A stretch of DNA of 64,000 nt from Candidatus Latescibacterota bacterium (GTDB lineage: Bacteria > Latescibacterota > UBA2968 > UBA8231). The notes beneath the pieces are model-generated. The model was not told the DNA's origin. It saw nothing but the letters and a program-made list of their open reading frames with translations, and made no database searches. Of the stretch, positions 1 to 64,000 are shown piece after piece. The stretch covers positions 119,797 through 183,796 of the forward strand of contig JAPYRN010000004.1 of the NCBI GenBank assembly GCA_029941565.1. The letters are read 5' to 3'. The position numbers were made by a program, and so were the translations under genes. Numbering within the stretch: position 1 is the first letter of the stretch; each line of letters opens with the position of its first letter.

Positions 1-105
1 CTTGATGGTTCGCCCCAGTCCCGGATTTCGACTCGGCCTTCCCTCCCTGTCGACCTACATACCCGACTAGGACAACTGTCTGCACCTCAGAGAGGTCGCA
101 CAACT

Positions 106-3100
106 ATGAAGTATCCCGCTGCATTTCCCTCCAAGCAGGGGTTATACGACCCGCGGCACGAGCACGATGCCTGTGGCATCGGCTTTGTTGCCCACATCAA
201 GGGTCAGCGCTCGCACGGAATCGTGCAGCAGGCGTTGGATGTCCTGGTCTCCCTCGATCATCGAGGGGCTCGCGGCGCCGAACCGAATACGGGCGACGGC
301 GCCGGCATCCTGATGCAGATTCCGGATCGCTTTCTGCGCGAAGAGATGACCACAGCAGGTGTCGAGTTGCCCCCGGCCGGCCAATATGGCGTCGGCATGG
401 TCTACCTGCCGCGGATTCATGCGTCACACCGTCATTTCTGCGAACAGGCCTTCGGTGAAATTGTCGAAGACGAGGGACAACACCTGTTGGGCTGGCGCGA
501 CGTGCCCACCGACAACAGCTCCATCGGTATGTGGGCGCAGTCACACGAACCCGTCATGCGGCAGGTCTTCATTAGGCAGAGCGCCAACATCGCCGGCGGA
601 GATGCCGAGGCGCAACTGCTGGCTTTCGAGCGCAAGCTTTATGTCATCGGCAAACGCGCCGCCCACGAGATCCGCCACAGTGACGAGGAAGAAGGGGACG
701 CGTTCTACCTTTCGAGTTTGTCCTGCCGGACCATCGTCTACAAGGGCATGCTGACACCGGAACAGGTGGAAGACTACTACCCCGAACTCAGTGACGAACG
801 CGTGGAGGCCGCCATTGCCCTCGTGCACTCCCGCTTCTCGACCAACACCTTTCCCAGCTGGGAGCGTGCGCATCCATATCGCTACGTGATCCACAACGGT
901 GAGATCAACACGCTGCGTGGCAACGTCAACTGGATGAAGACGCGGGAGGCACTCATCGACTCCGGCGTTTTCGATGATGATCTGGCCAAGCTCTTCCCCA
1001 TCATCGAGGAGGACGGCTCCGACTCGGCGATGTTCGACAACTGTCTCGAGTTTCTCCATCTCGGTGGCCGCTCGCTGCCGCACGCCTTGATGATGATGAT
1101 CCCGGAACCCTGGGAACGTCACGAGAACATGTCGGACGAGAAGCGCGCGTTCTACGAATTCCATGCCTGCATGATGGAGCCCTGGGACGGACCGGCATCG
1201 GTGGCCTTCACCGACGGCTCCGTCGTCGGCGCGGCGCTCGACCGCAATGGTCTGCGGCCGTCGCGGTACTACGTCACCAAGGATGATCGGATCATCATGG
1301 GCTCCGAAGTCGGCGTGCTCGAAGTGGATGACGAGAATGTCCTGCACAAGGGCCGCCTGCAACCGGGCCGCATGTTCCTGGTGGACACCAAGGCGGGGCG
1401 CATCATCGCCGATGAAGAACTCAAACATTCGGTGGCGATCGAACATCCGTACCGACAGTGGCTGGACGACAACCTCGTCGATTTGCATGAGATCCCCGAC
1501 GTACCGCACGAATCGATCGTGCGCGATCACGAGACCATCCTGCAGCACCAGCAGGCTTTTGGTTTCACCTTCGAGGATCTGCGTGTGCAGCTCGGACCGA
1601 TGGCGCGTGACGCCGTGTGGCCCACCGGCTCCATGGGCAACGACGCACCCCTGGCGGTGCTCTCCGACCGACCGCACCTGCTGTACAACTACTTCAAGCA
1701 GCTCTTTGCGCAGGTCACCAATCCGCCCATCGACCCGATTCGCGAAGAGCTGGTGACGGCAACGGAGACCACCCTGGGGGCCGAGCGCAACCTGCTGGAG
1801 CCGGAGCCGGCGAGCTGTCGGCAGATCCGCCTGGATTCGCCGTCCCTGACCGATGCCGAGATGGAGAAGTTGAAAACCCTCGATCTGCCCGGCTTCCAGG
1901 TACAGGTCCTGCCGATGTTGTTTACCGCCGACGGTGGCGAAGCAGCACTGCGCGCTGCCCTCGACCAGTTGTTCGCTGATGCGGAGGCCGCCATCGATGG
2001 TGGCGCCAACATCCTGATCCTGTCGGACCGTGGTGTCAACGAAAAGCTGGCGGCGATCCCGGCGCTGCTCGCCTCGGCAGGGCTGCATCACCACCTGATC
2101 CGCTCGGGCAAACGGTCGCGCACCGGGCTCGTGCTGGAAACGGGTGAACCCCGCGAGGTCCACCATTTCTGCCTGCTGCTCGGGTACGGTGTCAACGCCA
2201 TCAACCCGTATATCGTCTATGAGTCTCTCGCCGACATGATCGACGAGGGTATGCTCCGCGACATCGATCTCGACACGGCGATGGAGAACTTCAACAAGGC
2301 CGTGCTCAAGGGGGTCGTGAAGGTGATGTCGAAGATGGGCATCTCCACCTTTAAGTCGTACCGCGGCGCGCAGATCTTTGAGGCCGTGGGAATCAAGAAG
2401 AGTGTCATCGACGAGTTCTTCACGTGGACGGACTCGCGCGTGGAGGGCATCGGACTCGATGTCATTGCCGAAGAGGCACATCGTCGACACGTGGCCGCCT
2501 TCCCCAGATTTGGCAGCAACGGCGCTGCCCTGGACACGGGGGGCGAGTACCAGTGGCGGATGCACGGCGAGTACCACCTGTTCAACCCGAAGACCGTGCA
2601 CCTGTTGCAAAAAGCGGCACGGACGAATGACACCGCCGCATACGAGCAATACGCCGAGCTGATCAACGACCAGACCGAAAACGATCGTATGGCAACCTTG
2701 CGGGGGCTGCTTGAATTCGTCGATCCCGAGGGTGGCGGCATCCCGCTCAAAGAAGTGGAGTCCGTCGAGGCGATCACGAGTCGTTTCAAGACGGGTGCAA
2801 TGTCGTACGGGTCGATCAGCAAAGAGGCCCACGAGGCGCTGGCGATCGCCATGAACCGCATTGGCGGCCGTTCGAACACGGGGGAAGGAGGCGAGGATCC
2901 GGCGCGCTACACCCGCGAGGCCAATGGCGACTCGAAGAACTCCGCCATCAAGCAGGTCGCCTCCGGACGCTTCGGTGTGACCAGCAACTATCTGGTGAAT
3001 GCCCGCGAGCTGCAGATCAAGATGGCCCAGGGCGCCAAACCCGGAGAGGGTGGCGAGTTGCCCGGCGGCAAGGTCTACCCGTGGATCGCCAAGGTGCGCC

Positions 3101-4737
3101 AGTCGACGCCGGGCGTCGGTCTGATCTCACCGCCGCCACACCACGACATCTACTCGATCGAGGATCTGGCAGAGCTGGTCCACGATCTGAAGAATGCCAA
3201 CAAGGATGCCCGCATCAACGTCAAGCTTGTGTCCGAGGTCGGTGTCGGCACCGTCGCTGCCGGCGTTGCCAAGGGCAAGGCAGACGTGGTCCTGATCAGT
3301 GGCCACGATGGCGGCACGGGAGCGTCCCCGCAGACCAGCATCAAACATGCGGGACTGCCGTGGGAACTGGGTCTGGCCGACACACACCAGACGTTGGTCC
3401 TCAACCATCTGCGCGACCGCATCGTCGTCGAGACGGATGGTCAACTCAAGACCGGCCGGGATGTGGCCATCGCCTGTCTGCTCGGCGCTGAAGAGTTTGG
3501 TTTTGCCACGACGGCGCTGGTATCGATGGGTTGCATCATGATGCGGGTCTGTCACCTGGATACCTGTCCCGTCGGTGTGGCGACACAGAACCCCGAGCTG
3601 CGCAAACTGTTCACGGGAACGCCGGACAACGTCGTCAATTTCCTGCACTTCATCGCCGAGGACCTGCGCAAGGTGATGGCTCGCCTCGGCTTCCGCACCA
3701 TCGACGAGATGGTGGGCCGCACCGACCGTCTGCGACAGCGGCCGACGGAACACTGGAAAGCGAAAGGTCTCGATCTGACGCCCCTGTTACACCGGCCGGA
3801 TGTGGGTGATGAGGTCGGTCTGCATTGCACCAAAACACAGGATCACGGCATCGAACAGTGCCTCGATATGACGACGCTGCTGGAAGCCTGCCGGCCTGCT
3901 ATCGAGCGTGGTGAATCGGTGCGTGGCGAGTATCCCATCGTCAACACGAATCGTGTGACGGGGACCATCACCGGCGGCGAGATCACCAAGCGTTACGGTC
4001 CCGATGGACTGCCGGAGGACACCGTGCAGTTCAAGTTCAATGGCTCCGCCGGGCAGAGCTTTGGCGCCTTCATTCCCCCGGGGATGACCCTGGAACTCTC
4101 CGGAGACGCCAATGACTACTTCGGCAAGGGGTTGTCGGGCGGCAAGCTGATACTGTATCCGCCGGCTGCCTCGACCTTCGTTCCCCGAGATGAGATCATC
4201 GTCGGCAACGTGGCGCTCTATGGGGCCACCAACGGCGAAGTCTATATCCATGGCATGGCAGGAGAACGGTTCTGTGTGCGCAACTCAGGGGCTCGTGCCG
4301 TCGTCGAATCGGTGGGCGACCACGGCTGTGAGTACATGACCGGTGGCCTCGCCGTCGTGCTGGGGCCGACTGGGCGTAACTTTGCCGCCGGCATGTCCGG
4401 CGGTGTCGCCTACGTGCTCGATAAAGCAGGAGAATTCGCCGGTCACTGTAATCAGGACATGGTCGATCTGTTGCCATTGGAGGAGGAGGAAGATATCGCC
4501 GAAGTGCGGGATCTGATCACACGCCATGTCCGCTTCACACAATCGGCTCTGGGTCAGGAGATTCTCGACCATTGGAGCGACAGGGTGAAGGAGTTCGTGA
4601 AGGTCTTGCCACGGGACTACCGGCGCATGATGGCGTCCCTCGATCGAGCCCATGAATCGGGTTTGGAAGGGGAGGACGCCGTGTTGCAGGCCTTCCTCGA
4701 CAACCGTGATGAGACTGCAAACGTGGTGGAAAACTGA
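106..4737 (+). CDS. gltB: glutamate synthase large subunit (GOGAT alpha chain)
   Basis: 1543-aa ORF. N-terminus MKYPAAFP...[16 protein letters not shown] is the class-II glutamine amidotransferase start with the catalytic Cys right after processing. The central FMN/Fe-S region ([18 protein letters not shown]) and C-terminal Gly-rich beta-helix domain are typical of GltB. Confidence 0.95.
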
Positions 4738-4759
4738 CGTGGGTAAGCCTACTGGTTTT

Positions 4760-6229
4760 ATGGAGACGGATCGGGAGTTGCCGCAGGATCGGGATCCCAT
4801 CGAACGGCTCAAGGACTTTGATGAATTCCACCTGCACCTGAGCGAGCAGACGCTGCGCGAGCAGGGGGGTCGGTGCATGGACTGTGGTGTCCCATTCTGT
4901 CATATGGGCACAACACTACCGGTCAACTCACCCTTCGCCGCCGGTTGCCCGATCAACAACCTCATCCCGGAGTGGAACGACCTCGTCTATCGCGGTCGGT
5001 GGCAGGAAGCGCTGGACCGGTTGCACAAGACAAACTGTTTTCCCGAGTTCACGGGACGGGTTTGTCCGGCGCCTTGCGAAGGCTCGTGTGTGCTCGGCAT
5101 CAACGATCCAGCGGTGACGATCAAGAATATCGAGGTCTCCATCATCGATAAAGCCTGGGAAGAGGGCTGGGTCGTGCCGCAACCACCGGAGAAACGGACG
5201 GGCAAGTCTGTCGCCGTCGTCGGCTCGGGTCCCGCGGGGATGTCTGGCGCCATGCAACTGAATCGCGCCGGCCACCGGGTCACGGTGTTTGAACGGTCTG
5301 ATCGGATCGGTGGCCTGCTGATGTATGGCATCCCGAATATGAAACTCGACAAGAAGTATGTGGAACGTCGCGTGCATCAGATGGAGGCGGAGGGTGTCAC
5401 TTTCGTCACCAATACCGAGGTCGGCTCAGACATTGAGGCGCAGAAGCTCATCGACGATCACGACGCCGTCGTGTTGTGCATCGGCGCGCTGAAGCCACGT
5501 GATCTGCCCATACCGGGACGTGAGCTGAATGGTGTGCATCAAGCCCTTGACTTTCTGCACGCCAACACGAAGTCGCTGCTGGACTCAGAGCTCGCCGATG
5601 GCAATTACATCTCGGCGAAGGGTAAGAATGTGATCGTGCTGGGCGGCGCCGATACGGGCACCGACTGCGTTGCCACGTCACTACGACACGAATGCAACAG
5701 CGTTTTTCAGTTCGATATCATCCCGCCCCCTCCGGCAACCCGCGCCGCCAACAATCCGTGGCCGGAGTGGCCAAAGGTGTACAAGCTCGACTACGGCCAT
5801 GAAGAGGCCGAGGCCCGCGATGGACGAGATCCGCGCGAGTTCCTTATCAGCACCGCAGAATTTCTCGGCGACGAGGACGGCAATCTGCGCGCCCTGCGCA
5901 CGGGCCAGGTCGAGTGGGTACAGACCGACAGTGGCCCACCCTTCCGCGCGGTACCTGGCACGGAGAAAGAATGGCCGGCGGAGTTGGTACTGCTCGCCAT
6001 GGGTTGGCTTGGCCCACAGGACACGGTGCCAGAGGCTTTGGGTCTGGAACGGGATCAGCGTTCGAATGTGAAGGCGGAAGCCGGCAAGTATGCGACCAAT
6101 GTCCCCGGTGTATTTGCGGCAGGGGATGTGCGTCGTGGCATGAGTTTGGTGGTGTGGGCATTTAAGGAGGGGCGTGAAGCGGCGCGGGAGTGTGATCGTT
6201 ATCTGATGGGTTCTACTTCGCTGCCCTGA
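4760..6229 (+). CDS. gltD: glutamate synthase small subunit (NAD(P)H-dependent, beta chain)
   Basis: ATG at 4760, 22 nt after the gltB stop. The six-frame ORF from 4652 overlaps gltB in another frame, so the N-terminal extension is rejected. Fe-S cysteine cluster [10 protein letters not shown]...CPAPCEGSC. Two dinucleotide-binding motifs, [10 protein letters not shown] and [10 protein letters not shown]. Confidence 0.9.
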
Positions 6230-6353
6230 TATTGTTATGTACAGTAGTTCAGGTCGAAGTACTGTCAGCCGTCGAGTGGTGATTCACTTTCTGGCGGTGG
6301 CGCTCCCGTGTGCGGCGTATTTCTGCTGTCACCTTTTCGGTTATCTTCTTGGC

Positions 6354-6800
6354 ATGGCAAAACTTACTGACGAGGTCAGCAGTTTCAGCGAGTCGCAACA
6401 CTTTCTGCTGTTGGATTCGGATTTGAAGAGTCATGCCGAACCTTTGCTCGCCCATTGGTGCGACGAGGTCGGTTCTGTTGTTTCGCAAGAGAGTATGGCG
6501 CGGGCGTTGCATGGCGTGGCTCGTCTGGATGTGCCGCTGCAACATAGGCAGGCCTTCCCGGAGTTGTTGCGCGCGTTTCTGGAATTTCTTCCTTCGACGG
6601 GTCAATTTCCCCGTGGTGACGAATGGGCGGATCGCATTTCGGCCATGGAGACAGAATACGCTGCCGGGTTCCGTGACGATGGTTCGGTGCGTGGTGCCAC
6701 CGTGCGCAAGGCGGGCGCCGAGACGGGGCGTAATGACCCGTGTCCCTGTGGCAGTGGCAGGAAATACAAGAAGTGTTGCATGTCGTTGTTAGAAGGCTGA
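6354..6800 (+). CDS. SEC-C metal-binding motif protein (YecA/UPF0149-like)
   Basis: Start chosen at the internal ATG 6354 (MAKLTDE...). The upstream part of ORF 6237 is hydrophobic and junk-like. The C-terminus [16 protein letters not shown] is a canonical SEC-C zinc-binding motif. Confidence 0.55.
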
Positions 6801-6804
6801 AAGC

Positions 6805-7740
6805 TTGACGGATCTAGCTACACGTCGCCTCGGAAGAAGTGAGCTGCAGCCCGCCGCCCTCGGCCTGGGGGGCGCCTGGTGGCATAAGGCGGGACGGCAG
6901 GGCACCATCGCCGGTATCGAGGCTGCCCTCGATCTTGGCATGAACTTTCTCGACACGTATCCCGGTCAACACGAGCAGACCTGGGGGGACGTGTTGGCCC
7001 AGGACGGTCGTCGTGAAGGCGTTTACCTGCAGGCGAAGGTGAGTTGCCATGTACAAAATGAGCGTACGTCGGACCATTCAGCAGCCAAGACCAGATCAAG
7101 TGTTGAAGGATCTCTGCGGGATCTGCGTACCGATTATCTCGATAGTGTCATCATCCACGGTTATGATCAGCCTGAACAGCTGCAGACGGGCGATATTCTC
7201 GATCCCCTGGCACCCGGTAATGCGCTCGACGAACTGCTGAAGATGAAGGCGGAAGGCAAGGTGCGACACATCGGCATCGGCGCTCGTTCAGCAGAGGTCC
7301 ACAAACGCGCCATCGCCACGGGGCACATCGAACTGATCCTGACGTATCTCGAATACAATCTGCTGACACAGGCGGCAGCGACGGAGTTGTTTCCGTTGTG
7401 CCGGGAGCTGGATGTGGGTGTCATTCTCGCCAGCCCGTTGGCGATGGGGTTGCTTACCGGCGCTGAACCGGACGCCGCAGACGAACAGCGCAAGATCCGG
7501 GACCTGACCGAGCCACGGGCGCAGCGTATGTGGCGTTGGTGTCAGGAACGGGATATCGACATTCGACATCTGGCAATCCAGTATTGTCTGGCAGCGCCTG
7601 TGGATGGGTTCGTGTTGCCGGGCCAGGCGAGTGCGGACGAGGTGCGGTCGTCGTATGAGGCAGCGACATGTACTGTGGGGGCGGATGTCTGGCGGGAGTT
7701 TGGGGGGGAGTTTGGGATTGGTGTTGAGGGGTTGGTTTGA
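6805..7740 (+). CDS. aldo/keto reductase family oxidoreductase
   Basis: 311 aa. AKR motifs LGLGGAWW, MNFLDTYPGQHE, IIHGYDQP, KVRHIGIGARSAEV. Lies 5 nt after the SEC-C gene stop. Confidence 0.8.
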   Translation: MTDLATRRLGRSELQPAALGLGGAWWHKAGRQGTIAGIEAALDLGMNFLDTYPGQHEQTWGDVLAQDGRREGVYLQAKVSCHVQNERTSDHSAAKTRSSVEGSLRDLRTDYLDSVIIHGYDQPEQLQTGDILDPLAPGNALDELLKMKAEGKVRHIGIGARSAEVHKRAIATGHIELILTYLEYNLLTQAAATELFPLCRELDVGVILASPLAMGLLTGAEPDAADEQRKIRDLTEPRAQRMWRWCQERDIDIRHLAIQYCLAAPVDGFVLPGQASADEVRSSYEAATCTVGADVWREFGGEFGIGVEGLV

Positions 7741-7789
7741 CGCTGTGACGTGACGGATCACACAGTTCACCGCGTGTACTTCTGATCTA

Positions 7790-7827
7790 TTGACAAAATT
7801 CACTCCCATCGGTTAACATCGTTAACC
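7790..7827 (+). promoter_or_regulatory. sigma70-like promoter with perfect palindromic TetR-type operator GGTTAAC-ATC-GTTAACC abutting the tetR start codon
   Basis: TTGACA at 7790-7795. TAACAT-like -10 about 17 nt downstream. Perfect 7-3-7 inverted repeat at 7811-7827 ends at the ATG (7828) of the TetR gene. Confidence 0.5.
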
Positions 7828-8454
7828 ATGAACCGCAATGACATTCTCACCCACGCCTGTGAACTCTACCTGCAGGGCGGCATCGAGGCTGTGTCGATGC
7901 GCCGCCTAGCGCGGGACCTCGGTGTAACTGCACCGGCGTTGTACAAGCACTACGGCAATCGCGAAGAGATGTTGCTCGATGTTGTCAGTGAGGCCTATCG
8001 CCTATGCGGTGAGCACCTCACGGGCGCGTTGTCGGGCCGCACGCCACGCGAGCGTTTCCGCATGGCAGGCGAGGGTTATCTCGACTTCGCCTTGAAACAC
8101 CCCAAGTTTTATGAAATGATGTACGCACCAGCCCACACGCTGGGGGTGAAAATCTTCCCGGACGTGGTGACGGCGCGTATGGCCGGCGTCGGCCAGTTTT
8201 TTAATGATCGCGTGCGCGAATGTATCGACGCGGGGTTACTGCAGCCCCTCGACGCGCAGGAGGTCTCCCTGACGCTTTGGGCACACGCTCATGGTTTGAT
8301 CTCCATCTACCTGCGGGGCTGTCTGCATATGGACGAGGAAGTTTTCAGATCGGTGTACTTCGAATCGGGTTGGCGTGTCATTCACGGCATGGCGACACCG
8401 CAGTATGAAGCGGAAAAGGAGCTGGAGGATATGGCGGAGGGTGCATCAGGATGA
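7828..8454 (+). CDS. TetR/AcrR family transcriptional regulator
   Basis: N-terminal HTH ILTHACELYLQGGIEAVSMRRLARDLGVTAPALYKHYGNREEM. 208 aa. Immediately upstream of an efflux operon. Confidence 0.85.
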   Translation: MNRNDILTHACELYLQGGIEAVSMRRLARDLGVTAPALYKHYGNREEMLLDVVSEAYRLCGEHLTGALSGRTPRERFRMAGEGYLDFALKHPKFYEMMYAPAHTLGVKIFPDVVTARMAGVGQFFNDRVRECIDAGLLQPLDAQEVSLTLWAHAHGLISIYLRGCLHMDEEVFRSVYFESGWRVIHGMATPQYEAEKELEDMAEGASG

Positions 8455-9887
8455 CGGTACTGTCCCAGCTAGTACGAGTCGTCGTCCTCTGTTTCTTGGC
8501 CTCTTCCGTCGTCGCACAATCCACACAGGATCGAGGGGCTCTCGCCGACGAACTTCTGCTCACCGTCGATGGCGCCGTGCGCCTCGCGCTGGAACGCAGC
8601 CGCGATCTGCGCAATGCCAGCGACGGGCTCAGCGAAGCCCGCGCCCAGGCGTCGGAGACGTGGGGTCAGCTGTGGCCACAGATCAGTGCCTCGGCAAGTT
8701 ATGTGCGCAACATTTCTCCCGCCGTCTCCTTCGTGCCGGCGCGGGTATTCGATGCCAGTGCGCCGGAGGGAGAGTTCATCTCCCTGCAATTCGGCGCCGA
8801 CAACAGCTGGCAGAGCGCGATCAGCGTCGAACAACCCCTGTTCGATCCCGCCCTGCTGGTCAGCACGGGTGCCGCCGATCGTTTCGAACGCCTCCAGGTC
8901 GAAGTCGTACGCGGCCGGGCGCAACAAGTGGCGACGCGGGTGCGCATGTTGTGCTACGATCTGTTGTTGCGCGAAGAACAGGTACAGCTCATCGAACGAT
9001 CGTTGTTGCGAGTGCGGCAAGCGCTGTCCGAGACCAAAGCCCGTTCCCGGGCGGGTATGGCGACCTCCTACGATGAGCTCCGCCTGCGGGTGGAGCTCGC
9101 CAATCTCGAGTCCACGCAGTTGCAGGCACAGAACGAGGTGACGGCAACGCGGCGGCAACTGGCGGTGGAACTCGACATCGAAGATCCACTGCGACTGCGA
9201 CTGACGGAAACCACAGCTCTGACCGATACGACGCAGATCCCCGTACTCGAAGGCCTGGAAGATTCAACGGAGGCACTGGTGAACGCCGCCCTGTCGCAAC
9301 GCTCCGACATGCGTCAGTTGGCGCAGATGGTCACGCTGCGCAAGACACAGGTGCGTCTCGAACAGGTCGACTACCTGCCGACGGTATCCCTGTTTGGCAG
9401 CTGGGATGTGCAGGCGCAGCAGAATGGCAGCCCCAATTTTTTCGGTGACAGCCGCTCACGGGCAACGAGCAAGATCGCCGGCGTCAGCATGAAACTGCCC
9501 CTGTTCACCGGCATGCAGCGCAATGCTCGAATCCATCAACGGCAGGCCGTGCACCGCCAGGCAAAGACGGCAAAACAGCTGGGTGAGGACCAGGCGACGG
9601 CACAGGTCCGTGACCTGGTGGAGGGGTTGGCCGCAGCCGGTGTTCGCGAACGGGCCCAGCGGCTGGCCATGACCCAAGCCGACCGGGGGTATCAGATCAC
9701 GCTGGCCAGATATCGTCGGGGTGTCGGTAGTCGGCTGGAGATGACGGACGCTGAAGTCGCACTGCGACGCAGTGAATTCAACCACGCTCAGGCAGCGCAC
9801 GATCTGTTGACGACACGCGCTCGCCTCGACTTCGCCGTGGGCCATGTCGCCCTCGTCGATGGACAGACATCGGAAAGTCCGCAATGA
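8451..9887 (+). CDS. TolC-family outer membrane efflux protein
   Basis: ATGA start/stop overlap with tetR. Signal peptide. Two-repeat coiled-coil/beta organisation, Q/R/L-rich (478 aa), typical of OEP/TolC. Confidence 0.8.
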   Translation: MTVLSQLVRVVVLCFLASSVVAQSTQDRGALADELLLTVDGAVRLALERSRDLRNASDGLSEARAQASETWGQLWPQISASASYVRNISPAVSFVPARVFDASAPEGEFISLQFGADNSWQSAISVEQPLFDPALLVSTGAADRFERLQVEVVRGRAQQVATRVRMLCYDLLLREEQVQLIERSLLRVRQALSETKARSRAGMATSYDELRLRVELANLESTQLQAQNEVTATRRQLAVELDIEDPLRLRLTETTALTDTTQIPVLEGLEDSTEALVNAALSQRSDMRQLAQMVTLRKTQVRLEQVDYLPTVSLFGSWDVQAQQNGSPNFFGDSRSRATSKIAGVSMKLPLFTGMQRNARIHQRQAVHRQAKTAKQLGEDQATAQVRDLVEGLAAAGVRERAQRLAMTQADRGYQITLARYRRGVGSRLEMTDAEVALRRSEFNHAQAAHDLLTTRARLDFAVGHVALVDGQTSESPQ

Positions 9888-10960
9888 GTAAGACCCTTGC
9901 TACGCGGATCTATCTAGCCCTGGGTGCGGTCGCCCTGGCCTTGACGGCTGCCTGTGGAGGCGACGCCCAGAGCACGGAGGCAGCCGTCGTCGTTGAGGAT
10001 ACACGCCGCGTCATCAACGTGGAAGTGACAGTGTTGCAGGCGCAGGATTTTGGCGACGTCATCCGGCTCACGGGCACGGTTGCCGCCGATCGTGAGGTCA
10101 CGGTTGCCGCCGAGGAAGCAGGCACGGTGGCTCAGGTCCTGGTCGACAAGGGCACACCGGTCAACGAAGGTCAGCCTCTGATCCGTCTCGACGACGACCT
10201 GCTACAGGCACAATGGGACGAGGCAAGAGCGCAGTCAAAGTTGGCCCACGAACTGTGGGAACGAGTGCGCCGGTTGTATGAAGAGGACGGCATTGGCACG
10301 GAGAGCGGATACCTCGAGTCGCGGTACAGCGCCGAAGGGGCTGCCGCCCGGCTCGCCCTGATACACGAGCGGCTGCAGCGCACCACAATCCGCGCGCCCT
10401 TCGGTGGCATTTTCGACACTCGCCTTGTTGAGGTGGGGTCGGTGTTGGCGCCGGGACAGCCTGTGGGCAGTGTCGTCGATCTGACGCCATTGAAGGTGAC
10501 TGCTGGTGTGCCAGAACGGTATGCCGCCGACGTCGCGTTGGGTGTAGCGGCGGGTGTGAGTTTCAGCGATCTCGGACACGAGGGTGTGGCGAGTGTGTCG
10601 TATGTAGGCGCGCAGGTCCATCCCGACAATCGCACCTTCCTCGTCGAACTATCTCTCGATTCACCCGTGGTCGGCGCCAAGCCGCAGATGGTGGCGGACG
10701 TGGTGCTGCAACGGCGCGTGCTTCCCGGTGTCGTCGTCGTCCCACGTCAGGCGCTGATTCGAACCGAGGCGGGGTATGCCGCCTTCGTCGTCGTCGGCAC
10801 AGGCGACGAGGCTACCGCCAGTGCGCGTCAGGTGACGCAGGGACCGTCGGCGAGCGACCGGGTCGTCATCACCGAGGGGCTGTCTCCGGGGGATCGGGTT
10901 GTCATCGTTGGCCAGAACCAGGTCGCCGATGGTGACCGTGTGCGCATCGTGGGTGAGTGA
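9884..10960 (+). CDS. efflux RND transporter periplasmic adaptor subunit (HlyD/MFP family)
   Basis: ATGA overlap with the upstream gene. Lipoprotein signal LTAACGG. Biotinyl-lipoyl/beta-barrel motifs (RLTGTVAADREVTVAAEEAGTV, TIRAPFGGIF). Confidence 0.85.
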   Translation: MSKTLATRIYLALGAVALALTAACGGDAQSTEAAVVVEDTRRVINVEVTVLQAQDFGDVIRLTGTVAADREVTVAAEEAGTVAQVLVDKGTPVNEGQPLIRLDDDLLQAQWDEARAQSKLAHELWERVRRLYEEDGIGTESGYLESRYSAEGAAARLALIHERLQRTTIRAPFGGIFDTRLVEVGSVLAPGQPVGSVVDLTPLKVTAGVPERYAADVALGVAAGVSFSDLGHEGVASVSYVGAQVHPDNRTFLVELSLDSPVVGAKPQMVADVVLQRRVLPGVVVVPRQALIRTEAGYAAFVVVGTGDEATASARQVTQGPSASDRVVITEGLSPGDRVVIVGQNQVADGDRVRIVGE

Positions 10961-10963
10961 GCG

Positions 10964-13900
10964 ATGACGACGCCAACACGCAACACCGACAAATTCAAGG
11001 AGCTCGCTGTCACCTCTTGGGCGGTGAACCACGGCACCTCCGTATTGATCCTGTTCTTCATCATCACCCTCGCCGGCGTCATGGCCTATCAGACGATCCC
11101 GAAAGAGTCGTTCCCCGAGATCGAGATCCCCATGATCGCGGTGAATACGATCTACTCCGGGGTGTCGCCGAAGGACATCGAGTCGCTGGTGACGCGGGTC
11201 ATGGAGCAGGAGCTGAACACGGTTCCTGATCTCAAGCAGCTGACATCCACATCGGTAGAGGGGTATTCGAGCGTCGTCGCCGAATTCACCACGGCGGTGA
11301 ACATGGACGAAGCCTTGCAGCGGGTCCGTGAAAAAGTGGGTCTCGCCAAGCCGGATCTGCCCGCAGACGCAGAAGAACCGGGGATCTACGAGTTCGACTT
11401 CCAGGAGGTGCCCATCCTGCAGGTGAATCTGTCAGGCAAATACGGGCTCGTTCGACTGAAAGAAATCGGCGAAGATCTGGAAGACCTGCTGGAGCAGATT
11501 CCGACGGTGCGACGCGTCGATCTGCGTGGGGGCCGCGAGCGGGAAGTGAAGGTGGATGTATCGCTGTCCCGCCTGCAATACTATGGCGTGTCGCTGGAGG
11601 ACCTGGTGGATGCCGTGCGGGATGAGAATGTGAATATCCCGGGTGGTTCCATCGACGTGGGGGAGATGAAGTTTCTCGTCCGCGTCGATGGTGAGCTGCA
11701 CGATCCTCTGTCGATCCGGGACATCGTCGTAGACACCCGCGACCGGCGCCCCATCTACGTGCGCGATATTGCCGAGGTCGACTTCGGCTTTGCCGAGCGT
11801 GACAGCTACGCGCGCCTCGATGGTCGTGCCGTGGTGACGCTGGATGTGGTCAAACGCAGTGGCGAAAACATCATCGAAACGGCCGACGCCGTGCGGGCCG
11901 CCGTCGACGAGATGCAGCCCCTGTTCCCACCGACGACGGTGGTGAAGATCACCTCCGATATGTCGCAGGACATTCGTATGATGGTAAGCAGTCTGGAGAA
12001 CAACATCATCTCCGGTCTGCTGCTGATCATCGCCGTCCTGCTGTTTTTTCTCGGCGTGCGCAATTCGTTATTGGTGGGCATCGCCATCCCCACGTCCATG
12101 TTGCTGTCCTTTCTGGTGTTGAGTGTGCTCGGCGTGACCATGAACATGGTCGTTCTGTTCTCGCTGATTCTGGCCCTGGGCATGCTGGTGGACAATGCCA
12201 TCGTTGTCGTGGAGAACACCTACCGTTACGTGGAAGAAGGCTGGGATCGCGCCGAGGCGGCGCGCAAGGCGACGGGTGAAGTAGCAGTTCCCGTCATCGC
12301 CGCGACGCTGACAACACTGGCCGCCTTTGGTCCAATGCTGTTCTGGCCCGGTATCGTCGGTGAGTTCATGAGCTATCTGCCGATGACACTGATCATCACG
12401 CTGTCGAGTTCGTTGTTCGTCGCGTTGGTGATCGTGCCCGTGTTGTGCGCCCGATATCTGCGGCTGGATGGGGAGAAGGCCAAACCGATGCCGCGTTTGG
12501 GACGTTGGATCCTGCTGCTGGTTGGGGTCGTAATCCTGTTGCCCATGTTCCTGTCCAACGCCTTCACCATGGGTCTGCTCGCGGCAACGTCCGCCATCTG
12601 CTGGGTCCTCAATCGAACCGTGCTCGCACCGGTGGGTCGCTGGTTCCAGGATCAGGGTCTGCGGGGTCTGATCAATCGCTATGAGGTGTTGCTACGCTGG
12701 GCCCTGAACCATCGGCTGACGGCGATGGCGGGCACCCTTGTCGTCCTCGTGGTCACCGTCATGCTCTTCGGTCAGTTCAACAGCGGCATCGAATTCTTTC
12801 CCGAAGACATTCCGCCAAAGCAGGTCTGGATAGACGTCGAAACCCCTGTTGGCACCAAGGTGGAATTCACCGACAGCATCATCCGCACGCTGGAGACGGA
12901 AGTCCTCAACGTCGAGGGTTATGGTGATGCAGAGTCGGGGGTCGCCACCGTCGGTGGAGGGGGCAATGCCATGATGGGCAGTTCCCAGGGACCGAACTCG
13001 GGTCGCGTCATGGTCAGCTTCGTCGACTATCAGGACCGCGAGAGAAATACCAACGAGACCATGGCGCGTATGCAGGAGCAGCTCGGGCGTGACGTGGCGG
13101 GTGCCGAGGTCAGTGTCGACAAACCGCAGGAGGGCCCGCCCTCCGGACCACCGGTCAACGTTGAGATCGTTGGCAAGGATCCGGAGACATTAAAGGAACT
13201 CTCCGATCGGGTCGTCTACATCCTGCGCAACTCGGCAGTGAGTGCCCGGTTGACGGGGTTGGAGAGCGATCTGGACGAGGCGCGGCCAGAGTTGTCCGTG
13301 CAAGTGGATCGTGAGAAGGCGGCGATGTATGGGCTGTCGACGTCGAAGGTGGCGGGCATGGTGCGCACCGCGGTCCAGGGTACGAAAGCGACGCTGTATC
13401 GCTCGGGCAACGATGAGTACGATGTCATCGTGCGTCTCGCCGAGCCGTGGCGCAGTGACCTGGAGTCGCTACGCGATCTGACGGTGACCAACGATCCGGG
13501 TGACCAGGTGCCACTGGTGTCGGTCGCCAGCTGGGATGTGGGCGAAGGGCTCGGTTCGATCCGGCGCAAGGATATGGATCGCGTCGCCACCGTCAGTGCG
13601 CAGGTGAAGGAGGGTTATCAGAAGACGGTCGTGCTGACGGAGGTGCAAGAAACGCTGGCCCCCTTCGTCGCCGACGAGTTACCCCCGGGATACACGATGC
13701 GTTACACGGGCGAGTCGGAGGATCAGGCCGAGGCCGAAGGATTTCTGTTGAGAGCCTTCCTCGTAGCCCTGGGATTGATCGCTTTCATCCTCGTGACGCA
13801 GTTCAATTCGGTGATCAAGCCGGTGATCATTCTGACGTCCGTCATCATGTCGACAGCCGGCGTGCTGCTGGGATTGATGCTCTTCGAGATGCCATTCGGC

Positions 13901-14332
13901 GTCATCATGACGGGTGTAGGAATCATCTCGCTCGCTGGAATCGTAGTCAACAACGCGATCATTCTGATCGACTATATCGACACACTTCGCGAGCGGGACG
14001 GTCTGTCACGGGATGAGGCGTTGGTCCGTGGTGGGCGTACTCGTCTGCGCCCGGTGATTCTCACAGCGATCACCACGGCGTTGGGGTTGGTGCCGCTCGC
14101 AATCGGTTTGAACTTCGACTTCTTCGGGCTCTACACGAGTCTGAATCCGGATCTGTTCTGGGGTGGGGAACAAGCGGCCTGGTGGGCGCCGATGGCGATT
14201 GCGGTGATCGCGGGTATTCTGTTTGCCACGTTCCTGACGTTGGTGTTGGTGCCTGTCATGTATTCTTTGGCGGAGGATATTGTGGGTTGGGTGAGGAGGT
14301 TGTTTGTTGGTGAGGAGGTGGAAGTACGGTAG
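10964..14332 (+). CDS. efflux RND transporter permease subunit (AcrB/CzcA superfamily)
   Basis: 1122 aa. 12-TM plus two large periplasmic loops. Motifs such as GVAIPTSMLLSFLVL and VDNAIVVVEN. Confidence 0.9.
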   Translation: MTTPTRNTDKFKELAVTSWAVNHGTSVLILFFIITLAGVMAYQTIPKESFPEIEIPMIAVNTIYSGVSPKDIESLVTRVMEQELNTVPDLKQLTSTSVEGYSSVVAEFTTAVNMDEALQRVREKVGLAKPDLPADAEEPGIYEFDFQEVPILQVNLSGKYGLVRLKEIGEDLEDLLEQIPTVRRVDLRGGREREVKVDVSLSRLQYYGVSLEDLVDAVRDENVNIPGGSIDVGEMKFLVRVDGELHDPLSIRDIVVDTRDRRPIYVRDIAEVDFGFAERDSYARLDGRAVVTLDVVKRSGENIIETADAVRAAVDEMQPLFPPTTVVKITSDMSQDIRMMVSSLENNIISGLLLIIAVLLFFLGVRNSLLVGIAIPTSMLLSFLVLSVLGVTMNMVVLFSLILALGMLVDNAIVVVENTYRYVEEGWDRAEAARKATGEVAVPVIAATLTTLAAFGPMLFWPGIVGEFMSYLPMTLIITLSSSLFVALVIVPVLCARYLRLDGEKAKPMPRLGRWILLLVGVVILLPMFLSNAFTMGLLAATSAICWVLNRTVLAPVGRWFQDQGLRGLINRYEVLLRWALNHRLTAMAGTLVVLVVTVMLFGQFNSGIEFFPEDIPPKQVWIDVETPVGTKVEFTDSIIRTLETEVLNVEGYGDAESGVATVGGGGNAMMGSSQGPNSGRVMVSFVDYQDRERNTNETMARMQEQLGRDVAGAEVSVDKPQEGPPSGPPVNVEIVGKDPETLKELSDRVVYILRNSAVSARLTGLESDLDEARPELSVQVDREKAAMYGLSTSKVAGMVRTAVQGTKATLYRSGNDEYDVIVRLAEPWRSDLESLRDLTVTNDPGDQVPLVSVASWDVGEGLGSIRRKDMDRVATVSAQVKEGYQKTVVLTEVQETLAPFVADELPPGYTMRYTGESEDQAEAEGFLLRAFLVALGLIAFILVTQFNSVIKPVIILTSVIMSTAGVLLGLMLFEMPFGVIMTGVGIISLAGIVVNNAIILIDYIDTLRERDGLSRDEALVRGGRTRLRPVILTAITTALGLVPLAIGLNFDFFGLYTSLNPDLFWGGEQAAWWAPMAIAVIAGILFATFLTLVLVPVMYSLAEDIVGWVRRLFVGEEVEVR

Positions 14333-14346
14333 TTCAGAGCGGGTCG

Positions 14347-14718
14347 GTGCCGGGGCCTCCGGCGCCCTGCAGCTACGGGCTGGCGGCCGTCCCCATGGGT
14401 TACGTGATCTGGACGGCGTCGAACCTGCAGAACGGACAGCTCAACCGTTACGACGGCGACAGCTGGGGGGTGGTCCGCCCACTGGAGCCCTGGAACACGG
14501 TCAATACGTCGCTTTCTGGTCTCCAGCGAGGTACCCTGTGGGTCGGCGGGTTTCAACTGCAATCGCTCGACACATCGGGGTGGCGGGTCTACGACACTGG
14601 AAATGTCCCGATCCCCTATCACCATACCCGGCTGCTGGAAGCCGGTGACGGGGCGCTGTGGATCGCGGGGCTCCCACCTGTCCTGGCGCCGGTGATCCAC
14701 GCCCAGCAGAGCCAATAA
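14347..14718 (+). CDS. short ORF with two-component-regulator propeller-like (Reg_prop) repeats; probable gene fragment
   Basis: 123 aa. GTLWVGGFQLQSLDTSGWRVYDTGNVPIPYHHTRLLEAGDGALWIAG matches the Y_Y_Y/Reg_prop beta-propeller repeat pattern. No sensor kinase or other domains follow. Confidence 0.3.
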   Translation: MPGPPAPCSYGLAAVPMGYVIWTASNLQNGQLNRYDGDSWGVVRPLEPWNTVNTSLSGLQRGTLWVGGFQLQSLDTSGWRVYDTGNVPIPYHHTRLLEAGDGALWIAGLPPVLAPVIHAQQSQ

Positions 14719-14756
14719 GTCCCGCGTGCAACGTCTGACACCCGACTCCGAGGTAC

Positions 14757-14835
14757 GGATCCGTCGCCTACCAGTTGCAGATCGCCGGTCCGGTGCGTGA
14801 CGTGTCGGTGGTTGTTGGCGACCTGACGGGCCCTG
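14757..14835 (+). repeat. 72-bp divergent copy (~92% identical) of an internal segment of the 59496..61316 gene
   Basis: Direct comparison: 14763-14834 vs 59694-59765. Encodes VAYQLQIAGPVRDVSVVVGDLTGPA, matching VAYQLQIAGPARDVSVVVGDLTGPA in the distant gene. Homology begins and ends abruptly and a stop codon follows. Confidence 0.6.
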
Positions 14836-15087
14836 CAGAATACCAATGCTGATGGTAGCGATGCCGGTATGGCCCGACACCGACAGTTGCTCGTCGAGCA
14901 GCCAGATGCCACCCACCGCGGTGAGAGCGATACCGGAGCCACGGGCAATGGGGGTGATGGCGACCCAACCGAGCAATGCACCCAGCCAGAGCACACCCAG
15001 GTGCCCGGCATGGTGACGGGCGACGGTGTTCCAGGATGCGTGGCACAGGGCGGCCACCAGCACCAGCCCAGGAAGGGCGAGGCTCAC
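14836..15087 (-). pseudogene. EamA/DMT-superfamily transporter fragment (3'-truncated)
   Basis: GTG start, 4-nt overlap with the cupin gene. HAGHLGVLWLGALLGWVAITPIARGSGIALTAVGGIWLLDEQLS resembles an EamA domain C-terminal half. The frame then reads through the 72-bp repeat with no proper terminus, and the 318-aa six-frame ORF is rejected as one gene. Confidence 0.35.
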
Positions 15088-15443
15088 GTGCCTGCGACCT
15101 CGTGGTGCAGAGCGAGCCAGACGGTTGCCGTGTGGGCGTCCGTCCAGGCGACGCGGTGCCTGACACCGGCTGGCAGCTGCAGGTAATCGCCGGGGTTGAG
15201 TACGATCTCACCGTCACGTCCCTCGATCACGAGCGCGCCGCGGCCCTTCAGCACGAGGACGAACTCGTCCCAAGGCTGGTCGAACCACTCGTCGGGGCCC
15301 ATGGCGTGTCCAGGCGGTGACAGGATGCGTTCGAACCGTAAACCGGGGCTCTCCAGCAGCGTCGTGAACTGTTCCCCCTGTGGCAACGAGGGCACCACGC
15401 TTGCCAGGATGTTGGACACACGACTATGGGGCAATGCATCCAC
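15084..15443 (-). CDS. cupin domain protein
   Basis: 119 aa. GTG start with GGAG RBS. Conserved cupin barrel segment GDYLQLPAGVRHRV. Confidence 0.65.
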   Translation of the reverse strand: MDALPHSRVSNILASVVPSLPQGEQFTTLLESPGLRFERILSPPGHAMGPDEWFDQPWDEFVLVLKGRGALVIEGRDGEIVLNPGDYLQLPAGVRHRVAWTDAHTATVWLALHHEVAGT

Positions 15444-15454
15444 CTGGAAACTCC

Positions 15455-15500
15455 ATCAAAAAAACCGCATGCTGACAGAAATCGTGTCGGCATTGCGGTT
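15455..15500 (-). terminator. hairpin plus U7 tract (intrinsic-terminator-like) immediately upstream of the cupin RBS
   Basis: Minus strand reads ccgcaatgccgaca-gatttc-tgtcagcatgcgg then ttttttt, then gatggag (RBS), then GTG. Stem of about 12 bp with one mismatch. The U-tract overlaps the stop of small ORF 15456..15677. Confidence 0.4.
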
Positions 15501-15677
15501 GTGCTCAGAGCCCGGAATGTGCCCTGTCAGCCGCCAACCTAGGCCGTTGGAAGTCTCTCGGCAATGCAAGCGGAAGCCCCAACGCTCGATGTGATGTTTG
15601 CCCGGAACTGGATCATCGCCGACAATCTTTTCATCGGCCTCCAGGGGCGTAGTGGCAACTGCCGTCGGGGTTTGCAT
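15456..15677 (-). CDS. hypothetical small protein (73 aa)
   Basis: Strong RBS gaagaggaggacactatATG. Co-oriented and directly upstream of the cupin gene. No recognisable family. Confidence 0.3.
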   Translation of the reverse strand: MQTPTAVATTPLEADEKIVGDDPVPGKHHIERWGFRLHCRETSNGLGWRLTGHIPGSEHNRNADTISVSMRFF

Positions 15678-15709
15678 ATAGTGTCCTCCTCTTCGTGTAG
15701 CATGCAGAC

Positions 15710-17785
15710 ATGGACAGAATGGTCAGGATCTACTCTATCATCGGCATGTGTCTCGCCGCCGTCGTCCTGGCGCACGCCGATCCCGGGCCGGGGGACATCT
15801 TCCGCGAGTACCTCTGGCGCGGACCGTATGTTAATGCGGGCAACTGGCAACGCGTAACCCACCCCGGTGCGACAGCCGCCGGTTCTCACGAGTTCCTGCC
15901 CAATCCCGTCAACAGCATCACCATCGACGATCTTACGGGGGCCGTCGGCGCCGAGGTCTACCTCGAGATCTGGGGTGGCCACGCCGGCACCAGTGACAAG
16001 ACCGTGCGCCTCAATGGCTACGACTGGATCCAGATCCCCGAACCCGTCGCCATTCCCGCTACCTCCGGCAGTCCCCGTATCAGCAGCGCCGAGTGTTACC
16101 AGCACTTCGCCTATCCCTCCGTCAAGGTCCCACTGAGCGACCTGCTGGTCGGCGACAATGAATTTGAGTTTTCCGCTGGTCCGCAGATCTGCTTCAACTT
16201 CGGCTGGAGCCAGTGGGGGGTCTACGGTGCTGCCTTCCGTATCTATTACAGTGAGGACAAACCCCACCCAATGGGACGCATCATCCATCCCGCGCCTGGC
16301 AGCACTTTCGGTGACTCCCTATATCTGGAGGCAGAGGCTTCCAGTCCCAATGGTGCCGTTGATCGGGTCGATTTTATCGGCAACTATGAAGACTTTAACT
16401 TCGAAGGCAATGGTCTCTACCACCAGTGGCACTATCGCTACCGATATGGTGTCATGCAGAATCAGCTCGGTACGGCGATGCAAGCACCCTATGCCGCCAT
16501 TTGGCCCACCACCTGGGTGCCAGATCAACCGGGTCCCGTGAAGATCATGGCGCGTCTCACCGACGAGTCCGGTCTCAGCTATATGACTCAACCCGTCGAC
16601 GAGTTGATCCTTGACCGGCCCGGCAAGGCGGTGAAACTGTATAGACCATTTGACGTGCCTGCTTCGTGGCAGACCCGGGTCGGCAGTCGGCAGGGCGCCA
16701 AGCTCTTCATCGGCCACGATCTGGAACGAGCGACGGCGGCGCAAATGATGCTGGTCACCTGGAGTGGGGGACACGCCGACGCCATCGGTATCAACGACTC
16801 CACCGTCGTCAAACGGGTAGGTGGCACCCACGCCTACAGTCTCGACGCCGTCGAGGTGCCCCTCGATCTGCTTCGCAGTGGCACCAACACGACATTCACC
16901 TTCGCCAAAACCATCCACCACGGAATCGAAGTCATGTGGCCCGGTATCGCCCTGATGGTGCAGTACAGCGACCTGCCGGAAGCGGTGTGGCCTCTGGCGG
17001 ATCTACCCGTGTTCGCCGATGATCTGGCCGTCGATTGGCGCTTGGACAAACGGGTCGAGACCGATGTAGAGCTGGCGACGGATCTCGCGTTCACCGGCAA
17101 CGCTTCCCTACGAGTGACGCCAGCACCGGACTACATCTTCTTCCTCGACATGAATGTCACACCACCGGTATCAACAGATGGGTATCACTCACTGCATCTG
17201 GCATTCCTGCCCCAAGGTGTGCAGCTGACGGGACGGCCCGGTTTTGGTCTGTACATCAACAAGAAGTCCCTGAGCCTCGCCGACGTAGCCGTGGAATTGC
17301 AGGGCGAGGACTACCATCTCGATTTCGACGATCACAGCTGGCAAGAGATCGAGATCCCACTCGAGGATCTGGGCTTGCGGTTTCCATACATAGAAACGAT
17401 CCGACTTGCTGGTCAGCTGCAGGGGACGTTCCTGTTGGATGATGTGCGTCTGGTCGCCGAGCAGGGCCCAACAGCCGTCACCGAACAGGCAGCTGAGTCC
17501 CAACCCGCCGACTTCGCCCTGCTACCGAATTATCCCAATCCATTTAATGGTGGTACGACATTCCGTCTTGTTCTGCCGCAAGCAACAGAAGTAGAACTCA
17601 ACGTCTACAATTTGCTCGGCCAGAGGGTGGCCGGCATCCTGCATGGCTCTCTACCGGCGGGTCCACACGAGCAATCGTGGGATGGGCGTGGCGACAACGG
17701 GGATCGGTTGGCGAGTGGGGTGTACTTCTTCCGCCTGCAAGCCGACGACCAGAGCCAGATCCGCAGTTTGGCCGTGCTTCGATGA
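15710..17785 (+). CDS. secreted protein with CBM4_9-like module and T9SS type-A C-terminal sorting domain
   Basis: Signal peptide MCLAAVVLAHA. Penultimate module ends GTFLLDDVRLV (CBM4_9-like signature). C-terminus NYPNPFNGGTTFRLVLPQATEVELNVYNLLGQRV...GVYFFRL matches the Por secretion C-terminal domain. Confidence 0.8.
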   Translation: MDRMVRIYSIIGMCLAAVVLAHADPGPGDIFREYLWRGPYVNAGNWQRVTHPGATAAGSHEFLPNPVNSITIDDLTGAVGAEVYLEIWGGHAGTSDKTVRLNGYDWIQIPEPVAIPATSGSPRISSAECYQHFAYPSVKVPLSDLLVGDNEFEFSAGPQICFNFGWSQWGVYGAAFRIYYSEDKPHPMGRIIHPAPGSTFGDSLYLEAEASSPNGAVDRVDFIGNYEDFNFEGNGLYHQWHYRYRYGVMQNQLGTAMQAPYAAIWPTTWVPDQPGPVKIMARLTDESGLSYMTQPVDELILDRPGKAVKLYRPFDVPASWQTRVGSRQGAKLFIGHDLERATAAQMMLVTWSGGHADAIGINDSTVVKRVGGTHAYSLDAVEVPLDLLRSGTNTTFTFAKTIHHGIEVMWPGIALMVQYSDLPEAVWPLADLPVFADDLAVDWRLDKRVETDVELATDLAFTGNASLRVTPAPDYIFFLDMNVTPPVSTDGYHSLHLAFLPQGVQLTGRPGFGLYINKKSLSLADVAVELQGEDYHLDFDDHSWQEIEIPLEDLGLRFPYIETIRLAGQLQGTFLLDDVRLVAEQGPTAVTEQAAESQPADFALLPNYPNPFNGGTTFRLVLPQATEVELNVYNLLGQRVAGILHGSLPAGPHEQSWDGRGDNGDRLASGVYFFRLQADDQSQIRSLAVLR

Positions 17786-17819
17786 CACATTCGACCCTCA
17801 CCACCGCCACCGATCCTGA

Positions 17820-18336
17820 GTGGCAGGATCGGCGGCCCCGGAGGGGGTGGATCGGTCGACGGATGGTGCCGAAAGCTGGGAGCCGGTGGCGCTTCCCAAA
17901 AACGTCCGTTTCCCCAACAGCCTTGCACCCGACCCCGACGACCCCAAGCGACTGTATCTGAGCCTCTGGTCCGATGTGGCGGTCGGGGATTACCGTGGCA
18001 CGCGCGCAGCGAACGGCAAGGATGTCGAGTCCAGCGAGGGGGCTGCTCATGAGCGCGGATGGCGGCCTGAGCTGGCGGCAGGTTTTCGATCCGCAGGCCT
18101 ACGTTTACGCAGCCACCGTCGATCCGCGAAAATCCGGACGGATCTGCCTCGTCACCTTCCACCATACCGCCCACTTCAGCGACGACTACGGTGCCACTTG
18201 GCATACCATGAAAGGCTATGACTTCTACTGGGGTCATCGGCCGGTGATCGATCCACATGATGAAGACAAGATCTACCTGACCGCCTTCGGCTCCGACATC
18301 TGGCACGGCCGGGCGGTGGCCGTAGCGGCCGACTGA
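17820..18336 (+). pseudogene. BNR/Asp-box repeat protein remnant (N-terminally truncated, frameshifted)
   Basis: Two overlapping frames (17820..18221 and 17974..18336) carry Asp-boxes STDGAESW, SADGGLSW, SDDYGATW. No N-terminal part. A stop lies immediately upstream of 17820. Confidence 0.45.
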
Positions 18337-18340
18337 GCTA

Positions 18341-20815
18341 CTACTCCAGCTGTTGCAGAAAGTGGGCCGAAGTCAGGTCCGCCGGATTCTGTGCCAGCGC
18401 CTGCAGGTAGGACCGGATGGCCGCCTCCGGGTCACCCCGCATACGGTAGACGTCACCCTCCAACGAATGTTCACCGGCGCGATAACCAGCGGCGAGCCGG
18501 GATGCGATCGCCGTCGGTAGTTCGGACTCACGGACGAGCGTTGTAGCAGGGGTGCGAAACTGCCGCAGCGAGGCCAACACATGCCAGGCCTTCTTGCCGT
18601 ACGACTCAGCGAAACTGATGTAGGGTCGTTCGTCGGTGTTGAGCGGCCCTTCTCCGGTGAAACGGCGCAGCGCTTCTTCATCCATCAGGAAGTGGTCGAA
18701 CAGATGCAAGGGGTCCTTCAGGTCCACCTCCGTCAGGCTGCTGCGAACCGACTCGCGTGTAAAGCGCCGGTCCAGTTGTTCCAGGTCGAGGCGCAGTTCT
18801 CGCTTGGATCCCAACACGACCGAATAGTTGCTGGTGCGCCAGAGTGTGGTGTGGGGGAAGACGTGGACGAAGGTGCGAAGCAAGGTCCGGTAGTCCTCTA
18901 CACCCAGCCCGTGAATGGGCAGCCACTGGGCCATGATCCCGTCTTCGGCCAGACGCAGGCGGCACAGTTGATAGAACTCCTTTGTGTACAACACCCAGCT
19001 GTCAGCGCTGGTGGGGTGGGTGGCATCCCCGGTGATGACGTCGAACGTGTCGTTGTGGGCGAGCAGATAATTGCGACCGTCGTCGATGACGAGTTCCACT
19101 CCGGAGGCGCGCGGATCCTGTAACACGTTGTGGTTGAAGGGGCCGAAGTGTTGCCTGGCGGCGGTGACAACCTGCGGAACGAGTTCGACGCACGTGAGCC
19201 GCTGCAGGTCGTGTTGGGCTACCGAACCCAACGTGATGCCACCGCCGAGGGACACGACCAGGACCTGCTGTGGATCCGGGTGTAACAACAGAGGCAGATG
19301 TCCGAGCAGGCGAAACAGCTGCATCGAGGAGTAGTCGGTGGGCACCTGGCCACCCCCATTGAGCAACATCTCACGGAGTCCGTCCGCCCCCTTCTCGACG
19401 GTGATCACACCCTCGGCCCCCTCCTGATAGAACACGAGGCGTCGTTCTGGATTCGAGGGTTCGGAGACCCTCCTCAATACATCCGCCGGCGCCAACAACA
19501 TCAGGGCGATGACGACAACCACCAGGCCCAAGGCGAAGCGCCTTTGACGCGATCCCATCGTCGGGTGAACGAGGAATATGGCGAGCCCAACGAGGGTGTT
19601 GATAGTGGCCAGTGCTTTGACGCTGGTCTCGGTACCAAACATGGGGATCAGGACAAATCCGGTGAGGAAGGCGCCGGCGGCGGCGCCGAGACTGTTGACC
19701 CCACCTATGGTGCCCATGCCTTCCCCGATGCGCCCAAGGTGACGGATGGTTATCCGGCTCACCAGCGGCAACACAGCGCCCATGAGCAGCGTCGATCCCA
19801 GCATGACGATGAAGGAAACGGCGAAGACACCACCACGATAAGCCCACCAGGCGCCCATCTGGCGCAATTGATCTACGATTGCGGGCAGAGAACCGAGCAC
19901 GGGTAGAGATAACACGCCGAGAATGCCGAGAAGCACCTGGGCGACACCGAACCACGCCAGTGCGTCGATGTCGCGGCGCAACAGGCGGCTGCACAGAAAG
20001 CTGCCCAGTGCGAGACCGACGAGAAAGGCGGCCAGCACCAGGCTGAACTCGTAATGAGACACCATCGAGAAGGCGACACGCACCACCCTCGTCCAGGCCA
20101 CCTCGTAGCCAAGGGCGGCGAAACCCGACAGACCGAAGCCGATGAGGACGACGCGCAGAACCGGATCGGGAGCAGCAGCTGGGAGATCGATTCGCCGGCT
20201 AGACACAACCGGGGTTGCACCCAACCTCCAGGCGACGGTGGCGATGAGAAAGTTGACCATCGCCGCCGCCCAGGTACTGCCCCGGAGTCCGAGTTGCTCC
20301 ATCAACACGAAGGTGACGATGAGGACGCCAAGCACAGCGCCGAGGGTGTTGGCGGCGTAGAGTCTACCGACGCTCACGCCGACGGCACTGTGCTGTTGCA
20401 CCGCGAATCGTGTGACGGCGGGCAGGGTCGCCCCCATCAATACCGTCGGTATCAGCAGCAGCAGGAAACTCAGGCAGAATCTGACGAGGGAGTACAGCGA
20501 ATGACTGCCCTGCAGCGGGAACAACCACGACATGGTATCGTCCAATCCCCCGGCCAGGAGGGGGAACAGGAAGGCATACAGACCGATACCGGCTTCCAGG
20601 AGTGCGAACAGACGAAGTGGGTGGCTGACCCGGTCAACCCAGCGACCGAGTAGGAATGCACCCAGGGCCAACCCGCCCATAAAGGCGCTGAGTACGGTTC
20701 CCACCGCCAGCAAGGTGGTGCCGAAGACGAGGGTGAGCATGCGTGCCCAGGCGACCTGATAGACCAGGCCGCATGCACCGGAGGCAAGTAGCAGCAACAA
20801 CAGCAGAACGGACAC
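18341..20815 (-). CDS. fused MFS-like membrane domain / spermidine synthase-like methyltransferase-fold protein with C-terminal TPR
   Basis: 824 aa. About 12 N-terminal TM helices. Then VLVVSLGGGITLGS...VIDDGRNYL...DVITGDATHP (spermidine/spermine synthase fold). TPR-like tail. Start lies 6 nt after the PPIase-1 stop. Confidence 0.75.
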   Translation of the reverse strand: MSVLLLLLLLASGACGLVYQVAWARMLTLVFGTTLLAVGTVLSAFMGGLALGAFLLGRWVDRVSHPLRLFALLEAGIGLYAFLFPLLAGGLDDTMSWLFPLQGSHSLYSLVRFCLSFLLLLIPTVLMGATLPAVTRFAVQQHSAVGVSVGRLYAANTLGAVLGVLIVTFVLMEQLGLRGSTWAAAMVNFLIATVAWRLGATPVVSSRRIDLPAAAPDPVLRVVLIGFGLSGFAALGYEVAWTRVVRVAFSMVSHYEFSLVLAAFLVGLALGSFLCSRLLRRDIDALAWFGVAQVLLGILGVLSLPVLGSLPAIVDQLRQMGAWWAYRGGVFAVSFIVMLGSTLLMGAVLPLVSRITIRHLGRIGEGMGTIGGVNSLGAAAGAFLTGFVLIPMFGTETSVKALATINTLVGLAIFLVHPTMGSRQRRFALGLVVVVIALMLLAPADVLRRVSEPSNPERRLVFYQEGAEGVITVEKGADGLREMLLNGGGQVPTDYSSMQLFRLLGHLPLLLHPDPQQVLVVSLGGGITLGSVAQHDLQRLTCVELVPQVVTAARQHFGPFNHNVLQDPRASGVELVIDDGRNYLLAHNDTFDVITGDATHPTSADSWVLYTKEFYQLCRLRLAEDGIMAQWLPIHGLGVEDYRTLLRTFVHVFPHTTLWRTSNYSVVLGSKRELRLDLEQLDRRFTRESVRSSLTEVDLKDPLHLFDHFLMDEEALRRFTGEGPLNTDERPYISFAESYGKKAWHVLASLRQFRTPATTLVRESELPTAIASRLAAGYRAGEHSLEGDVYRMRGDPEAAIRSYLQALAQNPADLTSAHFLQQLE

Positions 20816-20821
20816 CGACTC

Positions 20822-22480
20822 CTATCCCCCCAGCAGGTAGTCGGGGACAGCCTCAGCCAGACGCGAGGCATGGATCTGGATCACCGACGCGTGCTCGGCG
20901 CGGAGTCGCTCCAGCATGGTGGACAGGCGTTGCTGCTGCCGGTGTTGACGGAGCAGGGCCTGGGCGCGGTCCCGTACGGCATCGAAGGGATCGACGCGAT
21001 CGGGTGTGTGGCCAAGAACGCGGAACACGGAAAAACCGCCCCGAACCGGTAGTGGACCGACCACAAGGCGGGCTTCCGTCGCCATCGCCACCGGCATCAG
21101 GAGTGGAAATCTTGCCTCATCCTCGGCGTGGAAGTGCAGCCGGCCACGCTGTTGTTCGGCCTGCTCCCGCAGAGATCGGACCGCCAGATCAGCAAGGCGC
21201 GCCCCCGCCTCGATCTGCTCGCGCACGCGCAAGGCCTCGGGCGCCGTGGCCAGCAACGTCTCCTCGATCCACACGGCCTGCGCATGTCGAAAAGGTTCAG
21301 GATTGTCGTCGTAATACTGGCGCACCTCATCCGGGGAGATGCTGATGGCGCGAACCGTCCGCTGTCTCAGCATCTCGAGGATCGCTTCCTGCCGGCCCTT
21401 ATCCTGTACCCGGCGGAACTCGGGACCCTGGTAGAAGCCGGCATCGCGCGCTGCCTCCTGCAGCAAGGCGGGCCGTAGCAGGTGCCGCCGTAACAAGCCG
21501 GAGACCCAACCACTGTCGGCCAATTCGGGCTTGAGTTGCAGACCACGAAGGGCATAGGCGGCACTGCGGACATCGATCTGCCGGGAACCGATCTCGTAGA
21601 GGATCTCCGAACTCGCCAACAGGGGGGAGGGATTGGCGGTACGAATCGCGGCGACGACCAATTCGAAGCCGGGTTCGTGACGTTGCACATCCATCGTTAG
21701 AGACAGTTCGGTCAGCTGCAACTGTTCCTGCTCACGGCGTTGTTGTTGTTCCAGCTGCGTCCTGATCTGTTCGCGGTATCGATCATAATCGGACGGGCGG
21801 TCCTCGACGAAGCGGACCAGTTGCCAGTCCGTGCCGATGCGCAGGGGTGATGAGGTCTGCTCCAGGGGCAATGCGCTGAACAGGGAAGGTGGAATGCCGA
21901 GACGGGCGGCGTGCTCCCGGTTCAGGAATCCGAGTCCTCCGTTCTGCTGCAGCGTGGCGCGATCCAACGAGCGGGACAGGGCGACATCGCCGAAGGGCCG
22001 GTCCTGCAACTCGGCGAGGATTATGTCGATTTCGCCGCGTGTATGGACCCGTATGCCCAATGCCAGGCGCTCGCGGTCAAAGCCTTCGGAATGGAAGGTG
22101 TTCTCGATCTCTGCCTCTGAGATCTGTGGCAGGTTCCGACGCCAATCGGCACGGTACCGGGCCACGACATACTCCTCGACAGCCTTCGTTGCGGCCTGCC
22201 GCACCACCGTAAGGGTGTCCAACCCGAGGGCTTCGCCCTCCAGCAACAGCAGGAGGCGGTCGACCAGCACCTGCAGATGGTGCAGGCGTGCCTCGTCCCC
22301 GGTCTTGTCGGGCTGCCAACGGCCGGGCAGCGCTTCAACATAGGAGCGATACTGAGAGGCCGTGATGTGGTGGGGGCCGACGCGCGCCACCACCTCATCA
22401 TCCGCCCTGTCACAGCCGGCGACGAGGACCGTCATGAGCACGACGCAGAGCAGTGCGACGCGTATGCTCCCACCTCCGAG
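20822..22480 (-). CDS. SurA/PpiD-like peptidyl-prolyl cis-trans isomerase (parvulin type), probable lipoprotein
   Basis: Parvulin motif GGLGFLNREHAARLGIPPSLF...PLRIGTDWQLVRFVEDRP. Paralogous to 41908..43620 (shared C-terminus RLAEAVPDYLLGG vs RLAEAVPDSLVRG). Signal/lipobox LVAGC. True start is uncertain (first ATG 22435; a non-ATG start further upstream is needed for a full signal peptide). The six-frame N-terminal extension overlapping the upstream gene is rejected. Confidence 0.7.
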   Translation of the reverse strand, partial: LGGGSIRVALLCVVLMTVLVAGCDRADDEVVARVGPHHITASQYRSYVEALPGRWQPDKTGDEARLHHLQVLVDRLLLLLEGEALGLDTLTVVRQAATKAVEEYVVARYRADWRRNLPQISEAEIENTFHSEGFDRERLALGIRVHTRGEIDIILAELQDRPFGDVALSRSLDRATLQQNGGLGFLNREHAARLGIPPSLFSALPLEQTSSPLRIGTDWQLVRFVEDRPSDYDRYREQIRTQLEQQQRREQEQLQLTELSLTMDVQRHEPGFELVVAAIRTANPSPLLASSEILYEIGSRQIDVRSAAYALRGLQLKPELADSGWVSGLLRRHLLRPALLQEAARDAGFYQGPEFRRVQDKGRQEAILEMLRQRTVRAISISPDEVRQYYDDNPEPFRHAQAVWIEETLLATAPEALRVREQIEAGARLADLAVRSLREQAEQQRGRLHFHAEDEARFPLLMPVAMATEARLVVGPLPVRGGFSVFRVLGHTPDRVDPFDAVRDRAQALLRQHRQQQRLSTMLERLRAEHASVIQIHASRLAEAVPDYLLGG

Positions 22481-22488
22481 AGGATGGT

Positions 22489-24504
22489 TCACCAGTGCAT
22501 CACCCAATTCTGCGTCGCGCCCGTAAAGTGATCGATCACGTACCAGATGCCAACTGTGACGAATTGACCAAGAATCAGACCCAGGAAGAAGGGGCGGGTG
22601 CTGAGGTAGAGTTGTGGTCCACCATGTTTGAAGACCATGGTCTTGATGAACCAGGCGACGAGAACGCTGAAGAACATAGTGCCGAAGACGGCGCTGATGG
22701 GGAATCCGAGGGGGTGGAAGGGCCACCAGAAGTATCGTTGACGGGCGACCATCAACAATGTCATGACGACGCCACCCATGGCCGTGTAGAGCCAGTTGAG
22801 CATGTGTGGGCCCTGCAGCGATTTCATGCGGGTGCCGGCATTGTCAAAGGCGTAGGTCGCGTCGGGACCGAAAAAATGAGGGGAGGTGTTGATGCCCCCG
22901 TATTGATAGGCCAATTCCAGGATGGCCCAGATCGAACTGCCGAGGGTGACGGCGATGGCGATCAGCATGCCCCAGAAAATCAATCGACGGCTTTTGACTA
23001 CCGTCTCTTCCACCAGCTTGAGACTGTTGGCGCAGGCAGCCATAACAAATGTCAGGATGTCGCTGGCCCAGATGTAGGTGAAAGCGAAAGCGACGACACC
23101 CGACGAACCCAGGGCTCGCGTGCCGAATCCGGCGGCGACGAAGTCGGAGGCAATCATCGGCGCGAAGACGAATGCAAGGCCACCTTCGGCGACCACCCGC
23201 GTGATGCCGATAAAGAGCACAAAGGCGAGAAACAGATAAACCGGCACGATCCAACCCGGCAATCCCGATTGCGCCAGCCAGATGCCCATGAAACTCAGGC
23301 TGCACACAAGAATGATCACGGCGGCTCGATAGGACAGAATCTCGCCGGAATCATCGACATTGGGATCCCCCGAAATCGTTTTGCGCCAGACGTCGTGCAG
23401 ATGCCGGCGCGAGGTCCACAGGCCAAAAAGCACGAGCACGATGATGGCCCCGAACCCCTGATGGACGATGATAGTGCCGGAGTACGAACTGTAGGAGCCG
23501 AGCACGGGATCGGGCTGGTCGATTCCCGTGACGTTGAAGATCCCCTGCTGCACTACGTTGAGCAGGTGGAAGATCCACAGTCCCAGGGCGATTTCGCGAC
23601 TGATGAAGTAGGAGAAGCCGACCATCTGAAAACTGAGTGCGATTTTCAGATTGACGGAGTCGCGAAATAGGGGAATCGTGAAGCCCCCCCAGCTGGCGAT
23701 CTCGGTGGCGGGGATGTAGGGGAAGTAGTAGTTGAGACCATTCATGCTCTGCACGATCGCCGGCATGGCAAAACCGAGCCACATCAACGGGTTCTTGAAG
23801 ATCGGCTTGATCAGCGACGGCCCCGAGGCGTCGTCCTGGATCATGGCCAACGGTACCTGCGCCAGGGGGAATACGAGGCGTTCATTCTGGATCCACTGTT
23901 TGCGCAGGATCACCATGATCGTGATCATCGCCAGATACAGGGCGAAGATGAAGGGAATCCAATAACACAGAGGTCGCAGCCACAGCATCCAGGGGATCCC
24001 CGTGCCCTCCGGGGCGCCCTCGAAGAAGCCCTGGACCTGCTCCACCTCGTGGTGGACGATCATCCAATCCGGGATCACGGGCAGCAGGACTTCGAGCCAC
24101 TGATTTTCCGGTGTAGCGTAATAGATCGGTGTCGTGATATGTGGCAAAAGGAAGGCGGTGAGACCGAACAGTGGGATCGATGTCGACACCGTCCACATGA
24201 CATAAACCAGTGCCAATTCGGCTGGTCGGAGCATCCACGGTCGACGCACGACGCCGATCACGACATTGAGGAAAAAGACAAGAGCGAAGAGCAGGATGAG
24301 CGCCGCGGGATTGTTGAAATAGGCGGCGATATGGGCACCCCGGATCACCATATTGGTGTAGGGTACCAGGACACCAATGGCGGCGGAGCCCACGGTGCCG
24401 ACAAGCAGCGCGGCGGGTCGAATCTTGAGGGCGGATTGTTGGATTTGGCTCAAAACTACGGATCGGCTTCCCGTCGGGCTCGAGATGGGGATGAACCGGA
24501 GCAT
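22489..24504 (-). CDS. large polytopic membrane protein of unknown family (paralog A)
   Basis: About 670 aa, more than 12 predicted TM helices. Clear paralog of 45208..47199 (ERLVFPLAQVPLAM vs ERLPFPLASVPLEL; TRPFFLGLILGQFVTVGIWYVIDHFTG vs TKPFFLGLVMGQLVVGGVWLVIDSMTG). Start set at MLRFIP by alignment with the paralog. Confidence 0.7.
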   Translation of the reverse strand: MLRFIPISSPTGSRSVVLSQIQQSALKIRPAALLVGTVGSAAIGVLVPYTNMVIRGAHIAAYFNNPAALILLFALVFFLNVVIGVVRRPWMLRPAELALVYVMWTVSTSIPLFGLTAFLLPHITTPIYYATPENQWLEVLLPVIPDWMIVHHEVEQVQGFFEGAPEGTGIPWMLWLRPLCYWIPFIFALYLAMITIMVILRKQWIQNERLVFPLAQVPLAMIQDDASGPSLIKPIFKNPLMWLGFAMPAIVQSMNGLNYYFPYIPATEIASWGGFTIPLFRDSVNLKIALSFQMVGFSYFISREIALGLWIFHLLNVVQQGIFNVTGIDQPDPVLGSYSSYSGTIIVHQGFGAIIVLVLFGLWTSRRHLHDVWRKTISGDPNVDDSGEILSYRAAVIILVCSLSFMGIWLAQSGLPGWIVPVYLFLAFVLFIGITRVVAEGGLAFVFAPMIASDFVAAGFGTRALGSSGVVAFAFTYIWASDILTFVMAACANSLKLVEETVVKSRRLIFWGMLIAIAVTLGSSIWAILELAYQYGGINTSPHFFGPDATYAFDNAGTRMKSLQGPHMLNWLYTAMGGVVMTLLMVARQRYFWWPFHPLGFPISAVFGTMFFSVLVAWFIKTMVFKHGGPQLYLSTRPFFLGLILGQFVTVGIWYVIDHFTGATQNWVMHW

Positions 24505-24547
24505 AGTAAACTGAAGCGCTTCCTGGGTGTCCAATTTAACGCTGTCG

Positions 24548-24576
24548 TTGACAACCGCCACGGAGCACGTTATCGT
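24548..24576 (+). promoter_or_regulatory. sigma70-like promoter TTGACA-N17-TATCGT for the lipoprotein gene
   Basis: TTGACA at 24548-24553 and TATCGT at 24571-24576. AAGGAA RBS 6 nt before GTG 24606. Confidence 0.35.
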
Positions 24577-24605
24577 GGGGCTGAACTCTCTTATAAGGAA
24601 CTGCC

Positions 24606-25358
24606 GTGACCCATCTCAAGGCCTTCATCTACCTCCGAGTGTTGCTGTGTGCCGCCATTCTGACGGTGTTGTTGTCGACAGGTTGCGGGTATCTCCACTA
24701 TGCGGGCCCCCTGCGACCACAGACAGAACAACCCGAAGCGATGGTGGTCGCCGATGACGGCAGTGTCACCTATGAGAAAAACCGCTTCGAGGTAAAGTTA
24801 CGGCCCCTCTCCGATGCCGAACTCAACCGGCAGTTCGCAACCGAGTCTCAGCAGGGCACAAAGTCGACGAATCCCTTCACCTATGGTGACACCGAATTCA
24901 AGGACAAGGAGCGGCAGCGTTTCATCGTCTTCGCCTTGAGTGTCAAAAACTACGCCTATCCGAAAGTTCGTATCGATCCGGGCAGAATTGTGCTTCAGGC
25001 GAGCAATGGCCGCGAGTACTGGAGTCTCACGGAACGGCAGATCGACACCTACTATCGCGTCTACGCCATCGGCTATGCCGGCAACGCCTATATCCAATAC
25101 AAAAACCGTCTCGATCTGGTGAAGCGCACTTTGTTCAGGAACGAAGACATATTCTCTGGCCAGGAGTCGGAAGGGTTTGTCGTATTCCCTGTATTACATC
25201 ACGACGTAAGTCAGATCGAAGCGATCGTACAGGATGCCGTCGTTCGTTTCGACTACCGGGACGAACCGGTGGAAACGATGGACATCGGCTACCAGTTTGA
25301 GCGCGATGTCGGCCGCCGCTACCGTGACGGCAGCGTCGAACTGACCGCACAACACTGA
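24606..25358 (+). CDS. hypothetical lipoprotein
   Basis: GTG start. Signal plus lipobox LLSTGCG. 250 aa, somewhat lower GC than its neighbours. No family recognised. Confidence 0.55.
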   Translation: MTHLKAFIYLRVLLCAAILTVLLSTGCGYLHYAGPLRPQTEQPEAMVVADDGSVTYEKNRFEVKLRPLSDAELNRQFATESQQGTKSTNPFTYGDTEFKDKERQRFIVFALSVKNYAYPKVRIDPGRIVLQASNGREYWSLTERQIDTYYRVYAIGYAGNAYIQYKNRLDLVKRTLFRNEDIFSGQESEGFVVFPVLHHDVSQIEAIVQDAVVRFDYRDEPVETMDIGYQFERDVGRRYRDGSVELTAQH

Positions 25359-25411
25359 TTACATCGTGGCGTAGCATCGGTGCCGCCACCTGGCTCGGCA
25401 GTTGCCTGCAG

Positions 25412-28276
25412 TTGCTGCTGACGGTGGGATGGGGTTGCGCAGACAATCCGCATCCGTCCGAACTGCAGTTCTCCGACCTGAGTACTGAGGTTGGCCTCGA
25501 CTTCACCCACGTCTCCGGAACACCCCAGCAACATCTTATCATCGAGTCAATGGGAGGGGGTGCGGCCTTTCTTGACTACGACGGGGACGACTACCTCGAT
25601 CTCTTCATCGTCAACGGCACCAGGATCGCTGACCCGCCCCCAGGGACAAGCAATCGCCTGTTCCGCAATATTCCAGCAGACGACACGCAAGGGCGAAGAT
25701 TCGACGAGGTCACAGTCGAAGCGGGTCTGCAACTGACCGGTTGGGGCATGGGAGCGGCTGCTGGTGATACCGACAACGATGGCAATGTTGATCTCTTCGT
25801 GACGTATCTGGGTCCCAACGTGCTCTATCGCAACGATGGGTTGGGTGCGTTTGATGACGTTACCGAGGAAGTCGGCGTCGGCGACCCACGTTGGGGCAGT
25901 AGCGCCGCCTTCGGCGATCTCGACGCCGATGGCGATCTCGACCTTTACGTCGCCAACTACCTACTCTTCGACCCCCAATTCCCGCCAAACGATGGCAAGC
26001 CATGCAGCGGCTGGAAAGGCCTCGATGTATTCTGCGGTCCCCACGGCCTGCAGGCGCAGGCGGATGTCCTTTACCGCAACGACGGGGTGCACGGCTTCGT
26101 CGACGTCAGCGAGGCCACGGGTGTAAGCGACCATCAGCATCCCGCTCTTGGCGTGTTATGGGCGGATCTGGATGGTGATGGTGACCAGGATCTGTATGTG
26201 GCCAACGACTCGAAGCCGAACTTGCTGTTCCGTAACGACGGCGATTGGTCTCTTACCGAAATCGCCACTTTCGCCGGCGCCGCCTACAGTGAAGATGGGC
26301 GCTCCCAGGCCGGCATGGGTGTTGCCTCCGGTGATTACGACCGGGATGGCGATCTGGATCTGTATGTGACCAACTTCTCTGATGACGTCAACACGCTGTA
26401 CCAGAACAAGGGCAATGGCACCTTCACCGACGCGACCTTCGACGCGAGTCTGGGGGGCGAGGCACGACCCTACCTTGGGTGGGGTACGGCATTGTTCGAC
26501 GCTGATAACGACGGCTGGCTGGATCTGTTCGTCGCCAACGGCCACCTCTATCCGCAGCTCATGACACACGCCTCAGGACTGCGTTACGCCCAGCACAACC
26601 TGCTCTACCGCAACATCGATGGCAGATTCGCGCTGCAGCGACAACTGTCCCGCCTGGGGGGTGAGCAGGTCAGTCGTGGAACCGCGGTCGGCGACTACGA
26701 CAACGACGGTGATCTGGATCTGCTGGTGATGAATCTGAATGCTGCCCCAACCTTTTTGCGCAACGAAGCAGGAGATCGTAACAACTGGCTCGGCCTGCAA
26801 CTGGTGGGAGGTACGAGCAACCAGGATGGGCTCGGTTCACGTGTGCAACTGTTCGCCAATGGCGAGTCCCAGATCCGCGAAGTGCAACGGAGTTACGGCT
26901 ACCAATCAGCCCACGATGGTCGCGTATTGTTTGGGCTTGGCGCCACAGAACAGGTGGACCGTGTGGAGATCCGCTGGCCGAGTGGCGCTCTGCAGATTCT
27001 GCAGAAGCCCGAGACGCGGCGGTATCTGGTCGTGCACGAGGATGGCGCTGTCGTTGACGAATACGCAGAGCCTCCGTCAAGCTCGCTGGCGCGCCCTGTA
27101 CCCGTCGCCGGGGCCATCGTCGAGTCGCTGGAAGACCATACAGCCAAGATCCCGTCTGGAACGGCTCTGGAATATTACGAAGAGGGTGTCAGGTATTACA
27201 ACCTCGGGAGGTATGAGGAGGCCCTCGCTGCCCTGCACCAGGCGCTGCTTCTGCAGCCCGAGTACGACGATGCCGGATACACGATGGGCCTGGTGCTCTA
27301 CTCAGGCTTGGGACGAGACGAGGAGGCCGCCGCGCAGTTGGAGCAGGTGGCGGCACGGGACTCACAGCGGGTAGACGTGCGGGATCTGCTCGGGGCGACG
27401 TATCTGAGTCTCAACCTGCCGGCGCCGGCCATCGATGTGTTGCTCAAGGCGACGGCACTACAACCGGACTCATGGCAAATCCACCATCGTCTGGGGACGG
27501 CGTATGCCCGCGCCGAGCGCATGGTTTTGGCACAAAAGGCATTTGGCGAGGCCAGCCGTCTCGCCCCGTACAAACCACAACCGCACCTGAATCTAGCCCG
27601 CATCTACGAAGCCACCGGTAACGTGCTGGGGGCAAAAGCAGAGCGGAGGCTGTTCGAACGCTGGGCCCCCGTGGAGGACCGTGTCTCCCACTATGAGCAG
27701 GAGATTGCGCAATATCCCGCCTCCCTCGAAGGACATAATCTTCTCGGCCAAGCCTACATGAAACAGGGCAGGTTGGCGCTGGCAGTTGCCCGCTTTCAGC
27801 GGGCGGTGGAACTGGACTCCTCTTTTGCACCCGCCTACTACGGCGTTGGCGCCGTCATGCATCTGCGCGGTGATCTGCGTCGAGCGATTCTGGCGTATGA
27901 GAAGGCGGTGCAACTGCAGCCGCACCTGGTGCTGGCACTCGCCGATCTGGGCCAGGCCTACCATCAAGTGGGACAGCTGGATGCGGCGATTGACGCATTG
28001 CACCGAGCCCTCATGCTACGCCCGGACCTGTCCATCACCTGGAGTAAGTTGGGCCAGATGTACGCGGCGTCAGATCGCTGGTCGGAGGCGATTCACGCCT
28101 ACCAGATGGCCCTGCAGCACGATTCAACACTGGTCGCTACACGCAATGCTCTCGGTGGAGCCTATGCCACCGAGGGGCAGCTGGACGCCGCGATTGAACA
28201 ATGGCGCGAGGTTCTGAGAATCGCGCCTCAGGATTCCAATGCCGCTCGCCTCATTCGTATGGCGGAGCGACAATAA
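25412..28276 (+). CDS. CRTAC1-family (FG-GAP/ASPIC-UnbV) protein with C-terminal TPR repeats
   Basis: Repeated FG-GAP/VCBS motifs (DYDGDDYLDLFIVNG, DTDNDGNVDLFVTY, DLDADGDLDLYVANY and others), then about eight TPR repeats. Start uncertain (TTG at 25412, and the frame is open upstream). Confidence 0.75.
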   Translation: MLLTVGWGCADNPHPSELQFSDLSTEVGLDFTHVSGTPQQHLIIESMGGGAAFLDYDGDDYLDLFIVNGTRIADPPPGTSNRLFRNIPADDTQGRRFDEVTVEAGLQLTGWGMGAAAGDTDNDGNVDLFVTYLGPNVLYRNDGLGAFDDVTEEVGVGDPRWGSSAAFGDLDADGDLDLYVANYLLFDPQFPPNDGKPCSGWKGLDVFCGPHGLQAQADVLYRNDGVHGFVDVSEATGVSDHQHPALGVLWADLDGDGDQDLYVANDSKPNLLFRNDGDWSLTEIATFAGAAYSEDGRSQAGMGVASGDYDRDGDLDLYVTNFSDDVNTLYQNKGNGTFTDATFDASLGGEARPYLGWGTALFDADNDGWLDLFVANGHLYPQLMTHASGLRYAQHNLLYRNIDGRFALQRQLSRLGGEQVSRGTAVGDYDNDGDLDLLVMNLNAAPTFLRNEAGDRNNWLGLQLVGGTSNQDGLGSRVQLFANGESQIREVQRSYGYQSAHDGRVLFGLGATEQVDRVEIRWPSGALQILQKPETRRYLVVHEDGAVVDEYAEPPSSSLARPVPVAGAIVESLEDHTAKIPSGTALEYYEEGVRYYNLGRYEEALAALHQALLLQPEYDDAGYTMGLVLYSGLGRDEEAAAQLEQVAARDSQRVDVRDLLGATYLSLNLPAPAIDVLLKATALQPDSWQIHHRLGTAYARAERMVLAQKAFGEASRLAPYKPQPHLNLARIYEATGNVLGAKAERRLFERWAPVEDRVSHYEQEIAQYPASLEGHNLLGQAYMKQGRLALAVARFQRAVELDSSFAPAYYGVGAVMHLRGDLRRAILAYEKAVQLQPHLVLALADLGQAYHQVGQLDAAIDALHRALMLRPDLSITWSKLGQMYAASDRWSEAIHAYQMALQHDSTLVATRNALGGAYATEGQLDAAIEQWREVLRIAPQDSNAARLIRMAERQ

Positions 28277-28317
28277 AAAAAGCCCCGGACGCCGAGGCGT
28301 CCGGGGCTTGAAAGCCC
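28277..28317. terminator. bidirectional rho-independent terminator
   Basis: A7 tract, then stem GCCCCGGACG/CGTCCGGGGC (28283-28292 and 28298-28307), then TTGAAAG. Lies between convergent genes. Confidence 0.6.
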
Positions 28318-28346
28318 TAACGATGGTCTTCTATGACCGTAACGTG

Positions 28347-29240
28347 TTACTCTACGAATCCTGCCTTGATGGCGCCCCACGTCGTGCCTTCAACCGCCGT
28401 GCCACCCTCGCCCAGATTCGGATCGAGAGGTGCCGCGACAAAGTCGGTAACGGACGTGTTCGATGATTCAGCCGTAAAGGTCCAGAAGCCCTGGTAATCG
28501 TTGGCGTTGTCGATGTCGCCCATGGCGATCGAGATATGGATCACATCGTTCTCTTCCAGATCCATGAAATCGGTGTTCTCAGGCGTGGCATTTTCCCGGG
28601 GCAGGGCCCAGATGGGAATCACCGACAACTCGTAGAAATAGGTGCTCTCGCCAAACTGCTCACCCGTGAAAGACCAGCCGAACTGCACGTACTCGGTGCC
28701 GTCCTGCAGCCATTCGAGATCGCCGATGGGCTCGAGGGACTGATAGATACCACCTACAGGAGGAACGACCCATTTGTAGAAGAAGTCGTTGATGGGAATA
28801 TCATCGACATTGCGGCTATGCTCTTCAGACGGAGTATGGTCAGGGTTTACGCCGACCTCCCAGTTGTCATCGTTCCAATGCCGTGCTGGATCCTCGCGGT
28901 CCGTGTTATGGATATTGTCGAAGATCTCGGTGGCAAAGTAGATCTTGTTCTGACTGTCGTTCCAGCCCAACCGGTGACGAACGTTGACATCGCTTGGATC
29001 GAATTCGCCCCGACCTGCCGCCTGAAACTGGGCGGGGTCGAACAACTTGTCGCTGCGTACCGTGTAGGGATTGTCCGGAACAATATTCCAGTCGCTGTGG
29101 TCGCCGTCGACCGTCGGGACCCGATCATCTGGGAACTGGACCAGGAAGAACAACTCTCCTGGTGGGTCATGGGCGGCTGCCAGCGAAGGCAGGCTTAGGA
29201 CTAGTGCTAAGACGAAAAGAACACTCCATTTACCTCTCAT
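28347..29240 (-). CDS. secreted CBM9/DOMON-like carbohydrate-binding protein
   Basis: Signal peptide. Segment RVPTVDGDHSDWNIVPDNPYTV...KIYFATEIFDNIHNTD resembles the family-9 carbohydrate-binding domain. Confidence 0.5.
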   Translation of the reverse strand: MRGKWSVLFVLALVLSLPSLAAAHDPPGELFFLVQFPDDRVPTVDGDHSDWNIVPDNPYTVRSDKLFDPAQFQAAGRGEFDPSDVNVRHRLGWNDSQNKIYFATEIFDNIHNTDREDPARHWNDDNWEVGVNPDHTPSEEHSRNVDDIPINDFFYKWVVPPVGGIYQSLEPIGDLEWLQDGTEYVQFGWSFTGEQFGESTYFYELSVIPIWALPRENATPENTDFMDLEENDVIHISIAMGDIDNANDYQGFWTFTAESSNTSVTDFVAAPLDPNLGEGGTAVEGTTWGAIKAGFVE

Positions 29241-29448
29241 CTAACGTCATCCTCCTCTTCCAGTGTAAGCGCAACAACTGTAAGTACAGAAACGAAATAG
29301 GCATGCCTCTGGCCGTCATCTGATCACGATCTGCACAGACGCAACGCCACTCTACAGGATAGGTCTCCTACGTACGGTGTAAGGAGACACGGCTACTATA
29401 TATTGAAACGAGTGTCGGAGGTCAAGCATTTTTCTGACCGTCGGGTCG

Positions 29449-31572
29449 TCAATATGCAATCGACACGGTACCGAGTTGCAACTCAGCCTCCCCGGTGCCA
29501 AGAAAGAGCCGATATATATAGGTCCCCGGAGGCACCGGTACACCATCAAGCCCCATGCCGTCCCACCGTTGCTGGCCAACGCCGCTGCGAGCCTCGATCA
29601 TTGCGCCAATTCCAACCTGTCTGCCGGCGAGATCAAAAATCTGCAGACTGACGGGTCGATCGATGGTCACCTGTAACAGCCGGTAATCGAGGATGAGTTC
29701 GTCGTTGATGCCATCACCGTTGGGGGTAAATGGATTCGAACTGACCTCGACGTCGATCAGCAGGTCACCACCTATGGGAGTTCGTACGGACAGATCGTCC
29801 CCTGAAAAACGGAATGTCGCATTGCCCGGGCTGATCTGCTGACGGATGCTGTCCGGATCATCGCTATTAAAGACCCAGCCGGTGAATTTGGTCCCATACC
29901 GCAACACGGCCGCATCAAACTGGACCTCGAGTCGTACCAGATTGTCCTCGACGCCCTCGACTTTGGGAAAGGACAGCAGCAGGCGGTCCTCGTGGATCTC
30001 TGGTGTGTAGGTGATCGGGTCGAGTTCCACGCCCTCAAGAAGCACGGAGCGAACCGTGTCGGCCCGGGTATGGGTGAGAATCTCAAGACGGTCGAAACCA
30101 GCGTTGTCCCTGTCCATGATCGGCTGCACGACATAGGTAAACGTCTCGGATTCGAAAGAGGCAACCTCGACAGGCCAGATTTCGCCGACGATCTGACTGG
30201 CAGCGGGGGTTTCGCCGATCTGTAATGACAGACTCTGCAGACTCGGCGCCCGGTCGAATGTGGACAACAGTTTGAAGGAGATCTGCAGATAGCGGCTGGG
30301 GCCTGGAGACAGTGTCGCGGTGCCATCCTTCCAGTCAGCAGCGGACAGCGTGTCGTCCTTCAGGCCCGCAGCGAAGTCGTATGGCGGCGACCAGAAACTC
30401 CAATTCTCCGAGTCATACCTGGTGGAGATGTTCGACGCCGACGACAGCAGCAGTTGGTTATATGTCTTGGCATCGACAGGCAGGACATCACCATTGAGAT
30501 TGCCGGCGAAGTAGAGGGTGGGATCGTCGGTCCGGCCGGTGCGTGTGCGTATCTCAAGGTGAGTGCCCTCAGGCTGCTCCCCTTCCCAGCGAATCTTGCC
30601 CCAATTGACGGGTTTGCCGAAATCGAGGATCTGGGTCTGGTAGAACGCCTCCTCAACGAAGCCATTCGCATACACTTCAAACTCGGCGAATTCCCACTGC
30701 CGTAGTGGAAAGGCCTTGAAGGTGAGCCATCGAATCGAACGATTAGGGAAGGATAGATCGACGACGACGTCGATGTTTTCGCTGCTGGCCTGCAACTCGT
30801 CGAGCAAGGGATCTCGATCGACGATCCAACGCAGGTTGGTCGCTGTCAACTGAGATCCCGTGCCGCCGCCGCATGGTCCGCCGCTGAAGCGTACGTCCTT
30901 GCCCCCGGTTCGCACATCGTACCAGGCGACGAAATTATCGGCGAAGCTCTCCTCGCCAAACCTTTCGGGTCGGGGTTCAGACAGACCATCGATCAACAGC
31001 TGATCATCACCCGTACCCAGGCGTGGAAAGAAACGGACGCGGTTGACGGGGACCTCGGAGCCAAAATCGAGGATGATCGTGCGCCGCCAACCGCTGCCAT
31101 TACCCGGCAATAAGTTCGGATTCTGCCGGAACAGCCGAAAAAGGGCAGTCGAGGCGTTGCCATCGAACATCTGTTTGATCGTCGGCTGCTGCTGTGGCCA
31201 ACAGATGCAGCAATCGTTGGACAACACCCGTCCCCCCGTCTGCGGCAGAGGGATGTCCTTTTCCGCGGAGGCTGGATCGGTGAGGGCAATATTGGTTTCG
31301 GGATCGAAAAACCGTGGACTCAGTGTATTGTCGGAGAAGTCGACGAGGGTATCGGTTCCCACCGTGCGCGCCGAGACGCCGACAGCAACCGTCCGCAGTA
31401 CGTTGCCGGCGCGGTCGTAGACGACGTAACTTCCAGCATCCTCCTCGGAGAGGGCTGCTTGCCAGGGGTTTCCATCTGCGCCACCGAGACGATACTCAGT
31501 CGCCGCCCATACGGATGGTGCGATACCAAGGAGTATGTAAGTGATGCAAAAACGCAATTGCCAGCGTACCAT
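29449..31572 (-). CDS. large secreted protein with F5/8-type-C-like domain and T9SS type-B (CHU_C/gliding-motility) C-terminal domain
   Basis: Start at ATG 31572 (MVRWQLRFCITYILLGIAPSVWA signal). EFEVYANGF discoidin-like strand. C-terminus NPFTPNGDGINDELILDY...PGTYIYRLFLG. Paralog of 31656..33764. Confidence 0.75.
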   Translation of the reverse strand: MVRWQLRFCITYILLGIAPSVWAATEYRLGGADGNPWQAALSEEDAGSYVVYDRAGNVLRTVAVGVSARTVGTDTLVDFSDNTLSPRFFDPETNIALTDPASAEKDIPLPQTGGRVLSNDCCICWPQQQPTIKQMFDGNASTALFRLFRQNPNLLPGNGSGWRRTIILDFGSEVPVNRVRFFPRLGTGDDQLLIDGLSEPRPERFGEESFADNFVAWYDVRTGGKDVRFSGGPCGGGTGSQLTATNLRWIVDRDPLLDELQASSENIDVVVDLSFPNRSIRWLTFKAFPLRQWEFAEFEVYANGFVEEAFYQTQILDFGKPVNWGKIRWEGEQPEGTHLEIRTRTGRTDDPTLYFAGNLNGDVLPVDAKTYNQLLLSSASNISTRYDSENWSFWSPPYDFAAGLKDDTLSAADWKDGTATLSPGPSRYLQISFKLLSTFDRAPSLQSLSLQIGETPAASQIVGEIWPVEVASFESETFTYVVQPIMDRDNAGFDRLEILTHTRADTVRSVLLEGVELDPITYTPEIHEDRLLLSFPKVEGVEDNLVRLEVQFDAAVLRYGTKFTGWVFNSDDPDSIRQQISPGNATFRFSGDDLSVRTPIGGDLLIDVEVSSNPFTPNGDGINDELILDYRLLQVTIDRPVSLQIFDLAGRQVGIGAMIEARSGVGQQRWDGMGLDGVPVPPGTYIYRLFLGTGEAELQLGTVSIAY

Positions 31573-31655
31573 GGTTTTCCCCCCGTAGCGGTTAGTATAT
31601 ATTATGAAACAGTTCCCACACAGACAATCCATTTAGGCCGATTCTGACTTCTCGG

Positions 31656-33764
31656 GTGAGGATGATGAGATCACAGAAGAGAGCGAGCCTCTGGGCCCTG
31701 GCAGTAGCGATCCTGTTGTTGACGCCCGGTCAGAACATGGCTCTGGAATCGGTCGTCATCGGAGATGAGTTGGATTGGCTCGGAGAAGGCACCGCTTCGG
31801 TGGGTCGAATCGATGCTGTGCATCGCTCTCCTCTCGTCGCCAATCGGCTCCTGGTGGGCAACGCACCAGGCCAGTTGATCGAGTTTGACAGTCCGGACTG
31901 GCCAGGCAGCATCTTGCCTCTGCGCTTCGAAGAGGGCGAGAATATCGCCACCGGCACACTCGAGCGCGGCGGTGGTATTACAGCGCCCAATATCCTTGAC
32001 TTTGGACGCTCCATCTCGGTGGGCAGCTCCGACGTCTTCGACGAGAATGACCTGCGGATCTCGCTTGAGGAGATCATGCTGGCGGAGCCGGGGGGGGAAC
32101 TCGACGCATTTCAGCGCAAGAACTTCAATGCCTTCGGGATCCTCGTCTTTGTCGATCTCGGCGGGCGTTTCGGCGTCGATCGGATCCGTTTCTACCCACG
32201 GAACACCATCCAGAGTTCTCCCGGTACGCCCTTCGAGAACGATTTCATGCGGGCCTTCGAATTGTTCACCAACGACGGCACCCTTACCGCCAGCGGCAAC
32301 AAGATCTGGGATCCACTCCTGCTGGTGAACGACAACCAGGATCCTATCGTCGACGTGACTATGGATCCGCCTCGACTCGTGCAGTCGATACGGTTGCGGT
32401 CCACGTCCAACATCAACTTCGAAATCGACGAGTTTGAGATCTACGGCAAGGGGTTCCTTTCCGAAACCGAGTACATCTCCGACATCTTCGACATGTCTGA
32501 ACCCGCTGTCTGGGGGGACTTGCGCTGGGCGGAAGAGATTATCGGCGACACCTTGTTCTCCAAGGCCAGAATCAGCACTCGTACCGGAAGTGACGACAAC
32601 CCCTTTGTCTTCACCCGCGTTCTTGCCGGTAAACGGGATGCCGAACCCATCCCATTCTCCCTGCTGGATCCGCTGCAGGAGATGGGACTCGACGAATACG
32701 AAAAACTGCCTGCCGTCGATGGCATTGGCCGCCAATGGGAAGCCGGACCCATCACCGATGACCTCTTCAATTGGAGCCCCTTCAGCACGCCCTATCCTGC
32801 CACTGAGGCAAATGGCCCAGGTATCGCGATCACGTCGCCCAGTCCGCGACAATTCCTGCAGTTCCGCGTCCTGTTTAGCAACGCGGGCCTCGAATCGGCT
32901 CGTGCCATCACCTCCCTGAGTTTCGACTTCCAAACCCCTGCATATGCCGACGAGGTGGTGGCCGAGGTGTTTCCTCGCGAGGTCGAGGCTTCGACTCTCA
33001 ACACCTTCACCTTCGCGATGCGTTCGGCCATTCGCAGTGCTGGTAAGCTCGGCTATGACATCGTCGAGATTTCGACGCCCTCAAAAGTTGCCAGTATCGA
33101 TCGAATCGAACTGACCAACGCCTCCGGCAGTGTACTCGCAGAGCGCACCTTCTCAGGACTGGAGGATGCAGACATGGTCGATGGTTTCCAGATCCTGACG
33201 GTCGACGCCGATCGCTTCAGACTGGCCGTACCTCTCGTGGAGGAGGACGGTGTTCTGCTCACAGTTCAGTTCCAGACCGGTGTTCTGACGTATAGCACCA
33301 ATTTCAGGGCCACCGTAGAACACTCGACGGTACCCGGCGCATCGCAGCCAGCGGTTTCCGGCAATGCCGCCACACTTTCGGTGGATGATATCGACGATTT
33401 TTCCGGCACAACGGTGTTGAGTCCACCACTCATCGGTGGGCATCTTCTCGATCTCGTCGCCGTCGTGCCAAATCCCTTCACGCCGAATGGTGACGGGATC
33501 AACGACGAAGCGGCAGTTCAGTACAGTCTGTTGTCGGTGAGTGCAGATCGTCGGGTGAATATCGATATCTACGATCTGAGTGGCAGACGGGTCCGCAGTT
33601 TGCACGATGGGCTTGAGTCTAACGGCCGCTTCGAGGACAAGCTCTGGGATGGGCGCAGTGATGGCGGAAAGCTGGTGCCTCCGGGAATCTATATCGCTCG
33701 TCTCGCCGTGGACGGAGACGCGATCCAGGAAGAGAAGTCAATCGTGGTAAGCGTCGTCTACTAG
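31656..33764 (+). CDS. large secreted protein with F5/8-type-C-like domain and T9SS type-B C-terminal domain
   Basis: Signal peptide. FEIDEFEIYGKGF. C-terminus VPNPFTPNGDGINDEAAVQYSL...PGIYIARLAV. Divergent from its paralog across an 83-bp AT-rich spacer. Confidence 0.75.
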   Translation: MRMMRSQKRASLWALAVAILLLTPGQNMALESVVIGDELDWLGEGTASVGRIDAVHRSPLVANRLLVGNAPGQLIEFDSPDWPGSILPLRFEEGENIATGTLERGGGITAPNILDFGRSISVGSSDVFDENDLRISLEEIMLAEPGGELDAFQRKNFNAFGILVFVDLGGRFGVDRIRFYPRNTIQSSPGTPFENDFMRAFELFTNDGTLTASGNKIWDPLLLVNDNQDPIVDVTMDPPRLVQSIRLRSTSNINFEIDEFEIYGKGFLSETEYISDIFDMSEPAVWGDLRWAEEIIGDTLFSKARISTRTGSDDNPFVFTRVLAGKRDAEPIPFSLLDPLQEMGLDEYEKLPAVDGIGRQWEAGPITDDLFNWSPFSTPYPATEANGPGIAITSPSPRQFLQFRVLFSNAGLESARAITSLSFDFQTPAYADEVVAEVFPREVEASTLNTFTFAMRSAIRSAGKLGYDIVEISTPSKVASIDRIELTNASGSVLAERTFSGLEDADMVDGFQILTVDADRFRLAVPLVEEDGVLLTVQFQTGVLTYSTNFRATVEHSTVPGASQPAVSGNAATLSVDDIDDFSGTTVLSPPLIGGHLLDLVAVVPNPFTPNGDGINDEAAVQYSLLSVSADRRVNIDIYDLSGRRVRSLHDGLESNGRFEDKLWDGRSDGGKLVPPGIYIARLAVDGDAIQEEKSIVVSVVY

Positions 33765-33778
33765 ATCAGGGCACTAAG

Positions 33779-36034
33779 TTAAGGTGCGGCGCTCCCCATC
33801 AACTGTTCGACCTGACTCCGGATCTGAGCCTCGGCGACTCGACGCACCTCACCCTCTCTGGTGATCTGAGCGGCGCGCTGGAAATGCTGTGCCGAATCCT
33901 GCTGCCGGCCAAGACGCTGGTACAGATTGCCCAGACATCGATGGACGAGGGCGATGTCCGACTCCAGAACCAGCAGCCTCTCAAAGTGCGGCAGGGCGGG
34001 TTCGTAGCGCTGCTGGCGCGCCAACAGCAGTCCGAGGCCCCAATGGGCGGCAGCAGACTTCGGTTCCAGTTCGACCGCCTCGCGCAACAGATCCTCGGCT
34101 TCAGCTGGCGCCGTCTCCTGTTGCACTAGCAGATTCGCCAGATGAATGCGGTATTCGGCCTGCTGGGGAGCCTGTTGCACCAGGTGGCGCAGTTCGGCGG
34201 TCGCCGTCGCACGATCCCCCAGGGACTCGTACAGACGTGCCAGTTGATAACGAACCACAGAAGAGTCGGGTCGAATCTCGAGGGTACGCCGATACGCCCC
34301 AAGGGCTTGCTCCCGTCTGCCATCCATGAGATAAGCATAGGCGAGTTCTCCATGCAATCGGGCCCAGTCCGGCCGCGACAGCAATAGCGCTTCATACACA
34401 CCGATGGCCTTGGCATACCGTTTCGTCTGCAGGTAGGTGGTACCCAGCAGATACCGGACGGGGTCGGCCTCCGAGTGCTCGCGCAGATAACTCTCATAGA
34501 GTCTGGCCGCCTCGTCATGCTCCTGCTGTCGGTTATGCAACTGAGCCAAGGCCAGCAGGGCCCCCCTGTGGTCAGATTCTCTATGCAGAACACGACGATA
34601 CTCCTCCATCGCGTTGATGGGCATCGCTTTTTTCTCGTAGGCATACCCCTGCCAGAAATGTTGCTGAGTATCGGCCTCTGCCGCTACGGGTGCCGCCCCG
34701 ATATTGCATATCACGCCCAGCACGATGACCACTGCCAGAGAGCGAAATCGTCGGTTGCTGTGGCGGATGGAGTGCACCCCGTATGCGGCAAACAGTAGCA
34801 GGAAGGGCACGGCGGGTAGTCGGTATCTCGAGGTGACGAAGAACAGCACCACGGACAGCATGTAGACGAGTGGCAGCAGAGCCAGCAGTCGTCCCTGCGG
34901 CGTACCTCCCGCAGGCTGGCGCCAGAACGAGAACCATCCGAAGAGGGCGAGTGGACCCACCAGGCCAAATGGAAAGGCCAGCCCGAGCCCCTGCCAGAGC
35001 AAGGCGCTCAGCAGTAATGAGTCCTGCCGCGCCCAGTAGAGATCGAGGTTGCGCCGAATCTCGTCCCCCCGCCAGAACAGATAGAACTTGCGCAGCGTCA
35101 AGCCAAGGAAGGCGACGGGCTCCCGTCGTGCGAACTCGAAGGACTGGGCGAAGAAAAATCGCGACTTCGCCGAGGCGGTCTCAATGCCGGCAACCCGCTC
35201 GGGCATTTCGACCAACTCCGACCACTGTTGCCCAGGGCGGATATTTACTGTCTGCTCGTAGTCGGGATTGTTGCCGATGTAAAAATTGACCCCGGCATTG
35301 GATGAGATGAGTACCCAGTCAGCTCCGACGAAGTAGTTGCGTGCCGTCACCGGCGCGATGATCAGTCCCGACCCCAGCAGTAACAATCCACCATTGAGAA
35401 GGATCCGGCGGGTCTCAGTACCCGCACGGTGATGGGTCCAGGCAAGCCACAACAACAACATGGGTAGAAATAGCAGTGCATTGGCTACGGCCAACGCGGA
35501 GAGTCCGAGTAACACACCTGCCAGGAGCCAGCGCTTCGGAGTCAACTCTTTGTCAGACATCCTACCCAACAACACGTACACAAGAAGCAAATCTAGCCCA
35601 ATCCCAAGAAGGGTTGGCAACAACTCTCCGCCGAAGTAGATGAGGGGGCCATATACGGTGGCGGCAAGGGCCGCACCCAGAGCCACCGATGGTGGGAATA
35701 CGCGGTAGGCGATGAGATAGAGGAGGGCGCAGATGCCAGCCCCCACAAGAGCCTGAAGCAGATGTGGTGCCCAGACGCCTGGACCGCAGATCGAATAGAT
35801 CAGGCCCAGAATGTAGGGGTATAGAGGCGGCTGCCAGAACGGACGTGACGGTCCAAGCCAGGAACTCGAGCTTAACTCAAGCGCGCCATCGACATAGCTC
35901 TTAGCATCGACGACGGGGACCTCGAAAAACAGGCTGTCCGCGGCCTCATAGAGGTAGAGGAGCCGCAACAGCAAGGCCAGTACCCCCAGCCACAGGGCGG
36001 CCCTTTGTGGAGTCCCAAGGACAGGCCGACTCAT
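33779..36034 (-). CDS. GT-C fold (PMT_2/ArnT-like) membrane glycosyltransferase fused to C-terminal TPR repeats (TMTC-like architecture)
   Basis: About 430-aa polytopic N-terminal domain. Acidic first-loop motif after TM1 (EVPVVDAKSYVDGALEL) resembles the PMT/ArnT catalytic loop. About 300-aa C-terminal TPR array. Confidence 0.6.
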   Translation of the reverse strand: MSRPVLGTPQRAALWLGVLALLLRLLYLYEAADSLFFEVPVVDAKSYVDGALELSSSSWLGPSRPFWQPPLYPYILGLIYSICGPGVWAPHLLQALVGAGICALLYLIAYRVFPPSVALGAALAATVYGPLIYFGGELLPTLLGIGLDLLLVYVLLGRMSDKELTPKRWLLAGVLLGLSALAVANALLFLPMLLLWLAWTHHRAGTETRRILLNGGLLLLGSGLIIAPVTARNYFVGADWVLISSNAGVNFYIGNNPDYEQTVNIRPGQQWSELVEMPERVAGIETASAKSRFFFAQSFEFARREPVAFLGLTLRKFYLFWRGDEIRRNLDLYWARQDSLLLSALLWQGLGLAFPFGLVGPLALFGWFSFWRQPAGGTPQGRLLALLPLVYMLSVVLFFVTSRYRLPAVPFLLLFAAYGVHSIRHSNRRFRSLAVVIVLGVICNIGAAPVAAEADTQQHFWQGYAYEKKAMPINAMEEYRRVLHRESDHRGALLALAQLHNRQQEHDEAARLYESYLREHSEADPVRYLLGTTYLQTKRYAKAIGVYEALLLSRPDWARLHGELAYAYLMDGRREQALGAYRRTLEIRPDSSVVRYQLARLYESLGDRATATAELRHLVQQAPQQAEYRIHLANLLVQQETAPAEAEDLLREAVELEPKSAAAHWGLGLLLARQQRYEPALPHFERLLVLESDIALVHRCLGNLYQRLGRQQDSAQHFQRAAQITREGEVRRVAEAQIRSQVEQLMGSAAP

Positions 36035-36060
36035 CGGTCCGTCGCCCTATTATGCAATCG

Positions 36061-38733
36061 CTACTGCAAGCCGGCGTAGACGGTAATAAAGCTCTTGGCC
36101 AGTGTCTGCGACTTGGCACCCTTGGGATCGTCGCGACGGACCTGCATACCCATCTGCATGGTCAGTGCATAACCCAGATACGCCGAGCGGTTCGACATCT
36201 GCACCGCCCACACGAGGCCCTTGGAGTCGTTGACGCTCTGTTCGAAGTCATTAAGGATGATGTATTCGACACCGGCTTCGAGGGTGGTATGGCGCAATAC
36301 AGCCAACTCGCCGAGGATGCCGAAGATCTCGGAAAGTTCGTTCCGTTTCCGCAATTCTGTGAGTCCCACAGTCTGCTTGCGATACTCACTCTTCCATCTG
36401 GGTTCGAGGCCGACCACGCCAATTTCGAATCGGTAACTGGCTTTGTTGATGACGCCGAAGAAGTAGTCGCGCTCGCGCAGACCAAGGGGGATTCTTTCGC
36501 TCCGATCGAGCCGCTGATGGAAGAGATCGTATTTCAGCATGTTGCTCGTCGTCAGGCCGGCGACGGAAATATCGTGGCCCAGCCACAGAGAGTTAACCCA
36601 CGTGTCTTGGGCAATCAACGGATCCTGGATCTTTGAAGCTTCCCCCGTGCGGATGTTGGTATTGGGCAGCCACTGCAACAGATCATCAGGGATATCGTCC
36701 TCCACCGATTTGAACATCTCAAAAAAGCGGAAACGACCCCAGTCGGGGGTGTCCTGGTCGACGGTGAACATCACATAATTGGCGTTGTTCTCCTGATCGG
36801 ACGAAATCAGCTCTTCGTGCAGAACGCCACCGCTGATCTTGATCTCCGGGGTCAGGTGGGTGCCCACATAGAGGTTGTAGCCCCGGTGATCCTTCGGGTA
36901 GGGATAATCGGGCAGCTCGTCATTTTCGAAACGATCGATCCACAAGTTGTGGTTCATGTCGATGCCGAAAAGGAATTCAGGTCGATCGACGTTGTGGCGC
37001 AGGAAGGGCTCTTCGTAGTCAGGAACCGAATTGCTCAGGGAGCGGTTGTCATTCTGGTTGAAGTCGGAGATGAAGTCGTTGTTCTCGTCCCAACCCGGAT
37101 AGACCTCCTGGTCGCCCTGGATCCAGTCCTTACGCACGGTGTCGGGAAAACGATCCTGGTCGTCATTGTCCTCTACCAGTTCGACGACGTGGAAGCGCTC
37201 GTCCTCGTAATCAATAAATCCGGAACTGAGGGCGGTGAAGGTCCGCGTCGTGTAGCGCGGGTCCATACTGTAGGCTTCGAGCAGTCCGAAGTAGGGATAG
37301 TCGATGCGCGACAGATTCATCATCCAGGCTTCGGCGCCCCGATCGCCCTGAATGCCGGACCAGGTGGAGTGTTCCTGCTGGGTGATATTGGGGTACTTTG
37401 TATAGGAATAGCTGAGGTCGTACTCACCGTAGAAGTCGAACCCCATCAGATCCTTGAACTCCACGGTGCCACCCCAAATCTGGGTTGCCGTGGGCAGACC
37501 GTATTCAAAGCTGACAATCCGCAGATTGGTGTTGTCCTGCACATTGCCCTCCGCCTGGGCGACGAGCAACAGCGTGGATACGTCGGAGGCGTTGAGCTGC
37601 TGATCCGAGGAGACCCACACCTGGTAGTCGTTGCCCAGGACCATGCGAAACTCGACGCGCTCGATCTCCTCTTTGGCACCGAGGGCACGGTTGACGAAGG
37701 CCGGGCTGTTCAGATCGTAGATCAGCCGAATCTCTTCATCGCCGTCGGCTGACAGGAAACCTTCGCCGACAAAACCACCCTCGATGATCGGTTCAAACCG
37801 CATCTCCTTGCCACTTTGCGTCGTGCCGTCAAGGTAGGAGATGATGATATCAGAACCGGCGGGGAAGAAGGCGGCACCACCGACGCCGTCTTCCGGTGAG
37901 TCGTCGCGCAACACGACCTCGATGCTCGAGACCGTCGCGTTCTGGCTGATGGTGAGGGCACCCGAAACGGGGCTGGCCTCGAAGCCGTCAAGCAAGGTAT
38001 TGGACTGATGCGTATTGACGGCATGAACTCCCAGGGTGGCAAAATCGCCGACCTGGGCCGTGAAACGCCCGCCGAAGAGCGACGTGGAGTTCGTCGCCAG
38101 ATTCTCCAGATTTCCCGTGGTGCTACCACCGGGATTGCTGAGACGGGAGTAGATGACGGTGCCCATGTACTTGTCAGCGGTGTAGTCGAACTGAATTCCG
38201 TCCCACCGTGGCTTGGAGAATGTCATCGGCGTCAGCGTGCTGCGGATGTTGTCGCTGATCGTGATGGCATAGTGGTGTTGGCCCTTGGAGTCAGATGAGA
38301 CCACGAGGGAGTTGAACCAGCCATTGAAACGGCTCGACTTGAGGACAGAGTTACCAAATTGCTGGGGCTGCGTCTGGGAATTGTTGAAGATCAACCAGCC
38401 GCGCGTGATATAATTGCCGTAGAGATCGTAGAAGTAGTCTCCCTCAAGTATCTGATCCACATACCGTTGGTAATTATTTCGAGCGTAGTTGGAGTACTCC
38501 CACTGTTGCCACTGGTACTCGTTGTAGAGTTCCTGGGGGACGTACCACTTCCGCTTCACCGGATCGAGGGCATCCATCAGCACGCCCGGTCCCGAGGGGT
38601 GGAAGTCTACTTCACCGCCCCGTTGGATCGAGCCCAGACGGGTCCCATAGTCCTGTGCGAGGCTTGGTGAAAGGCTCAGAAAAAGGCAGATCCCAACCAG
38701 TAGGGACAGCGATACGCCTGTTCTACAATGCAC
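36061..38733 (-). CDS. putative outer-membrane beta-barrel protein (890 aa), unknown family
   Basis: Signal peptide LSLSPSLAQD. Rich in N/D/Y/W/G. C-terminal third shows alternating amphipathic beta-strand pattern (LVWAVQMSNRSAYLGYALTMQMGMQV...FITVYAGLQ). Lower GC than flanking genes. Lies between the type-B cargo gene and the GT-C/TPR gene with 20-26-nt gaps. Confidence 0.45.
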   Translation of the reverse strand: MHCRTGVSLSLLVGICLFLSLSPSLAQDYGTRLGSIQRGGEVDFHPSGPGVLMDALDPVKRKWYVPQELYNEYQWQQWEYSNYARNNYQRYVDQILEGDYFYDLYGNYITRGWLIFNNSQTQPQQFGNSVLKSSRFNGWFNSLVVSSDSKGQHHYAITISDNIRSTLTPMTFSKPRWDGIQFDYTADKYMGTVIYSRLSNPGGSTTGNLENLATNSTSLFGGRFTAQVGDFATLGVHAVNTHQSNTLLDGFEASPVSGALTISQNATVSSIEVVLRDDSPEDGVGGAAFFPAGSDIIISYLDGTTQSGKEMRFEPIIEGGFVGEGFLSADGDEEIRLIYDLNSPAFVNRALGAKEEIERVEFRMVLGNDYQVWVSSDQQLNASDVSTLLLVAQAEGNVQDNTNLRIVSFEYGLPTATQIWGGTVEFKDLMGFDFYGEYDLSYSYTKYPNITQQEHSTWSGIQGDRGAEAWMMNLSRIDYPYFGLLEAYSMDPRYTTRTFTALSSGFIDYEDERFHVVELVEDNDDQDRFPDTVRKDWIQGDQEVYPGWDENNDFISDFNQNDNRSLSNSVPDYEEPFLRHNVDRPEFLFGIDMNHNLWIDRFENDELPDYPYPKDHRGYNLYVGTHLTPEIKISGGVLHEELISSDQENNANYVMFTVDQDTPDWGRFRFFEMFKSVEDDIPDDLLQWLPNTNIRTGEASKIQDPLIAQDTWVNSLWLGHDISVAGLTTSNMLKYDLFHQRLDRSERIPLGLRERDYFFGVINKASYRFEIGVVGLEPRWKSEYRKQTVGLTELRKRNELSEIFGILGELAVLRHTTLEAGVEYIILNDFEQSVNDSKGLVWAVQMSNRSAYLGYALTMQMGMQVRRDDPKGAKSQTLAKSFITVYAGLQ

Positions 38734-38753
38734 GGCTTCCTCCTTACGAGGTT

Positions 38754-41700
38754 TCAGTATGCCACCGCGATGACCCGCGTGCGAACGGATGACACGTCGG
38801 CATCATCTGCTTCCACTTTCAACCGACAGATATAAAGCCCAGGGGCGACGAGGTCGCCATTGTCATCAATACCAGCCCAGACAATCCCCTCACGACCGAT
38901 TTCCACCGCCTCTGCGCTCTGCCACACGAGGCGCCCATTGAGACTGTAAATCCTAACAACAGCCTGCCTGGGAACAGAAATCTTAAACACGGAAAAAACG
39001 ATCACAGTTTGGTCGTTGATGCCGTCCCCATTGGGGGTGATCGTGCTGGGGACGATTCGAAAATCATTGAGCAGTTGCGTGTCGAGTGGCACACCGATGG
39101 TCAGTGTGTTGGCCGCACTCAACGAGGTCGCATCCCCCGACTCGATATCCTGCCAGAGAGCGTCGGACCGCGTGCCATTGCGACCGTCCCGGACGGCGAT
39201 ACGCAGGGTGGTACCGTTGGTGAATACCGGCGCTTTGAAGCGCGCCACAACCAACGGTCCCGGGCCGCTGATCGTGCCGCGGCTGCTGGTGCGCAGTGCA
39301 TTGTAGCTGCCGGCAGTCAGTGAGTCGCCATCGACGGTGAAGGGAAACTGATCGCCATCACCCAGAAGTAGACGGAAATAACGGATCGGCCCCTGCTCCG
39401 GCTCCGGCAGAGCCAAGTAGGTGGTGGCATCGACCTGATTCAGCGTGATGCGTCCAGTGGTGCTCACGACTTGGCGAAAGTGGCGGACGTCACCCCTTTC
39501 ATTTTCCGGCAGGACACCATAGGAGGCCTGGGTCAGCAACTGACCATCGTGGCTGACCGGTACCAGGTCACCCTCAGAGGTAATGCGGTTGTAGGCCCTG
39601 TCGACATCACCGAGAATATTGAGATTCTCCGGAAGTCTGACCCAGATCGAATCGGAGCCGGTGGCCAGCAACTGTAAGGCCTCACCCGCTTGATCGATAA
39701 ATGGCTCTCCTGGCCCTGTGGGCCGAAATAGTCGCTGTGCAGTGCCGGACTCTGCATCGACACCAACGCCCAGATCGAGAAGTTCCAGGTCCTGCGATGC
39801 CGGCATGCGCAACAGGAGTTCATCGAAGCCGGTGCTGCGCGAAACGATGGGATTCTCGATGAAGTCGGGCTGTACGAAAACCGTGAATGTGTCGATCTGG
39901 CCTGGGTTGGCGATCTGCGCCGGCTCCATTTCCGCCAGGATGGCACCGGCCACCGGTTCGAGCAAGCCGATATTGATGGAGTGAATGGCGGCGGCCATAT
40001 CCTTGTCCTCAGAGGTCATACGAACACGGATCTGCAGGAATTTTTTATGTCCCGGGGAGGTCACACGGTCACCAGGTGTCTGGTATGGTCGACTCCAGGA
40101 ACTCCAGCCAGTGGTCGGTACGAAGCTCGTATCAGCCGGTCCCTTGAAAGTGGAGAACAGGCTGTTCCAATTGCTGAAGGGGATCTCGCTCCCCGACGCG
40201 TCGTAGTATTTGGTGACCTTGCCCAGAACGGAACCGGTACGGGTACTGATCTCCACGTTTGTTCCCGGGGGTACGTCCGCATCCCAGCTGATGCGTCCGG
40301 GGTTGCGTCCCTGGATCTCGACCAGGTCGGACTCCATAGCGACCGCCGCCGGATAACCTCGGGAGTAGAGCATGTATTCGCCGATGATGGGACCCGTATT
40401 GTACCCTCCTCGGCGGCTGGGGCTCGAGGATGTGACGATGGTTTCGATGAAGCGCATTTTCCGGGGTGGATCGAAGGAGTCCATAAGGAACCGATACAGA
40501 GTCAGTCGGTTGTCCTCGCGCTCCAACGGGCTGAGACGTTGCCATTTCAACTCGCCGGTGGCGTCTCGGGCACCGTCTGAGGAGCGCATGATATACCCAT
40601 CGAGAATGTAGTTTGACCCACGACGCGGAAAGACTGCGACCCGGATGGCGTCCATCCACAGGGTGGTTCCCATGTCGATGGTCATCACACCGCGGTCGAC
40701 AACCGGAGACCAGACCAGGTGCTGGAAGTTGGAACTGAAATCAGCATCAAAGGCGGGTGCCGCTGTGAAGTTGCCACCGCTGAGGTGGATGTTGCCACCA
40801 CTCTCGGTCAGCGTCGGGCTCAGATTGTCACCCCAGCCCCAGGCCTCGATATCGGCGAGTCGGGGACGTTCGCGGATGTAAAAGTCCCTTCGGCCCTGCC
40901 GCGCCGGTGGCAGGGCTTCGTAGTCTGCCAGACCTGCCATCGGTTCCTCAAAGCCCAGCTGGTCCTTGCTGAAGTAGACGATGTCACCACGATCTGACGG
41001 GATGATGTCCAGCCACGCCTGCTCCGAGTCAAGCAGTCGACCCCTGCCTCCCTTTGTGTCCGAAACCACGAAGCGGATCGTCTCGACAAGGCGACCTGAC
41101 CAATCCGGACCGGCCAGCGACTGTTGCAGCGGGATGGAAAATGTGAGTTGATCGACATTCGGCGCCTTGGTGCCGTAAACGAGGGTTAACTGAAGTTTTT
41201 CCTCCTCCTGCGAAATGGCCCGCTGGAAGGGAGAGTCGAGAATGCGGAACTGGCGGAAGGGATCGCCCAGAGTAGGATCAACGAAGTGCATGACCAGCGA
41301 GTCCACGGGCACGACCCGACCCAAGTCCACCTCCACCCACCAGTTTTCCACCGGGTCGTCGGGATCGGGCTCCCAGTATGTCGTTGGGTCACCGTCCAGA
41401 ATGTTGGCCGCCGTCGCAGGATTCGATCCCACCCGGCTGATTCCGGGTCGCAGGAGAAAGGAGTAGACCGGGAGTGTCTTTCCCTTCTTCGTCACCGTGA
41501 TGAGGTTGCCCTGCACGTCATACGTGACGGTACTGTCGATGTTCAGGATGCCCGACTGCCCCTTCCTGAGCTTGAAACCAGACAATGGCCGGGTAAATGT
41601 ATCGAGGTCATCGAGCAGATCGTAGCGGTCGCGGGAGAAGTGTGGTTGCAGAGTTCCGCTCGGAGTTACATCCACCGCACTCTTCGGCAGGTTCCAATTG

Positions 41701-41855
41701 TTCCAGTGCGACGCACTTGTGACGGTGATCTGGGTTGTCGTAACCCGGTGCCCGCTCTGGGCCGTCGCTTGGCGCGGCGCTGACAGCATCGCTGCCGTCA
41801 TGACAGCGGGCAGAATCCACGTCAGGGGTCGTACGTAGTCTAACCGAAGTCCCAT
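38754..41855 (-). CDS. very large secreted protein with T9SS type-B C-terminal domain
   Basis: Start at ATG 41855 with AGGAG RBS (six-frame N-terminal extension rejected). Signal peptide. C-terminus ITPNGDGINDQTVIVFSV...PGLYICRLKV. Confidence 0.75.
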   Translation of the reverse strand: MGLRLDYVRPLTWILPAVMTAAMLSAPRQATAQSGHRVTTTQITVTSASHWNNWNLPKSAVDVTPSGTLQPHFSRDRYDLLDDLDTFTRPLSGFKLRKGQSGILNIDSTVTYDVQGNLITVTKKGKTLPVYSFLLRPGISRVGSNPATAANILDGDPTTYWEPDPDDPVENWWVEVDLGRVVPVDSLVMHFVDPTLGDPFRQFRILDSPFQRAISQEEEKLQLTLVYGTKAPNVDQLTFSIPLQQSLAGPDWSGRLVETIRFVVSDTKGGRGRLLDSEQAWLDIIPSDRGDIVYFSKDQLGFEEPMAGLADYEALPPARQGRRDFYIRERPRLADIEAWGWGDNLSPTLTESGGNIHLSGGNFTAAPAFDADFSSNFQHLVWSPVVDRGVMTIDMGTTLWMDAIRVAVFPRRGSNYILDGYIMRSSDGARDATGELKWQRLSPLEREDNRLTLYRFLMDSFDPPRKMRFIETIVTSSSPSRRGGYNTGPIIGEYMLYSRGYPAAVAMESDLVEIQGRNPGRISWDADVPPGTNVEISTRTGSVLGKVTKYYDASGSEIPFSNWNSLFSTFKGPADTSFVPTTGWSSWSRPYQTPGDRVTSPGHKKFLQIRVRMTSEDKDMAAAIHSINIGLLEPVAGAILAEMEPAQIANPGQIDTFTVFVQPDFIENPIVSRSTGFDELLLRMPASQDLELLDLGVGVDAESGTAQRLFRPTGPGEPFIDQAGEALQLLATGSDSIWVRLPENLNILGDVDRAYNRITSEGDLVPVSHDGQLLTQASYGVLPENERGDVRHFRQVVSTTGRITLNQVDATTYLALPEPEQGPIRYFRLLLGDGDQFPFTVDGDSLTAGSYNALRTSSRGTISGPGPLVVARFKAPVFTNGTTLRIAVRDGRNGTRSDALWQDIESGDATSLSAANTLTIGVPLDTQLLNDFRIVPSTITPNGDGINDQTVIVFSVFKISVPRQAVVRIYSLNGRLVWQSAEAVEIGREGIVWAGIDDNGDLVAPGLYICRLKVEADDADVSSVRTRVIAVAY

Positions 41856-41907
41856 GGTCGTCTCCTGCGGATGCGCGAAACGTGCAACACACCGACTGGT
41901 ATCGAGG

Positions 41908-43620
41908 TCATCCTCGCACCAGCGAATCGGGGACCGCCTCAGCCAGGCGGTCCTGGTAAATCTTGATCTGTGAATCATACTTCTGCCGCAACTCCTGCAG
42001 ATACTGTCCAAGCTCCCGCCCTTCCAGCTCATGATGCAGTAAAGCGCGGGCTCTGGTGCCGGCCTCTTCGAAGGGTTCCGGGGCAGCCTCCGTGTGCTCA
42101 AGGACCCGAAAAACGGAATATCCGCCCTCGACCTCAACAGGTCCGTTCCAGGCACCAATTCTGGCGGCCATCACGTTCTGCACCAGAATTGGGTATCGCA
42201 GGGTGTCCTGGCGGTGGAAATGGAATCTGCCCTTGCGAGCAACTGCGTCCGAACGCAGGCTGCGGTCGATGAAGTCCACCACAGTCGCCCCCGCCTGCAA
42301 GCGTCCTCGCAGCGTATCTGCTTCTGCCGACGTCGGCACGAGCAACTCCTCCACGAAGGACGCTTCCCCGTGCTGAAACAAGGCCGGATGTTCGTCGTAG
42401 TATCGGCGCACATCCTCTTCGCCAAGGCTGAATCGTTCGCCCACAACCGTCTTGCGTAGACCTTCCAGGATCAGTTCCTGGCGCTTCTGCGTCTGCAGAC
42501 GCTGGATATCGGGATCTTCGTAGTAACCAGCCGCCAGAGCAGCATGGCGCACGAGAAACGGCACGAGGACGAAGTTGCGCAGGGTCGCAGCGGCGTGGCT
42601 GCTGTCAGTCAGACCGGAGGTGATATTAAAGCGCTCAAGGGTCGACTGCACCTCCCCCAGACTGATGTCGCCCTCCGCCCAGGTGTAAGTTGGTGCCGGG
42701 TCGTCCCGCAGAGTGCGCGGTTCGCGTCTGCGGTAGGCTTCCACCACCTTGTTGAGGGCTGCCCCTTGCAGTTCTACTGCGAAGTTGTTTTCCAGCAGCT
42801 CGTAGTGTGCCGCCGCGATCTGGCCCCGGCGTTGACGATACAATTCGGTCCGGATCGCATCACGGAACTTCGTCAGGGCGACGGGACGATCTTCGGTGAA
42901 GAGCACGACATGCCAGTTGCGCCCTGCCTTCAGTGGTTCCGAGACCTGTCCTAGAGGCAGATCGCGGAACACCTCAGGGGGCACGTGCATACGTGGCGCC
43001 AGATCGAGAGCCATGAAACCAAGCTCACCTGAGGACGCAGAAGAGCGTGGATCGATCGAACGCTCCTTGGCGAGCTCTGCGAAGGCACGGCCGGCGGCCA
43101 GTTCGGCGACGACGGAGTCGATGGCACCACGGCTCGCCGTCAGGATCGCACTGAATTTGCGTTCTCGGTAATACCCCTCGGCCTTGAAGTAGCGGCTGAT
43201 CTCCTCTTCTTCGATGGAGATCTTCGAGCCGAATTCGCGACTGCGGTAGATCGCTGCAACCCGTGCGTCCACGGCGTTGCGCAGGGCGTTGCGGAAAGAC
43301 TGGACCGTATCCAGACGCAGCGTCTCAGCCTCCATCAGCAGCAAGCGCCGGTCGATCAATGCCTGCAGGTGATGGACGCGAGCGTCGTCGTCGCTCTTTT
43401 GCGGGCGCAGACCGGCGGGCAGCTGGGAGATGTAGGCGCGCAGGGAGGCGGAGGAAATCTGGTGTGAGCCGACCTCGGCGACCGGAGGATCTTCGGGGGT
43501 TGTGCCGCAGTTCACCCACAGACCACTCAGAACCAGACACACTATCAATCTACTCTGCAACAGATAACTCCAGATCACCGTGGTTACATTGCCGTCGCTT
43601 TCTAGCCGATGGGGATACAT
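41908..43620 (-). CDS. SurA/PpiD-like peptidyl-prolyl cis-trans isomerase, probable lipoprotein (paralog B)
   Basis: Parvulin motif SGELGFMALDLAPRMHVPPEVF...PLKAGRNWHVVLFTEDRP. Paralog of 20822..22480. Signal ending VNCG. Confidence 0.7.
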   Translation of the reverse strand: MYPHRLESDGNVTTVIWSYLLQSRLIVCLVLSGLWVNCGTTPEDPPVAEVGSHQISSASLRAYISQLPAGLRPQKSDDDARVHHLQALIDRRLLLMEAETLRLDTVQSFRNALRNAVDARVAAIYRSREFGSKISIEEEEISRYFKAEGYYRERKFSAILTASRGAIDSVVAELAAGRAFAELAKERSIDPRSSASSGELGFMALDLAPRMHVPPEVFRDLPLGQVSEPLKAGRNWHVVLFTEDRPVALTKFRDAIRTELYRQRRGQIAAAHYELLENNFAVELQGAALNKVVEAYRRREPRTLRDDPAPTYTWAEGDISLGEVQSTLERFNITSGLTDSSHAAATLRNFVLVPFLVRHAALAAGYYEDPDIQRLQTQKRQELILEGLRKTVVGERFSLGEEDVRRYYDEHPALFQHGEASFVEELLVPTSAEADTLRGRLQAGATVVDFIDRSLRSDAVARKGRFHFHRQDTLRYPILVQNVMAARIGAWNGPVEVEGGYSVFRVLEHTEAAPEPFEEAGTRARALLHHELEGRELGQYLQELRQKYDSQIKIYQDRLAEAVPDSLVRG

Positions 43621-43778
43621 AGCTGGTCGGCTAGAATAATTTCGCTCAATTCGGGCCCTAATATAGATGAGCATGAATGGTTGTCACAAGCCGGTTGCCT
43701 TGCTGGAACTTACACCACTCTGATACTTTGCACCGTGTCGTCAAACGGTGTGGATTTCTGACAAACAAGAAGGCAAAG

Positions 43779-45188
43779 ATGAATATCCTCTTTATTCTGA
43801 CGGATCAGTTTCGCTTCGACTGTCTTGGTGCCCTCGGTCATCCGCTGGTTGAAACGCCCAATCTCGACGCTCTGGCATCGACATCGACGCTGTTTTCGCG
43901 CACCTGGTGTGCCACCATGGCCTGCGCTCCGGCGCGCGCTTCATTGTTCACCGGCTATTACGCCGACACCCATGGAATGGGCGGCAACCAGACAACTCTG
44001 GATCCGCCCGATCAGCGGGTACTACCCGAATATCTCGCCGCTGCCGGATACGACACGGCGTTGGTGGGCAAACTCCATCTGAAGCCGATGCAGCGGGATT
44101 TCGGCTTCCGCCACCTGCTGCGCCACGACGCGCCCTACACCAACTACAGCGAAGAGGAGGCACGTGATTCAGCCTACCTGCGCTATCTGGGGGAGACCGC
44201 TTTTCGCCACGACCCCGAGGAGGCGGTCCGGCGCTTTACCGAGGACGAGGCCGCCCAACACACCGACGAACAGCGGTTCATGCTCGGCAGCGGTTTCCTC
44301 GAGGCCGAACATCACGAGGTCAGCTGGGCAGTGCGCGAATCGATTCGATATCTGCGCCACGAACGGCCCACCGACAAGCCCTTCTTTCTCAACTGCTCCT
44401 TCTTTGGCCCCCATCAGCCCTATCTCTGTCCGCCCCCCTGGGATGCCCTCTATCCGGAAGCGGAAATTCCCCTGCCCGCCGACTTCCATTATTCCGTCGA
44501 AGACAAACCGCTGTTTCGCGACTCGGCGCAGATGGAGTGGCTCCAGCGCCGGGACCGCTGGGGCTGGGACGAAGGCACCTACCGCCGGCTTCTGGCCGCC
44601 TATTACGGCTATGTGTCGATGATCGATGACGGTGTCGGGCAGCTCTTGGCCGCTGTACGTGAGGAGGGTCTGTGGGATGACACCCTGATCGTATTCAGTG
44701 CCGACCACGGTGAGTTCGGGGGCCAGTTCCGCGCCTTCTACAAGGGGCTGCCCTACGAAGGCTCCTGCCATGTGCCCCTCATCGTACACGATCCCCGGGC
44801 TCCGTCGGGTGGCAGACGCTGTGATCGCAACACGAGCAACATCGATCTGTTTTCCACCTTTTTGCAGGTAGCGGGGGTGGCCCTCCCTGAGCACGTCGAG
44901 TCGCGTGACCTGGCAGCGCTGGTCGCCGGTGAGGAAACGGCGTGGGACAACCGGTCCCTGTGGAAAAAGGGAGGGCAATCTTTCCTTGTCCGCGACGACG
45001 ACAAGCTGGTGCGTGGCGAGGTCGGCACAGAGACGGTCTACGAACTCTACGACCTTGGCCGGGACCCCATGGAGGAACACAACGTCTTCGCCGAACCAGC
45101 GCGACAGCAGAGGCTTGTCGCCCTCCGCGCCGAACTGGACGCCTGGCACGCCGAACAACTGGACAAGAGACGGGGAAGACGAGGATGA
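43779..45188 (+). CDS. sulfatase (arylsulfatase family, Cys-type formylglycine motif)
   Basis: MNILFILTDQFRFD. FGly motif CAPARAS. LVGKLHL. 470 aa. RBS AAGAAGG upstream. Confidence 0.85.
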   Translation: MNILFILTDQFRFDCLGALGHPLVETPNLDALASTSTLFSRTWCATMACAPARASLFTGYYADTHGMGGNQTTLDPPDQRVLPEYLAAAGYDTALVGKLHLKPMQRDFGFRHLLRHDAPYTNYSEEEARDSAYLRYLGETAFRHDPEEAVRRFTEDEAAQHTDEQRFMLGSGFLEAEHHEVSWAVRESIRYLRHERPTDKPFFLNCSFFGPHQPYLCPPPWDALYPEAEIPLPADFHYSVEDKPLFRDSAQMEWLQRRDRWGWDEGTYRRLLAAYYGYVSMIDDGVGQLLAAVREEGLWDDTLIVFSADHGEFGGQFRAFYKGLPYEGSCHVPLIVHDPRAPSGGRRCDRNTSNIDLFSTFLQVAGVALPEHVESRDLAALVAGEETAWDNRSLWKKGGQSFLVRDDDKLVRGEVGTETVYELYDLGRDPMEEHNVFAEPARQQRLVALRAELDAWHAEQLDKRRGRRG

Positions 45189-45207
45189 AACGTCGCATGG
45201 CAGGCGA

Positions 45208-47199
45208 ATGAAGCATGCGATCCCCAAGCTGTATCGAATCTATCTCGAACGACGGGGCCTGACCCAGGCCGACGTCGGGCACGGTTCAACGATTACCATC
45301 CGTGGTCTGTTTGTGGGTGGTGTCATGTGCGTCGCTATCGCCCTGGGCGCCCCTTACACGACCATGCTGCTGCGTGGTACACCGATGGGCTTTTCGTCGG
45401 TCACGCCTGCCGCCTTCTTCCTGTTGTTTCTACTGCTGATCTGTCAGGTGATGTGGAAATTGTGCTGTAAGGATGAGGGTCGAGGGCTCACGCGCGGCGA
45501 GCTGATCACGATAACGGTGATGATGATGGTCGCCGCCGCGATTCCCACCCGCGGCGTAACGGGCATGCTGCTGCCCATGATCACCGGCATCCACTACTAC
45601 GCCTCCGCAGAAAACAGGTGGGCGCAGCTGCTCCATCCGCACCTGGCGGATTGGACCCTGGTCGATGATCCACAGGCGGTGGCGGGCTTCTACGAAGGGG
45701 GTGTCAGCGCCATCCCATGGGGTGGTTGGGTGCCGGCCTTGCTCGGATGGCTGCTGTTCTACGCCGCCTTCTATCTGACGTTGGTGTCGTTGTTGGCCAT
45801 CCTGCGTCGGCAATGGGTGGAACATGAACGCTTGCCCTTTCCCCTGGCCAGCGTACCCCTCGAGTTGTTCCGCGAAGGGGAGAATGTTGGGCCTCTGCCA
45901 GCTGTGCTGCAGAAGCCCAGCATGTGGGTGGGTTTTGCCCTGCCGATGCTCGTGGGCAGTCTGCAGGGCCTGCAGCACTACTTCGTGCAGGTTCCCACGC
46001 TCTCGCTCTCCACCCAGATGACGCTCTCGACAGGCGTCGTACTGCGTGTGGGTGTCAATTTTCTGATGCTGGGTTTTGCCTATTTCATCAATACCAGCAT
46101 CGCCTTCAGTCTGTGGGTTTTCTACCTGCTCATCGTACTGGAAAAACGAGTGCTCGAGGTCATGGGGGTAACCACGGTAAAAGCTGACCTGGGTCAGTGG
46201 ACGGAGCCCATCCTGGGTCACCAATCGATGGGGGCGCTGATCGTTCTGGTCGTCTCTGGCTGCTGGGTTGCGCGCAGCCACCTCAAGAGCGTCTGGCGCA
46301 AGGCCATCGGCAGCGATCCATTGATCGACGATGGCCAGGAGATCATGTCCTATCGCAGCGCTGTGATCGGTGTGGGTTGCGGTGTGATCGGTATGTCGGT
46401 CTGGCTCTGGCAGGCGGGGGTACCCTGGTGGATCGCGCCACTGTTCGTGTTTGGCGCGCTGGTGATTTTCACCGGCCTGACACGGGCCATCGCCGAAGGT
46501 GGAATTCCGACGATCTCGCCCGCCATGGTGCCGGCGGGGTTCGTGATCTCCACCGTCGGCGTACCGGCATTGGGCGTGGCGGGGGTCATCGCCACCGGAC
46601 ATACGTTGATCTGGAGTGGCGAGATGCTGGTCTTCATGATGGCGCCCCTGGCCACCGGCATGCGCCTCGGCAGCGAGATCACGGGCCATCGTCGCCGGCT
46701 GCTCTGGGCGATCGCTGCCGCCATGCTGATCACACTGGTGGTCTCCGTCTGGTTCACGTTGTATCTGGCCTATCACCACGGGGGCGTGAACCTCAGCAGG
46801 CAGTTCTTTCGCACCTTTCCAACCTATCCCGCCACCTTCGCCATACAGCAGCTGGAAAATGCCATGGGTCCGAGTCTCAGCGGTGGACTCTGGATGTTGG
46901 CTGGCGGCGTCATGATGATGTTGCTGATGGTCGCCCGTCATCATTTCGTCGGATGGCCACTGCACCCGCTAGGTTTCGCCGTGGCGCCGGGTTGGACGAT
47001 GAATGTGCTTTGGTCATCGATACTGTTGGCGTGGCTGATCAAACGCCTCGTGCTGCGTTTCGGTGGTGCCGGGACCTACGAACGGACCAAACCCTTTTTT
47101 CTGGGTCTGGTCATGGGACAGCTGGTGGTGGGGGGTGTTTGGCTCGTCATCGACAGCATGACCGGCACCGTAGGCAATGTCATCCCGGTTTTCTATTGA
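45208..47199 (+). CDS. large polytopic membrane protein of unknown family (paralog B)
   Basis: Start at ATG 45208, 19 nt after the sulfatase stop. Paralog of 22489..24504. The 44905 six-frame extension overlaps the sulfatase gene and is rejected. Confidence 0.7.
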   Translation: MKHAIPKLYRIYLERRGLTQADVGHGSTITIRGLFVGGVMCVAIALGAPYTTMLLRGTPMGFSSVTPAAFFLLFLLLICQVMWKLCCKDEGRGLTRGELITITVMMMVAAAIPTRGVTGMLLPMITGIHYYASAENRWAQLLHPHLADWTLVDDPQAVAGFYEGGVSAIPWGGWVPALLGWLLFYAAFYLTLVSLLAILRRQWVEHERLPFPLASVPLELFREGENVGPLPAVLQKPSMWVGFALPMLVGSLQGLQHYFVQVPTLSLSTQMTLSTGVVLRVGVNFLMLGFAYFINTSIAFSLWVFYLLIVLEKRVLEVMGVTTVKADLGQWTEPILGHQSMGALIVLVVSGCWVARSHLKSVWRKAIGSDPLIDDGQEIMSYRSAVIGVGCGVIGMSVWLWQAGVPWWIAPLFVFGALVIFTGLTRAIAEGGIPTISPAMVPAGFVISTVGVPALGVAGVIATGHTLIWSGEMLVFMMAPLATGMRLGSEITGHRRRLLWAIAAAMLITLVVSVWFTLYLAYHHGGVNLSRQFFRTFPTYPATFAIQQLENAMGPSLSGGLWMLAGGVMMMLLMVARHHFVGWPLHPLGFAVAPGWTMNVLWSSILLAWLIKRLVLRFGGAGTYERTKPFFLGLVMGQLVVGGVWLVIDSMTGTVGNVIPVFY

Positions 47200-47207
47200 G
47201 AGGGTGT

Positions 47208-48422
47208 ATGATCAGATCTCTGCGACCTGTCACCACATGGTTGTATCTGGCTCTCGGTATACCGGCTTGTGGCGCAGTTGAAGACAACGGCTCTGCCACG
47301 TCGACGGTGCTCGTCGTGACCCCAGGCGAAGGGGAGTCCTTTCGCGCCGCCGTGGCGGCAGCTGGACCGGGAGATCGGATCGCTGTACCACCGGGTGAGT
47401 ATGGCAATGGTCATTTCTTTCCGGGTCTGAAGGGTGAACCCGGACAGCCTATCGTCATCCTCGCCGCCGATCCTGACGAGCCACCGACATTTACCGGCGG
47501 CGTCGAGGGTATGCACCTCATAGAACCCGAGTATGTGGAGTTGCACAACCTGCATTTCAGCGGCCAGAGCGGCAATGGTCTGAACATCGATGATGGTGGC
47601 GACTTTGAGCAGCCGGCGCGGCACGTCGTTCTGCAGGGGCTCGAGGTGCGCGACATCGGACCGGATGGCAACCACGATGGCATCAAGCTGTCGGGGCTCA
47701 CCGACTTCCGCATCGAGGGTTGCACCATCGAGCGCTGGGGCCGAGGCGGTTCCGGAATCGACCTGGTGGGCTGTCACCGCGGCCAGATCACGAGGTCCAC
47801 CTTCCGCCATGGTGACAGCGCCGGCAGCAGTGGCATTCAGATCAAAGGCGGCAGTGCCGACATCCTCGTGCGGCAGAACCGTTTTGAGCATAGTGGTCGC
47901 CGCGCGGTGAACATCGGTGGCAGTACGGGTCTGGAGTTCTTTCGACCCGCACCATATGCCGGCTACGAGGCGACTCGAGTTATGGTGGAGGGCAACCTGT
48001 TCATCGGTTCGCAGGCGCCCGTCGCTTTTGTCAGCGCCGACGGCTCCACCTTTCGCTACAACACGCTGTATCGACCGGTGGACTGGGTGCTGCGTATCCT
48101 GCAGGAGAACAAGACGGAGAACTTCATTCCCTGTCGTGCCGGTGTCGTGACGGACAATCTCGTGCTGTTCCGTGCCGACGAGCTGAGCACTTTCGTCAAC
48201 ATCGGACCGGACACGGCGCCCGAGACATTTCGTTTCGAGCGCAACTTCTGGTTTGCGATCGATGACCCCAGCGCCAGCACACCAGAGCTTCCCGTAGCCG
48301 AAATCGACGGCATCGTCGGCGTCCCGCCTCTGCTCAAAGACCCGGAAGCCGGGGACTTCAGTCTCACCGCCGACAGTCCCCCATCGGTGCGTGCCGTCGG
48401 CGCTCATGCCCTCTTGGAATAG
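47208..48422 (+). CDS. right-handed parallel beta-helix repeat protein (pectate-lyase-fold), probable lipoprotein
   Basis: ATG 47208, 8 nt after the upstream stop, RBS GAGAGGG. Signal ALGIPACG. Repeated beta-helix rungs (NGLNIDDGG, HDGIKLSG, GSGIDLVG, SSGIQIKGG, AVNIGGS). Confidence 0.6.
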   Translation: MIRSLRPVTTWLYLALGIPACGAVEDNGSATSTVLVVTPGEGESFRAAVAAAGPGDRIAVPPGEYGNGHFFPGLKGEPGQPIVILAADPDEPPTFTGGVEGMHLIEPEYVELHNLHFSGQSGNGLNIDDGGDFEQPARHVVLQGLEVRDIGPDGNHDGIKLSGLTDFRIEGCTIERWGRGGSGIDLVGCHRGQITRSTFRHGDSAGSSGIQIKGGSADILVRQNRFEHSGRRAVNIGGSTGLEFFRPAPYAGYEATRVMVEGNLFIGSQAPVAFVSADGSTFRYNTLYRPVDWVLRILQENKTENFIPCRAGVVTDNLVLFRADELSTFVNIGPDTAPETFRFERNFWFAIDDPSASTPELPVAEIDGIVGVPPLLKDPEAGDFSLTADSPPSVRAVGAHALLE

Positions 48423-50355
48423 GCCCCCGACGCCATTCGTGTCGTTGGCGTTTTTCGCTGTCGCCACCACGATCGCGTTGGCGACACCCGCTGCGGGGCA
48501 GATCGGCGGTACGGTAACCGATCGGGAGTCCGGTCAGCCCCTGGCAGGCGCTCTGGTCTCCGTGCAGGCGCAACCGATTCGCACTCAAACCGATCATCAG
48601 GGAGAATTTCTGCTCGCCGTCGATGGCGACGACCTCATCATCGTCGCCGCACACAAGGGCTACTTCAATGGCCGACGAATTCTGTCCTCGCCGACTGCCG
48701 CAGCCGGCATCGAGTTAGATCGCGTGTCCGTCGGCGATGAACCCAACTATGATTTTGTCCGACCTGGCGCCTGCGGCGCCTGCCATCCAAACCAACTGAG
48801 CCAGTGGCGTAATTCCCCCATGGCCCGGACAGGCAACAACCCTTGGGTCTATGACCTCTTCAGTGGGGACGGCACGGCGGGCGGCCAGGCCGGATTCGTC
48901 TACAGGCGCGATTCCCGCCTGGTGCAGAGCGACCCGGCCTCCGAGTGTGCTTCCTGTCACCAACCGGAACAGTGGGTGCAACAACCCGGAGCCAGCCTGG
49001 ACGCTGTCGGCGCCCTGTCGGAGGGGGCACTGCACGGCGTCTCCTGTGACATCTGCCACAAGATTGCTCACATCGACGAGGGCATGACGGACTACCCTGG
49101 TATTTCCGCAGGGGTCACCTTCACGCGCCCCGAACGATTCGGCGATCAGGTGCAGTATGGCGTATTGGGCGATAGTAGCTACGACGAGTTTCGCGACGTG
49201 ATGCGAGCCTCGTACCAACCGCAGTTGACTGCCGCCATGTGCGCCGCCTGTCATCAACACCGATCCCATCCCGGTGAGCGGGATGGGATCGCCAACCAGT
49301 TCACCTACATGGAATGGCGCGACTCCCCCTACAGCGACCGCAACTCACCGTACTTTGCCACATGCGTCGACTGTCATATGCCTTCATATGGCGCCACGGA
49401 GGTCTGCGGTTTCCCCGGGTATCTGCCACCGACGCGGGACAGCGAGACGATTCGTGGCCACACCATCGAGGGCACGACACCACACTTTCTGGAGAATGCG
49501 GTCTCTCTATGGATCGATGCGCGCATCGAGCAGGATCTACTGGTGGCCGAGGTCACGGTGAGCAACGACAAGACCGGTCATCATGTTCCAGATGGCACCA
49601 TGCGTAACATGATCCTGCTCGTCGAAGCCCGACGCCTCGAGCCGGACGCCCAGCTGCAATATCAGGGGACCCAACAGGTACACGAGTTGGGAGGTGTCGG
49701 CGACCCGGCGCAGGGGTATTTCGCCGGTCTGCCCGGCAAGTTCTTCGGCCGCGTCATCCACGACGAACTGGGCGACGCTCCCGTGCCCTTCACCGAGGCG
49801 ACCGGGGTGTTGTGGGACAATCGCATTGCCGCCCTCGCCGAGGATCGCTCCAGCTACAGCTTCGTGTTGCCTGCCGGGGAGGGTTCGTACGCAGTCACCG
49901 CCCGTCTTATCTACCGCCGTGCCTTTCGTTTTCTGGTGGACGAAAAGGGCTGGACGCAGGACGGACAGGGCCGGCCCCTAGAGGATCTGCAGCCGCCCTA
50001 TTTCGGGCACTTAATGGAACAAGCGACATGGACCTCGGAGCCGGTCACGGCGGTCTCACGAACCGACGTTCTGCCACACGTTTTCCGCCTGCAGGCAAAC
50101 TATCCAAATCCATTCAATGCCGCCACGAGGATCAACTATGAGCTGCCCCGGGACGCGATGGTGATCCTGCAGGTCTTCGATGTGCTCGGCCGAGAGGTGA
50201 AGACACTTGTGCGCGGCTACCGAGCCGCCGGAGGTTGGTCGGTGGCCTGGGATGGTACCGATCAACGTGGCCATCCCGTGAGCTCGGGGCTGTTTCTGTA
50301 TCAGCTACGGGCGGGAGGGCTTGAAGAGACGCGCAAGATGTTGCTGCTGCCATAA
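48406..50355 (+). CDS. pentaheme c-type cytochrome with N-terminal carboxypeptidase-regulatory-like domain and T9SS type-A C-terminal domain
   Basis: Five CxxCH motifs (CGACH, CASCH, CDICH, CAACH, CVDCH). N-terminal GTVTDRESGQPLAGALVSV (CarbopepD_reg-like). C-terminus NYPNPFNAATRINYEL...GLFLYQLRAG. Start overlaps the beta-helix gene end by about 17 nt. Confidence 0.75.
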   Translation: MPSWNRPPTPFVSLAFFAVATTIALATPAAGQIGGTVTDRESGQPLAGALVSVQAQPIRTQTDHQGEFLLAVDGDDLIIVAAHKGYFNGRRILSSPTAAAGIELDRVSVGDEPNYDFVRPGACGACHPNQLSQWRNSPMARTGNNPWVYDLFSGDGTAGGQAGFVYRRDSRLVQSDPASECASCHQPEQWVQQPGASLDAVGALSEGALHGVSCDICHKIAHIDEGMTDYPGISAGVTFTRPERFGDQVQYGVLGDSSYDEFRDVMRASYQPQLTAAMCAACHQHRSHPGERDGIANQFTYMEWRDSPYSDRNSPYFATCVDCHMPSYGATEVCGFPGYLPPTRDSETIRGHTIEGTTPHFLENAVSLWIDARIEQDLLVAEVTVSNDKTGHHVPDGTMRNMILLVEARRLEPDAQLQYQGTQQVHELGGVGDPAQGYFAGLPGKFFGRVIHDELGDAPVPFTEATGVLWDNRIAALAEDRSSYSFVLPAGEGSYAVTARLIYRRAFRFLVDEKGWTQDGQGRPLEDLQPPYFGHLMEQATWTSEPVTAVSRTDVLPHVFRLQANYPNPFNAATRINYELPRDAMVILQVFDVLGREVKTLVRGYRAAGGWSVAWDGTDQRGHPVSSGLFLYQLRAGGLEETRKMLLLP

Positions 50356-50389
50356 CTGCGACAGGACACCAGCCCGAAAGGCCAATGGA

Positions 50390-51566
50390 ATGACCACACG
50401 AACCAGCCGTCTGTCGTTGCACGTCCTGTTCTGGGTGGGGCTGTCGTTGCCCCCCATTCATGCCAGTGACTATCAAGTCAGATTCATCCCCTTTGAGGAT
50501 CTCAAACCGGATGGGGCCAGACTCACCGTCTGCTGGGCAGGTATCGGCATCGATCACAACCAGCGTGTGTACTTCGCTGCCAGTGACGAGAACGACAGTC
50601 GACCGGATGACACCGTCATTTTTCGTTATGACACAAAGACCGAAACCCGGCAGCTGCTGGGCACCTTGCGGGGCATCAGCGAGGCGCAAAAACCTGGCCC
50701 CCCAAGAGAGCATCGGCAAGATTCACGTCTCCTTCATGGAGCATCGGGGCAAGATGTATTTTCCCTCGCACGACTACCATGATATCGAGCGCGACTACAG
50801 CGACATGTATGATCGACGAGGGGGGCACTTCTACGCTTTCGATCTCAAGAACGAGAGCTTTGAGGATCTGAGCCGGACCGACAACTTCGGTGTCTCCGTG
50901 CCATACCAGGGCATCATCGCCATGGATATCCTGCATTCGCAGAACAAGCTGGCGGGTTTCACCTTTCCCATGGGTGACATCCTCATCTACGACCTGAAGA
51001 CGCGCAGAACCACTTTCCACCCCGGGGTACCCGAGTATCGCATGCGCAACGTGGCGCGGGAGATCTGGGCAACCAAGAAGGGCAAGGTCTACTTCACCTA
51101 CGCCGAATCAGACTTCTGGCTCTGGGAGCTGGACGTCAAGACGGGTGTCATGCGTCGAACCGAACAGCGTAACGTCGTCAGCCACAGTTTTCTGCATGGC
51201 AGGTCGCTACCGCGGACGGCAAAACCGTCTGTCTGACCGACAACGATGGCCATCTGTTCGCCTTCGACAACGAGCGGGAGAGCCTACGCGATCTGGGACT
51301 GCTGTTACCGAACGACGAGATTACCGCTGGACGTGAGATCCACTTCGTCAACGGTCTCGCCCTGTCGAAAGATGAGCGCAGCCTGTACAGCCTCCCCTGC
51401 AAATTCAAGGGCGGTGGCAGCCCGGCGCTGTATGCGTACAACACCAAGACCTGAGAGAAAACGCCATCTGGCCAGCTTCCAGCAGTTGGATGGCGGTACC
51501 GTGACGGGCAATGCCGTCATCGACGATGCCGGGCGTCTCTACTATGGATACCACGAGTACAACTGA
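50390..51566 (+). pseudogene. secreted beta-propeller-like protein gene disrupted by at least three frameshifts
   Basis: Coding signal continues across four frames: 50390-~50700 (signal peptide MTTRTSRLSLHVLFWVGLSL...), ~50700-51236, ~51175-51452 (…TDNDGHLFAFDNERE…), and 51453-51566 (…DDAGRLYYGYHEYN). First switch coincides with a C6 homopolymer at 50695-50700. Confidence 0.5.
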
Positions 51567-51677
51567 TTCAGGTGAGTCCGAGCCACTGACCTCTCCGAGT
51601 GGCCGATCTGGACCCAAGTCGCGTAGTTATTCTAAACGACACTTTACTGCGTCACATATCCCGGTCTGGATCGAAAC

Positions 51678-54600
51678 GTGCAATTCATGAAAATGATGAG
51701 ATGGATCCTGTTCGTATTGCTGCTATCGACGATGAGTTCGTCGGCGCAGAACCTGCCCGACTACACCTGTGTGAGGGCCACGCAACCACTGGTAATCGAT
51801 GGCATCGCCGACGAATCCGCCTGGGCGTTGGCGGCGCCGATGGCGTTGGTGGATGTGCTTTCTATCGACGATCCCGTAGCCCACACCCGTCCCACGGAAG
51901 TGCGCATGCTCTGGGACGACGACAATCTATACGTGTTGTTTGTCGCCACCGATCCCGATGTCTGGTCAAATCTGTCCCAACGCGACGACCCGCTGTGGAA
52001 TGAAGAGGTCGTCGAGATTTTTTTCGATCCCACGGGGCAGGGCCAGAAGTATGGCGAGATCGAAGTCAACTCCCTCAACACCATCGTCGATCTGCTCGTG
52101 ACCCGAACGCCGGAACGGGCGTCGTTTTTCGAGTGGAGTCCCGACTTCGAGTCTGCCGTCTCGGTGGAGGGATCACGAAATGATCCTGCAGACGAAGACC
52201 GACGCTGGGTGATGGAAATCGCCATCCCCTGGGTAGCGTTGCGATCCGACCTGCTCGATATCGCCGGCAGTCAATCCCTGCCACCAGCCGAAGGGGACGT
52301 GTGGCGCTTTAACTTCTATCGGTATGAGCGTCTGCGCGAGGACGGCGTGGAGACCGAAATCGAGTACAGCGCCTGGTCACCGACGGGGGAGATCAACTTC
52401 CATATGCCGGAGCGTTTCGGCCGCGTCGTTTTCCGAGCGGCGCAGACGGCGGATGACCTCTATCCTGCCGGCTCGCTGGTGCCAACTTTTGATCTGGGAC
52501 TGCAACCGGTTGAGATCACCGTACCCGACAAGTTCAAGAATGATGTGGCGGAGGGTCTCACGCTCAACCTGCCCCCCGGTTTTTCAGCCAGTGTCTTCAC
52601 CGCTGGTCGTATGGTGAGACCGAGATTCATGGCTTTCAACGACGACGGTGTCATGCACCTGGCCGACATGAATCAGCGCGTCGTCATCGCCTTACCCGAT
52701 CGCGACAACGACGGTGTCGCCGATAGCCATATCATCGCCGCCGAGGACTTCCGTTACAATCACAGTCTCGCCTTTTACAAGGGGGATCTCTACGTCGCGG
52801 ATACGCACCAGGTGCTGCGCATGATCGATAGCGACGGCGATCTCGTCTACGAAGACCGTGAGGTGTTTATCGACAACATTCCGTCAGAGGCGTGGCACAC
52901 AACGCGCACCATCGTCTTCGACGAACGCAACGAAAAGATCTACATCGGCGTCGGTTCTCCCTGCGATCTGTGTCGACCGCAGTCACCGGTCGCCGGCGGC
53001 AGCAGCGATGCCGTGGAGCCCAATCCAGAGTGGACGAGCATCCTCGAATTCAACACCGACGGCACGGGGCGACGGATCTTCGCAACAGGAATTCGCAATG
53101 CCGTCGGACTGACCCTGCATCCCATCACCAACGAGCTGTGGGGGGACCACAATGGCCACGATATGGAAGGCCGGGCCAAACCAGCCGAGTGGATCGATAT
53201 CATCCGGGATGGCGACTTTCTGGGGTACCCCTTCGTCCACGGACACCAGATCTGGAATGATTTCAGCATTCCCCGTTATCAGCGCATGTTGCCCATCACC
53301 GCGGCGGACAGTCTGCTGGCGGCGCGGCAGAAACGACCGGTCGCCCAGGTGCCCGCCCATTATGCCCCCATGGGACTGCACTTCTATACGCACCAGCAGT
53401 TCCCAGAACGGTATATGAACCAAGCCTTTGTCGCCTTCCGCGCCGGTCAGGCGAAGCTCTCCTCCCATCCGGGTTACATGGTGGCCGCCCTGTTCAGCGA
53501 GCCAGATGGTTCCAATGCGCGCATGGCACCTTTCATCACCGGATTCCAGGCCGGCACAACGCAGGATGATGTCTGGGGTTTTCCCGTGGGCTTGATGACG
53601 GATGATGAGGGCAGTCTTTACGTGTCCTCCGATGCACGCAATCGCATGGTCCTCAAGATCACGCACAGCCCACTGAGTGGTTCCTGGGAGCACGATCTAC
53701 CCAAGACGGCTGACGTCGGCAGTTCTCTGGACCTGTCACTTACCGTGCATGTGGAACGCGTTGCCGAGGAGGGTGGTCCCGCCCGGGTCCGGGCGGACCT
53801 GAGCGAGCTGGGTGGACCCGCGGACGTGCTGCTGGAGCGTGTGGATGAGCAGACCTTCCGCCTTGACACCCAGCTCGAGCTCGACGTGCCGAGTGGTGTC
53901 TACCGCCTGCGGGCTTTCATCGAGCAGCCGCAAGGGGAGACCCCACTGTCGGTCCAGTTGTCGACGAGTATCGCCATTCTTCCCCGAGGGGATTTTATCC
54001 TGCTCGACGACGAGATCGCCGAGGGTTGGCAGACGATTAACAGCAGCGGTGCGCGGCCCCTCCGGCTCACCACCGGAGAGCCGGTCCGTACCGGTGCCGC
54101 CGCTGCCGCGATAGAAGTCGTGTCCACGGCTACGCCATGGGAGGCGTCGTTGCTGCCACAAGCACCCTTTGCCCCGGCGGGTCTGGCATCACTCTACTTC
54201 TCATTCCATCCCGGTGATCTCGATGCGACATTGGACGGGGATGGGCAGCTGTCGGTTGAGATCAACGGTAGCAGCGTCGATCTGGCGGAGTACATCGATC
54301 TGTCGTCGCGTCGCTGGCAGGACATTGAGATTCCCTTGTCGGCCTTCGATCTGCGCAGCGATCCGGTGGAGAAGATCCTTTTCACCGGTGATCTGTCTGG
54401 CACCTTCTATCTCGACGATGTGCGCTTCCGTCTGGCCCGGGACAGGTCGCCGATCAATGCCCTCTGGGAACACGACCTGGTCGATGCTGTCACCGAAGGC
54501 AACGGCCTCGATGTGGTCGCTATGGTGCACGTAACCCGCGCCGATCCTGGTGCTACTGTGCGGGTCATCGCCGATCTGAGTGGTCTGGGCGGGCCCGAGG

Positions 54601-55598
54601 CCTTGTTGTTGACCCAACTCGATGACGACAGCTACGGCCTCGACACCGATCTGAACCTGAGGGGGATACCGAATGGTGTGTATCGCATCTCGGTGCGTGT
54701 CGAACAGCTGACGCCGAGTGGTCGCCAGTGGATACGATTGGCGCACATCATCACCGTGTTGCCCCAGGATCTAGGAATTCTCGACGAGGGCCTGGCGGCG
54801 GGTTGGCAGCTGAACGGAGAACGTGGCGCCAATGTGCTCGGGGCGACGATGGACGGCCCCGTTTATAATGGTGAGGAGGCGCTGATGATCAGCGTCAAAC
54901 CGGAGAACTTCTTTACCAATTGGTCCGTCGAACTCAGGCCTCCGGAAACGATCGGACGCCTCGGTTTCGCCGGGTTCCGTTTCGCCTTTCATCCCGGCGA
55001 CACCAAGGCGCCGGCCGTGCCGTTAATGGTCTTGTACATCGGCGAACGATCCGTCGACTTGCTGCGCCCGGATCGCCCATTCATCAATCCGGAGCAGCGG
55101 TCGTGGCAGGTGGTGGAGGTCCCCTTCGAGGCTTTTGAGCAGCAGGCGAGTGTGTACACAGACGGTCTCGTCCTGCTGGTCGAAGATATCTCCTCGATCC
55201 GCCTGGAGGGCAACCTGAGTGGTACCGCTTATCTCGACGATGTGCGACTGGTGACGGGGATCCCGTCGGCACCACCGACGCAGACCGCGGTACTCGAGAC
55301 CGAGGATGAGGTGACGCCCAAAGAGTTCGCTCTCGGACCCAGTTATCCGAATCCGTTCAACGCCGAAACCGTGATCCGCCTCGTCGTGCCTCACGCAGGT
55401 CTGGCAAGATTGTCGGTATACAACCTGGCCGGTCAGCGAGTCGTCGATCTGTTGCATGACCAGTTGCGTGCGGGACCACACGAAGTACGCTGGGATGGTC
55501 GTGATGGCTCAGGCGGTATGCTGGCGTCGGGTGTCTACATGGTGCGCCTCTCCATCGGCCGTCTGGTAGCCTCCGAAAAGGTTCTGCTGCTGCAATAA
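51678..55598 (+). CDS. multidomain secreted PQQ-type glucose/sorbosone dehydrogenase-family protein: CBM9-like + GSDH beta-propeller + 2x CBM4_9-like modules + T9SS type-A C-terminal domain
   Basis: Signal peptide. CBM9-like N-domain (VIDGIADESAW...LWDDDNLYVLF). GSDH signatures (GIRNAVGLTLHP...ELWGDHNGHDMEG...FLGYPF). Tandem ~270-aa modules each ending GTFYLDDVRF / GTAYLDDVRLV. C-terminus YPNPFNAETVIRLV...GVYMVRLS. Confidence 0.8.
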   Translation: MQFMKMMRWILFVLLLSTMSSSAQNLPDYTCVRATQPLVIDGIADESAWALAAPMALVDVLSIDDPVAHTRPTEVRMLWDDDNLYVLFVATDPDVWSNLSQRDDPLWNEEVVEIFFDPTGQGQKYGEIEVNSLNTIVDLLVTRTPERASFFEWSPDFESAVSVEGSRNDPADEDRRWVMEIAIPWVALRSDLLDIAGSQSLPPAEGDVWRFNFYRYERLREDGVETEIEYSAWSPTGEINFHMPERFGRVVFRAAQTADDLYPAGSLVPTFDLGLQPVEITVPDKFKNDVAEGLTLNLPPGFSASVFTAGRMVRPRFMAFNDDGVMHLADMNQRVVIALPDRDNDGVADSHIIAAEDFRYNHSLAFYKGDLYVADTHQVLRMIDSDGDLVYEDREVFIDNIPSEAWHTTRTIVFDERNEKIYIGVGSPCDLCRPQSPVAGGSSDAVEPNPEWTSILEFNTDGTGRRIFATGIRNAVGLTLHPITNELWGDHNGHDMEGRAKPAEWIDIIRDGDFLGYPFVHGHQIWNDFSIPRYQRMLPITAADSLLAARQKRPVAQVPAHYAPMGLHFYTHQQFPERYMNQAFVAFRAGQAKLSSHPGYMVAALFSEPDGSNARMAPFITGFQAGTTQDDVWGFPVGLMTDDEGSLYVSSDARNRMVLKITHSPLSGSWEHDLPKTADVGSSLDLSLTVHVERVAEEGGPARVRADLSELGGPADVLLERVDEQTFRLDTQLELDVPSGVYRLRAFIEQPQGETPLSVQLSTSIAILPRGDFILLDDEIAEGWQTINSSGARPLRLTTGEPVRTGAAAAAIEVVSTATPWEASLLPQAPFAPAGLASLYFSFHPGDLDATLDGDGQLSVEINGSSVDLAEYIDLSSRRWQDIEIPLSAFDLRSDPVEKILFTGDLSGTFYLDDVRFRLARDRSPINALWEHDLVDAVTEGNGLDVVAMVHVTRADPGATVRVIADLSGLGGPEALLLTQLDDDSYGLDTDLNLRGIPNGVYRISVRVEQLTPSGRQWIRLAHIITVLPQDLGILDEGLAAGWQLNGERGANVLGATMDGPVYNGEEALMISVKPENFFTNWSVELRPPETIGRLGFAGFRFAFHPGDTKAPAVPLMVLYIGERSVDLLRPDRPFINPEQRSWQVVEVPFEAFEQQASVYTDGLVLLVEDISSIRLEGNLSGTAYLDDVRLVTGIPSAPPTQTAVLETEDEVTPKEFALGPSYPNPFNAETVIRLVVPHAGLARLSVYNLAGQRVVDLLHDQLRAGPHEVRWDGRDGSGGMLASGVYMVRLSIGRLVASEKVLLLQ

Positions 55599-55614
55599 AA
55601 GGCGCACTCGAAGG

Positions 55615-57987
55615 TCATTCCTCGACATCCGCCAGACGCACCTGGGCCCATTGCAGGACGTGGCCATTGCGCAGGGCCTTGGCGACCTCCTTGGTGATCG
55701 TTCGGTTGCCGTAGTCGAAGACACGTTGTTCAGCCGTCGGCGGCATGCGCATCTGCAGATATTCCCGTCCCTTCTGCAAGTAGTCGGATTGTTGTTCAAC
55801 CACCGCCAGATACCCCCAGTAGTCACTGAAGAAACTGCCCAGTTCCCGCCCGAACTGCCACCGACCTCGGTCGGCGTCGTCGACCTCGCTCACGGCAGCT
55901 TCGATGTATTCCAAAATCTCCGGATCCTGAGTCCAGCGGTGCAGACCGATCAGTCCGTGCGTGCAGTAGAACATCTGCAGACCATACTCGCCTGCGCCGA
56001 ATCCGGGACCGTCTCGCCGCCATCGTGGTTTGAGGTGTTTGTTCCAGCAGACCAGGGCCCAGTCGAGGTATTTGATGTCCCCCGTCAACTCGTAGGCAGT
56101 GACGAGATTGAGGATCGACCAGCCGCTTGCGCGTGGTTGCTGGTCGATGCCGGTCTGACCTGAGATCAGCCTTTCGATCAGACGTGGATAGATGCCGACG
56201 TCGCAGTTGCGCAATGCCGCCTCTCTGGCCATGGGATCGCCGGTGAGCAGGTGGTAGAAGACGAGTCCGGCGATCCAGTTGTGCGTCGGGATGGGGGAGG
56301 TATGGCCATCCTGGTTGCCACCGTGAATGTCCGCCTGGTTCATCTCGAAGGCACTCAGACCGCGATAGGAGTTGTGGTCACGATCGGACCAGCGCTGATC
56401 GACATCCATGCGGTGACGGGCCATTTCGTCACCCACATCGAAGAAGAAACGATCCCGCAGTCTGACGTAGTCGAGCATGGCGATCCAGGTCCAGTCGTAG
56501 TGCAGCGAACTGGGTCCGCGGCCACGGGCACTGTCCCAGTTGAGGTCGCCGAAGTCCATCCAGCCGAACCAGTATCCATGCCGGGGACGACGGCGGGCTT
56601 CGTGGATCGAGGCACGTGCCTGCGGGTCGAATACATTGCGCGCCCACTCGTCATGCCAGGAGAATGTCTCAGCTTCTTCGGCAAAAAGACCGAAGGCTTC
56701 GGTCGCTGCAAAGTGACGGGCACTGGCCATCGCCATCAGGGGTTGGTCGAGGGTGGCCGCACTCTGAGCCACGGACAACCCGGAGCGCAGATCCAACAGG
56801 ATTTCGTAGGACTTCTGCGTGCCCCCGGGCAGATGATAGGTGGAGGCCTGCCGCGGCCCTTCGTCACTGGCACCGCGACTGCTGCCGGTGCGGGGCCACT
56901 CGCCGAAGCGTGGCCACAACCACAAGGACAGCCGCCGATCCTGCAGCTCGATCTGTTTCTCGTAGTTCTGCCAGAAATTGCGCACCGCCACGGTGAGCGT
57001 TGTCTGGCCAGTGCGGACCCGGGTGACGCCATCGGTATGGTGGCCGGCCAGAAGCTGCTCCCCATTGCGCTCTATGGCGAAGCGCATGGACTCGTAGTCG
57101 GGATCCTCCCCGTATTGGGCAACCCGCCACACATCGTCGGCTCCCACACCACTGTCGACACCCTCGCAGAGAACGTGCGCCGTCTCGTTCTGCAAAAGCG
57201 GTTGCAGATCGAGATCGATGGCGGCGCCGTCGAAGGGGAACCATTCGTCCTGCCCCTGTGGCAGGTTGTAGCCGTAGGCACCCGTGTTGCGCAACCAGAA
57301 ACGGATCTTCACCAGGGGTTGGCCGGCGTACACCGTAATGGAGCAGATGTACTGCAGCCGATTCTCGGTGCGGGTGGAGAAGCGGCCCTCGACCCAGATC
57401 ACGGAGCGCAAGGGGCCCTGTTCTTCGATACGGATGACGTCCGGTGGTGGCGCCGCGCTGGATCCATCATTCCCATCGGCGGGGAACAGGCGGACGGTGG
57501 ATCTCTGCCCCAGGATCGATGTTTCACCCAAGGTGAGACCGGAGAGAAGGCCGAACCGTTCCCTTGAGATCGACAGCGAGATGACGCCGTTGGTGACGTC
57601 GATCTGTCCGTTCGCATCCGTGACCTGTACGGGATTCGCAGGAAGGACGCCCTCGCCGTCATCGCTGAGGGTATAAGCGGCGCGTTCATCAGCGTCGACA
57701 TCGGCCTGGAAATCGACGAGGACCCACTTGCTGCTGCCGTCAGGCCACTCGCTGAGCAGACGAAATTGTGCCGGCACAGGATCACCGGCTGCTGTGCGCA
57801 GGCGCAATCGCGCGAGATCTTTGAGGCTACCCCGGTGTATGGGAACTCCGGTGGTAACCGGCTCGGACCGACGATCCACGCCGGCGGTCTCGTCGATGTA
57901 GAGGGGTATTTCCATTGCCTGTATCGCATCTGAACAGATTGGAGAAAGGGCCAACAACAGGGCCCAAAAGATTCGATCTTTCGTCAT
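55615..57987 (-). CDS. secreted hypothetical protein, possibly an (alpha/alpha)-toroid polysaccharide-active enzyme (YetA/PcRGLX-like?)
   Basis: Signal peptide ALLLALSPICSDA. 790 aa. N-terminal beta-rich region then a helical C-terminal half. Family assignment is a guess from composition and architecture. Confidence 0.4.
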   Translation of the reverse strand: MTKDRIFWALLLALSPICSDAIQAMEIPLYIDETAGVDRRSEPVTTGVPIHRGSLKDLARLRLRTAAGDPVPAQFRLLSEWPDGSSKWVLVDFQADVDADERAAYTLSDDGEGVLPANPVQVTDANGQIDVTNGVISLSISRERFGLLSGLTLGETSILGQRSTVRLFPADGNDGSSAAPPPDVIRIEEQGPLRSVIWVEGRFSTRTENRLQYICSITVYAGQPLVKIRFWLRNTGAYGYNLPQGQDEWFPFDGAAIDLDLQPLLQNETAHVLCEGVDSGVGADDVWRVAQYGEDPDYESMRFAIERNGEQLLAGHHTDGVTRVRTGQTTLTVAVRNFWQNYEKQIELQDRRLSLWLWPRFGEWPRTGSSRGASDEGPRQASTYHLPGGTQKSYEILLDLRSGLSVAQSAATLDQPLMAMASARHFAATEAFGLFAEEAETFSWHDEWARNVFDPQARASIHEARRRPRHGYWFGWMDFGDLNWDSARGRGPSSLHYDWTWIAMLDYVRLRDRFFFDVGDEMARHRMDVDQRWSDRDHNSYRGLSAFEMNQADIHGGNQDGHTSPIPTHNWIAGLVFYHLLTGDPMAREAALRNCDVGIYPRLIERLISGQTGIDQQPRASGWSILNLVTAYELTGDIKYLDWALVCWNKHLKPRWRRDGPGFGAGEYGLQMFYCTHGLIGLHRWTQDPEILEYIEAAVSEVDDADRGRWQFGRELGSFFSDYWGYLAVVEQQSDYLQKGREYLQMRMPPTAEQRVFDYGNRTITKEVAKALRNGHVLQWAQVRLADVEE

Positions 57988-58116
57988 ATCACCTCACTCC
58001 CATTCCCGTCTTGACCAATCACCCACAAGCCTGCTTACTGTTGTAACGTGCCTGAATCTGTGGGCAACGCAACTGAACGGAAGCCACAGACCACGTCAGC
58101 AACCACAAGGAGCGTG

Positions 58117-59499
58117 ATGACGACCGATGTTCTCCCGGAACAACTCGGCTGTAAACTGACGATCGAGAACCAGGTCGACAGCAGCACAATCGCCAGCATC
58201 GTCGGTGACGTGCTCGCTCACCTACCGGAACAGGCGGACACCGAGACTCGTGTGCTGGCACTCTATCACTGGGTGCGAGAAATCCTCTTCGTCTATCCCA
58301 GTTGCCCCGACGATCTCTGCGAACACTTCAACAATGCGCTGCGGCTCATCAACTGGTGGGGTTGTGGTCTCTGCGGCACGCAGAGCAAAGTTTTCGGGCT
58401 GCTCGTCGCTCATGCCCTGGGGCGTGAACACGTGCGACTCGTGGGCACCCACGAGAGGGAGGTCGGTGACTGGAAGATGCGGCAGCGTGGCTACCTGGCC
58501 TTCAAATGGTCGGGTCTGGCCAAGGACAACGACCCGGACACACCGGATGGGCACTCGACGCTCGAGATCTTCTGGGACGGCGCCTGGCATCTGCTCGACG
58601 TTATGGTCGGTTTCTATCGACGCCGGCAAGACGGCACCATCGCCTCGCTGCAGGACCTGCTCGACGATCCAGCCCTTGCCGCACAACCCGTCGGCGATCC
58701 GGAGGGGGACATGCCCTTCGGGGACGAACGGGAGATCTTCACCTCGACGAGCATCTCCTACAGTTCCGTCACCTTCAACAACTGGCCCGGGGAGGGTTTG
58801 CCCCTCACTCTGCGTCCCGGCGAGTCTTTCACCTGGCTGGCAAAACCTGTAGAGGGCGCTTACTACCTGCACGAGAAAATCCGTGAGCGTTTCGGCAGCC
58901 AGACTCTGGCTCCAGGTCCGCAGGGTCATCGCCCTGACCGTTCACCCCGTCGCTATGGCAGCGGTCGACACCGGTGGGTGACAACCCTGGAACCGACCAA
59001 AGACGATCCCTTCTGGTGCGCGGAGACTGGCGACTGGCACCTGCGGGTCGAGCTGCCCTATCCGATCCTCGCCATCGAGTGGTGCATGGAAAAGGGGGCT
59101 ACCGGTCTCCTGCTCCCCCACGCCGAGCAGGATGCCCGACTGCTGCCGATCCAGGCGGTTGGTAAACTGTCCACGTCGCCAGATCGCCCCCCGAGTCGCG
59201 CCTACCGAATCATCCTTCGCAGTCCCGGCCGGCAGCTGGCGACCGGCCCTCGACCGCTCGTCGTCGAGTTGACATCCATCGTGCAACTGAACCCACAGGT
59301 GGTGCCCCATCTGCAACGGGGCAGCAACCGCATCCGACTGCACGGTTCCCCCGGACAAGATCTGCAGGCCCGGTTTCGATATCGCGTTGACGATGCATGG
59401 CACGAGGCTGGCTGCCAGGGGGTGGGTGCACACGAACTGGTCGTCGACGGCGAAGCGGAATCACAACAACTGACACTAAGCAATGGAGAGCCATCATGA
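58117..59499 (+). CDS. transglutaminase-like superfamily protein
   Basis: Start at ATG 58117 with AAGGAG RBS. Putative Cys-His-Asp core WWGCGLCGTQSKVFGLLVAHALG ... GHSTLEIFWDGAWHLLDV. Confidence 0.55.
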   Translation: MTTDVLPEQLGCKLTIENQVDSSTIASIVGDVLAHLPEQADTETRVLALYHWVREILFVYPSCPDDLCEHFNNALRLINWWGCGLCGTQSKVFGLLVAHALGREHVRLVGTHEREVGDWKMRQRGYLAFKWSGLAKDNDPDTPDGHSTLEIFWDGAWHLLDVMVGFYRRRQDGTIASLQDLLDDPALAAQPVGDPEGDMPFGDEREIFTSTSISYSSVTFNNWPGEGLPLTLRPGESFTWLAKPVEGAYYLHEKIRERFGSQTLAPGPQGHRPDRSPRRYGSGRHRWVTTLEPTKDDPFWCAETGDWHLRVELPYPILAIEWCMEKGATGLLLPHAEQDARLLPIQAVGKLSTSPDRPPSRAYRIILRSPGRQLATGPRPLVVELTSIVQLNPQVVPHLQRGSNRIRLHGSPGQDLQARFRYRVDDAWHEAGCQGVGAHELVVDGEAESQQLTLSNGEPS

Positions 59500-61316
59500 C
59501 CGATGACGCCGCGCCCCCGGTCTGGGCAATTGGCGAGTCCTTCCGCGTCGATCCACTCACCGGTTTGGCGCGAGAGGAGCAGAGACTCGGCGGCAGTCCG
59601 TTGCCAGAAGATCTGCACTATCAGCGCCGCAGCCTGCTATGGGACGCAGAGGCGGGACGGATTTCGCTGCAGTCGGCGCGCAACGAAGTCGTCGCCTACC
59701 AGTTACAGATCGCCGGTCCAGCGCGTGACGTGTCGGTGGTTGTTGGCGACTTGACCGGTCCTGCCACGATTCGTGCGGTGCAGGACATCGAGGTGTTGAA
59801 AGAGTGGTATACGAATGTGACAGAGAACTCCACGAGCCAGGGTTCAACGACCGCCGCCTGGCACCACGGTACCGGCTGGTATCCCGACGCGCTGATCCCC
59901 GTGGACGCCCTCGACGGTGCCGGCCAGCCATTTGACATTCCGGACCGCGACAACGCAGTGCCAGAACAACTGTGGCAGGGCGTGTGGATCGATATCTATG
60001 TGCCCCGGGATGCGCCTGCCGGAAGCTATTCGGGCACTGTCACTGTCACAGGGCAGGATCTGCAGCAGTCCCTCAAGGTGGAATTGCAGGTGCACGATGT
60101 GACCTTGTCGGATGACTTCACCTGTGAGGTGGGGTTGAACAACTATGTGACGATCGGCAAGAAGGGCAGTGACCTGCGGCTGAAATATTACCAGATGGCG
60201 CATCGGCATCGCATGGCGATCCATGAACATTACATCCAGACCGAGACAACTGGAACCGGCGCCGATATGCGCGGTGTGTGGGATACCTACGATGCCGAGA
60301 TGGGCAAATATCTCACGGGTGAGGCCTTTACTGCCGAGCACGGCTACCGCGGACCGGGCGAGGGCAGACCACTGCGTTGGATCTACCTGCCCGTAGAGAT
60401 CCTTTCTGGCTTCGCCTGGCCCATGCCCCCGGAGAAGGTCAAGGATCCCGAATACGACGAAGCCGTGGTGGCGATGACGCGTGACTTTGCCGCCCACTTC
60501 AAGGCCAAGGGTTGGACGTCAACGGACATGATGTTCTTTGTCAATGGTCTCGATGAACCGACCAAGCTGGAACAGGTGGAGGACATCCGCTACTTCGGCG
60601 ATCTGTGCCAACGGGCGGCAGGCGAGCGGGTCCATTATCGTGCCGATCTCAACCACCTGCATGACATCGATCGCTACGACTTCGACTACACCGAACAGAA
60701 GCTGCTCGACAAACTCGGACCCGTCATCGACCTGTGGGTCTGTGTCGGCGACTTCAAACGAACGAACTTTTCCGTCCTATTGCCTCGTCGCCAGCCACCG
60801 GACAACGACGTGGTCTGGTTCTACCAGAATCGCGAGCCCTCCGTCGGTGGCTACACCCTCGACGACGAGACCATCGGCCTGCGCACGTGGCCGGTGATCA
60901 CCTGGAAGTACGGGCTGGATGGCTGTGTATTGTGGGAGCTCACCTTCGTCGGTGCATCGAAGGACATCTGGCGCGATCCGCGCAACAGCGTCGACAGAGA
61001 GCTGGTGCACAATCTGGCGGGCCAGTTGGCGTACCCGGCCCGCGACGGCATCGAGGAACCCGTCACCAGCATCCGCATGAAGAACTTCCGCCGCGGTGCG
61101 CAGGATTTCGAGTATCTGCGCATTCTCGAAGCGGTTGCCGGGCGCGCCGCTGCTGAGGCGATTCTCGATCCGCTGGTACCGAGTGCACTGCATCGTCCTG
61201 AGCGGGAGTATGGGGCCCAGGGCACATGGTCACACAATCCCGAAGACTGGCACCGCATGCGTCTCGATCTGCTGGCGGCGATCGAGGCGGCCAGCTTGAA
61301 CCACCGCGAGAACTAG
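59496..61316 (+). CDS. hypothetical protein, putative glycoside hydrolase (GH123/DUF4091-like)
   Basis: ATGA start/stop overlap with the upstream gene. 606 aa. Beta-sandwich N-half and barrel-like C-half with W/Y-rich motifs. Family call is tentative. Contains the segment duplicated at 14763-14834. Confidence 0.4.
   Translation: MTDDAAPPVWAIGESFRVDPLTGLAREEQRLGGSPLPEDLHYQRRSLLWDAEAGRISLQSARNEVVAYQLQIAGPARDVSVVVGDLTGPATIRAVQDIEVLKEWYTNVTENSTSQGSTTAAWHHGTGWYPDALIPVDALDGAGQPFDIPDRDNAVPEQLWQGVWIDIYVPRDAPAGSYSGTVTVTGQDLQQSLKVELQVHDVTLSDDFTCEVGLNNYVTIGKKGSDLRLKYYQMAHRHRMAIHEHYIQTETTGTGADMRGVWDTYDAEMGKYLTGEAFTAEHGYRGPGEGRPLRWIYLPVEILSGFAWPMPPEKVKDPEYDEAVVAMTRDFAAHFKAKGWTSTDMMFFVNGLDEPTKLEQVEDIRYFGDLCQRAAGERVHYRADLNHLHDIDRYDFDYTEQKLLDKLGPVIDLWVCVGDFKRTNFSVLLPRRQPPDNDVVWFYQNREPSVGGYTLDDETIGLRTWPVITWKYGLDGCVLWELTFVGASKDIWRDPRNSVDRELVHNLAGQLAYPARDGIEEPVTSIRMKNFRRGAQDFEYLRILEAVAGRAAAEAILDPLVPSALHRPEREYGAQGTWSHNPEDWHRMRLDLLAAIEAASLNHREN
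59688..59766 (+). repeat. parent copy of the 72-bp segment duplicated at 14757..14835
   Basis: See 14757..14835. Lies inside the coding sequence (EVVAYQLQIAGPARDVSVVVGDLTGPATI). Confidence 0.6.
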
Positions 61317-62344
61317 TCCAGCACGTCCTTCGCGTAGCCGAATAGAGCCGAGTAGCCACCGGTATGTAGAAAAACGACAGGGCCGTCGGCCTGGGTCAGT
61401 TTGCCCTCGCGAATGTGCTCGAAGAGGGCGGCCATCGCCTTGCCGGTGTACACCGGATCTAGCAGCAGGCCTTCGGTCCGCGCCGTCGTCCGGATCGCCT
61501 CGAGACAGGCGGGAGTGGGTACCCCATATCGTTCGCCCACGAAGCCGTCGTCGTTGTCGAAGTCATCCGGCCCCATGGTGGTGCCAAGCCCGATACGTCC
61601 GGCACCCTGATTGGCGATGCGCGCCATTTCCTGAAATCGCTCCGTCTGTTTCTCGAAGGGAGAAAATCCGCGTACGTGGATCCCACTTTCGAGGAAGGTC
61701 ATGCCCAAGCCAATCCCTGCCTGCGTGGTGTCGAGAGCGGCACAGTAGAGATATTTGGGTTCGATGCCGAGCACGCGGGACTGCTGCACGATCTCCAGGG
61801 CAGACTCGGCGTAGGCGAGGGCGTCGAGATCGACGGTGTCGTCGAGCCGCGGGTGGTAGACCTTGCGGCCCTGGGCGCGCAGATCATCGACGCGCTGACG
61901 GATCCGTTCGCCTTGCAGGTGCCGCTCCTCGTCGGGCAGAACTTCGACCTTGGCGCCAAACAGACGCATCAGCAGATGATTGCCCTGTACTTCCTTGTGG
62001 TCGATGGCGCGCACGGGGCGGAGGATGAGATGGAGCTCGAGACCGAGACGAGCACAGGCAGCCGACATCTGCCGACAATAGTTGGATTGCACGGCGGAAC
62101 CACAGACGATGACCTCGGCCCCCCTGGCTTGTGCATCGGCGAGAGAGAACTCCAGCATACGGGTCTTGTTGCCACCGAAGGCGAGCCCCGTCAGGTCGTC
62201 CCGCTTGATATAGATATCCGGTCCCCCCAGCAGAGCACTGAGTTTTTCCAGCCGTTCCAATGGTGTCGGGCGGATGGAGGCCAGTTGCACGCGTGGCAAC
62301 GTGGCCAGGGCGGTTTCGAGTTGTGCTTCAAGGTCGGGGGTCAT
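61313..62344 (-). CDS. PLP-dependent ACC deaminase / D-cysteine desulfhydrase family enzyme
   Basis: YIKRDDLTGLAFGGNKTRMLEF motif. Start set at ATG 62344 (2 nt after the upstream stop). The longer ORF from 62407 would overlap the upstream gene. Confidence 0.75.
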   Translation of the reverse strand: MTPDLEAQLETALATLPRVQLASIRPTPLERLEKLSALLGGPDIYIKRDDLTGLAFGGNKTRMLEFSLADAQARGAEVIVCGSAVQSNYCRQMSAACARLGLELHLILRPVRAIDHKEVQGNHLLMRLFGAKVEVLPDEERHLQGERIRQRVDDLRAQGRKVYHPRLDDTVDLDALAYAESALEIVQQSRVLGIEPKYLYCAALDTTQAGIGLGMTFLESGIHVRGFSPFEKQTERFQEMARIANQGAGRIGLGTTMGPDDFDNDDGFVGERYGVPTPACLEAIRTTARTEGLLLDPVYTGKAMAALFEHIREGKLTQADGPVVFLHTGGYSALFGYAKDVLD

Positions 62345-62346
62345 TG

Positions 62347-63459
62347 TCAGCGTCCTTTCGACCAGCCCTTGGCGGGCAGTTTCGACAGACGCGCCTGGCG
62401 GTGACATTCCTCCATCACCGCCATTTGCACGCGCACCTGCTGCGGTGTGATCTCGAGCTTTTCGCCATTGCGCAGCACGTTATACAAGCGGTCGTAGAAT
62501 TGTTTCGACATCCAGGTGAAAGCATCGCTCTGGGTCTTCGACGGAGCCCAGCTCTTCTCCGTAAGGGTCAGAGACTCGCGGCAGTAGGCCTGGTTGGGCA
62601 GTGGCTGGCGGATCAGCTTCTGCTTCGGCGTCTCTTTTGGGTTATAGTATTTCCACCGTAGTCCGGCGCCGCCGCCACTCAAGCCCCCCTGGGTCCCGTG
62701 CACGGTGATCATGTCACCGGGATAGGCATCGCAGCTGGAGATTTCCAGATCGACGACGGGGGCACCCTTCCTTTTGAGCACGACCTTGACGAAATCTTCC
62801 GCGTCCCCCCAGGTGTTGGCCCGGTCCATGGCACAGAAGACCTCGTCCGGCTTGCGAAATCCCTGTAGACAGACGGCCCAGTCGACGAAGTGCGGTCCCG
62901 TATTGAGCAGATTGCCACCCTTGAACTCCTGCAGCGTCTGCCAGTCCCAGCGCCGGGCAAAACCATTGGCGACGATGCGCACCTGGACGATGCGTCCCAG
63001 GACCCCTGAGTCGATGACGTCGAGGGTTTTGCGAAACAGCGCCCGATAACGGGACTGTTGAAATGGGGCCAATACCCGTCGCGCCTTTTTGGCGGCGGCG
63101 ATCATCGTGTTCAGTTGTGCCACGTTCCAGGCGGCGGGCTTTTCGGTGACGACATTGTGTCCCGCACCCAGTGCCTCGATCGTCACCGGCGGGTGCAGGT
63201 GGGAGGGCAGAGAATTGACGACGAGGTCGAGATCGTCCCGAGCCAGCAGGGCGCTGTGGTCGCGATACGTGTCGCAGCCGAAACGTTCTTCGGCGTGACG
63301 CCGCCGGTCGGCGAGCAGATCAGCGATGGCGACGATCTTGTATTTTCGGGGCGATGACTCGAACCAGCGGCTGTGGATGGACAGGCCACTACGGCCCTGA
63401 CCGAGGACGCCGACTCTTAATGGGCCGGTGGAGCGTTTGGATGTGCGGGATGCGGACAT
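62347..63459 (-). CDS. Gfo/Idh/MocA family oxidoreductase
   Basis: Start ATG 63459. Rossmann motif LRVGVLGQGRSGLSIH. C-terminal GFOR-type alpha/beta domain. Confidence 0.75.
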   Translation of the reverse strand: MSASRTSKRSTGPLRVGVLGQGRSGLSIHSRWFESSPRKYKIVAIADLLADRRRHAEERFGCDTYRDHSALLARDDLDLVVNSLPSHLHPPVTIEALGAGHNVVTEKPAAWNVAQLNTMIAAAKKARRVLAPFQQSRYRALFRKTLDVIDSGVLGRIVQVRIVANGFARRWDWQTLQEFKGGNLLNTGPHFVDWAVCLQGFRKPDEVFCAMDRANTWGDAEDFVKVVLKRKGAPVVDLEISSCDAYPGDMITVHGTQGGLSGGGAGLRWKYYNPKETPKQKLIRQPLPNQAYCRESLTLTEKSWAPSKTQSDAFTWMSKQFYDRLYNVLRNGEKLEITPQQVRVQMAVMEECHRQARLSKLPAKGWSKGR

Positions 63460-63559
63460 GGGACAGATGCTCCCCAGTAAGGAAGTGACATTCGATGACG
63501 GAAAGACTACGAAGGGGACACCCCGCAAGCCACCCACGTTGCCGGCACCGCCTTCGGTC

Positions 63560-63994
63560 CTACTTTATTGGTGGATGATCACCCACGTCGATGGTATTGC
63601 CGCCGCAGCTGTTGCCGGCCAACCCCAGCCTCTGTTTCCGAACCTGGATTCCGTCACTTCCTGGCGCCGCTTCGAACTGCTCGATCTGCCAGCAGCCGGT
63701 GTTTGTGTCACCGACGACGTCGGCGAGGAGGCAGGTTATCTGCTGTTGTCCGGTCAGGTCACTATAGAACAAGATCAAATGCAGGTCGAAGGGCACGCAC
63801 CGGCTGCCATCCGGTGCCTGGCGAATCGGCCGCATCGAGTCGTCGCCGGCCAGCTGGGGGCACGACTGTTGCGTATCGGCGTCGACACTGCAGGCGTGAA
63901 TGGAGGCGAATTGGCGATGGATGTCATGGCTCGTGATCGCTTGCCATGGCGGGATGCCATCCATGGCGGGGGTGGTCGCATCGGCACACGGCAT
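63560..63994 (-). CDS. hypothetical protein (possibly partial; upstream limit at window edge)
   Basis: 144-aa ORF with no recognised family. Overlapping plus-strand ORF 63568..63936 is equally plausible. Low confidence. Confidence 0.2.
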   Translation of the reverse strand: MPCADATTPAMDGIPPWQAITSHDIHRQFASIHACSVDADTQQSCPQLAGDDSMRPIRQAPDGSRCVPFDLHLILFYSDLTGQQQITCLLADVVGDTNTGCWQIEQFEAAPGSDGIQVRKQRLGLAGNSCGGNTIDVGDHPPIK

Positions 63995-64000
63995 CTGTTC

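Follow-up and report, generated by a model that had tools for sequence, protein, structure and literature searches.

The clients of the SurA, PEB4 and PrsA chaperones are secreted and outer-membrane proteins, and to our knowledge none of the three acts on polytopic inner-membrane proteins. In the polysaccharide utilization loci of Bacteroidota, surface glycan-binding proteins, an outer-membrane barrel, degradative enzymes (sulfatase, β-helix) and an inner-membrane importer are co-encoded, an arrangement that the locus described below resembles (albeit by analogy only). A further point of reference is the OPT/YSL superfamily of transporters (TC 2.A.67, PF03169), the characterized members of which are solute importers (PMC9691689, PMC3061005). 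OPT proteins have 16–17 TMS in two internally duplicated halves (PMC3061005), the OPT/YSL core contains an inverted repeat, and the fold of HvYS1, a proton symporter of the OPT family, is otherwise unique (PMC9691689).

The window analysed here (a stretch of 64,000 nucleotides from a Candidatus Latescibacterota bacterium, contig JAPYRN010000004.1) encodes two polytopic membrane proteins and two SurA-like lipoproteins (referred to as PPIases), at the positions given for them in the original prediction. Membrane protein A (671 aa) is encoded at 22489..24504 on the minus strand and membrane protein B (663 aa) at 45208..47199 on the plus strand, while PPIase A (20822..22492) and PPIase B (41908..43620, 570 aa) are both encoded on the minus strand. 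BLASTP aligned the two membrane proteins with 40% identity over 647 columns (E 1e-151) and the two PPIases with 38% identity over 545 columns (E 4e-118); as judged from these alignments, the similarity within both pairs lies far beyond chance, which bears out the paralogy that had been proposed. The conserved blocks on which that proposal was based are all present, with small substitutions: in the membrane proteins ERLVFPLAQVPL / ERLPFPLASVPL, SYRAAVI / SYRSAVI, LMVARQRYFWWPFHPLGF / LMVARHHFVGWPLHPLGF (where copy A has Y in place of F) and RPFFLGL / KPFFLGL, and in both chaperones RLAEAVPD. Since closer relatives of each copy were found in other genomes, and the identity between the membrane proteins is only 40%, A and B are old paralogues, and a recent tandem duplication is ruled out.

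Only in copy A are the membrane protein and PPIase genes adjacent. The adjacency had been correctly noted, but not the gap of up to 60 nt between the two genes, as PPIase A most plausibly starts at a GTG (22492) that overlaps the TGA stop of the membrane protein gene as 'GTGA' and provides a full signal peptide and lipobox (…LVAG-C). Given this stop/start overlap, the two genes are probably coupled in translation, and PPIase A is probably co-transcribed with the membrane protein A gene. The third gene of operon A (18341..20815, minus strand) starts 6 nt past the PPIase A stop and encodes an 824-aa membrane protein in which an MFS/spermidine-synthase-like fusion is followed by a TPR region at the C terminus (NCBIfam MFS_SpdSyn, 128 bits; Pfam Spermine_synth and TPR); the gene order of this operon is identical in another locus of 91% identity (L013). 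Copy B is arranged divergently: PPIase B heads its own minus-strand operon, and the plus-strand membrane protein gene lies 1.6 kb off, with a sulfatase gene (43677..45188, plus strand; Pfam Sulfatase, 174 bits) standing between them and ending 19 nt before it. The pairing originally suggested for both copies thus holds for copy A, with its adjacent and co-directional genes, but not for copy B, where the partners are split by the sulfatase and occupy opposite strands.

The membrane protein, originally considered to belong to no known family, has a Pfam assignment. Both copies match DUF6785 (416.4 bits for A and 375.1 bits for B; cutoff 25) and DUF6784 (88.4 and 106.5 bits; cutoff 26.4), and so do all 48 of 48 aligned relatives. 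The family comprises 7,025 representative clusters (E≤1e-3; clusters taken at 50% identity), with several DUF6785 paralogues in each of the Latescibacterota genomes, and a literature search found no paper naming either DUF6785 or DUF6784. The earlier view that the protein is not a GT-C enzyme was upheld, as no GT-C Pfam model was matched by either copy or by the 48 relatives, and a fold search returned no significant match to a solved GT-C structure. A GT-C or OST identity of the membrane paralogues is ruled out by the Pfam and fold evidence.

The predicted structure points to a different relationship. The AF2 model of the membrane protein is confident (pLDDT 89.2, pTM 0.91) and matches the fold of the OPT/YSL transporter HvYS1, the only significant solved-structure match in the fold search, so that the assignment stands on a predicted model and one solved relative. 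The membrane protein is similar in length to OPT/YSL proteins (∼600–700 aa), and its model shows roughly 16 long helices (about 16–18 helices of at least 13 residues by DSSP, to be compared with the 16–17 TMS of OPT proteins; a crude hydropathy scan gave 11–12 segments only). On the other hand, the sequence identity is only 10–13%. The Pfam OPT model (PF03169) did not match either paralogue at E≤0.01 or any of the 48 family members at E≤10, a family profile run against PDB sequences at E≤10 found neither HvYS1 nor any other solved transporter, and an NCBIfam search returned no known transporter family. Comparison of the N-half and C-half profiles by hhalign (probability 0.1%, E 0.63) gave no sequence-level repeat signal. 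On structural evidence, DUF6785/DUF6784 would represent a branch of the OPT/YSL superfamily that is not recognizable by sequence and is classified apart from OPT in Pfam, as DUF6785 plus DUF6784. At the fold level, the membrane paralogues in this way match a characterized transporter family, one of the two findings that the original prediction had named as counting against it. Such a placement would offer a testable mechanism (elevator-type proton symport) for a large family, multi-copy in the genomes of an uncultivated phylum, and would widen a superfamily with a single solved structure.

The second protein was correctly recognized as a parvulin lipoprotein of the SurA/PrsA/PEB4 type. Pfam Rotamase_2 and Rotamase match both PPIase A (35 bits with a cutoff of 27, and 21.7 bits, exactly at cutoff) and PPIase B (81.6 and 39.6 bits, the former again with a cutoff of 27); SurA_N_3 remains below cutoff (19.7 vs 27.2 bits), and all NCBIfam matches are far under theirs. 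The family profile matches the OMP chaperones PEB4 (3e-18) and SurA (1.5e-12) and the foldase PrsA (5e-16), as well as HP0175. Profile positions 33–227 align with residues 2–204 of PEB4, which cover its helical N-domain and parvulin domain, and a second unit aligns at positions 353–553; the chaperone, about 550 aa long, is by this alignment predicted to consist of two tandem PrsA/PEB4/SurA-like units. All 15 of 15 family members keep the lipobox Cys at the end of their hydrophobic N-terminal segment (the lipobox of PPIase A reads …VALLCVVLMTVLVAG-C), so the chaperone is predicted to be exported and lipoprotein-anchored, as PrsA is. It shares the parvulin and helical chaperone domains with Campylobacter PEB4/Cbf2, HP0175, PrsA and SurA, and differs from them in its tandem architecture and in a conserved family-specific C-terminal motif, A-[LV]-P-D-S-L. 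A further difference, from active parvulins, is seen in parvulin domain 1, where the family consensus reads 'tAILVqt' opposite the 'kHILVat' of PEB4 and PrsA; the second His is kept ('wHlvr' vs 'yHvi' in the profile alignment), but the replacement of the first catalytic His makes isomerase activity doubtful. The chaperone family, too, is present in several copies per genome.

The linkage of the two genes was surveyed in 79 transporter-centred loci (8-kb radius) and 19 chaperone-centred metagenome loci, with genes called using a codon-position GC filter; most of these loci belong to a single phylum, with several of them nearly identical (L081/L082, L083/L089, L084–L086). Of the 79 transporter-centred loci, 14 have a homologue of the chaperone at most 8 kb from the transporter and the remaining 65 showed none within that distance, while the transporter directly adjoins the chaperone in 10 of the 19 chaperone-centred loci. 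No DUF6785 was found in L081/L082 and L091 despite 6–10 kb of flank around the chaperone. In the 14 linked loci the two genes are always co-directional and either no more than 85 nt apart or separated by one gene; three gene orders are seen for this linkage, which is shared by two transporter clades. It is real, conserved but partial: the pairing foreseen in the original prediction does recur in other genomes, albeit in a minority of the transporter loci.

These data bear on the original proposal of a dedicated machine built around the membrane protein, the lipoprotein being its own chaperone or periplasmic subunit, perhaps a docked substrate-binding or gating partner. The GTGA overlap in the window is a tight gene coupling that would fit a direct partnership, as would the short-gap, co-directional adjacency seen across many lineages with either gene first, its retention in two transporter clades, and the conserved C-terminus of the chaperone as a possible docking peptide. 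We nevertheless regard such a machine as unlikely, in view of the 65 transporter loci without a chaperone, the chaperone loci without a transporter and the preference of SurA, PEB4 and PrsA for clients other than polytopic inner-membrane proteins. In fact, the most constant neighbour of the chaperone is an FG-GAP protein, present in 14 of the 19 chaperone-centred loci.

The steadiest neighbours of the chaperone are this FG-GAP protein, secreted proteins with T9SS-type tails and a predicted outer-membrane β-barrel. They belong to a wider module, in which the chaperone is always found, which also includes a GT-C/TPR protein and a CBM9-like protein, and all members of which are present in the window between 20.8 and 47.2 kb. 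The chaperone–transporter link is one part of this larger conserved cell-envelope gene cluster in Latescibacterota. Next to operon A, a divergent gene (24606..25358, plus strand) encodes a putative 250-aa lipoprotein for which neither a Pfam or NCBIfam family nor, among the 79 genome loci, a homologue was found. It is followed by genes for an FG-GAP/ASPIC-UnbV and TPR protein (25412..28276, plus strand; Pfam; cluster c3), a secreted 297-aa protein with a signal peptide (28347..29240, minus strand; cluster c6, recurring in 12 of 79 loci) that is weakly CBM9-like (CBM9_1 E 0.0018, under the Pfam cutoff), and two large secreted proteins (29449..31632, minus strand, and 31656..33764, plus strand) with T9SS-type CHU_C/FlgD_ig C-terminal tails recognized by Pfam. 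The latter two fall into cluster c1, found in 29 of 79 loci; as this single-linkage cluster is held together largely by the common tail, it stands for T9SS-tailed secreted proteins in general rather than for a single orthologous family.

Operon B has the order PPIase B – c1 – c2 – GT-C, all on the minus strand. Its c1 member (38754..41855, with the start mapped at 41855) is a secreted protein of 1033 aa in which Pfam recognizes an F5/8 type C (discoidin) domain and a CHU_C tail. The c2 product (36061..38733) is an 890-aa secreted protein without a Pfam family, for which a structure model of moderate confidence (pLDDT 65) predicts an outer-membrane β-barrel; this barrel family has at least 1,200 relatives. 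The last gene (33779..36034; cluster c20) encodes a GT-C (PMT_2) membrane glycosyltransferase with TPRs (PMT_2 46 bits, many TPR families) and ∼10 hydrophobic segments. In the opposite direction, the sulfatase and membrane protein B genes are followed, 8 nt past the stop of the latter, by a gene for a right-handed β-helix protein (47208..48422, plus strand; Pfam Beta_helix, 40.6 bits). This operon and the recurrent neighbours of DUF6785 in other loci (sulfatase, FGE-sulfatase, amidohydrolase, GHL10, GDSL, GFO/IDH/MocA, aldo-keto reductase and M28 peptidase) are consistent with an uptake role.

The contexts of DUF6785 are heterogeneous. In a Gemmatimonadota-labelled clade the DUF6785 gene comes first in an operon that also encodes an ABC ATPase, two HlyD-type adaptors and a MacB_PCD/FtsX permease, another clade adjoins an M28-MacB_PCD-FtsX protein, and DUF6785-MacB fusion proteins exist. 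This association, which could reflect export or recycling roles, sets some DUF6785 members apart from OPT/YSL proteins, for which we know of no description of a MacB-type fusion or operon. MacAB-type tripartite ABC pumps, neighbours of other DUF6785 clades, are absent beside both window copies.

The reading that we favour, and consider reasonably probable, is that the membrane proteins are remote OPT-fold inner-membrane importers inside a Latescibacterota envelope module, with the chaperone serving the barrel and the secreted proteins. The DUF6785 proteins would be elevator-type, proton-coupled importers, as the known OPT/YSL members are, moving small solutes (peptides, chelates or sugar-derived breakdown products) across the inner membrane. 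In Latescibacterota and close relatives they would make up the cytoplasmic-membrane end of a conserved module that spans the envelope, and the other parts of which would be the novel ∼890-aa outer-membrane β-barrel, T9SS-tailed surface proteins with discoidin or CBM-like domains, the FG-GAP/ASPIC-TPR protein, the GT-C/TPR glycosyltransferase and the membrane-anchored SurA/PrsA/PEB4-like lipoprotein. The likeliest clients of the chaperone would be the co-encoded barrel and secreted proteins rather than the transporter, as SurA-type chaperones usually serve proteins of these kinds.

The same gene content could be taken to indicate surface glycosylation or assembly, in which the OPT-fold protein would deliver a precursor, lipid-linked or soluble, to the co-encoded GT-C/TPR enzyme decorating the T9SS-tailed proteins, while the chaperone would keep the cargoes export-competent. 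The recurrence of GT-C (PMT_2)/TPR and T9SS-tailed proteins in the module agrees with this idea, and the T9SS translocon complex is known to include a PPIase subunit (PDB 8gl8 description). We find it quite doubtful, as characterized OPT/YSL proteins import solutes, the GT-C gene is present in only 8 of 79 DUF6785 loci, and many DUF6785 paralogues adjoin catabolic enzymes instead. An arrangement devoid of functional coupling, inherited among close Latescibacterota in a region dense in expanded paralogous families, would suit the multi-copy nature of both families and the phylum-restricted, partly near-identical set of loci, but it is very improbable given the three gene orders (each of them co-directional and closely spaced), the linkage in two deep transporter clades of only 40% mutual identity, and the 14 of 79 loci in which the genes lie within 8 kb, a share well above the few percent that by our estimate would be expected even if a 6-Mb genome had ten copies of the chaperone.

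Under the favoured reading of OPT-fold importers in an envelope module, the likeness to Bacteroidota polysaccharide utilization loci has clear limits. The window genes scanned with Pfam gave no hit to a SusC/TonB-dependent receptor or to SusD; in contrast to the SusC/SusD systems, the barrel belongs to no known family, the predicted fold of the importer is that of OPT rather than MFS proteins, and the module includes a SurA-like lipoprotein and a GT-C enzyme. The module ties the transporter to an unannotated outer-membrane β-barrel family and a specialized SurA-like lipoprotein, and provides a defined starting point for work on the uptake, or construction, of envelope-associated material in Latescibacterota. 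A bolder proposal, which we put forward tentatively and would not ourselves expect to hold, is an envelope-spanning acquisition or surface-assembly system of Latescibacterota and related bacteria, new to science, in which the lipoprotein would form a physical bridge between the barrel and the OPT-fold transporter, and the whole of DUF6785 would handle a new OPT substrate class (e.g. sulfated or oxidized sugar fragments, in place of peptides or metal chelates). The components of such a system would be the 890-aa barrel, the T9SS-tailed discoidin/CBM proteins, the FG-GAP/ASPIC-TPR protein, the GT-C/TPR enzyme, the tandem PrsA/PEB4-like lipoprotein and the DUF6785 transporter.

The two open reading frames of copy A named in the original prediction are present in the window, with membrane gene A at 22489..24504 on the minus strand and the downstream parvulin gene ending at 20822, as are their paralogues, membrane gene B (45208..47199, plus strand) and PPIase B (41908..43620, minus strand). 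The membrane proteins share 40% identity over 647 columns (E 1e-151) and the chaperones 38% over 545 columns (E 4e-118); the membrane-protein motifs quoted earlier recur with conservative substitutions, and RLAEAVPD is the C-terminal end of both chaperones. The claim that the genes are paired in both copies holds for copy A, where they adjoin, but not for copy B, where they lie on opposite strands with a sulfatase gene between them. Overall, the observation is confirmed, and its interpretation (a dedicated membrane machine with its own chaperone) is supported in part.

Reading of the copy A junction revealed an in-frame GTG (22492) for PPIase A that shares bases with the membrane gene's TGA stop codon (GTGA), and from which translation yields a proper signal peptide with a terminal lipobox (…VALLCVVLMTVLVAG/C). 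The two genes are thus probably translationally coupled. The later ATG at 22435 is the less plausible start, as its leader would be only 7 residues long. The third gene of copy A, starting 6 nt past the PPIase A stop, encodes a fused MFS/spermidine-synthase-like membrane protein with a C-terminal TPR (18341..20815, minus strand; NCBIfam MFS_SpdSyn); it is co-transcribed behind PPIase A, in a gene order common to the 91%-identical locus L013. A 250-aa putative lipoprotein (24606..25358, plus strand), divergent from membrane gene A, has neither a Pfam/NCBIfam match nor a homologue in the set of 79 related loci from genomes; close to its gene, at 24548..24576, there is a sigma-70-like promoter match. 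In copy B, PPIase B is the first gene of a minus-strand operon (PPIase, a 1033-aa discoidin/T9SS-tail protein, an 890-aa protein and a GT-C/TPR enzyme), and the plus-strand row runs from the sulfatase through membrane protein B to a β-helix protein, its genes lying 19 and 8 nt apart.

The assertion that the membrane protein belongs to no known family did not stand, as both paralogues match Pfam DUF6785 (416 bits for A, 375 bits for B) and DUF6784 (88 and 106 bits, respectively). The NCBIfam scan of the paralogues gave no match, and no mention of DUF6785 or DUF6784 was found in the literature searched. A profile of 48 relatives, run against 1.84 billion proteins, retrieved 7,025 cluster representatives at E<=1e-3, 2,378 of them still at E<=1e-30. 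A scan of genomes yielded at least 575 relatives; single Latescibacterota chromosomes carry several DUF6785 loci, with two or three copies in 17 loci. A confident AlphaFold2 model based on the 48-relative alignment (pLDDT 89.2, pTM 0.91) had a sole Foldseek match among solved structures, the barley iron-phytosiderophore transporter Yellow Stripe 1 (HvYS1; E 1.1e-6, probability 1.00, TM 0.61/0.67), the runner-up being at E 0.05 and TM ~0.1. At the sequence level, Pfam OPT matched none of the 48 DUF6785 members at E<=10, the family profile search did not find HvYS1, and no profile-level internal repeat signal was detected. Across the family, the acidic residues E96, E208 (in ERLxFPL), E440 (in AEGG), D454 and D482 are invariant. 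Because the model matches HvYS1 while sequence methods see no relationship, we place the family, on structural grounds, as a distant branch within the OPT/YSL superfamily, with membership not demonstrated by sequence criteria. With a family and a recognisable transporter fold assigned to the membrane protein, the finding is less strange than it first seemed. At moderate confidence, both membrane proteins are most likely inner-membrane OPT-fold secondary importers.

To survey the linkage, 79 DUF6785-centred loci were fetched, their genes called with a codon-position GC filter and the neighbours clustered. A chaperone homologue occurs within 8 kb of the transporter in 14 of these loci, always on the same strand, and in none of the other 65. 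In the linked loci it either directly adjoins the transporter (gap <=85 nt, in either order) or is separated from it by one gene for a T9SS-tailed protein. In a neighbour-joining tree the chaperone-linked loci form two separate clades, one with copy A and one with copy B, and clades without a chaperone fall between them. A set not biased by the transporter was obtained by scanning metagenome contigs with the chaperone alignment, and the resulting 19 loci were searched with a profile of each neighbour cluster. DUF6785 lies immediately next to the chaperone gene, in the same direction, in 10 of the 19 and is clearly absent from L081/L082 and L091 (6-10 kb of flank searched); flanks of the rest were too short to judge. 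The anticipated linkage in other genomes was thus recovered from both sides; it is genuine and has withstood rearrangement. Not every transporter has it, however, and the chaperone does not require it, given the transporter loci devoid of a chaperone and the chaperone loci devoid of DUF6785. A direct partnership of the two proteins, to be weighed between this close spacing and this frequent separation, seems unlikely.

The steadiest chaperone neighbour is an FG-GAP/ASPIC protein, adjoining in 14 of the 19 chaperone-centred loci. Long chaperone loci also hold T9SS-tailed proteins (c1), the ~890-aa protein c2, the GT-C/TPR enzyme and a ~300-aa CBM9-like protein (c6), and at least one gene of this wider module is present in 40 of the 79 transporter loci. 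The window holds the whole module (20.8 to 47.2 kb) in the order PPIase A, transporter A, lipoprotein, FG-GAP protein, c6, two c1 genes (together in sixth place), GT-C, c2, c1, PPIase B, sulfatase and transporter B. A role beside the GT-C enzyme in glycosylation or assembly, which this company would allow and which has the transporter fold on the opposite side of the scale, is slightly less probable than the direct partnership. The secreted 890-aa c2 protein (36061..38733, minus strand) has at least 1,207 relatives and is predicted by modelling to be a large outer-membrane β-barrel. Its family is highly conserved, with identities of 54-83% in the top 120, where no Pfam domain occurs. The c2 model contains a low-confidence insert (~residues 520-610) rich in invariant Asp/Asn (for example DNDDQDRFPD…WDENNDFISDFNQNDN…PDYEEPF) and reminiscent of a calcium-binding repeat region.

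Parvulin domains were detected by Pfam in the chaperone, for which the NCBIfam PrsA-, EpsD-, PpiD- and SurA-type models are all sub-threshold. A 15-member profile matched PEB4/Cbf2 (3e-18), PrsA (5e-16), SurA (1.5e-12) and also HP0175; since its N-terminal (positions 33-276) and C-terminal (353-553) halves align separately, the protein has the appearance of a tandem of two PrsA/PEB4-like units. All 15 aligned members keep the lipobox Cys. In the profile alignments, parvulin domain 1 has another residue at the position of the first catalytic His, which may point to chaperone rather than isomerase activity. A C-terminal motif, L-x-x-A-[LV]-P-D-[SY]-L-[LV], is conserved in 15/15 homologues and could be a docking peptide.

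SurA and PEB4 assist outer-membrane proteins. In the reading we prefer, the importers would stand at the cytoplasmic-membrane end of an envelope module, with the c2 barrel and surface proteins as its outer parts; that barrel and the secreted proteins would be the most plausible clients of the periplasmically anchored lipoprotein chaperone. The T9SS translocon, too, has a PPIase among its known components (PDB 8gl8 description). Mere co-inheritance of the transporter and chaperone genes, set against a linkage that outlasts rearrangement, is improbable. Three things come to light all the same: an OPT-like family not yet characterised, a conserved envelope module, and a large family of predicted barrels that lacks annotation.

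Other contexts of DUF6785 include tandem copies next to sulfatase, FGE-sulfatase, amidohydrolase, PhyH, GFO/IDH/MocA and aldo-keto reductase genes, and these catabolic neighbours fit an import role. Association with MacB-type proteins might reflect export or recycling. DUF6785 heads an operon followed by a 215-aa protein, an ABC ATPase, two HlyD-type adaptors and a MacB_PCD/FtsX permease (L027:3351-11306, L028:7833-15143, L030:8001-15331) in a clade of MAGs labelled Gemmatimonadota or Planctomycetota, and a MacB-type permease (MacB_PCD/FtsX) is fused to DUF6785/DUF6784 in two representative proteins (P0243, 2120 aa; P0345, 1035 aa). In 13-14 Latescibacterota loci, NusG_II, a HepI-like protein and DUF6785 precede a 1,640-aa M28-MacB_PCD-FtsX protein (L034-L046 etc., ~9.8-14.8 kb). 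Downstream of DUF6785, the clade closest to copy A has a conserved set of three genes, encoding a DUF4175 protein (~1,090 aa), a TPR protein (~311 aa) and a ~459-aa protein (L003, L005, L006, L011 and L019, at ~9.9-17 kb; L004, L007, L067).

The best relatives are named Candidatus Latescibacterota, and the window G+C is 60%. Many window proteins end in CHU_C/FlgD_ig tails, and large secreted proteins with C-terminal domains of the CHU_C, FlgD_ig or Por_Secre_tail type are unusually dense, lying at 15710..17785, 29449..33764, 38754..41855, 48391..50355 and 51678..55598. This density suggests that the source organism relies heavily on a T9SS-like sorting signal. The 654-aa secreted protein at 48391..50355 (plus strand), with several CxxCH motifs, an N-terminal CarboxypepD_reg domain, a FlgD_ig tail and weak MtrC/MtrF-like and cytochrome c554 matches, may be a multihaem surface cytochrome. 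The window also contains a glutamate synthase large subunit (106..4737) and a complete RND efflux operon (7828..14332, plus strand) comprising TetR, an outer-membrane factor, an HlyD adaptor and an AcrB-type RND protein.

What the first reader, a model, noticed from the sequence alone, without database searches (positions are those of the whole stretch)
29449..41855. Island of three giant T9SS type-B (CHU_C-like) cargo proteins with a dedicated beta-barrel-like protein and a GT-C/TPR glycosyltransferase
Three secreted proteins (about 700-1030 aa) end in the gliding-motility/type-B sorting domain (NPFTPNGDGINDE...). Two are head-to-head paralogs with F5/8-type-C-like strands. The third heads a minus-strand operon: PPIase, then cargo (38754..41855), then an 890-aa N/Y/W-rich beta-barrel-like protein (36061..38733), then a PMT/ArnT-like GT-C membrane glycosyltransferase fused to a long TPR array (33779..36034), with gaps of 20-52 nt. 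Known type-B cargos are usually paired with about 300-aa PorP/SprF-family barrels. An 890-aa barrel plus a TMTC-like O-glycosyltransferase is not the canonical arrangement. It suggests a cargo-specific export and protein-glycosylation module.
Basis: partly seen in the sequence, partly recalled or inferred. Interest (0 to 1): 0.7.

Follow-up and report, generated by a model that had tools for sequence, protein, structure and literature searches.

The report
Latescibacterial lectin-cargo and giant-barrel cassette
The genes are real and form one copy of a conserved, many-times-repeated cassette of the uncultured phylum Latescibacterota. In it, secreted sugar-binding proteins with a type-IX-like sorting tail sit next to a large outer-membrane barrel of an undescribed family, a membrane glycosyltransferase with TPR repeats and a folding chaperone; nobody has studied the cassette.

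Summary
All six genes exist at the stated coordinates, and three more window genes recur with the same unit: a 297-aa CBM9-like gene, a DUF6785 membrane protein and an ASPIC/TPR gene.

The window is Latescibacterota-like, not Bacteroidota, and the region is not an island. The unit recurs at 551 or more loci in species-representative genomes. Up to five copies per chromosome appear among the best 80 loci.

- **Cargos:** the modelled cargo E is non-catalytic and built from CBM32/discoidin modules, and A and B are its paralogues. Their C-terminal domain passes Pfam CHU_C but fails NCBIfam TIGR04131. Other window proteins carry true type-A T9SS tails.
- **890-aa protein:** it matches no Pfam or NCBIfam family. 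It is predicted, at moderate confidence, as a large outer-membrane beta-barrel whose nearest folds are MtrB, SlpA, ushers and LptD. It is the most conserved cassette member. A CTD cargo lies directly upstream of 88% of 107 copies.
- **GT-C call:** it holds. PMT_2 matches 22 of 23 homologues.
- **Distant versions:** these place a PorP/PorV-like small barrel between cargo and barrel, and add a long TPR protein and ExbB/ExbD.

My best reading is a dedicated outer-membrane docking or translocation partner for type-B-like lectin cargos, with periplasmic chaperoning and probable glycosylation. A glycan-import role is a serious rival. I rate it a new variant of a known kind.

The parts
36061..38733 (-). 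890-aa protein D: Sec signal peptide (...SLA|QDYG), then a predicted large outer-membrane beta-barrel. It has a conserved N-terminal region (about residues 30-140), an inserted beta-sandwich (about 270-395) and an invariant Asp/Asn-rich segment (about 520-612). The mature protein has no cysteine and ends in YAGLQ.
38754..41855 (-). Cargo E, 1033 aa: signal peptide, several CBM32/F5-8-type-C-like beta-sandwich domains, and a 7-strand C-terminal domain with a TPNGDGINDQ loop, ending VIAVAY.
33779..36034 (-). GT-C (PMT_2) polytopic membrane glycosyltransferase (about residues 1-450) fused to a C-terminal TPR array (about 455-740).
   Evidence: PMT_2 scores 46.2 bits against a gathering score of 26.1, and many TPR families match. 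PMT_2 matches 22 of 23 homologous N-domains, and 2 of them also hit the Alg9-like GT22 family. D43 in the motif PVVDA[KR][ST]Y is nearly invariant. The protein sits directly downstream of D in most loci.
31656..33764 (+). Cargo B, 702 aa: paralogue of A and E, with a type-B-like C-terminal domain (NPFTPNGDGINDE ... VSVVY).
   Evidence: CHU_C 33.3 bits. 30% identity to A. Core and C-terminal similarity to E. C-terminal sequence.
29449..31632 (-). Cargo A, 727-aa ORF (probable start 31572, giving 707 aa): paralogue of B and E, divergently transcribed from B.
   Evidence: CHU_C 31.7 bits. Paralogy. Alternative start with a signal peptide.
28347..29240 (-). 297-aa secreted protein with weak CBM9-like similarity. 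It is a recurrent last gene of the cassette.
   Evidence: CBM9_1 E 0.0018, below threshold. Homologues are found in 56 of the related loci, usually after the cargo pair or after a second D. A CBM9-like 310-aa gene also lies in the distant locus L090.
41908..43674 (-). PpiD/SurA-like parvulin PPIase with an N-terminal membrane anchor or lipoprotein-like signal. It is the first gene of the minus-strand operon.
   Evidence: Rotamase_2 (two stretches), Rotamase and SurA_N_3. A PPIase lies upstream of the large cargo in most loci.
28280..28309 (.). Strong hairpin terminator (13-bp stem, 10 G-C pairs). It lies between the convergent ends of the 297-aa gene and the ASPIC/TPR gene and marks the left edge of the unit.
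45208..47199 (+). DUF6785+DUF6784 polytopic membrane protein, a recurrent neighbour of the cassette. The start at 45208 is inferred from MKHAIPKLY.
   Evidence: Pfam DUF6785 E 1e-111 and DUF6784 E 1e-30. A copy lies within 10 kb of D in 35 of 84 loci, and also in distant loci L087, L089 and L090. A crude hydropathy scan of the window's other copy (22489-24561) gave about 12 hydrophobic segments.
25412..28276 (+). FG-GAP/ASPIC (UnbV) beta-propeller plus TPR protein, a recurrent neighbour of the cassette.
   Evidence: Pfam FG-GAP_3, UnbV_ASPIC and TPR. ASPIC and/or TPR genes sit beside the cassette in many loci.

Best explanation
This is one copy of a conserved, multi-copy Latescibacterota cell-surface cassette. 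Three paralogous Sec-exported proteins (A, B, E) end in a 7-strand C-terminal sorting domain of the T9SS type-B kind. The modelled one, E, is a non-catalytic array of CBM32/discoidin-like sugar-binding domains.

The 890-aa protein D is a large outer-membrane beta-barrel of an undescribed family. I propose that D is the dedicated outer-membrane partner of these cargos. It would dock their C-terminal domains, and possibly let them pass, so that the lectin arrays are displayed on the cell surface. This parallels the way type-B substrates of Bacteroidota depend on a cognate barrel encoded directly downstream.

The anchored parvulin PPIase would keep cargo or barrel export-competent in the periplasm. 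The GT-C/TPR protein would bind a periplasmic client through its TPR array and glycosylate it from a lipid-linked sugar.

**Shown here:** gene content, homology, predicted folds and synteny.

**Inferred:** the cargo-barrel interaction, the direction of transport, the glycosylation substrate and the display function.
For: - **Conserved cassette.** The order is [DUF6785]-PPIase-(TPR/ASPIC)-cargo of about 1020-1100 aa-D of about 890 aa-GT-C/TPR-two cargos of about 700 aa-[second D]-297-aa gene. It recurs in 80 loci from Latescibacterota genomes.
- **Tight cargo-barrel linkage.** 94 of 107 D genes have a CTD cargo directly upstream on the same strand. 78 have GT-C/TPR directly downstream.
- **Copy number.** Up to 5 copies per chromosome appear among the best 80 loci.
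- **Conservation.** D is the most conserved member: median 64% identity against 40-47% for cargos, PPIase, full-length GT-C/TPR, DUF6785 and the 297-aa gene; the GT-C membrane domain alone is 55%.
- **D fold.** Signal peptide, all-beta barrel model, and only outer-membrane barrels as structural matches. The best are barrels that hold or pass a partner: MtrB, SlpA, ushers, LptD.
- **Cargo.** The C-terminal domain passes Pfam CHU_C and models as 7 strands. The body matches CBM32 modules.
- **Two tail classes in one genome.** Other window proteins pass TIGR04183, the type-A tail, at 33.8 and 33.2 bits against a cutoff of 23. The PNGDGIND class is confined to the cassette cargos.
- **Core conserved across phyla.** Ignavibacteria and marine lineages keep the order cargo, PorP/PorV-like small barrel, D-family barrel(s), long TPR protein, with ExbB/ExbD nearby.
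- **Published precedent.** Type-B substrates need a cognate PorP/SprF-like barrel encoded directly downstream. Five F. johnsoniae operons add a PorE homolog; the PorE family is a TPR-bearing periplasmic T9SS component (that domain make-up is from my own knowledge) (PMC12618676). PorE-PorP-PG1035 and SprF-SprB complexes have been shown (PMC9143113).
- **GT-C.** PMT_2 matches 22 of 23 homologues, and there is a near-invariant Asp after TM1.
Against: - No physical or expression evidence exists. The interaction and the transport direction are inferred from synteny and analogy.
- D has no detectable sequence relation to PorP/SprF, PorV or SprA. It lacks the C-tail cysteines that SprF needs (PMC12635249).
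- In distant versions a PorP/PorV-like barrel coexists with D. D is therefore an additional component, not just a large PorP.
- The C-terminal domain fails NCBIfam TIGR04131: 22.2 bits for A and 20.9 for B against a cutoff of 35, and no reported hit for E.
- I could not test whether Latescibacterota have the T9SS core (SprA, PorK-N, PorU).
- Some cassettes have only a TPR protein without the GT-C domain, so glycosylation is not obligatory.
- Neighbouring sugar-utilisation genes, DUF6785 and ExbB/ExbD fit an import role equally well.
- The D model has only moderate confidence. Residues 22-150 and 522-610 are below pLDDT 50.
Confidence: 0.45

Rival explanations
1. PUL-like glycan capture and import device. 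D is an outer-membrane uptake channel, energised in some lineages by ExbB/ExbD. The CBM32 cargos are surface glycan-binding proteins that feed it, like SusE/F or SusD on SusC. DUF6785 is the inner-membrane permease. The sorting tails only serve to put the lectins on the surface. This rival overlaps with the best explanation, because docking on D could serve import.
For: - The cargo body matches CBM32 modules and a SusE-like protein.
- DUF6785 lies within 10 kb in 35 of 84 loci.
- ABC sugar transporter, LacI, GlcNAc epimerase, heparinase, PcRGLX, sulfatase and GH123 genes lie beside cassettes.
- ExbB/ExbD are adjacent in distant versions.
Against: - D has no Plug or TonB_dep_Rec match.
- D is much more conserved than the cargos across paralogous cassettes. 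That is not expected for substrate-specific importers.
- The PPIase, GT-C/TPR and PorP/PorV-like partners point to biogenesis or export.
- The barrel matches are generic: 5-13% identity and TM-scores of 0.2-0.3.
Confidence: 0.25
2. Stand-alone T9SS-like secretion pathway. The D-family barrels are the translocon. An ExbB/ExbD-type motor, a long PorW/YbgF-like TPR protein and a PorP/PorV-like shuttle work with them, and the pathway is dedicated to CHU_C-tailed CBM32 cargos. The window cassette would be a cargo-plus-translocon module that uses the motor and shuttle in trans.
For: - Operons in L085, L088, L089, L090, L091 and L092 encode the cargo, a small PorP/PorV-like barrel, 1-3 tandem D paralogues and a TPR protein of about 1050-1090 aa. 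ExbB/ExbD are adjacent in all of these except L091, whose contig ends about 7 kb downstream.
- The small barrel hits PorV_fam at 57 and 50 bits (below threshold) and PorP_SprF at 19 bits over the full profile. A relative passes the gathering score.
- The long TPR protein hits PorW/SprE at 87 bits, below threshold.
- A 56%-identical small barrel lies in the same Latescibacteria MAG that holds four D paralogues.
Against: - All T9SS-family hits are below curated cutoffs, and the TPR hits are generic.
- ExbB/ExbD clusters commonly serve TonB-type import.
- No motor or shuttle genes lie in the window or in the 80 Latescibacterota cassettes, except ExbD at the flank of L044.
- The genome also has type-A tails, which implies a conventional T9SS may already exist.
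Confidence: 0.15
3. Envelope-structural or S-layer-like array. D is a SlpA-like outer-membrane anchor, and the glycosylated cargos form a surface coat.
For: - SlpA (8ae1) is the second-best Foldseek match.
- Distant D members give below-threshold Pfam SlpA_C hits.
- A GT-C is encoded in the operon.
- High copy number and high conservation of D.
Against: - The SlpA_C hits are below threshold, cover only about 90 residues, and are absent from the window protein and its 39 close relatives.
- D has no SLH or coiled-coil domain.
- Many divergent cassette copies argue against a single lattice.
Confidence: 0.08
4. An ordinary Bacteroidota T9SS type-B cargo island, with genes that are only loosely associated.
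For: CHU_C Pfam hits.
Against: - Best homologues are all from Latescibacterota-type MAGs.
- The window has no PorP/SprF gene.
- Synteny is conserved across at least 80 loci.
- There is no compositional island.
Confidence: 0.03

Closest known systems
T9SS type-B substrate with its cognate PorP/SprF-like barrel (+/- PorE-like TPR protein) in Bacteroidota, e.g. SprB-SprF, Fjoh_3952-3951-3950, PG1035-PorP-PorE (PMC12618676, PMC9143113)
   Same: - The cargo ends in a C-terminal beta-sandwich with the PNGDGxND motif and a Pfam CHU_C hit.
- An outer-membrane barrel gene lies immediately downstream of the cargo gene.
- A TPR-containing protein follows in the operon.
- Several such operons occur per genome.
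- Distant versions of this cassette contain a PorP/PorV-superfamily small barrel.
   Different: - The barrel has 890 aa and at least about 24 strands, against about 300 aa. It has no sequence similarity to PorP/SprF and no C-tail cysteines.
- The TPR partner is fused to a GT-C glycosyltransferase. PorE instead has a propeller, a CRD and an OmpA module.
- The host phylum is Latescibacterota, where no T9SS has been described.
- The C-terminal domain fails TIGR04131.
Large partner-holding outer-membrane barrels: MtrB (26 strands), SlpA (30), FimD/PapC ushers (24), LptD (26)
   Same: - Best structural matches to the D model.
- Similar size class.
- The predicted beta-sandwich inserted after the first approximately six strands recalls the usher plug position.
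   Different: - TM-scores are only 0.2-0.3, with 6-10% identity.
- No Pfam match to Usher, LptD or MtrB families.
- D has no C-terminal usher domains, no SLH domain and no cytochrome partner in the operon.
SusC/SusD-type utilisomes and SusE/F surface glycan-binding proteins
   Same: - CBM-rich, non-catalytic surface proteins are encoded next to a large outer-membrane barrel.
- The neighbourhoods are rich in carbohydrate-active genes.
   Different: - D has no plug or TonB box.
- The cargos are not lipoproteins and instead carry sorting tails.
- The barrel is more conserved than the binding proteins.
GT-C glycosyltransferases with TPR domains (eukaryotic TMTC1-4; bacterial PMT_2/ArnT-type GT39/GT83 enzymes)
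   Same: - A PMT_2-type polytopic N-domain with a conserved Asp in the first extracytoplasmic loop.
- A C-terminal TPR array, as in TMTCs.
   Different: - No hit to the TMTC-specific DUF1736 domain.
- No detectable sequence similarity to any solved GT-C.
- Donor and acceptor are unknown.
- The GT-C domain is absent from some cassette copies.

Membership tests
T9SS type-B C-terminal domain (Pfam CHU_C PF13585 / NCBIfam TIGR04131) | Match to the Pfam CHU_C profile above its gathering score, at the extreme C-terminus | tested here: met
   A scores 31.7, B 33.3 and E 29.9 bits against a gathering score of 27. The matches cover residues 632-721, 604-696 and 935-1016. Homologues of E nearly all carry PF13585.
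T9SS type-B C-terminal domain (Pfam CHU_C PF13585 / NCBIfam TIGR04131) | Match to NCBIfam TIGR04131 above its curated cutoff of 35 bits | tested here: not met
   A scores 22.2 and B 20.9 bits. E has no hit at E <= 0.01. The Ignavibacteria orthologue scores 23.0 bits.
T9SS type-B C-terminal domain (Pfam CHU_C PF13585 / NCBIfam TIGR04131) | Ig-like beta-sandwich fold of about 7 strands in the last 100 residues or so | tested here: met
   The AF2 model of E has 7 strands between residues 929 and 1031, with pLDDT of about 80-89. The PNGDGIND loop (940-946) is of low confidence.
T9SS type-B C-terminal domain (Pfam CHU_C PF13585 / NCBIfam TIGR04131) | The host encodes the T9SS core (SprA/Sov, PorK/L/M/N, PorU/V) | not testable with these tools
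   The window and the loci hold none. Whole Latescibacterota genomes could not be scanned. Indirect evidence: two window proteins pass the type-A tail model TIGR04183, and a PorV/PorP-like barrel lies in a Latescibacteria MAG. No paper links the phylum to T9SS.
PorP/SprF family shuttle/anchor barrel (TIGR03519, PF11751) | Sequence match to the family profile | tested here: not met
   D and 39 relatives give no hit even at E <= 10.
PorP/SprF family shuttle/anchor barrel (TIGR03519, PF11751) | [quoted passage not shown] | tested here: met
   The gap is 20 nt in the window. 94 of 107 D genes have a CTD cargo directly upstream.
PorP/SprF family shuttle/anchor barrel (TIGR03519, PF11751) | Size of about 300 aa and C-tail cysteines that bond to GldK (SprF; PMC12635249) | tested here: not met
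   D has 890 aa. The mature protein has no cysteine and ends in YAGLQ.
GT-C glycosyltransferase, PMT_2 type (GT39/GT83-like) | Match to Pfam PMT_2 above its gathering score in a polytopic membrane domain | tested here: met
   46.2 bits against a gathering score of 26.1, covering residues 68-220. 22 of 23 homologues match. About 10 or more hydrophobic segments were found.
GT-C glycosyltransferase, PMT_2 type (GT39/GT83-like) | Conserved acidic residue in the first extracytoplasmic loop | tested here: met
   D43 in PVVDA[KR][ST]Y is conserved in at least 90% of 23 sequences. Equivalence to the catalytic Asp of ArnT or PMT was not shown structurally.
GT-C glycosyltransferase, PMT_2 type (GT39/GT83-like) | GT-C fold and lipid-linked sugar transferase activity | not tested
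Sequence and profile searches of the PDB gave nothing.
TonB-dependent transporter / SusC | N-terminal plug domain and TonB box inside a 22-strand barrel | tested here: not met
SlpA-type outer-membrane barrel (PF21620) | Match to the SlpA_C profile, plus SLH and coiled-coil N-terminal domains | tested here: not met
   Only below-threshold hits of about 90 residues in four distant members (17-30 bits against a gathering score of 35). None in the window protein. No SLH domain.
Outer-membrane beta-barrel protein (generic) | Signal peptide, and an antiparallel all-beta closed barrel with structural matches only to outer-membrane proteins | tested here: met
   Confidence is moderate (pTM 0.63). The terminal residue is polar rather than aromatic, although the Ignavibacteria homologue ends in ...LFAGF.

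The most novel reading that the evidence does not exclude
The D family would be the outer-membrane conduit or platform of a previously unrecognised T9SS-like pathway in non-Bacteroidota FCB phyla. Its full form would be an ExbB/ExbD-type motor, a long TPR protein of about 1050-1090 aa, one to three tandem barrels of about 900-1050 aa, a PorP/PorV-like shuttle and a CBM32 cargo with a type-B-like tail. In Latescibacterota the pathway would have expanded into many cargo-barrel-GT-C/TPR-PPIase cassettes that glycosylate and display lectin arrays.
Probability: 0.15. Interest if true: 0.9.

Novelty: new variant of a known kind. Interest (0 to 1): 0.66.

Why it matters
Latescibacterota are widespread, uncultured polysaccharide degraders. 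How they build their cell surface is essentially unknown.

This cassette encodes a large, highly conserved outer-membrane barrel family with no annotation. The family has about 950 clusters at 50% identity. In the best-matching Latescibacterota loci it is almost always paired with lectin-like proteins that carry a type-IX-style sorting tail, and the cassette is repeated many times per genome.

If the barrel is the cargos' dedicated partner, the cargo-plus-cognate-barrel logic of type-B T9SS substrates extends beyond Bacteroidota, with a non-homologous and much larger barrel. It would also link that logic to a GT-C/TPR enzyme, a candidate bacterial counterpart of TMTC-type protein glycosylation. 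If the barrel is instead an importer, it would be a third architecture for glycan uptake, beside SusCD and porins.

Either way it yields concrete, testable gene sets for a phylum that has no genetic system.

Tried and rejected
- **Pfam and NCBIfam scans of D.** I scanned D, 39 close relatives and 10 distant relatives. No family passed. Four of the distant members gave below-threshold SlpA_C hits.
- **PDB sequence and profile searches.** D, the GT-C N-domain, the 297-aa protein and DUF6785 all returned nothing meaningful. The full-length GT-C/TPR matched only TPR proteins.
- **DUF6785 versus GT-C.** An hhalign comparison tested whether DUF6785 is a second GT-C. There was no relation.
- **AFDB Foldseek.** The library was unavailable.
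- **Literature.** I searched for Latescibacteria with T9SS or type IX, FlgD-Ig sorting tails, and DUF6785. Nothing was found.
- **Motor and shuttle genes in the 80 Latescibacterota loci.** A BLAST search for PorP/PorV-like barrels and ExbB/ExbD found only ExbD, at the flank of L044.
- **Context of GKR89_10300 (P0459).** It was not on record, so I used its relative P0461 instead.
- **TPR orientation.** Hydropathy counting to fix the side of the TPR domain was too crude to decide.
- **Rejected readings.**
  - A horizontally acquired island: there is no compositional break and the cassette is conserved across the phylum.
  - An usher: no Usher profile and no C-terminal usher domains.
  - A TonB-dependent receptor: no plug.

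Full report
**1. What is in the sequence**

| Gene | Coordinates | Length | Description |
|---|---|---|---|
| A | 29449-31632(-) | 727 aa | cargo |
| B | 31656-33764(+) | 702 aa | cargo |
| C | 33779-36034(-) | 751 aa | membrane/TPR protein |
| D | 36061-38733(-) | 890 aa | unannotated protein |
| E | 38754-41855(-) | 1033 aa | cargo |
| F | 41908-43674(-) | 588 aa | PPIase |

- F, E, D and C are co-directional, with gaps of 52, 20 and 26 nt.
- B converges on C. A diverges from B.
- A more probably starts at 31572, at MVRWQL followed by a signal peptide.
- Downstream of A lies a 297-aa secreted protein, 28347-29240(-). It ends at a strong terminator at 28280-28309.
- GC content dips only slightly (0.56-0.60 against about 0.60-0.62). 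Nothing suggests an acquired island.

**2. Domain calls**

- The C-termini of A, B and E hit Pfam CHU_C just above the gathering score: 31.7, 33.3 and 29.9 bits against 27. FlgD_ig scores just below its own threshold.
- NCBIfam's type-B model TIGR04131 is not reached. A scores 22.2 and B 20.9 bits against a cutoff of 35, and E has no reported hit.
- C has PMT_2 (46 bits against a gathering score of 26) followed by a long TPR array.
- F has two parvulin-type domains and a SurA-like N-terminus.
- D has no Pfam or NCBIfam hit. Neither do 39 close relatives, even at E <= 10.
- A and B are 30% identical over 592 columns. E shares their discoidin-like core and their C-terminal domain.

**3. Whose genome, and is the arrangement meaningful?**

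- Homologues of D (55-83% identity, about 890 aa, all labelled "hypothetical") come from Candidatus Latescibacteria/Latescibacterota MAGs. Several paralogues occur per MAG.
- A profile search of 1.84 billion cluster representatives found 956 members.
- In species-representative genomes, at least 551 loci encode a relative. The best 80 are almost all from Latescibacterota. A few carry Gemmatimonadetes or other labels as deposited. Up to five come from a single chromosome.
- I compared the window proteins with the ORFs of these loci and found a fixed cassette. The order is [DUF6785]-PPIase-(TPR/ASPIC)-cargo of about 1020-1100 aa-D-GT-C/TPR-two cargos of about 700 aa-[second D]-297-aa protein.
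- Of 107 D genes, 94 have a CTD-bearing cargo directly upstream on the same strand. Downstream, 78 have GT-C/TPR and 19 have the 297-aa gene.
- D is the most conserved member. Its median best-hit identity is 64%, against 40-47% for cargos, PPIase, full-length GT-C/TPR, DUF6785 and the 297-aa protein; the GT-C membrane domain alone is 55%.

The finding is therefore one copy of a conserved, multi-copy cassette. Three more window genes recur with it: 28347-29240, the DUF6785 gene at about 45208-47199, and the ASPIC/TPR gene at 25412-28276.

**4. The 890-aa protein**

- An AF2 model from 40 sequences has moderate confidence overall (pLDDT 64.6, pTM 0.63). Its long antiparallel hairpins reach pLDDT 80-90.
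  - The barrel strands lie at about residues 143-245, 405-490 and 616-888.
  - A beta-sandwich is inserted at about 270-395.
  - Two segments are highly conserved but modelled at low confidence: 30-140 and the Asp/Asn-rich 520-612.
- Foldseek ranks MtrB, SlpA, the FimD/PapC ushers and LptD first, with TM-scores of 0.2-0.3.
- D is therefore predicted to be a large outer-membrane barrel, of at least about 24 strands by my count of the DSSP strands. It belongs to the size class of barrels that enclose or pass a partner, and it has no close known relative.
- The mature protein has no cysteine. It ends in YAGL followed by a polar residue, not an aromatic one.

**5. The cargos**

- AF2 of E is confident (pLDDT 84). 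It shows a chain of beta-sandwich domains and a 7-strand C-terminal domain.
- The window holds two classes of sorting tail.
  - Three unrelated secreted proteins end in the classic ...NYPNPFN... tail: 15710-17785, 48391-50355 and 51678-55598. Two of them pass the type-A model TIGR04183, at 33.8 and 33.2 bits against a cutoff of 23.
  - The ...NPFTPNGDGINDE... tail occurs only in the cassette cargos.
- The organism therefore appears to use T9SS-style sorting, and the cassette cargos carry the rarer type-B-like variant.

**6. The GT-C/TPR protein**

- PMT_2 matches 22 of 23 homologous N-domains. Two of them also touch the Alg9-like GT22 family.
- D43 in PVVDA[KR][ST]Y, just after TM1, is nearly invariant.
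- No solved GT-C is detectable by sequence or profile.
- Some cassettes have only a TPR protein of about 310-370 aa at this position. The TPR part is therefore the constant feature and the transferase an addition.

**7. Distant versions**

Members with about 25-30% identity to D occur in Ignavibacteria- and Bacteroidetes-labelled MAGs and in marine lineages. Their operons read as follows:

| Locus | Gene order |
|---|---|
| L085 | ExbB-ExbD-ExbD-cargo(F5/8C+CHU_C)-310-aa barrel-D-TPR(1045 aa)-DUF4159 x2 |
| L089 | cargo-290-aa barrel-D-D-TPR-ExbB-ExbD |
| L092 | cargo-299-aa barrel-D-D-TPR-ExbB-ExbD |
| L088 | two cargos-D-D-D-...-ExbB-ExbD-ExbD-...-TPR |
| L091 | two cargos-D-D-D-TPR-...-DUF4159 (no ExbB/ExbD in the roughly 7 kb downstream before the contig ends) |
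| L090 | D-1095-aa protein-ExbB-ExbD-ExbD-264-aa protein-PPIase-676-aa protein-DUF6785, with a CBM9-like 310-aa gene upstream |

- The small barrel belongs to the PorV/PorQ/PorP-SprF/FadL superfamily.
  - It hits PorV_fam at 57 and 50 bits, below the cutoff of 90.
  - It hits PorP_SprF at 19 bits over the whole profile.
  - A relative passes the PorP_SprF gathering score.
- A 56%-identical small barrel (GKR89_10300) lies in the same Latescibacteria MAG that carries four D paralogues.
- The core that survives across phyla is thus the CBM32 cargo with a type-B-like tail, one or more D-family barrels, and a long TPR protein. A PorP/PorV-like barrel and an ExbBD motor are present in the fuller versions.

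**8. Interpretation**

Published work shows three things about type-B substrates:
- They need a cognate PorP/SprF-like barrel encoded directly downstream.
- Five F. johnsoniae operons add a PorE homolog (PMC12618676).
- Such barrels hold their substrates at the surface (PMC9143113).

The cassette follows the same gene order of cargo, barrel, TPR protein. The differences are a non-homologous barrel three times larger and a TPR partner fused to a GT-C.

I therefore favour a dedicated outer-membrane docking or translocation partner for lectin-type cargos, with periplasmic chaperoning by the PPIase and probable glycosylation by the GT-C/TPR protein (confidence 0.45).

The main rival is a PUL-like import device (0.25). 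In that reading D is the channel, the cargos are surface glycan binders and DUF6785 is the inner-membrane permease.
- For it: sugar-utilisation neighbours, ExbB/ExbD, and the CBM32/SusE-like folds.
- Against it: no plug, and D is unusually conserved relative to the cargos.

The two readings overlap. The most novel reading is that D is the conduit of a stand-alone T9SS-like pathway. It is not excluded (0.15).

**9. What could not be settled**

- Whether Latescibacterota have the T9SS core.
- Whether D contacts the C-terminal domain.
- The direction of transport.
- The donor and acceptor of the GT-C.

Papers state that T9SS is confined to Bacteroidota, with BLAST hints in Chlorobi, Fibrobacteres and Ignavibacteriae (PMC5837995, PMC7463736). 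I found no paper on Latescibacteria and T9SS, or on DUF6785.

**10. Verdict**

- I rate it a new variant of a known kind: type-B-like cargo plus cognate barrel logic, with a new barrel family and a GT-C/TPR fusion, in a new phylum.
- Interest is 0.66. The cassette is large, conserved, unannotated and testable, but every functional claim so far is inferred.

Noticed in passing
window 15710-17785(+), 48391-50355(+), 51678-55598(+): Three unrelated secreted proteins end in a classic T9SS type-A tail (...NYPNPFN...). They are a 691-aa Big_7 protein, a 654-aa CarboxypepD_reg plus MtrC/OmcA-like multihaem cytochrome, and a 1306-aa CBM9+GSDH+haem-binding protein. Two pass TIGR04183. A surface-sorted multihaem cytochrome in this phylum is notable.
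   Followed up: partly
window 20822-22726(-) and 22489-24561(-); also 41908-43674(-) and about 45208-47199(+): The window has two pairs of a Rotamase_2 PPIase next to a DUF6785+DUF6784 polytopic membrane protein. The same pairing recurs in many related loci. The PPIase may therefore belong functionally to DUF6785 rather than to the cargos. DUF6785 has no PDB relative, no relation to GT-C and no literature.
   Followed up: partly
L088 4455-13174, L089 10001-15609, L091 4283-12891, L092 10930-16649: In marine and other lineages, D-family barrels occur as two or three tandem paralogues (28-45% identical). This suggests hetero-oligomeric or serial use.
   Followed up: partly
window 36061-38733(-), residues about 520-612 of the protein: This segment is almost invariant and rich in Asp and Asn (DNDDQD..., WDENNDF..DFNQNDN, DMNxNxWxDRFEND..PDYPY). 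It looks like calcium-binding loops, and AF2 models it at pLDDT below 50. The equally conserved N-terminal residues 30-140 are also unmodelled. Both may fold only with ions or a partner.
   Followed up: no
window 43677-45188(+), 46197-48422(+), 55615-57987(-), 59397-61316(+): The cassette is embedded among polysaccharide-degradation genes: a sulfatase, a right-handed beta-helix protein, a PcRGLX-like rhamnogalacturonan-lyase-type protein and a GH123-like hydrolase. Related loci show similar neighbours (heparinase, GH127-like, ABC sugar transporter, LacI).
   Followed up: partly
window 18341-20815(-): An 824-aa fusion of an MFS-like membrane domain with a spermine/spermidine synthase domain lies directly downstream of the first PPIase-DUF6785 pair.
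   Followed up: no
window 106-6229(+) and 7828-14332(+): Ordinary housekeeping genes lie to the left: glutamate synthase large and small subunits, and a TetR-OEP-MFP-AcrB RND efflux operon.
   Followed up: no
L085 16205-19187; L088 14182-15432; L090 1-542; L091 17153-18388: DUF4159 proteins repeatedly accompany the distant D/ExbBD operons. DUF4340 appears in L088. Their role is unknown.
   Followed up: no

Follow-up and report, generated by a model that had tools for sequence, protein, structure and literature searches.

A predicted pentaheme c-type cytochrome with a type IX secretion-like C-terminal domain, probably from marine Latescibacterota

MccSep (ExtKL, GSU2937-2936) of Geobacter sulfurreducens is a periplasmic pentaheme selenoprotein polysulfide reductase, a homotetramer in whose subunits a cap with five hemes rests on an Ig-like stem. 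A second protein of this kind is cytochrome c552 (PDB entry 5ZE8), a pentaheme protein from Thermochromatium tepidum, the function of which is called unknown in the one paper that discusses it. These two relatives, crystallised or characterised, are soluble or periplasmic. PtdA, a pentaheme protein with a C-terminal β-sandwich that is encoded in the ptdABCDEFG cluster of the marine Alphaproteobacteria UBA11136, has been proposed to form part of a porin–cytochrome complex and to act outside the cytoplasmic membrane.

Known surface multiheme cytochromes use type II secretion to leave the cell, or do so as lipoproteins or within porins; MtrC and OmcA are ten-heme lipoproteins that depend on the type II system for export and bind to MtrAB. 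[quoted passage not shown] In the literature we found no description of T9SS in Latescibacterota and no multiheme c-type cytochrome described as a T9SS cargo. The genome papers on Caldithrix, Melioribacter and Latescibacteria are silent on these points, and the combination of a multiheme cytochrome with a T9SS-type tail was found in no searchable paper. Here, we describe such a combination in a 64 kb stretch of DNA (the window) that probably derives from marine Latescibacterota, which are part of the FCB group. The features of the locus are listed in Table 1.

Table 1. Features of the cytochrome locus. Positions are those of the window; residue numbers refer to the cytochrome.
Feature	Position	Strand	Basis or remark
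Right-handed β-helix protein gene, upstream	47208..48422	+	Overlaps cytochrome start by 17 nt
Pentaheme c-type cytochrome gene with T9SS-type CTD	48406..50355	+	Open ORF, ATG to stop, 649 aa
Sec signal peptide, residues 1–31	48406..48498	+	Predicted by reading the sequence; cut before Gln32; no lipobox Cys
Carboxypeptidase-regulatory-like (transthyretin-like) β-sandwich, residues 32–105	48499..48720	+	PF13715, Foldseek
Pentaheme domain, residues 115–360	48748..49485	+	CxxCH positions, invariance among homologs
CxxCH motifs 1–5	48772-48786, 48946-48960, 49045-49059, 49240-49254, 49363-49377	+	Motif scan
Ig-like β-sandwich stem, residues 361–545	49486..50040	+	Core model, 5ZE8 match
Conserved GHHVPxG loop in stem	49576-49608	+	Aligns with Sec325-bearing loop of MccSep
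C-terminal sorting domain, T9SS type-A-like, residues 561–649	50086..50352	+	NYPNPFN start, KMLLLP end
Secreted CBM9/DOMON-like and DUF7133/GSDH-type β-propeller protein	51678..55598	+	TIGR04183-positive tail, no CxxCH

Domain layout, heme motifs and fold

An identical protein is annotated in public assemblies. The search for homologs gave more than 800, and the best 120 all have E < 1e-166. The N-terminus combines a hydrophobic core with an A-x-A-like site ahead of Gln32, an arrangement that is kept in the homologs. The domain that follows scores 33.4 bits against PF13715 (Pfam gathering score 32.2) and is matched by Foldseek to 9hfj and 5aq0 with TMt values of 0.82–0.83; it superposes on the SusC NTE and the carboxypeptidase D transthyretin-like domain with a TM score of 0.8. 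The original prediction of five heme-binding motifs behind a carboxypeptidase-regulatory-like domain was thus borne out.

The protein contains exactly five CxxCH motifs, at residues 123, 181, 214, 279 and 320, whereas shuffled versions of the sequence contain 0.005 on average and at most one (20 000 shuffles). The sole cysteine outside these motifs, Cys334, is only 75% conserved among homologs. No other plausible gene of the 64 kb window encodes a CxxCH motif. All five motifs are invariant across 121 homologs, as are Met139, Lys219, Met266, Met325 and His352, and the many invariant polar residues of the core include His393 in addition to Lys219. Judged from alignments, the protein probably carries at least one His/Met-ligated heme. 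Hemes of c type are attached covalently in the periplasm by the established pathways of cytochrome c biogenesis, and judged by its motifs and predicted export signal the protein is a multiheme c-type cytochrome.

An earlier full-length model was poor in the heme domain, with pLDDT below 50. A model of the core only, built from 116 sequences, reached a pLDDT of 91 and a pTM of 0.90, and 5ZE8 was its sole full-length structural match in Foldseek (E = 5.3e-18, TMq = 0.61, TMt = 0.71). The observation of a pentaheme cytochrome in the original prediction holds. A search of PDB sequences with the single cytochrome protein gave nothing significant for the core; a profile of the cytochrome family matched c552 with E = 3.8e-4, with the region of hemes 1–3 and the G-H-x-x-P-x-G / R-N loop aligned. 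The cytochrome also matches NF040886, the ExtKL/MccSep model, with E = 7e-9 (score 34.7 bits, cutoff 250); both of these links at the sequence level are weak. The family HMM aligns with the MccSep sequence in the heme 1 region and in the TN..GH..P.G loop. Modelled structure and profile alignments agree that the cytochrome is of the c552/MccSep fold, in which an α-helical cap with five hemes sits on a stem formed by an Ig-like β-sandwich.

The C-terminal domain and predicted export

The tail of about 90 residues scores 33.9 bits against the Pfam family FlgD_ig (cutoff 27), 20.3 bits against TIGR04183 (cutoff 23; E = 4e-4) and 13.6 bits against PF18962 (cutoff 27). That it lies under the curated cutoffs of both T9SS models speaks against T9SS display. 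Two further proteins of the window, encoded at 15710-17785 and 51678-55598, have tails that share 35–37% identity with it (E = 1e-19 to 1e-20) and reach 33.8 and 33.2 bits, respectively, against TIGR04183. The corresponding tails of 45 of 65 orthologs match TIGR04183 at E ≤ 6e-5, about the cutoff. Several orthologs are labelled 'T9SS type A sorting domain-containing protein' by NCBI. In total, six proteins in the 64 kb have type-A-like or type-B-like T9SS tails. The model of the CTD is all-β (pLDDT ∼90) and sits at the very end of the protein; Foldseek matches it to PorU and FlgD Ig domains with poor TM scores, and a match of the tail to the PorU model (E = 1.2e-6) falls in the CTD portion of that model. 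A scan of genome contigs gave 66 matches to the CTD only, recognized by a QANYPNPF tail pattern, which occur throughout FCB-group genomes, Bacteroidota included. The tail is always terminal and has the PNPF start and K/R-x-L-L-L end that are typical of type-A CTDs; it represents a longer FlgD_ig-like variant that is common in non-Bacteroidota FCB phyla. From these sequence comparisons we place the tail, at the level of the family, among the type-A CTDs of the T9SS. By the strict measure of the original prediction the tail of the cytochrome itself falls narrowly short of TIGR04183; its placing as a type-A-like CTD comes from the family and from homology to tails of the window that pass that model.

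The core of the cytochrome is about 50% identical across phyla, and the tail is swapped by lineage. A CTD is present in 65 of 121 relatives; the others end in dockerin-like modules, in a transmembrane segment plus basic residues (PEP-CTERM/MYXO-CTERM-like), in Cys-rich modules or in an unnamed module of ∼143 residues. The dockerin-like, PEP-CTERM/MYXO-CTERM-like and ∼143-residue tails are those of relatives outside the FCB group. Such exchange of the CTD for other sorting or anchoring tails points to a location at the surface or outside the cell. Glutamine occupies the predicted +1 position in 59 of 63 CTD-bearing homologs, compared with 29 of 55 without a CTD; the CTD-bearing homologs agree with the Bacteroidota-like Gln+1 rule. 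In one homolog locus (L069), a second heme c protein (CCP/MauG-like) has the same kind of tail.

Neither the 64 kb window nor an extra 10 kb upstream on a sibling contig (L077) was found to contain any of the T9SS machinery genes GldK/L/M/N, SprA/Sov, PorU and PorV. A secretin gene is present in these extra 10 kb, so the cytochrome may instead follow a type II route.

The mechanism that we propose is as follows. The apoprotein would be brought into the periplasm by its signal peptide and would receive its covalently bound hemes there. The folded holoprotein would then be recognized via its CTD, and a type IX system would carry it through the outer membrane, after which it would be kept on, or released from, the surface of the (probably marine) Latescibacterota cell. 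There the heme chain would serve as an extracytoplasmic redox module, the likeliest partners of which would be oxidoreductases that are likewise secreted or at the surface, or else an extracellular acceptor. A heme-loaded T9SS cargo appears to be the most economical reading of the cytochrome because of its architecture and the family-level type-A CTD. This part of the original prediction is consistent with both of these features, and the machinery genes have no counterpart in the window or the extra 10 kb. Taken as a whole, from Sec export to extracytoplasmic redox module, we judge the proposal to be somewhat probable on balance.

Gene neighbourhood and alternative roles

The stop codon of the upstream β-helix gene overlaps the start of the cytochrome gene by 17 nt, and co-transcription of the two genes is therefore possible. 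No σ70-like promoter was detected, and terminator-like sites occur only at chance level. The two ORFs directly downstream (50460-51236 and 51246-51566) were rejected as partners: they are pieces of a single gene broken by a frameshift, and none of the loci retrieved contains a homolog of it. No operon is conserved around the cytochrome across 12 neighbourhoods and, since the neighbourhoods vary, the naming of any partner is a guess.

The cytochrome could work in the periplasm like MccSep or c552, as an enzyme or carrier with nitrogen oxides or sulfur species as possible substrates, in which case the CTD would have a structural or binding role or be removed without surface display. Its nearest fold relatives are periplasmic or soluble, and its invariant polar residues, Lys219 and His393 among them, are such as an active site would have. 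NapH/MauN-like genes lie directly downstream of the homolog in two loci (L069 and L073), and other homologs adjoin a type II DMSO-reductase cluster or genes for Rrf2, hemerythrin/ScdA and Crp. The product of the NapH-like gene is an inner-membrane protein and both of the adjoining homologs bear a CTD; this arrangement fits a periplasmic electron path better and speaks against surface display. A periplasmic role is nevertheless unlikely in our view, as the tail is invariably terminal with type-A start and end motifs, the relatives replace it with other recognized sorting or anchoring modules, and both MccSep catalytic residues (C239 and U325) are missing.

We are equally doubtful that the cytochrome is an outer-surface terminal reductase, or an element of a conduit, for minerals or electrodes, similar to MtrC/OmcA but exported by T9SS. 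The protein does join a multiheme chain to a putative surface sorting signal, about 50 residues around hemes 4 and 5 score 32.8 bits against the Pfam MtrC/MtrF domain II/IV family (PF22113; gathering score 30), and the c552-type PtdA of marine Alphaproteobacteria has been placed in a porin–cytochrome complex. Against this, the window contains no porin–cytochrome conduit, decaheme or second multiheme gene; 11 homolog neighbourhoods with Pfam labels contain no porin–cytochrome partner genes of the MtrAB or Ptd type; and no electron route across the outer membrane was found in either the window or the homolog neighbourhoods. The score against TIGR03507 (OmcA/MtrC) is 27.7 bits, far below the cutoff of 209. 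A cross-phylum identity of about 50% is unusually high for surface electron-transfer cytochromes, and many of the neighbourhoods hold genes for polysaccharide degradation rather than respiration. The nearest relatives, moreover, belong to the c552/MccSep fold, whose one characterised member is a periplasmic enzyme, and not to the surface metal reductases. The suggestion in the original prediction of an extracellular electron-transfer component thus found no support in the locus, in which neither a conduit nor a conserved operon accompanies the cytochrome; with variable neighbourhoods and no outer-membrane electron conduit, such a role is speculative.

Still less probable, in our estimate, is that the cytochrome is the extracellular partner of secreted carbohydrate-oxidizing dehydrogenases of the GSDH/PQQ or GMC type, a bacterial equivalent of the cytochrome domains found in fungal cellobiose or pyranose dehydrogenases that would pass electrons to oxygen, metals or oxidative polysaccharide-cleaving enzymes. 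Genes for GSDH/DUF7133 β-propellers adjoin the cytochrome in three of the 12 neighbourhoods (the window, L070 and L071), and a GMC oxidoreductase gene is near it in a fourth. The propeller protein of the window, a candidate redox partner by inference, has a tail that passes TIGR04183 and resembles a propeller that is fused to a CxxCH domain in PVC bacteria. In L070 and L071 the propellers are lipoproteins in which the lipobox cysteine is followed by an acidic stretch, which we take to resemble the surface-lipoprotein export signal of Bacteroidota, and the window is rich in glycan-degrading genes. The link is nevertheless confined to a minority of neighbourhoods, related lineages account for two of the three GSDH cases (the L070 and L071 genes are mutual orthologs), the GSDH domain of the window is a distant paralog with 25–29% identity to them, and no lytic polysaccharide monooxygenase gene was seen.

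If the cytochrome is indeed a heme-loaded T9SS cargo, uncultured polysaccharide-degrading lineages of marine and sediment habitats would have a possible way to carry out redox reactions outside the cell. The broader proposition that non-Bacteroidota FCB bacteria (Latescibacterota, Gemmatimonadota, Eisenbacteria and relatives) display a heme-loaded pentaheme cytochrome by T9SS, and so possess a new route to extracellular redox chemistry, is one that we regard as improbable. Were it true, a T9SS-based form of extracellular electron transfer would be possible, or a bacterial analogue of the fungal dehydrogenase–cytochrome systems, in which sugar oxidation by GSDH/PQQ-type enzymes at the surface would feed extracellular acceptors during polysaccharide degradation.

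Comparison with known systems

Cytochrome c552 and the window cytochrome share five CxxCH motifs in equal order followed by an Ig-like β-sandwich, with an identity of only 17–19%. The former lacks both the N-terminal transthyretin-like domain and the C-terminal sorting domain of the latter, and has a histidine at the position of the invariant Met139 of the cytochrome family and an alanine at that of His393. MccSep also has a histidine in place of Met139 and has no sorting tail. In a by-eye alignment to the published sequence, its heme-2-ligating Cys239 falls near the invariant Gly294 of the family; the position of its catalytic Sec325 is aligned to a valine after Gly397 in the family and is deleted in the window cytochrome. 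Because both catalytic residues are missing, identity as an MccSep-type polysulfide reductase was rejected. The cytochrome family thus adds a branch to the recently defined c552/MccSep fold, and the invariant Met139, Lys219 and His393 that are its own suggest a different heme chemistry.

PtdA resembles the cytochrome by description only, as a c552-type pentaheme protein with a β-sandwich from marine bacteria. Its gene adjoins porin, tetraheme and decaheme genes, whereas the cytochrome gene has no such neighbours and encodes a T9SS-type tail. MtrC and OmcA of Shewanella are surface-displayed multiheme c-type cytochromes, as is proposed here, and share the short PF22113 match. Their fold differs, with no Foldseek match to the core model, and with five hemes rather than ten, no lipobox and the low TIGR03507 score, membership of the OmcA/MtrC family was dismissed. 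The overall architecture, a signal peptide followed at the far end by an Ig-like CTD of ∼80–90 residues, is that of Bacteroidota type-A cargoes such as RgpB, HBP35 and PorU of Porphyromonas gingivalis. Known cargoes of the system are proteases, glycanases, adhesins and similar proteins, whereas the protein described here is multiheme; if it is displayed as proposed, a cofactor-loaded redox protein would join the list of T9SS cargoes.

The gene and its domains

The pentaheme cytochrome is encoded by an open forward-strand reading frame running from an ATG at 48406 to a stop codon at 50355, with a product of 649 residues; an identical protein is also called in public assemblies, on a 203-kb contig. 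The start codon is overlapped by 17 nt by the upstream β-helix gene (47208–48422). As the original prediction had it, the protein contains five CxxCH motifs, and exactly five, at residues 123 to 320; shuffling the protein 20,000 times gave a mean of 0.005 motifs and a maximum of one. Cys334 is the only further cysteine, and no other credible gene of the 64 kb window contains CxxCH. The proposed carboxypeptidase-regulatory-like N-domain was recovered by Pfam (CarboxypepD_reg-like, residues 33–87; 33.4 bits, gathering score 32.2), together with short matches to MtrC/MtrF II/IV (32.8 versus 30) and Cytochrome_C554 (27.4 versus 20.8) and a match to FlgD_ig (residues 574–634; 33.9 versus 27). The best NCBIfam match of the core (residues 32–545) is ExtKL (NF040886; E = 7e-9), whose cutoff of 250 bits is far above the 34.7 bits scored here.

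Features of the window and of related contigs (window coordinates unless stated otherwise)
Position	Strand	Feature
aa 123, 181, 214, 279, 320		CGACH, CASCH, CDICH, CAACH and CVDCH of the cytochrome
15710–17785		type-A-like tail; TIGR04183 33.8 bits
18341–20815	-	824 aa; MFS-like membrane domain and spermine/spermidine synthase domain
22489–24561	-	DUF6785 + DUF6784 membrane protein
29449–31632	-	CHU_C/type-B-like tail
31656–33764	+	CHU_C/type-B-like tail
36061–38733	-	890-aa signal-peptide protein, just downstream of one type-B-tailed protein
38754–42158	-	CHU_C/type-B-like tail
44905–47199	+	DUF6785 + DUF6784 membrane protein (paralog)
50390–51566	+	~390 aa, signal peptide, β-propeller-like; directly downstream of the cytochrome
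51678–55598	+	1306-aa secreted protein; CBM9/DOMON-like domain, DUF7133/GSDH β-propeller, two ~200-aa repeated modules, type-A-like CTD; TIGR04183 33.2 bits
L077 6203–8608		801-aa secretin
L069 13491–15710	-	β-propeller and CCP/MauG-like di-heme protein; hydrazine synthase γ similarity; T9SS-like tail of the same kind

The C-terminal tail and its distribution

The tail (residues 561–649), originally predicted to be a T9SS type A sorting domain, falls narrowly below curated cutoffs when scored alone (20.3 bits against 23 on TIGR04183, E = 4e-4; 13.6 against 27 on PF18962). From its relationships, it is nevertheless predicted to belong to the T9SS CTD class, a placement that draws on the other tails of the window, orthologs, tblastn spread, C-terminal β-sandwich and a glutamine bias. 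A hidden Markov model made from the tails of the family and run on the window proteins found the same domain on five more of them. The two type-A-like tails are 35–37% identical to that of the cytochrome (E = 1e-19 to 1e-20); the other three proteins, all large, carry type-B-like T9SS tails (‘PNPFTPNGDGINDE’). Of the 65 tail-bearing orthologous cytochromes, 45 reach E ≤ 6e-5 on TIGR04183, a value roughly equivalent to its cutoff score (best 5e-12), and several bear the NCBI name T9SS type A sorting domain protein. The tail alone gave tblastn matches in Cytophagia, Rhodothermales, Ignavibacteria, Cloacimonadota, Calditrichota, Latescibacterota, Gemmatimonadota and other FCB lineages. It occupies the extreme C-terminus, from NYPNPFN to KMLLLP, and was modelled as a confident β-sandwich in the full-length predicted model. 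Glutamine is the predicted mature residue 1 (Gln32, 48499–48501) in 59 of 63 CTD-bearing members, compared with 29 of 55 without a CTD, a bias that appears reminiscent of the ‘Q-rule’ known for signal-peptidase substrates of Bacteroidota.

No T9SS machinery genes were found in the 64 kb window or in a further 10 kb of the syntenic contig L077 of the sibling assembly GCA_029935935.1. The secretin gene of that contig lies ∼4 kb upstream of gltB, just beyond the window in synteny, so that an outer-membrane channel for type II secretion or a type IV pilus is also present in the organism. The 890-residue protein, which has no match in Pfam or NCBIfam, might be an outer-membrane partner, but nothing resembling a PorP/SprF gene was recognised. 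At 90% identity, the window glutamate synthase clusters with MAG proteins labelled Latescibacteria and with one Tara Oceans member. Latescibacterota is a phylum of the FCB group; a T9SS review gives several non-Bacteroidota FCB phyla as possible T9SS holders without naming it, and we found no literature linking it with T9SS.

More than 800 relatives of the cytochrome were found by a word-indexed search, the top 120 all with E < 1e-166 and ∼45–75% identity, and an exhaustive search of 50%-identity representatives gave 169 clusters (E ≤ 1e-30). Four or more CxxCH motifs are present in 88 full-length representatives, of which 74 have exactly five and only seven end in the CTD, so the CTD-bearing proteins are a single clade within a wider pentaheme family. 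The CTD is present in 65 of the 121 closest sequences, with names including Gemmatimonadota, Latescibacteria and Eisenbacteria. The remaining 56, whose names include Planctomycetes and Deltaproteobacteria, either lack a tail or end in dockerin-like repeats, Cys-rich repeats, a recurrent ∼143-residue module or a PEP-CTERM/MYXO-CTERM type of tail with a hydrophobic and a basic part. The best comparative evidence that these proteins would work at or beyond the outer membrane is the pairing of a conserved core with sorting or anchoring modules that differ between lineages. The fold, CTD and N-domain are each already known separately; the searchable literature yielded no description of T9SS-type cargo that is a multiheme c-type cytochrome, and public annotations name the family by its tail alone or as hypothetical.

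Neighbourhoods and possible roles

In the window, the cytochrome lies among glycan-degradation genes (sulfatase, DUF6785/6784 membrane protein, β-helix protein, PcRGLX-like and GH123-like, and the 1306-residue CBM9 + DUF7133/GSDH protein, whose CTD passes the TIGR04183 cutoff). The DUF6785 + DUF6784 family also occurs near homologs in two other genomes (the locus of homolog P0001 and neighbourhood L071), always amid glycan-degrading genes. No conserved operon surrounds the cytochrome across 12 neighbourhoods. GSDH/DUF7133 propellers occur in three; those of L070 and L071 are mutually orthologous lipoproteins directly flanking the cytochrome gene and are only 25–29% identical to the window's domain. 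A NapH/MauN-like membrane ferredoxin lies directly downstream of the cytochrome gene in two, Rrf2, hemerythrin or ScdA genes occur in three, and a type II DMSO-reductase cluster and a GMC oxidoreductase in one each. Swarms of URO-D genes occur in two (L068 and L072), where homologs P0019 and P0012, respectively, lie amid at least five URO-D-family genes (MtaA/CmuA-like methyltransferase or decarboxylase). With the tailed CCP/MauG-like protein of L069, the tag is seen on a second class of heme c protein; clustered with that protein are genes of the NapH-like and hemerythrin/ScdA types and one for another multiheme cytochrome.

The propeller of the 1306-residue protein gives a match under cutoff (49 bits) to TIGR02604, in the N-domain of ‘PVC-type heme-binding CxxCH proteins’, yet the protein itself has no CxxCH; its CBM9-like domain may bind heme b, as its EB_dh/DOMON relatives do. 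The gene between it and the cytochrome is disrupted by three or more frameshifts, including one in an A5/C6 homopolymer near 50687–50706, and its two neighbours are intact. Either this gene is a pseudogene in decay or the assembly is locally in error, and it has no homolog in any homolog locus examined.

The most economical model, which we favour by a little, is that the cytochrome would be exported by Sec, loaded with heme in the periplasm, recognised as a folded protein via its CTD and delivered to the cell surface, where its five-heme chain would serve as a redox module. A periplasmic enzyme or carrier would fit the fold relatives and NapH-like neighbours but is disfavoured by the swapping of tails among relatives, and we consider it unlikely. 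An extracellular electron-transfer role, suggested in the original prediction, fares no better: a metal-reducing terminal reductase is improbable given that the window holds no outer-membrane conduit, second multiheme gene or respiratory context. Partnership with secreted sugar dehydrogenases, an attractive idea prompted by the window, is based on a minority of neighbourhoods and is the most doubtful.

Core fold and comparison with c552 and MccSep

A first full-length model, although poor around the hemes, already pointed to the Thermochromatium tepidum pentaheme cytochrome c552 (5ZE8). A core-only model from an alignment of 116 sequences (pLDDT 91, pTM 0.90) matches 5ZE8 with E = 5.3e-18 and TM scores of 0.61/0.71 and has no other full-length structural match. 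The family profile aligns with the 5ZE8 sequence (E = 3.8e-4) over the heme 1–3 region and the G-H-x-x-P-x-G...R-N loop that starts the β-sandwich.

Heme ligands of the family are putative assignments from alignments. Met139 is invariant, whereas MccSep (His74) and c552 have histidine at this place, which suggests a His/Met-ligated heme. Met266, Met325, His352 and His392 are also invariant, as is Lys219 directly after the heme 3 motif; His393 is 93% conserved.

MccSep (ExtKL, GSU2937-2936) of Geobacter sulfurreducens is a periplasmic homotetrameric polysulfide reductase in which Cys239 ligates heme 2 and the catalytic Sec325 reaches in from the Ig-like domain (2025 preprint, whose supplement supplied the sequence). 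With the family model, Sec325 aligns to the residue after Gly397, which is valine in the family; exactly this residue is missing from the GHHVPxG[V]T loop (residues 397–398, 49594–49599) of the cytochrome and of P0001, its closest relative. An alignment by eye with the published MccSep sequence puts Cys239 close to the invariant Gly294. MccSep-type catalysis was thus rejected: the cap-and-stem design and the fold are common to MccSep and the cytochrome family, but the catalytic apparatus is not.
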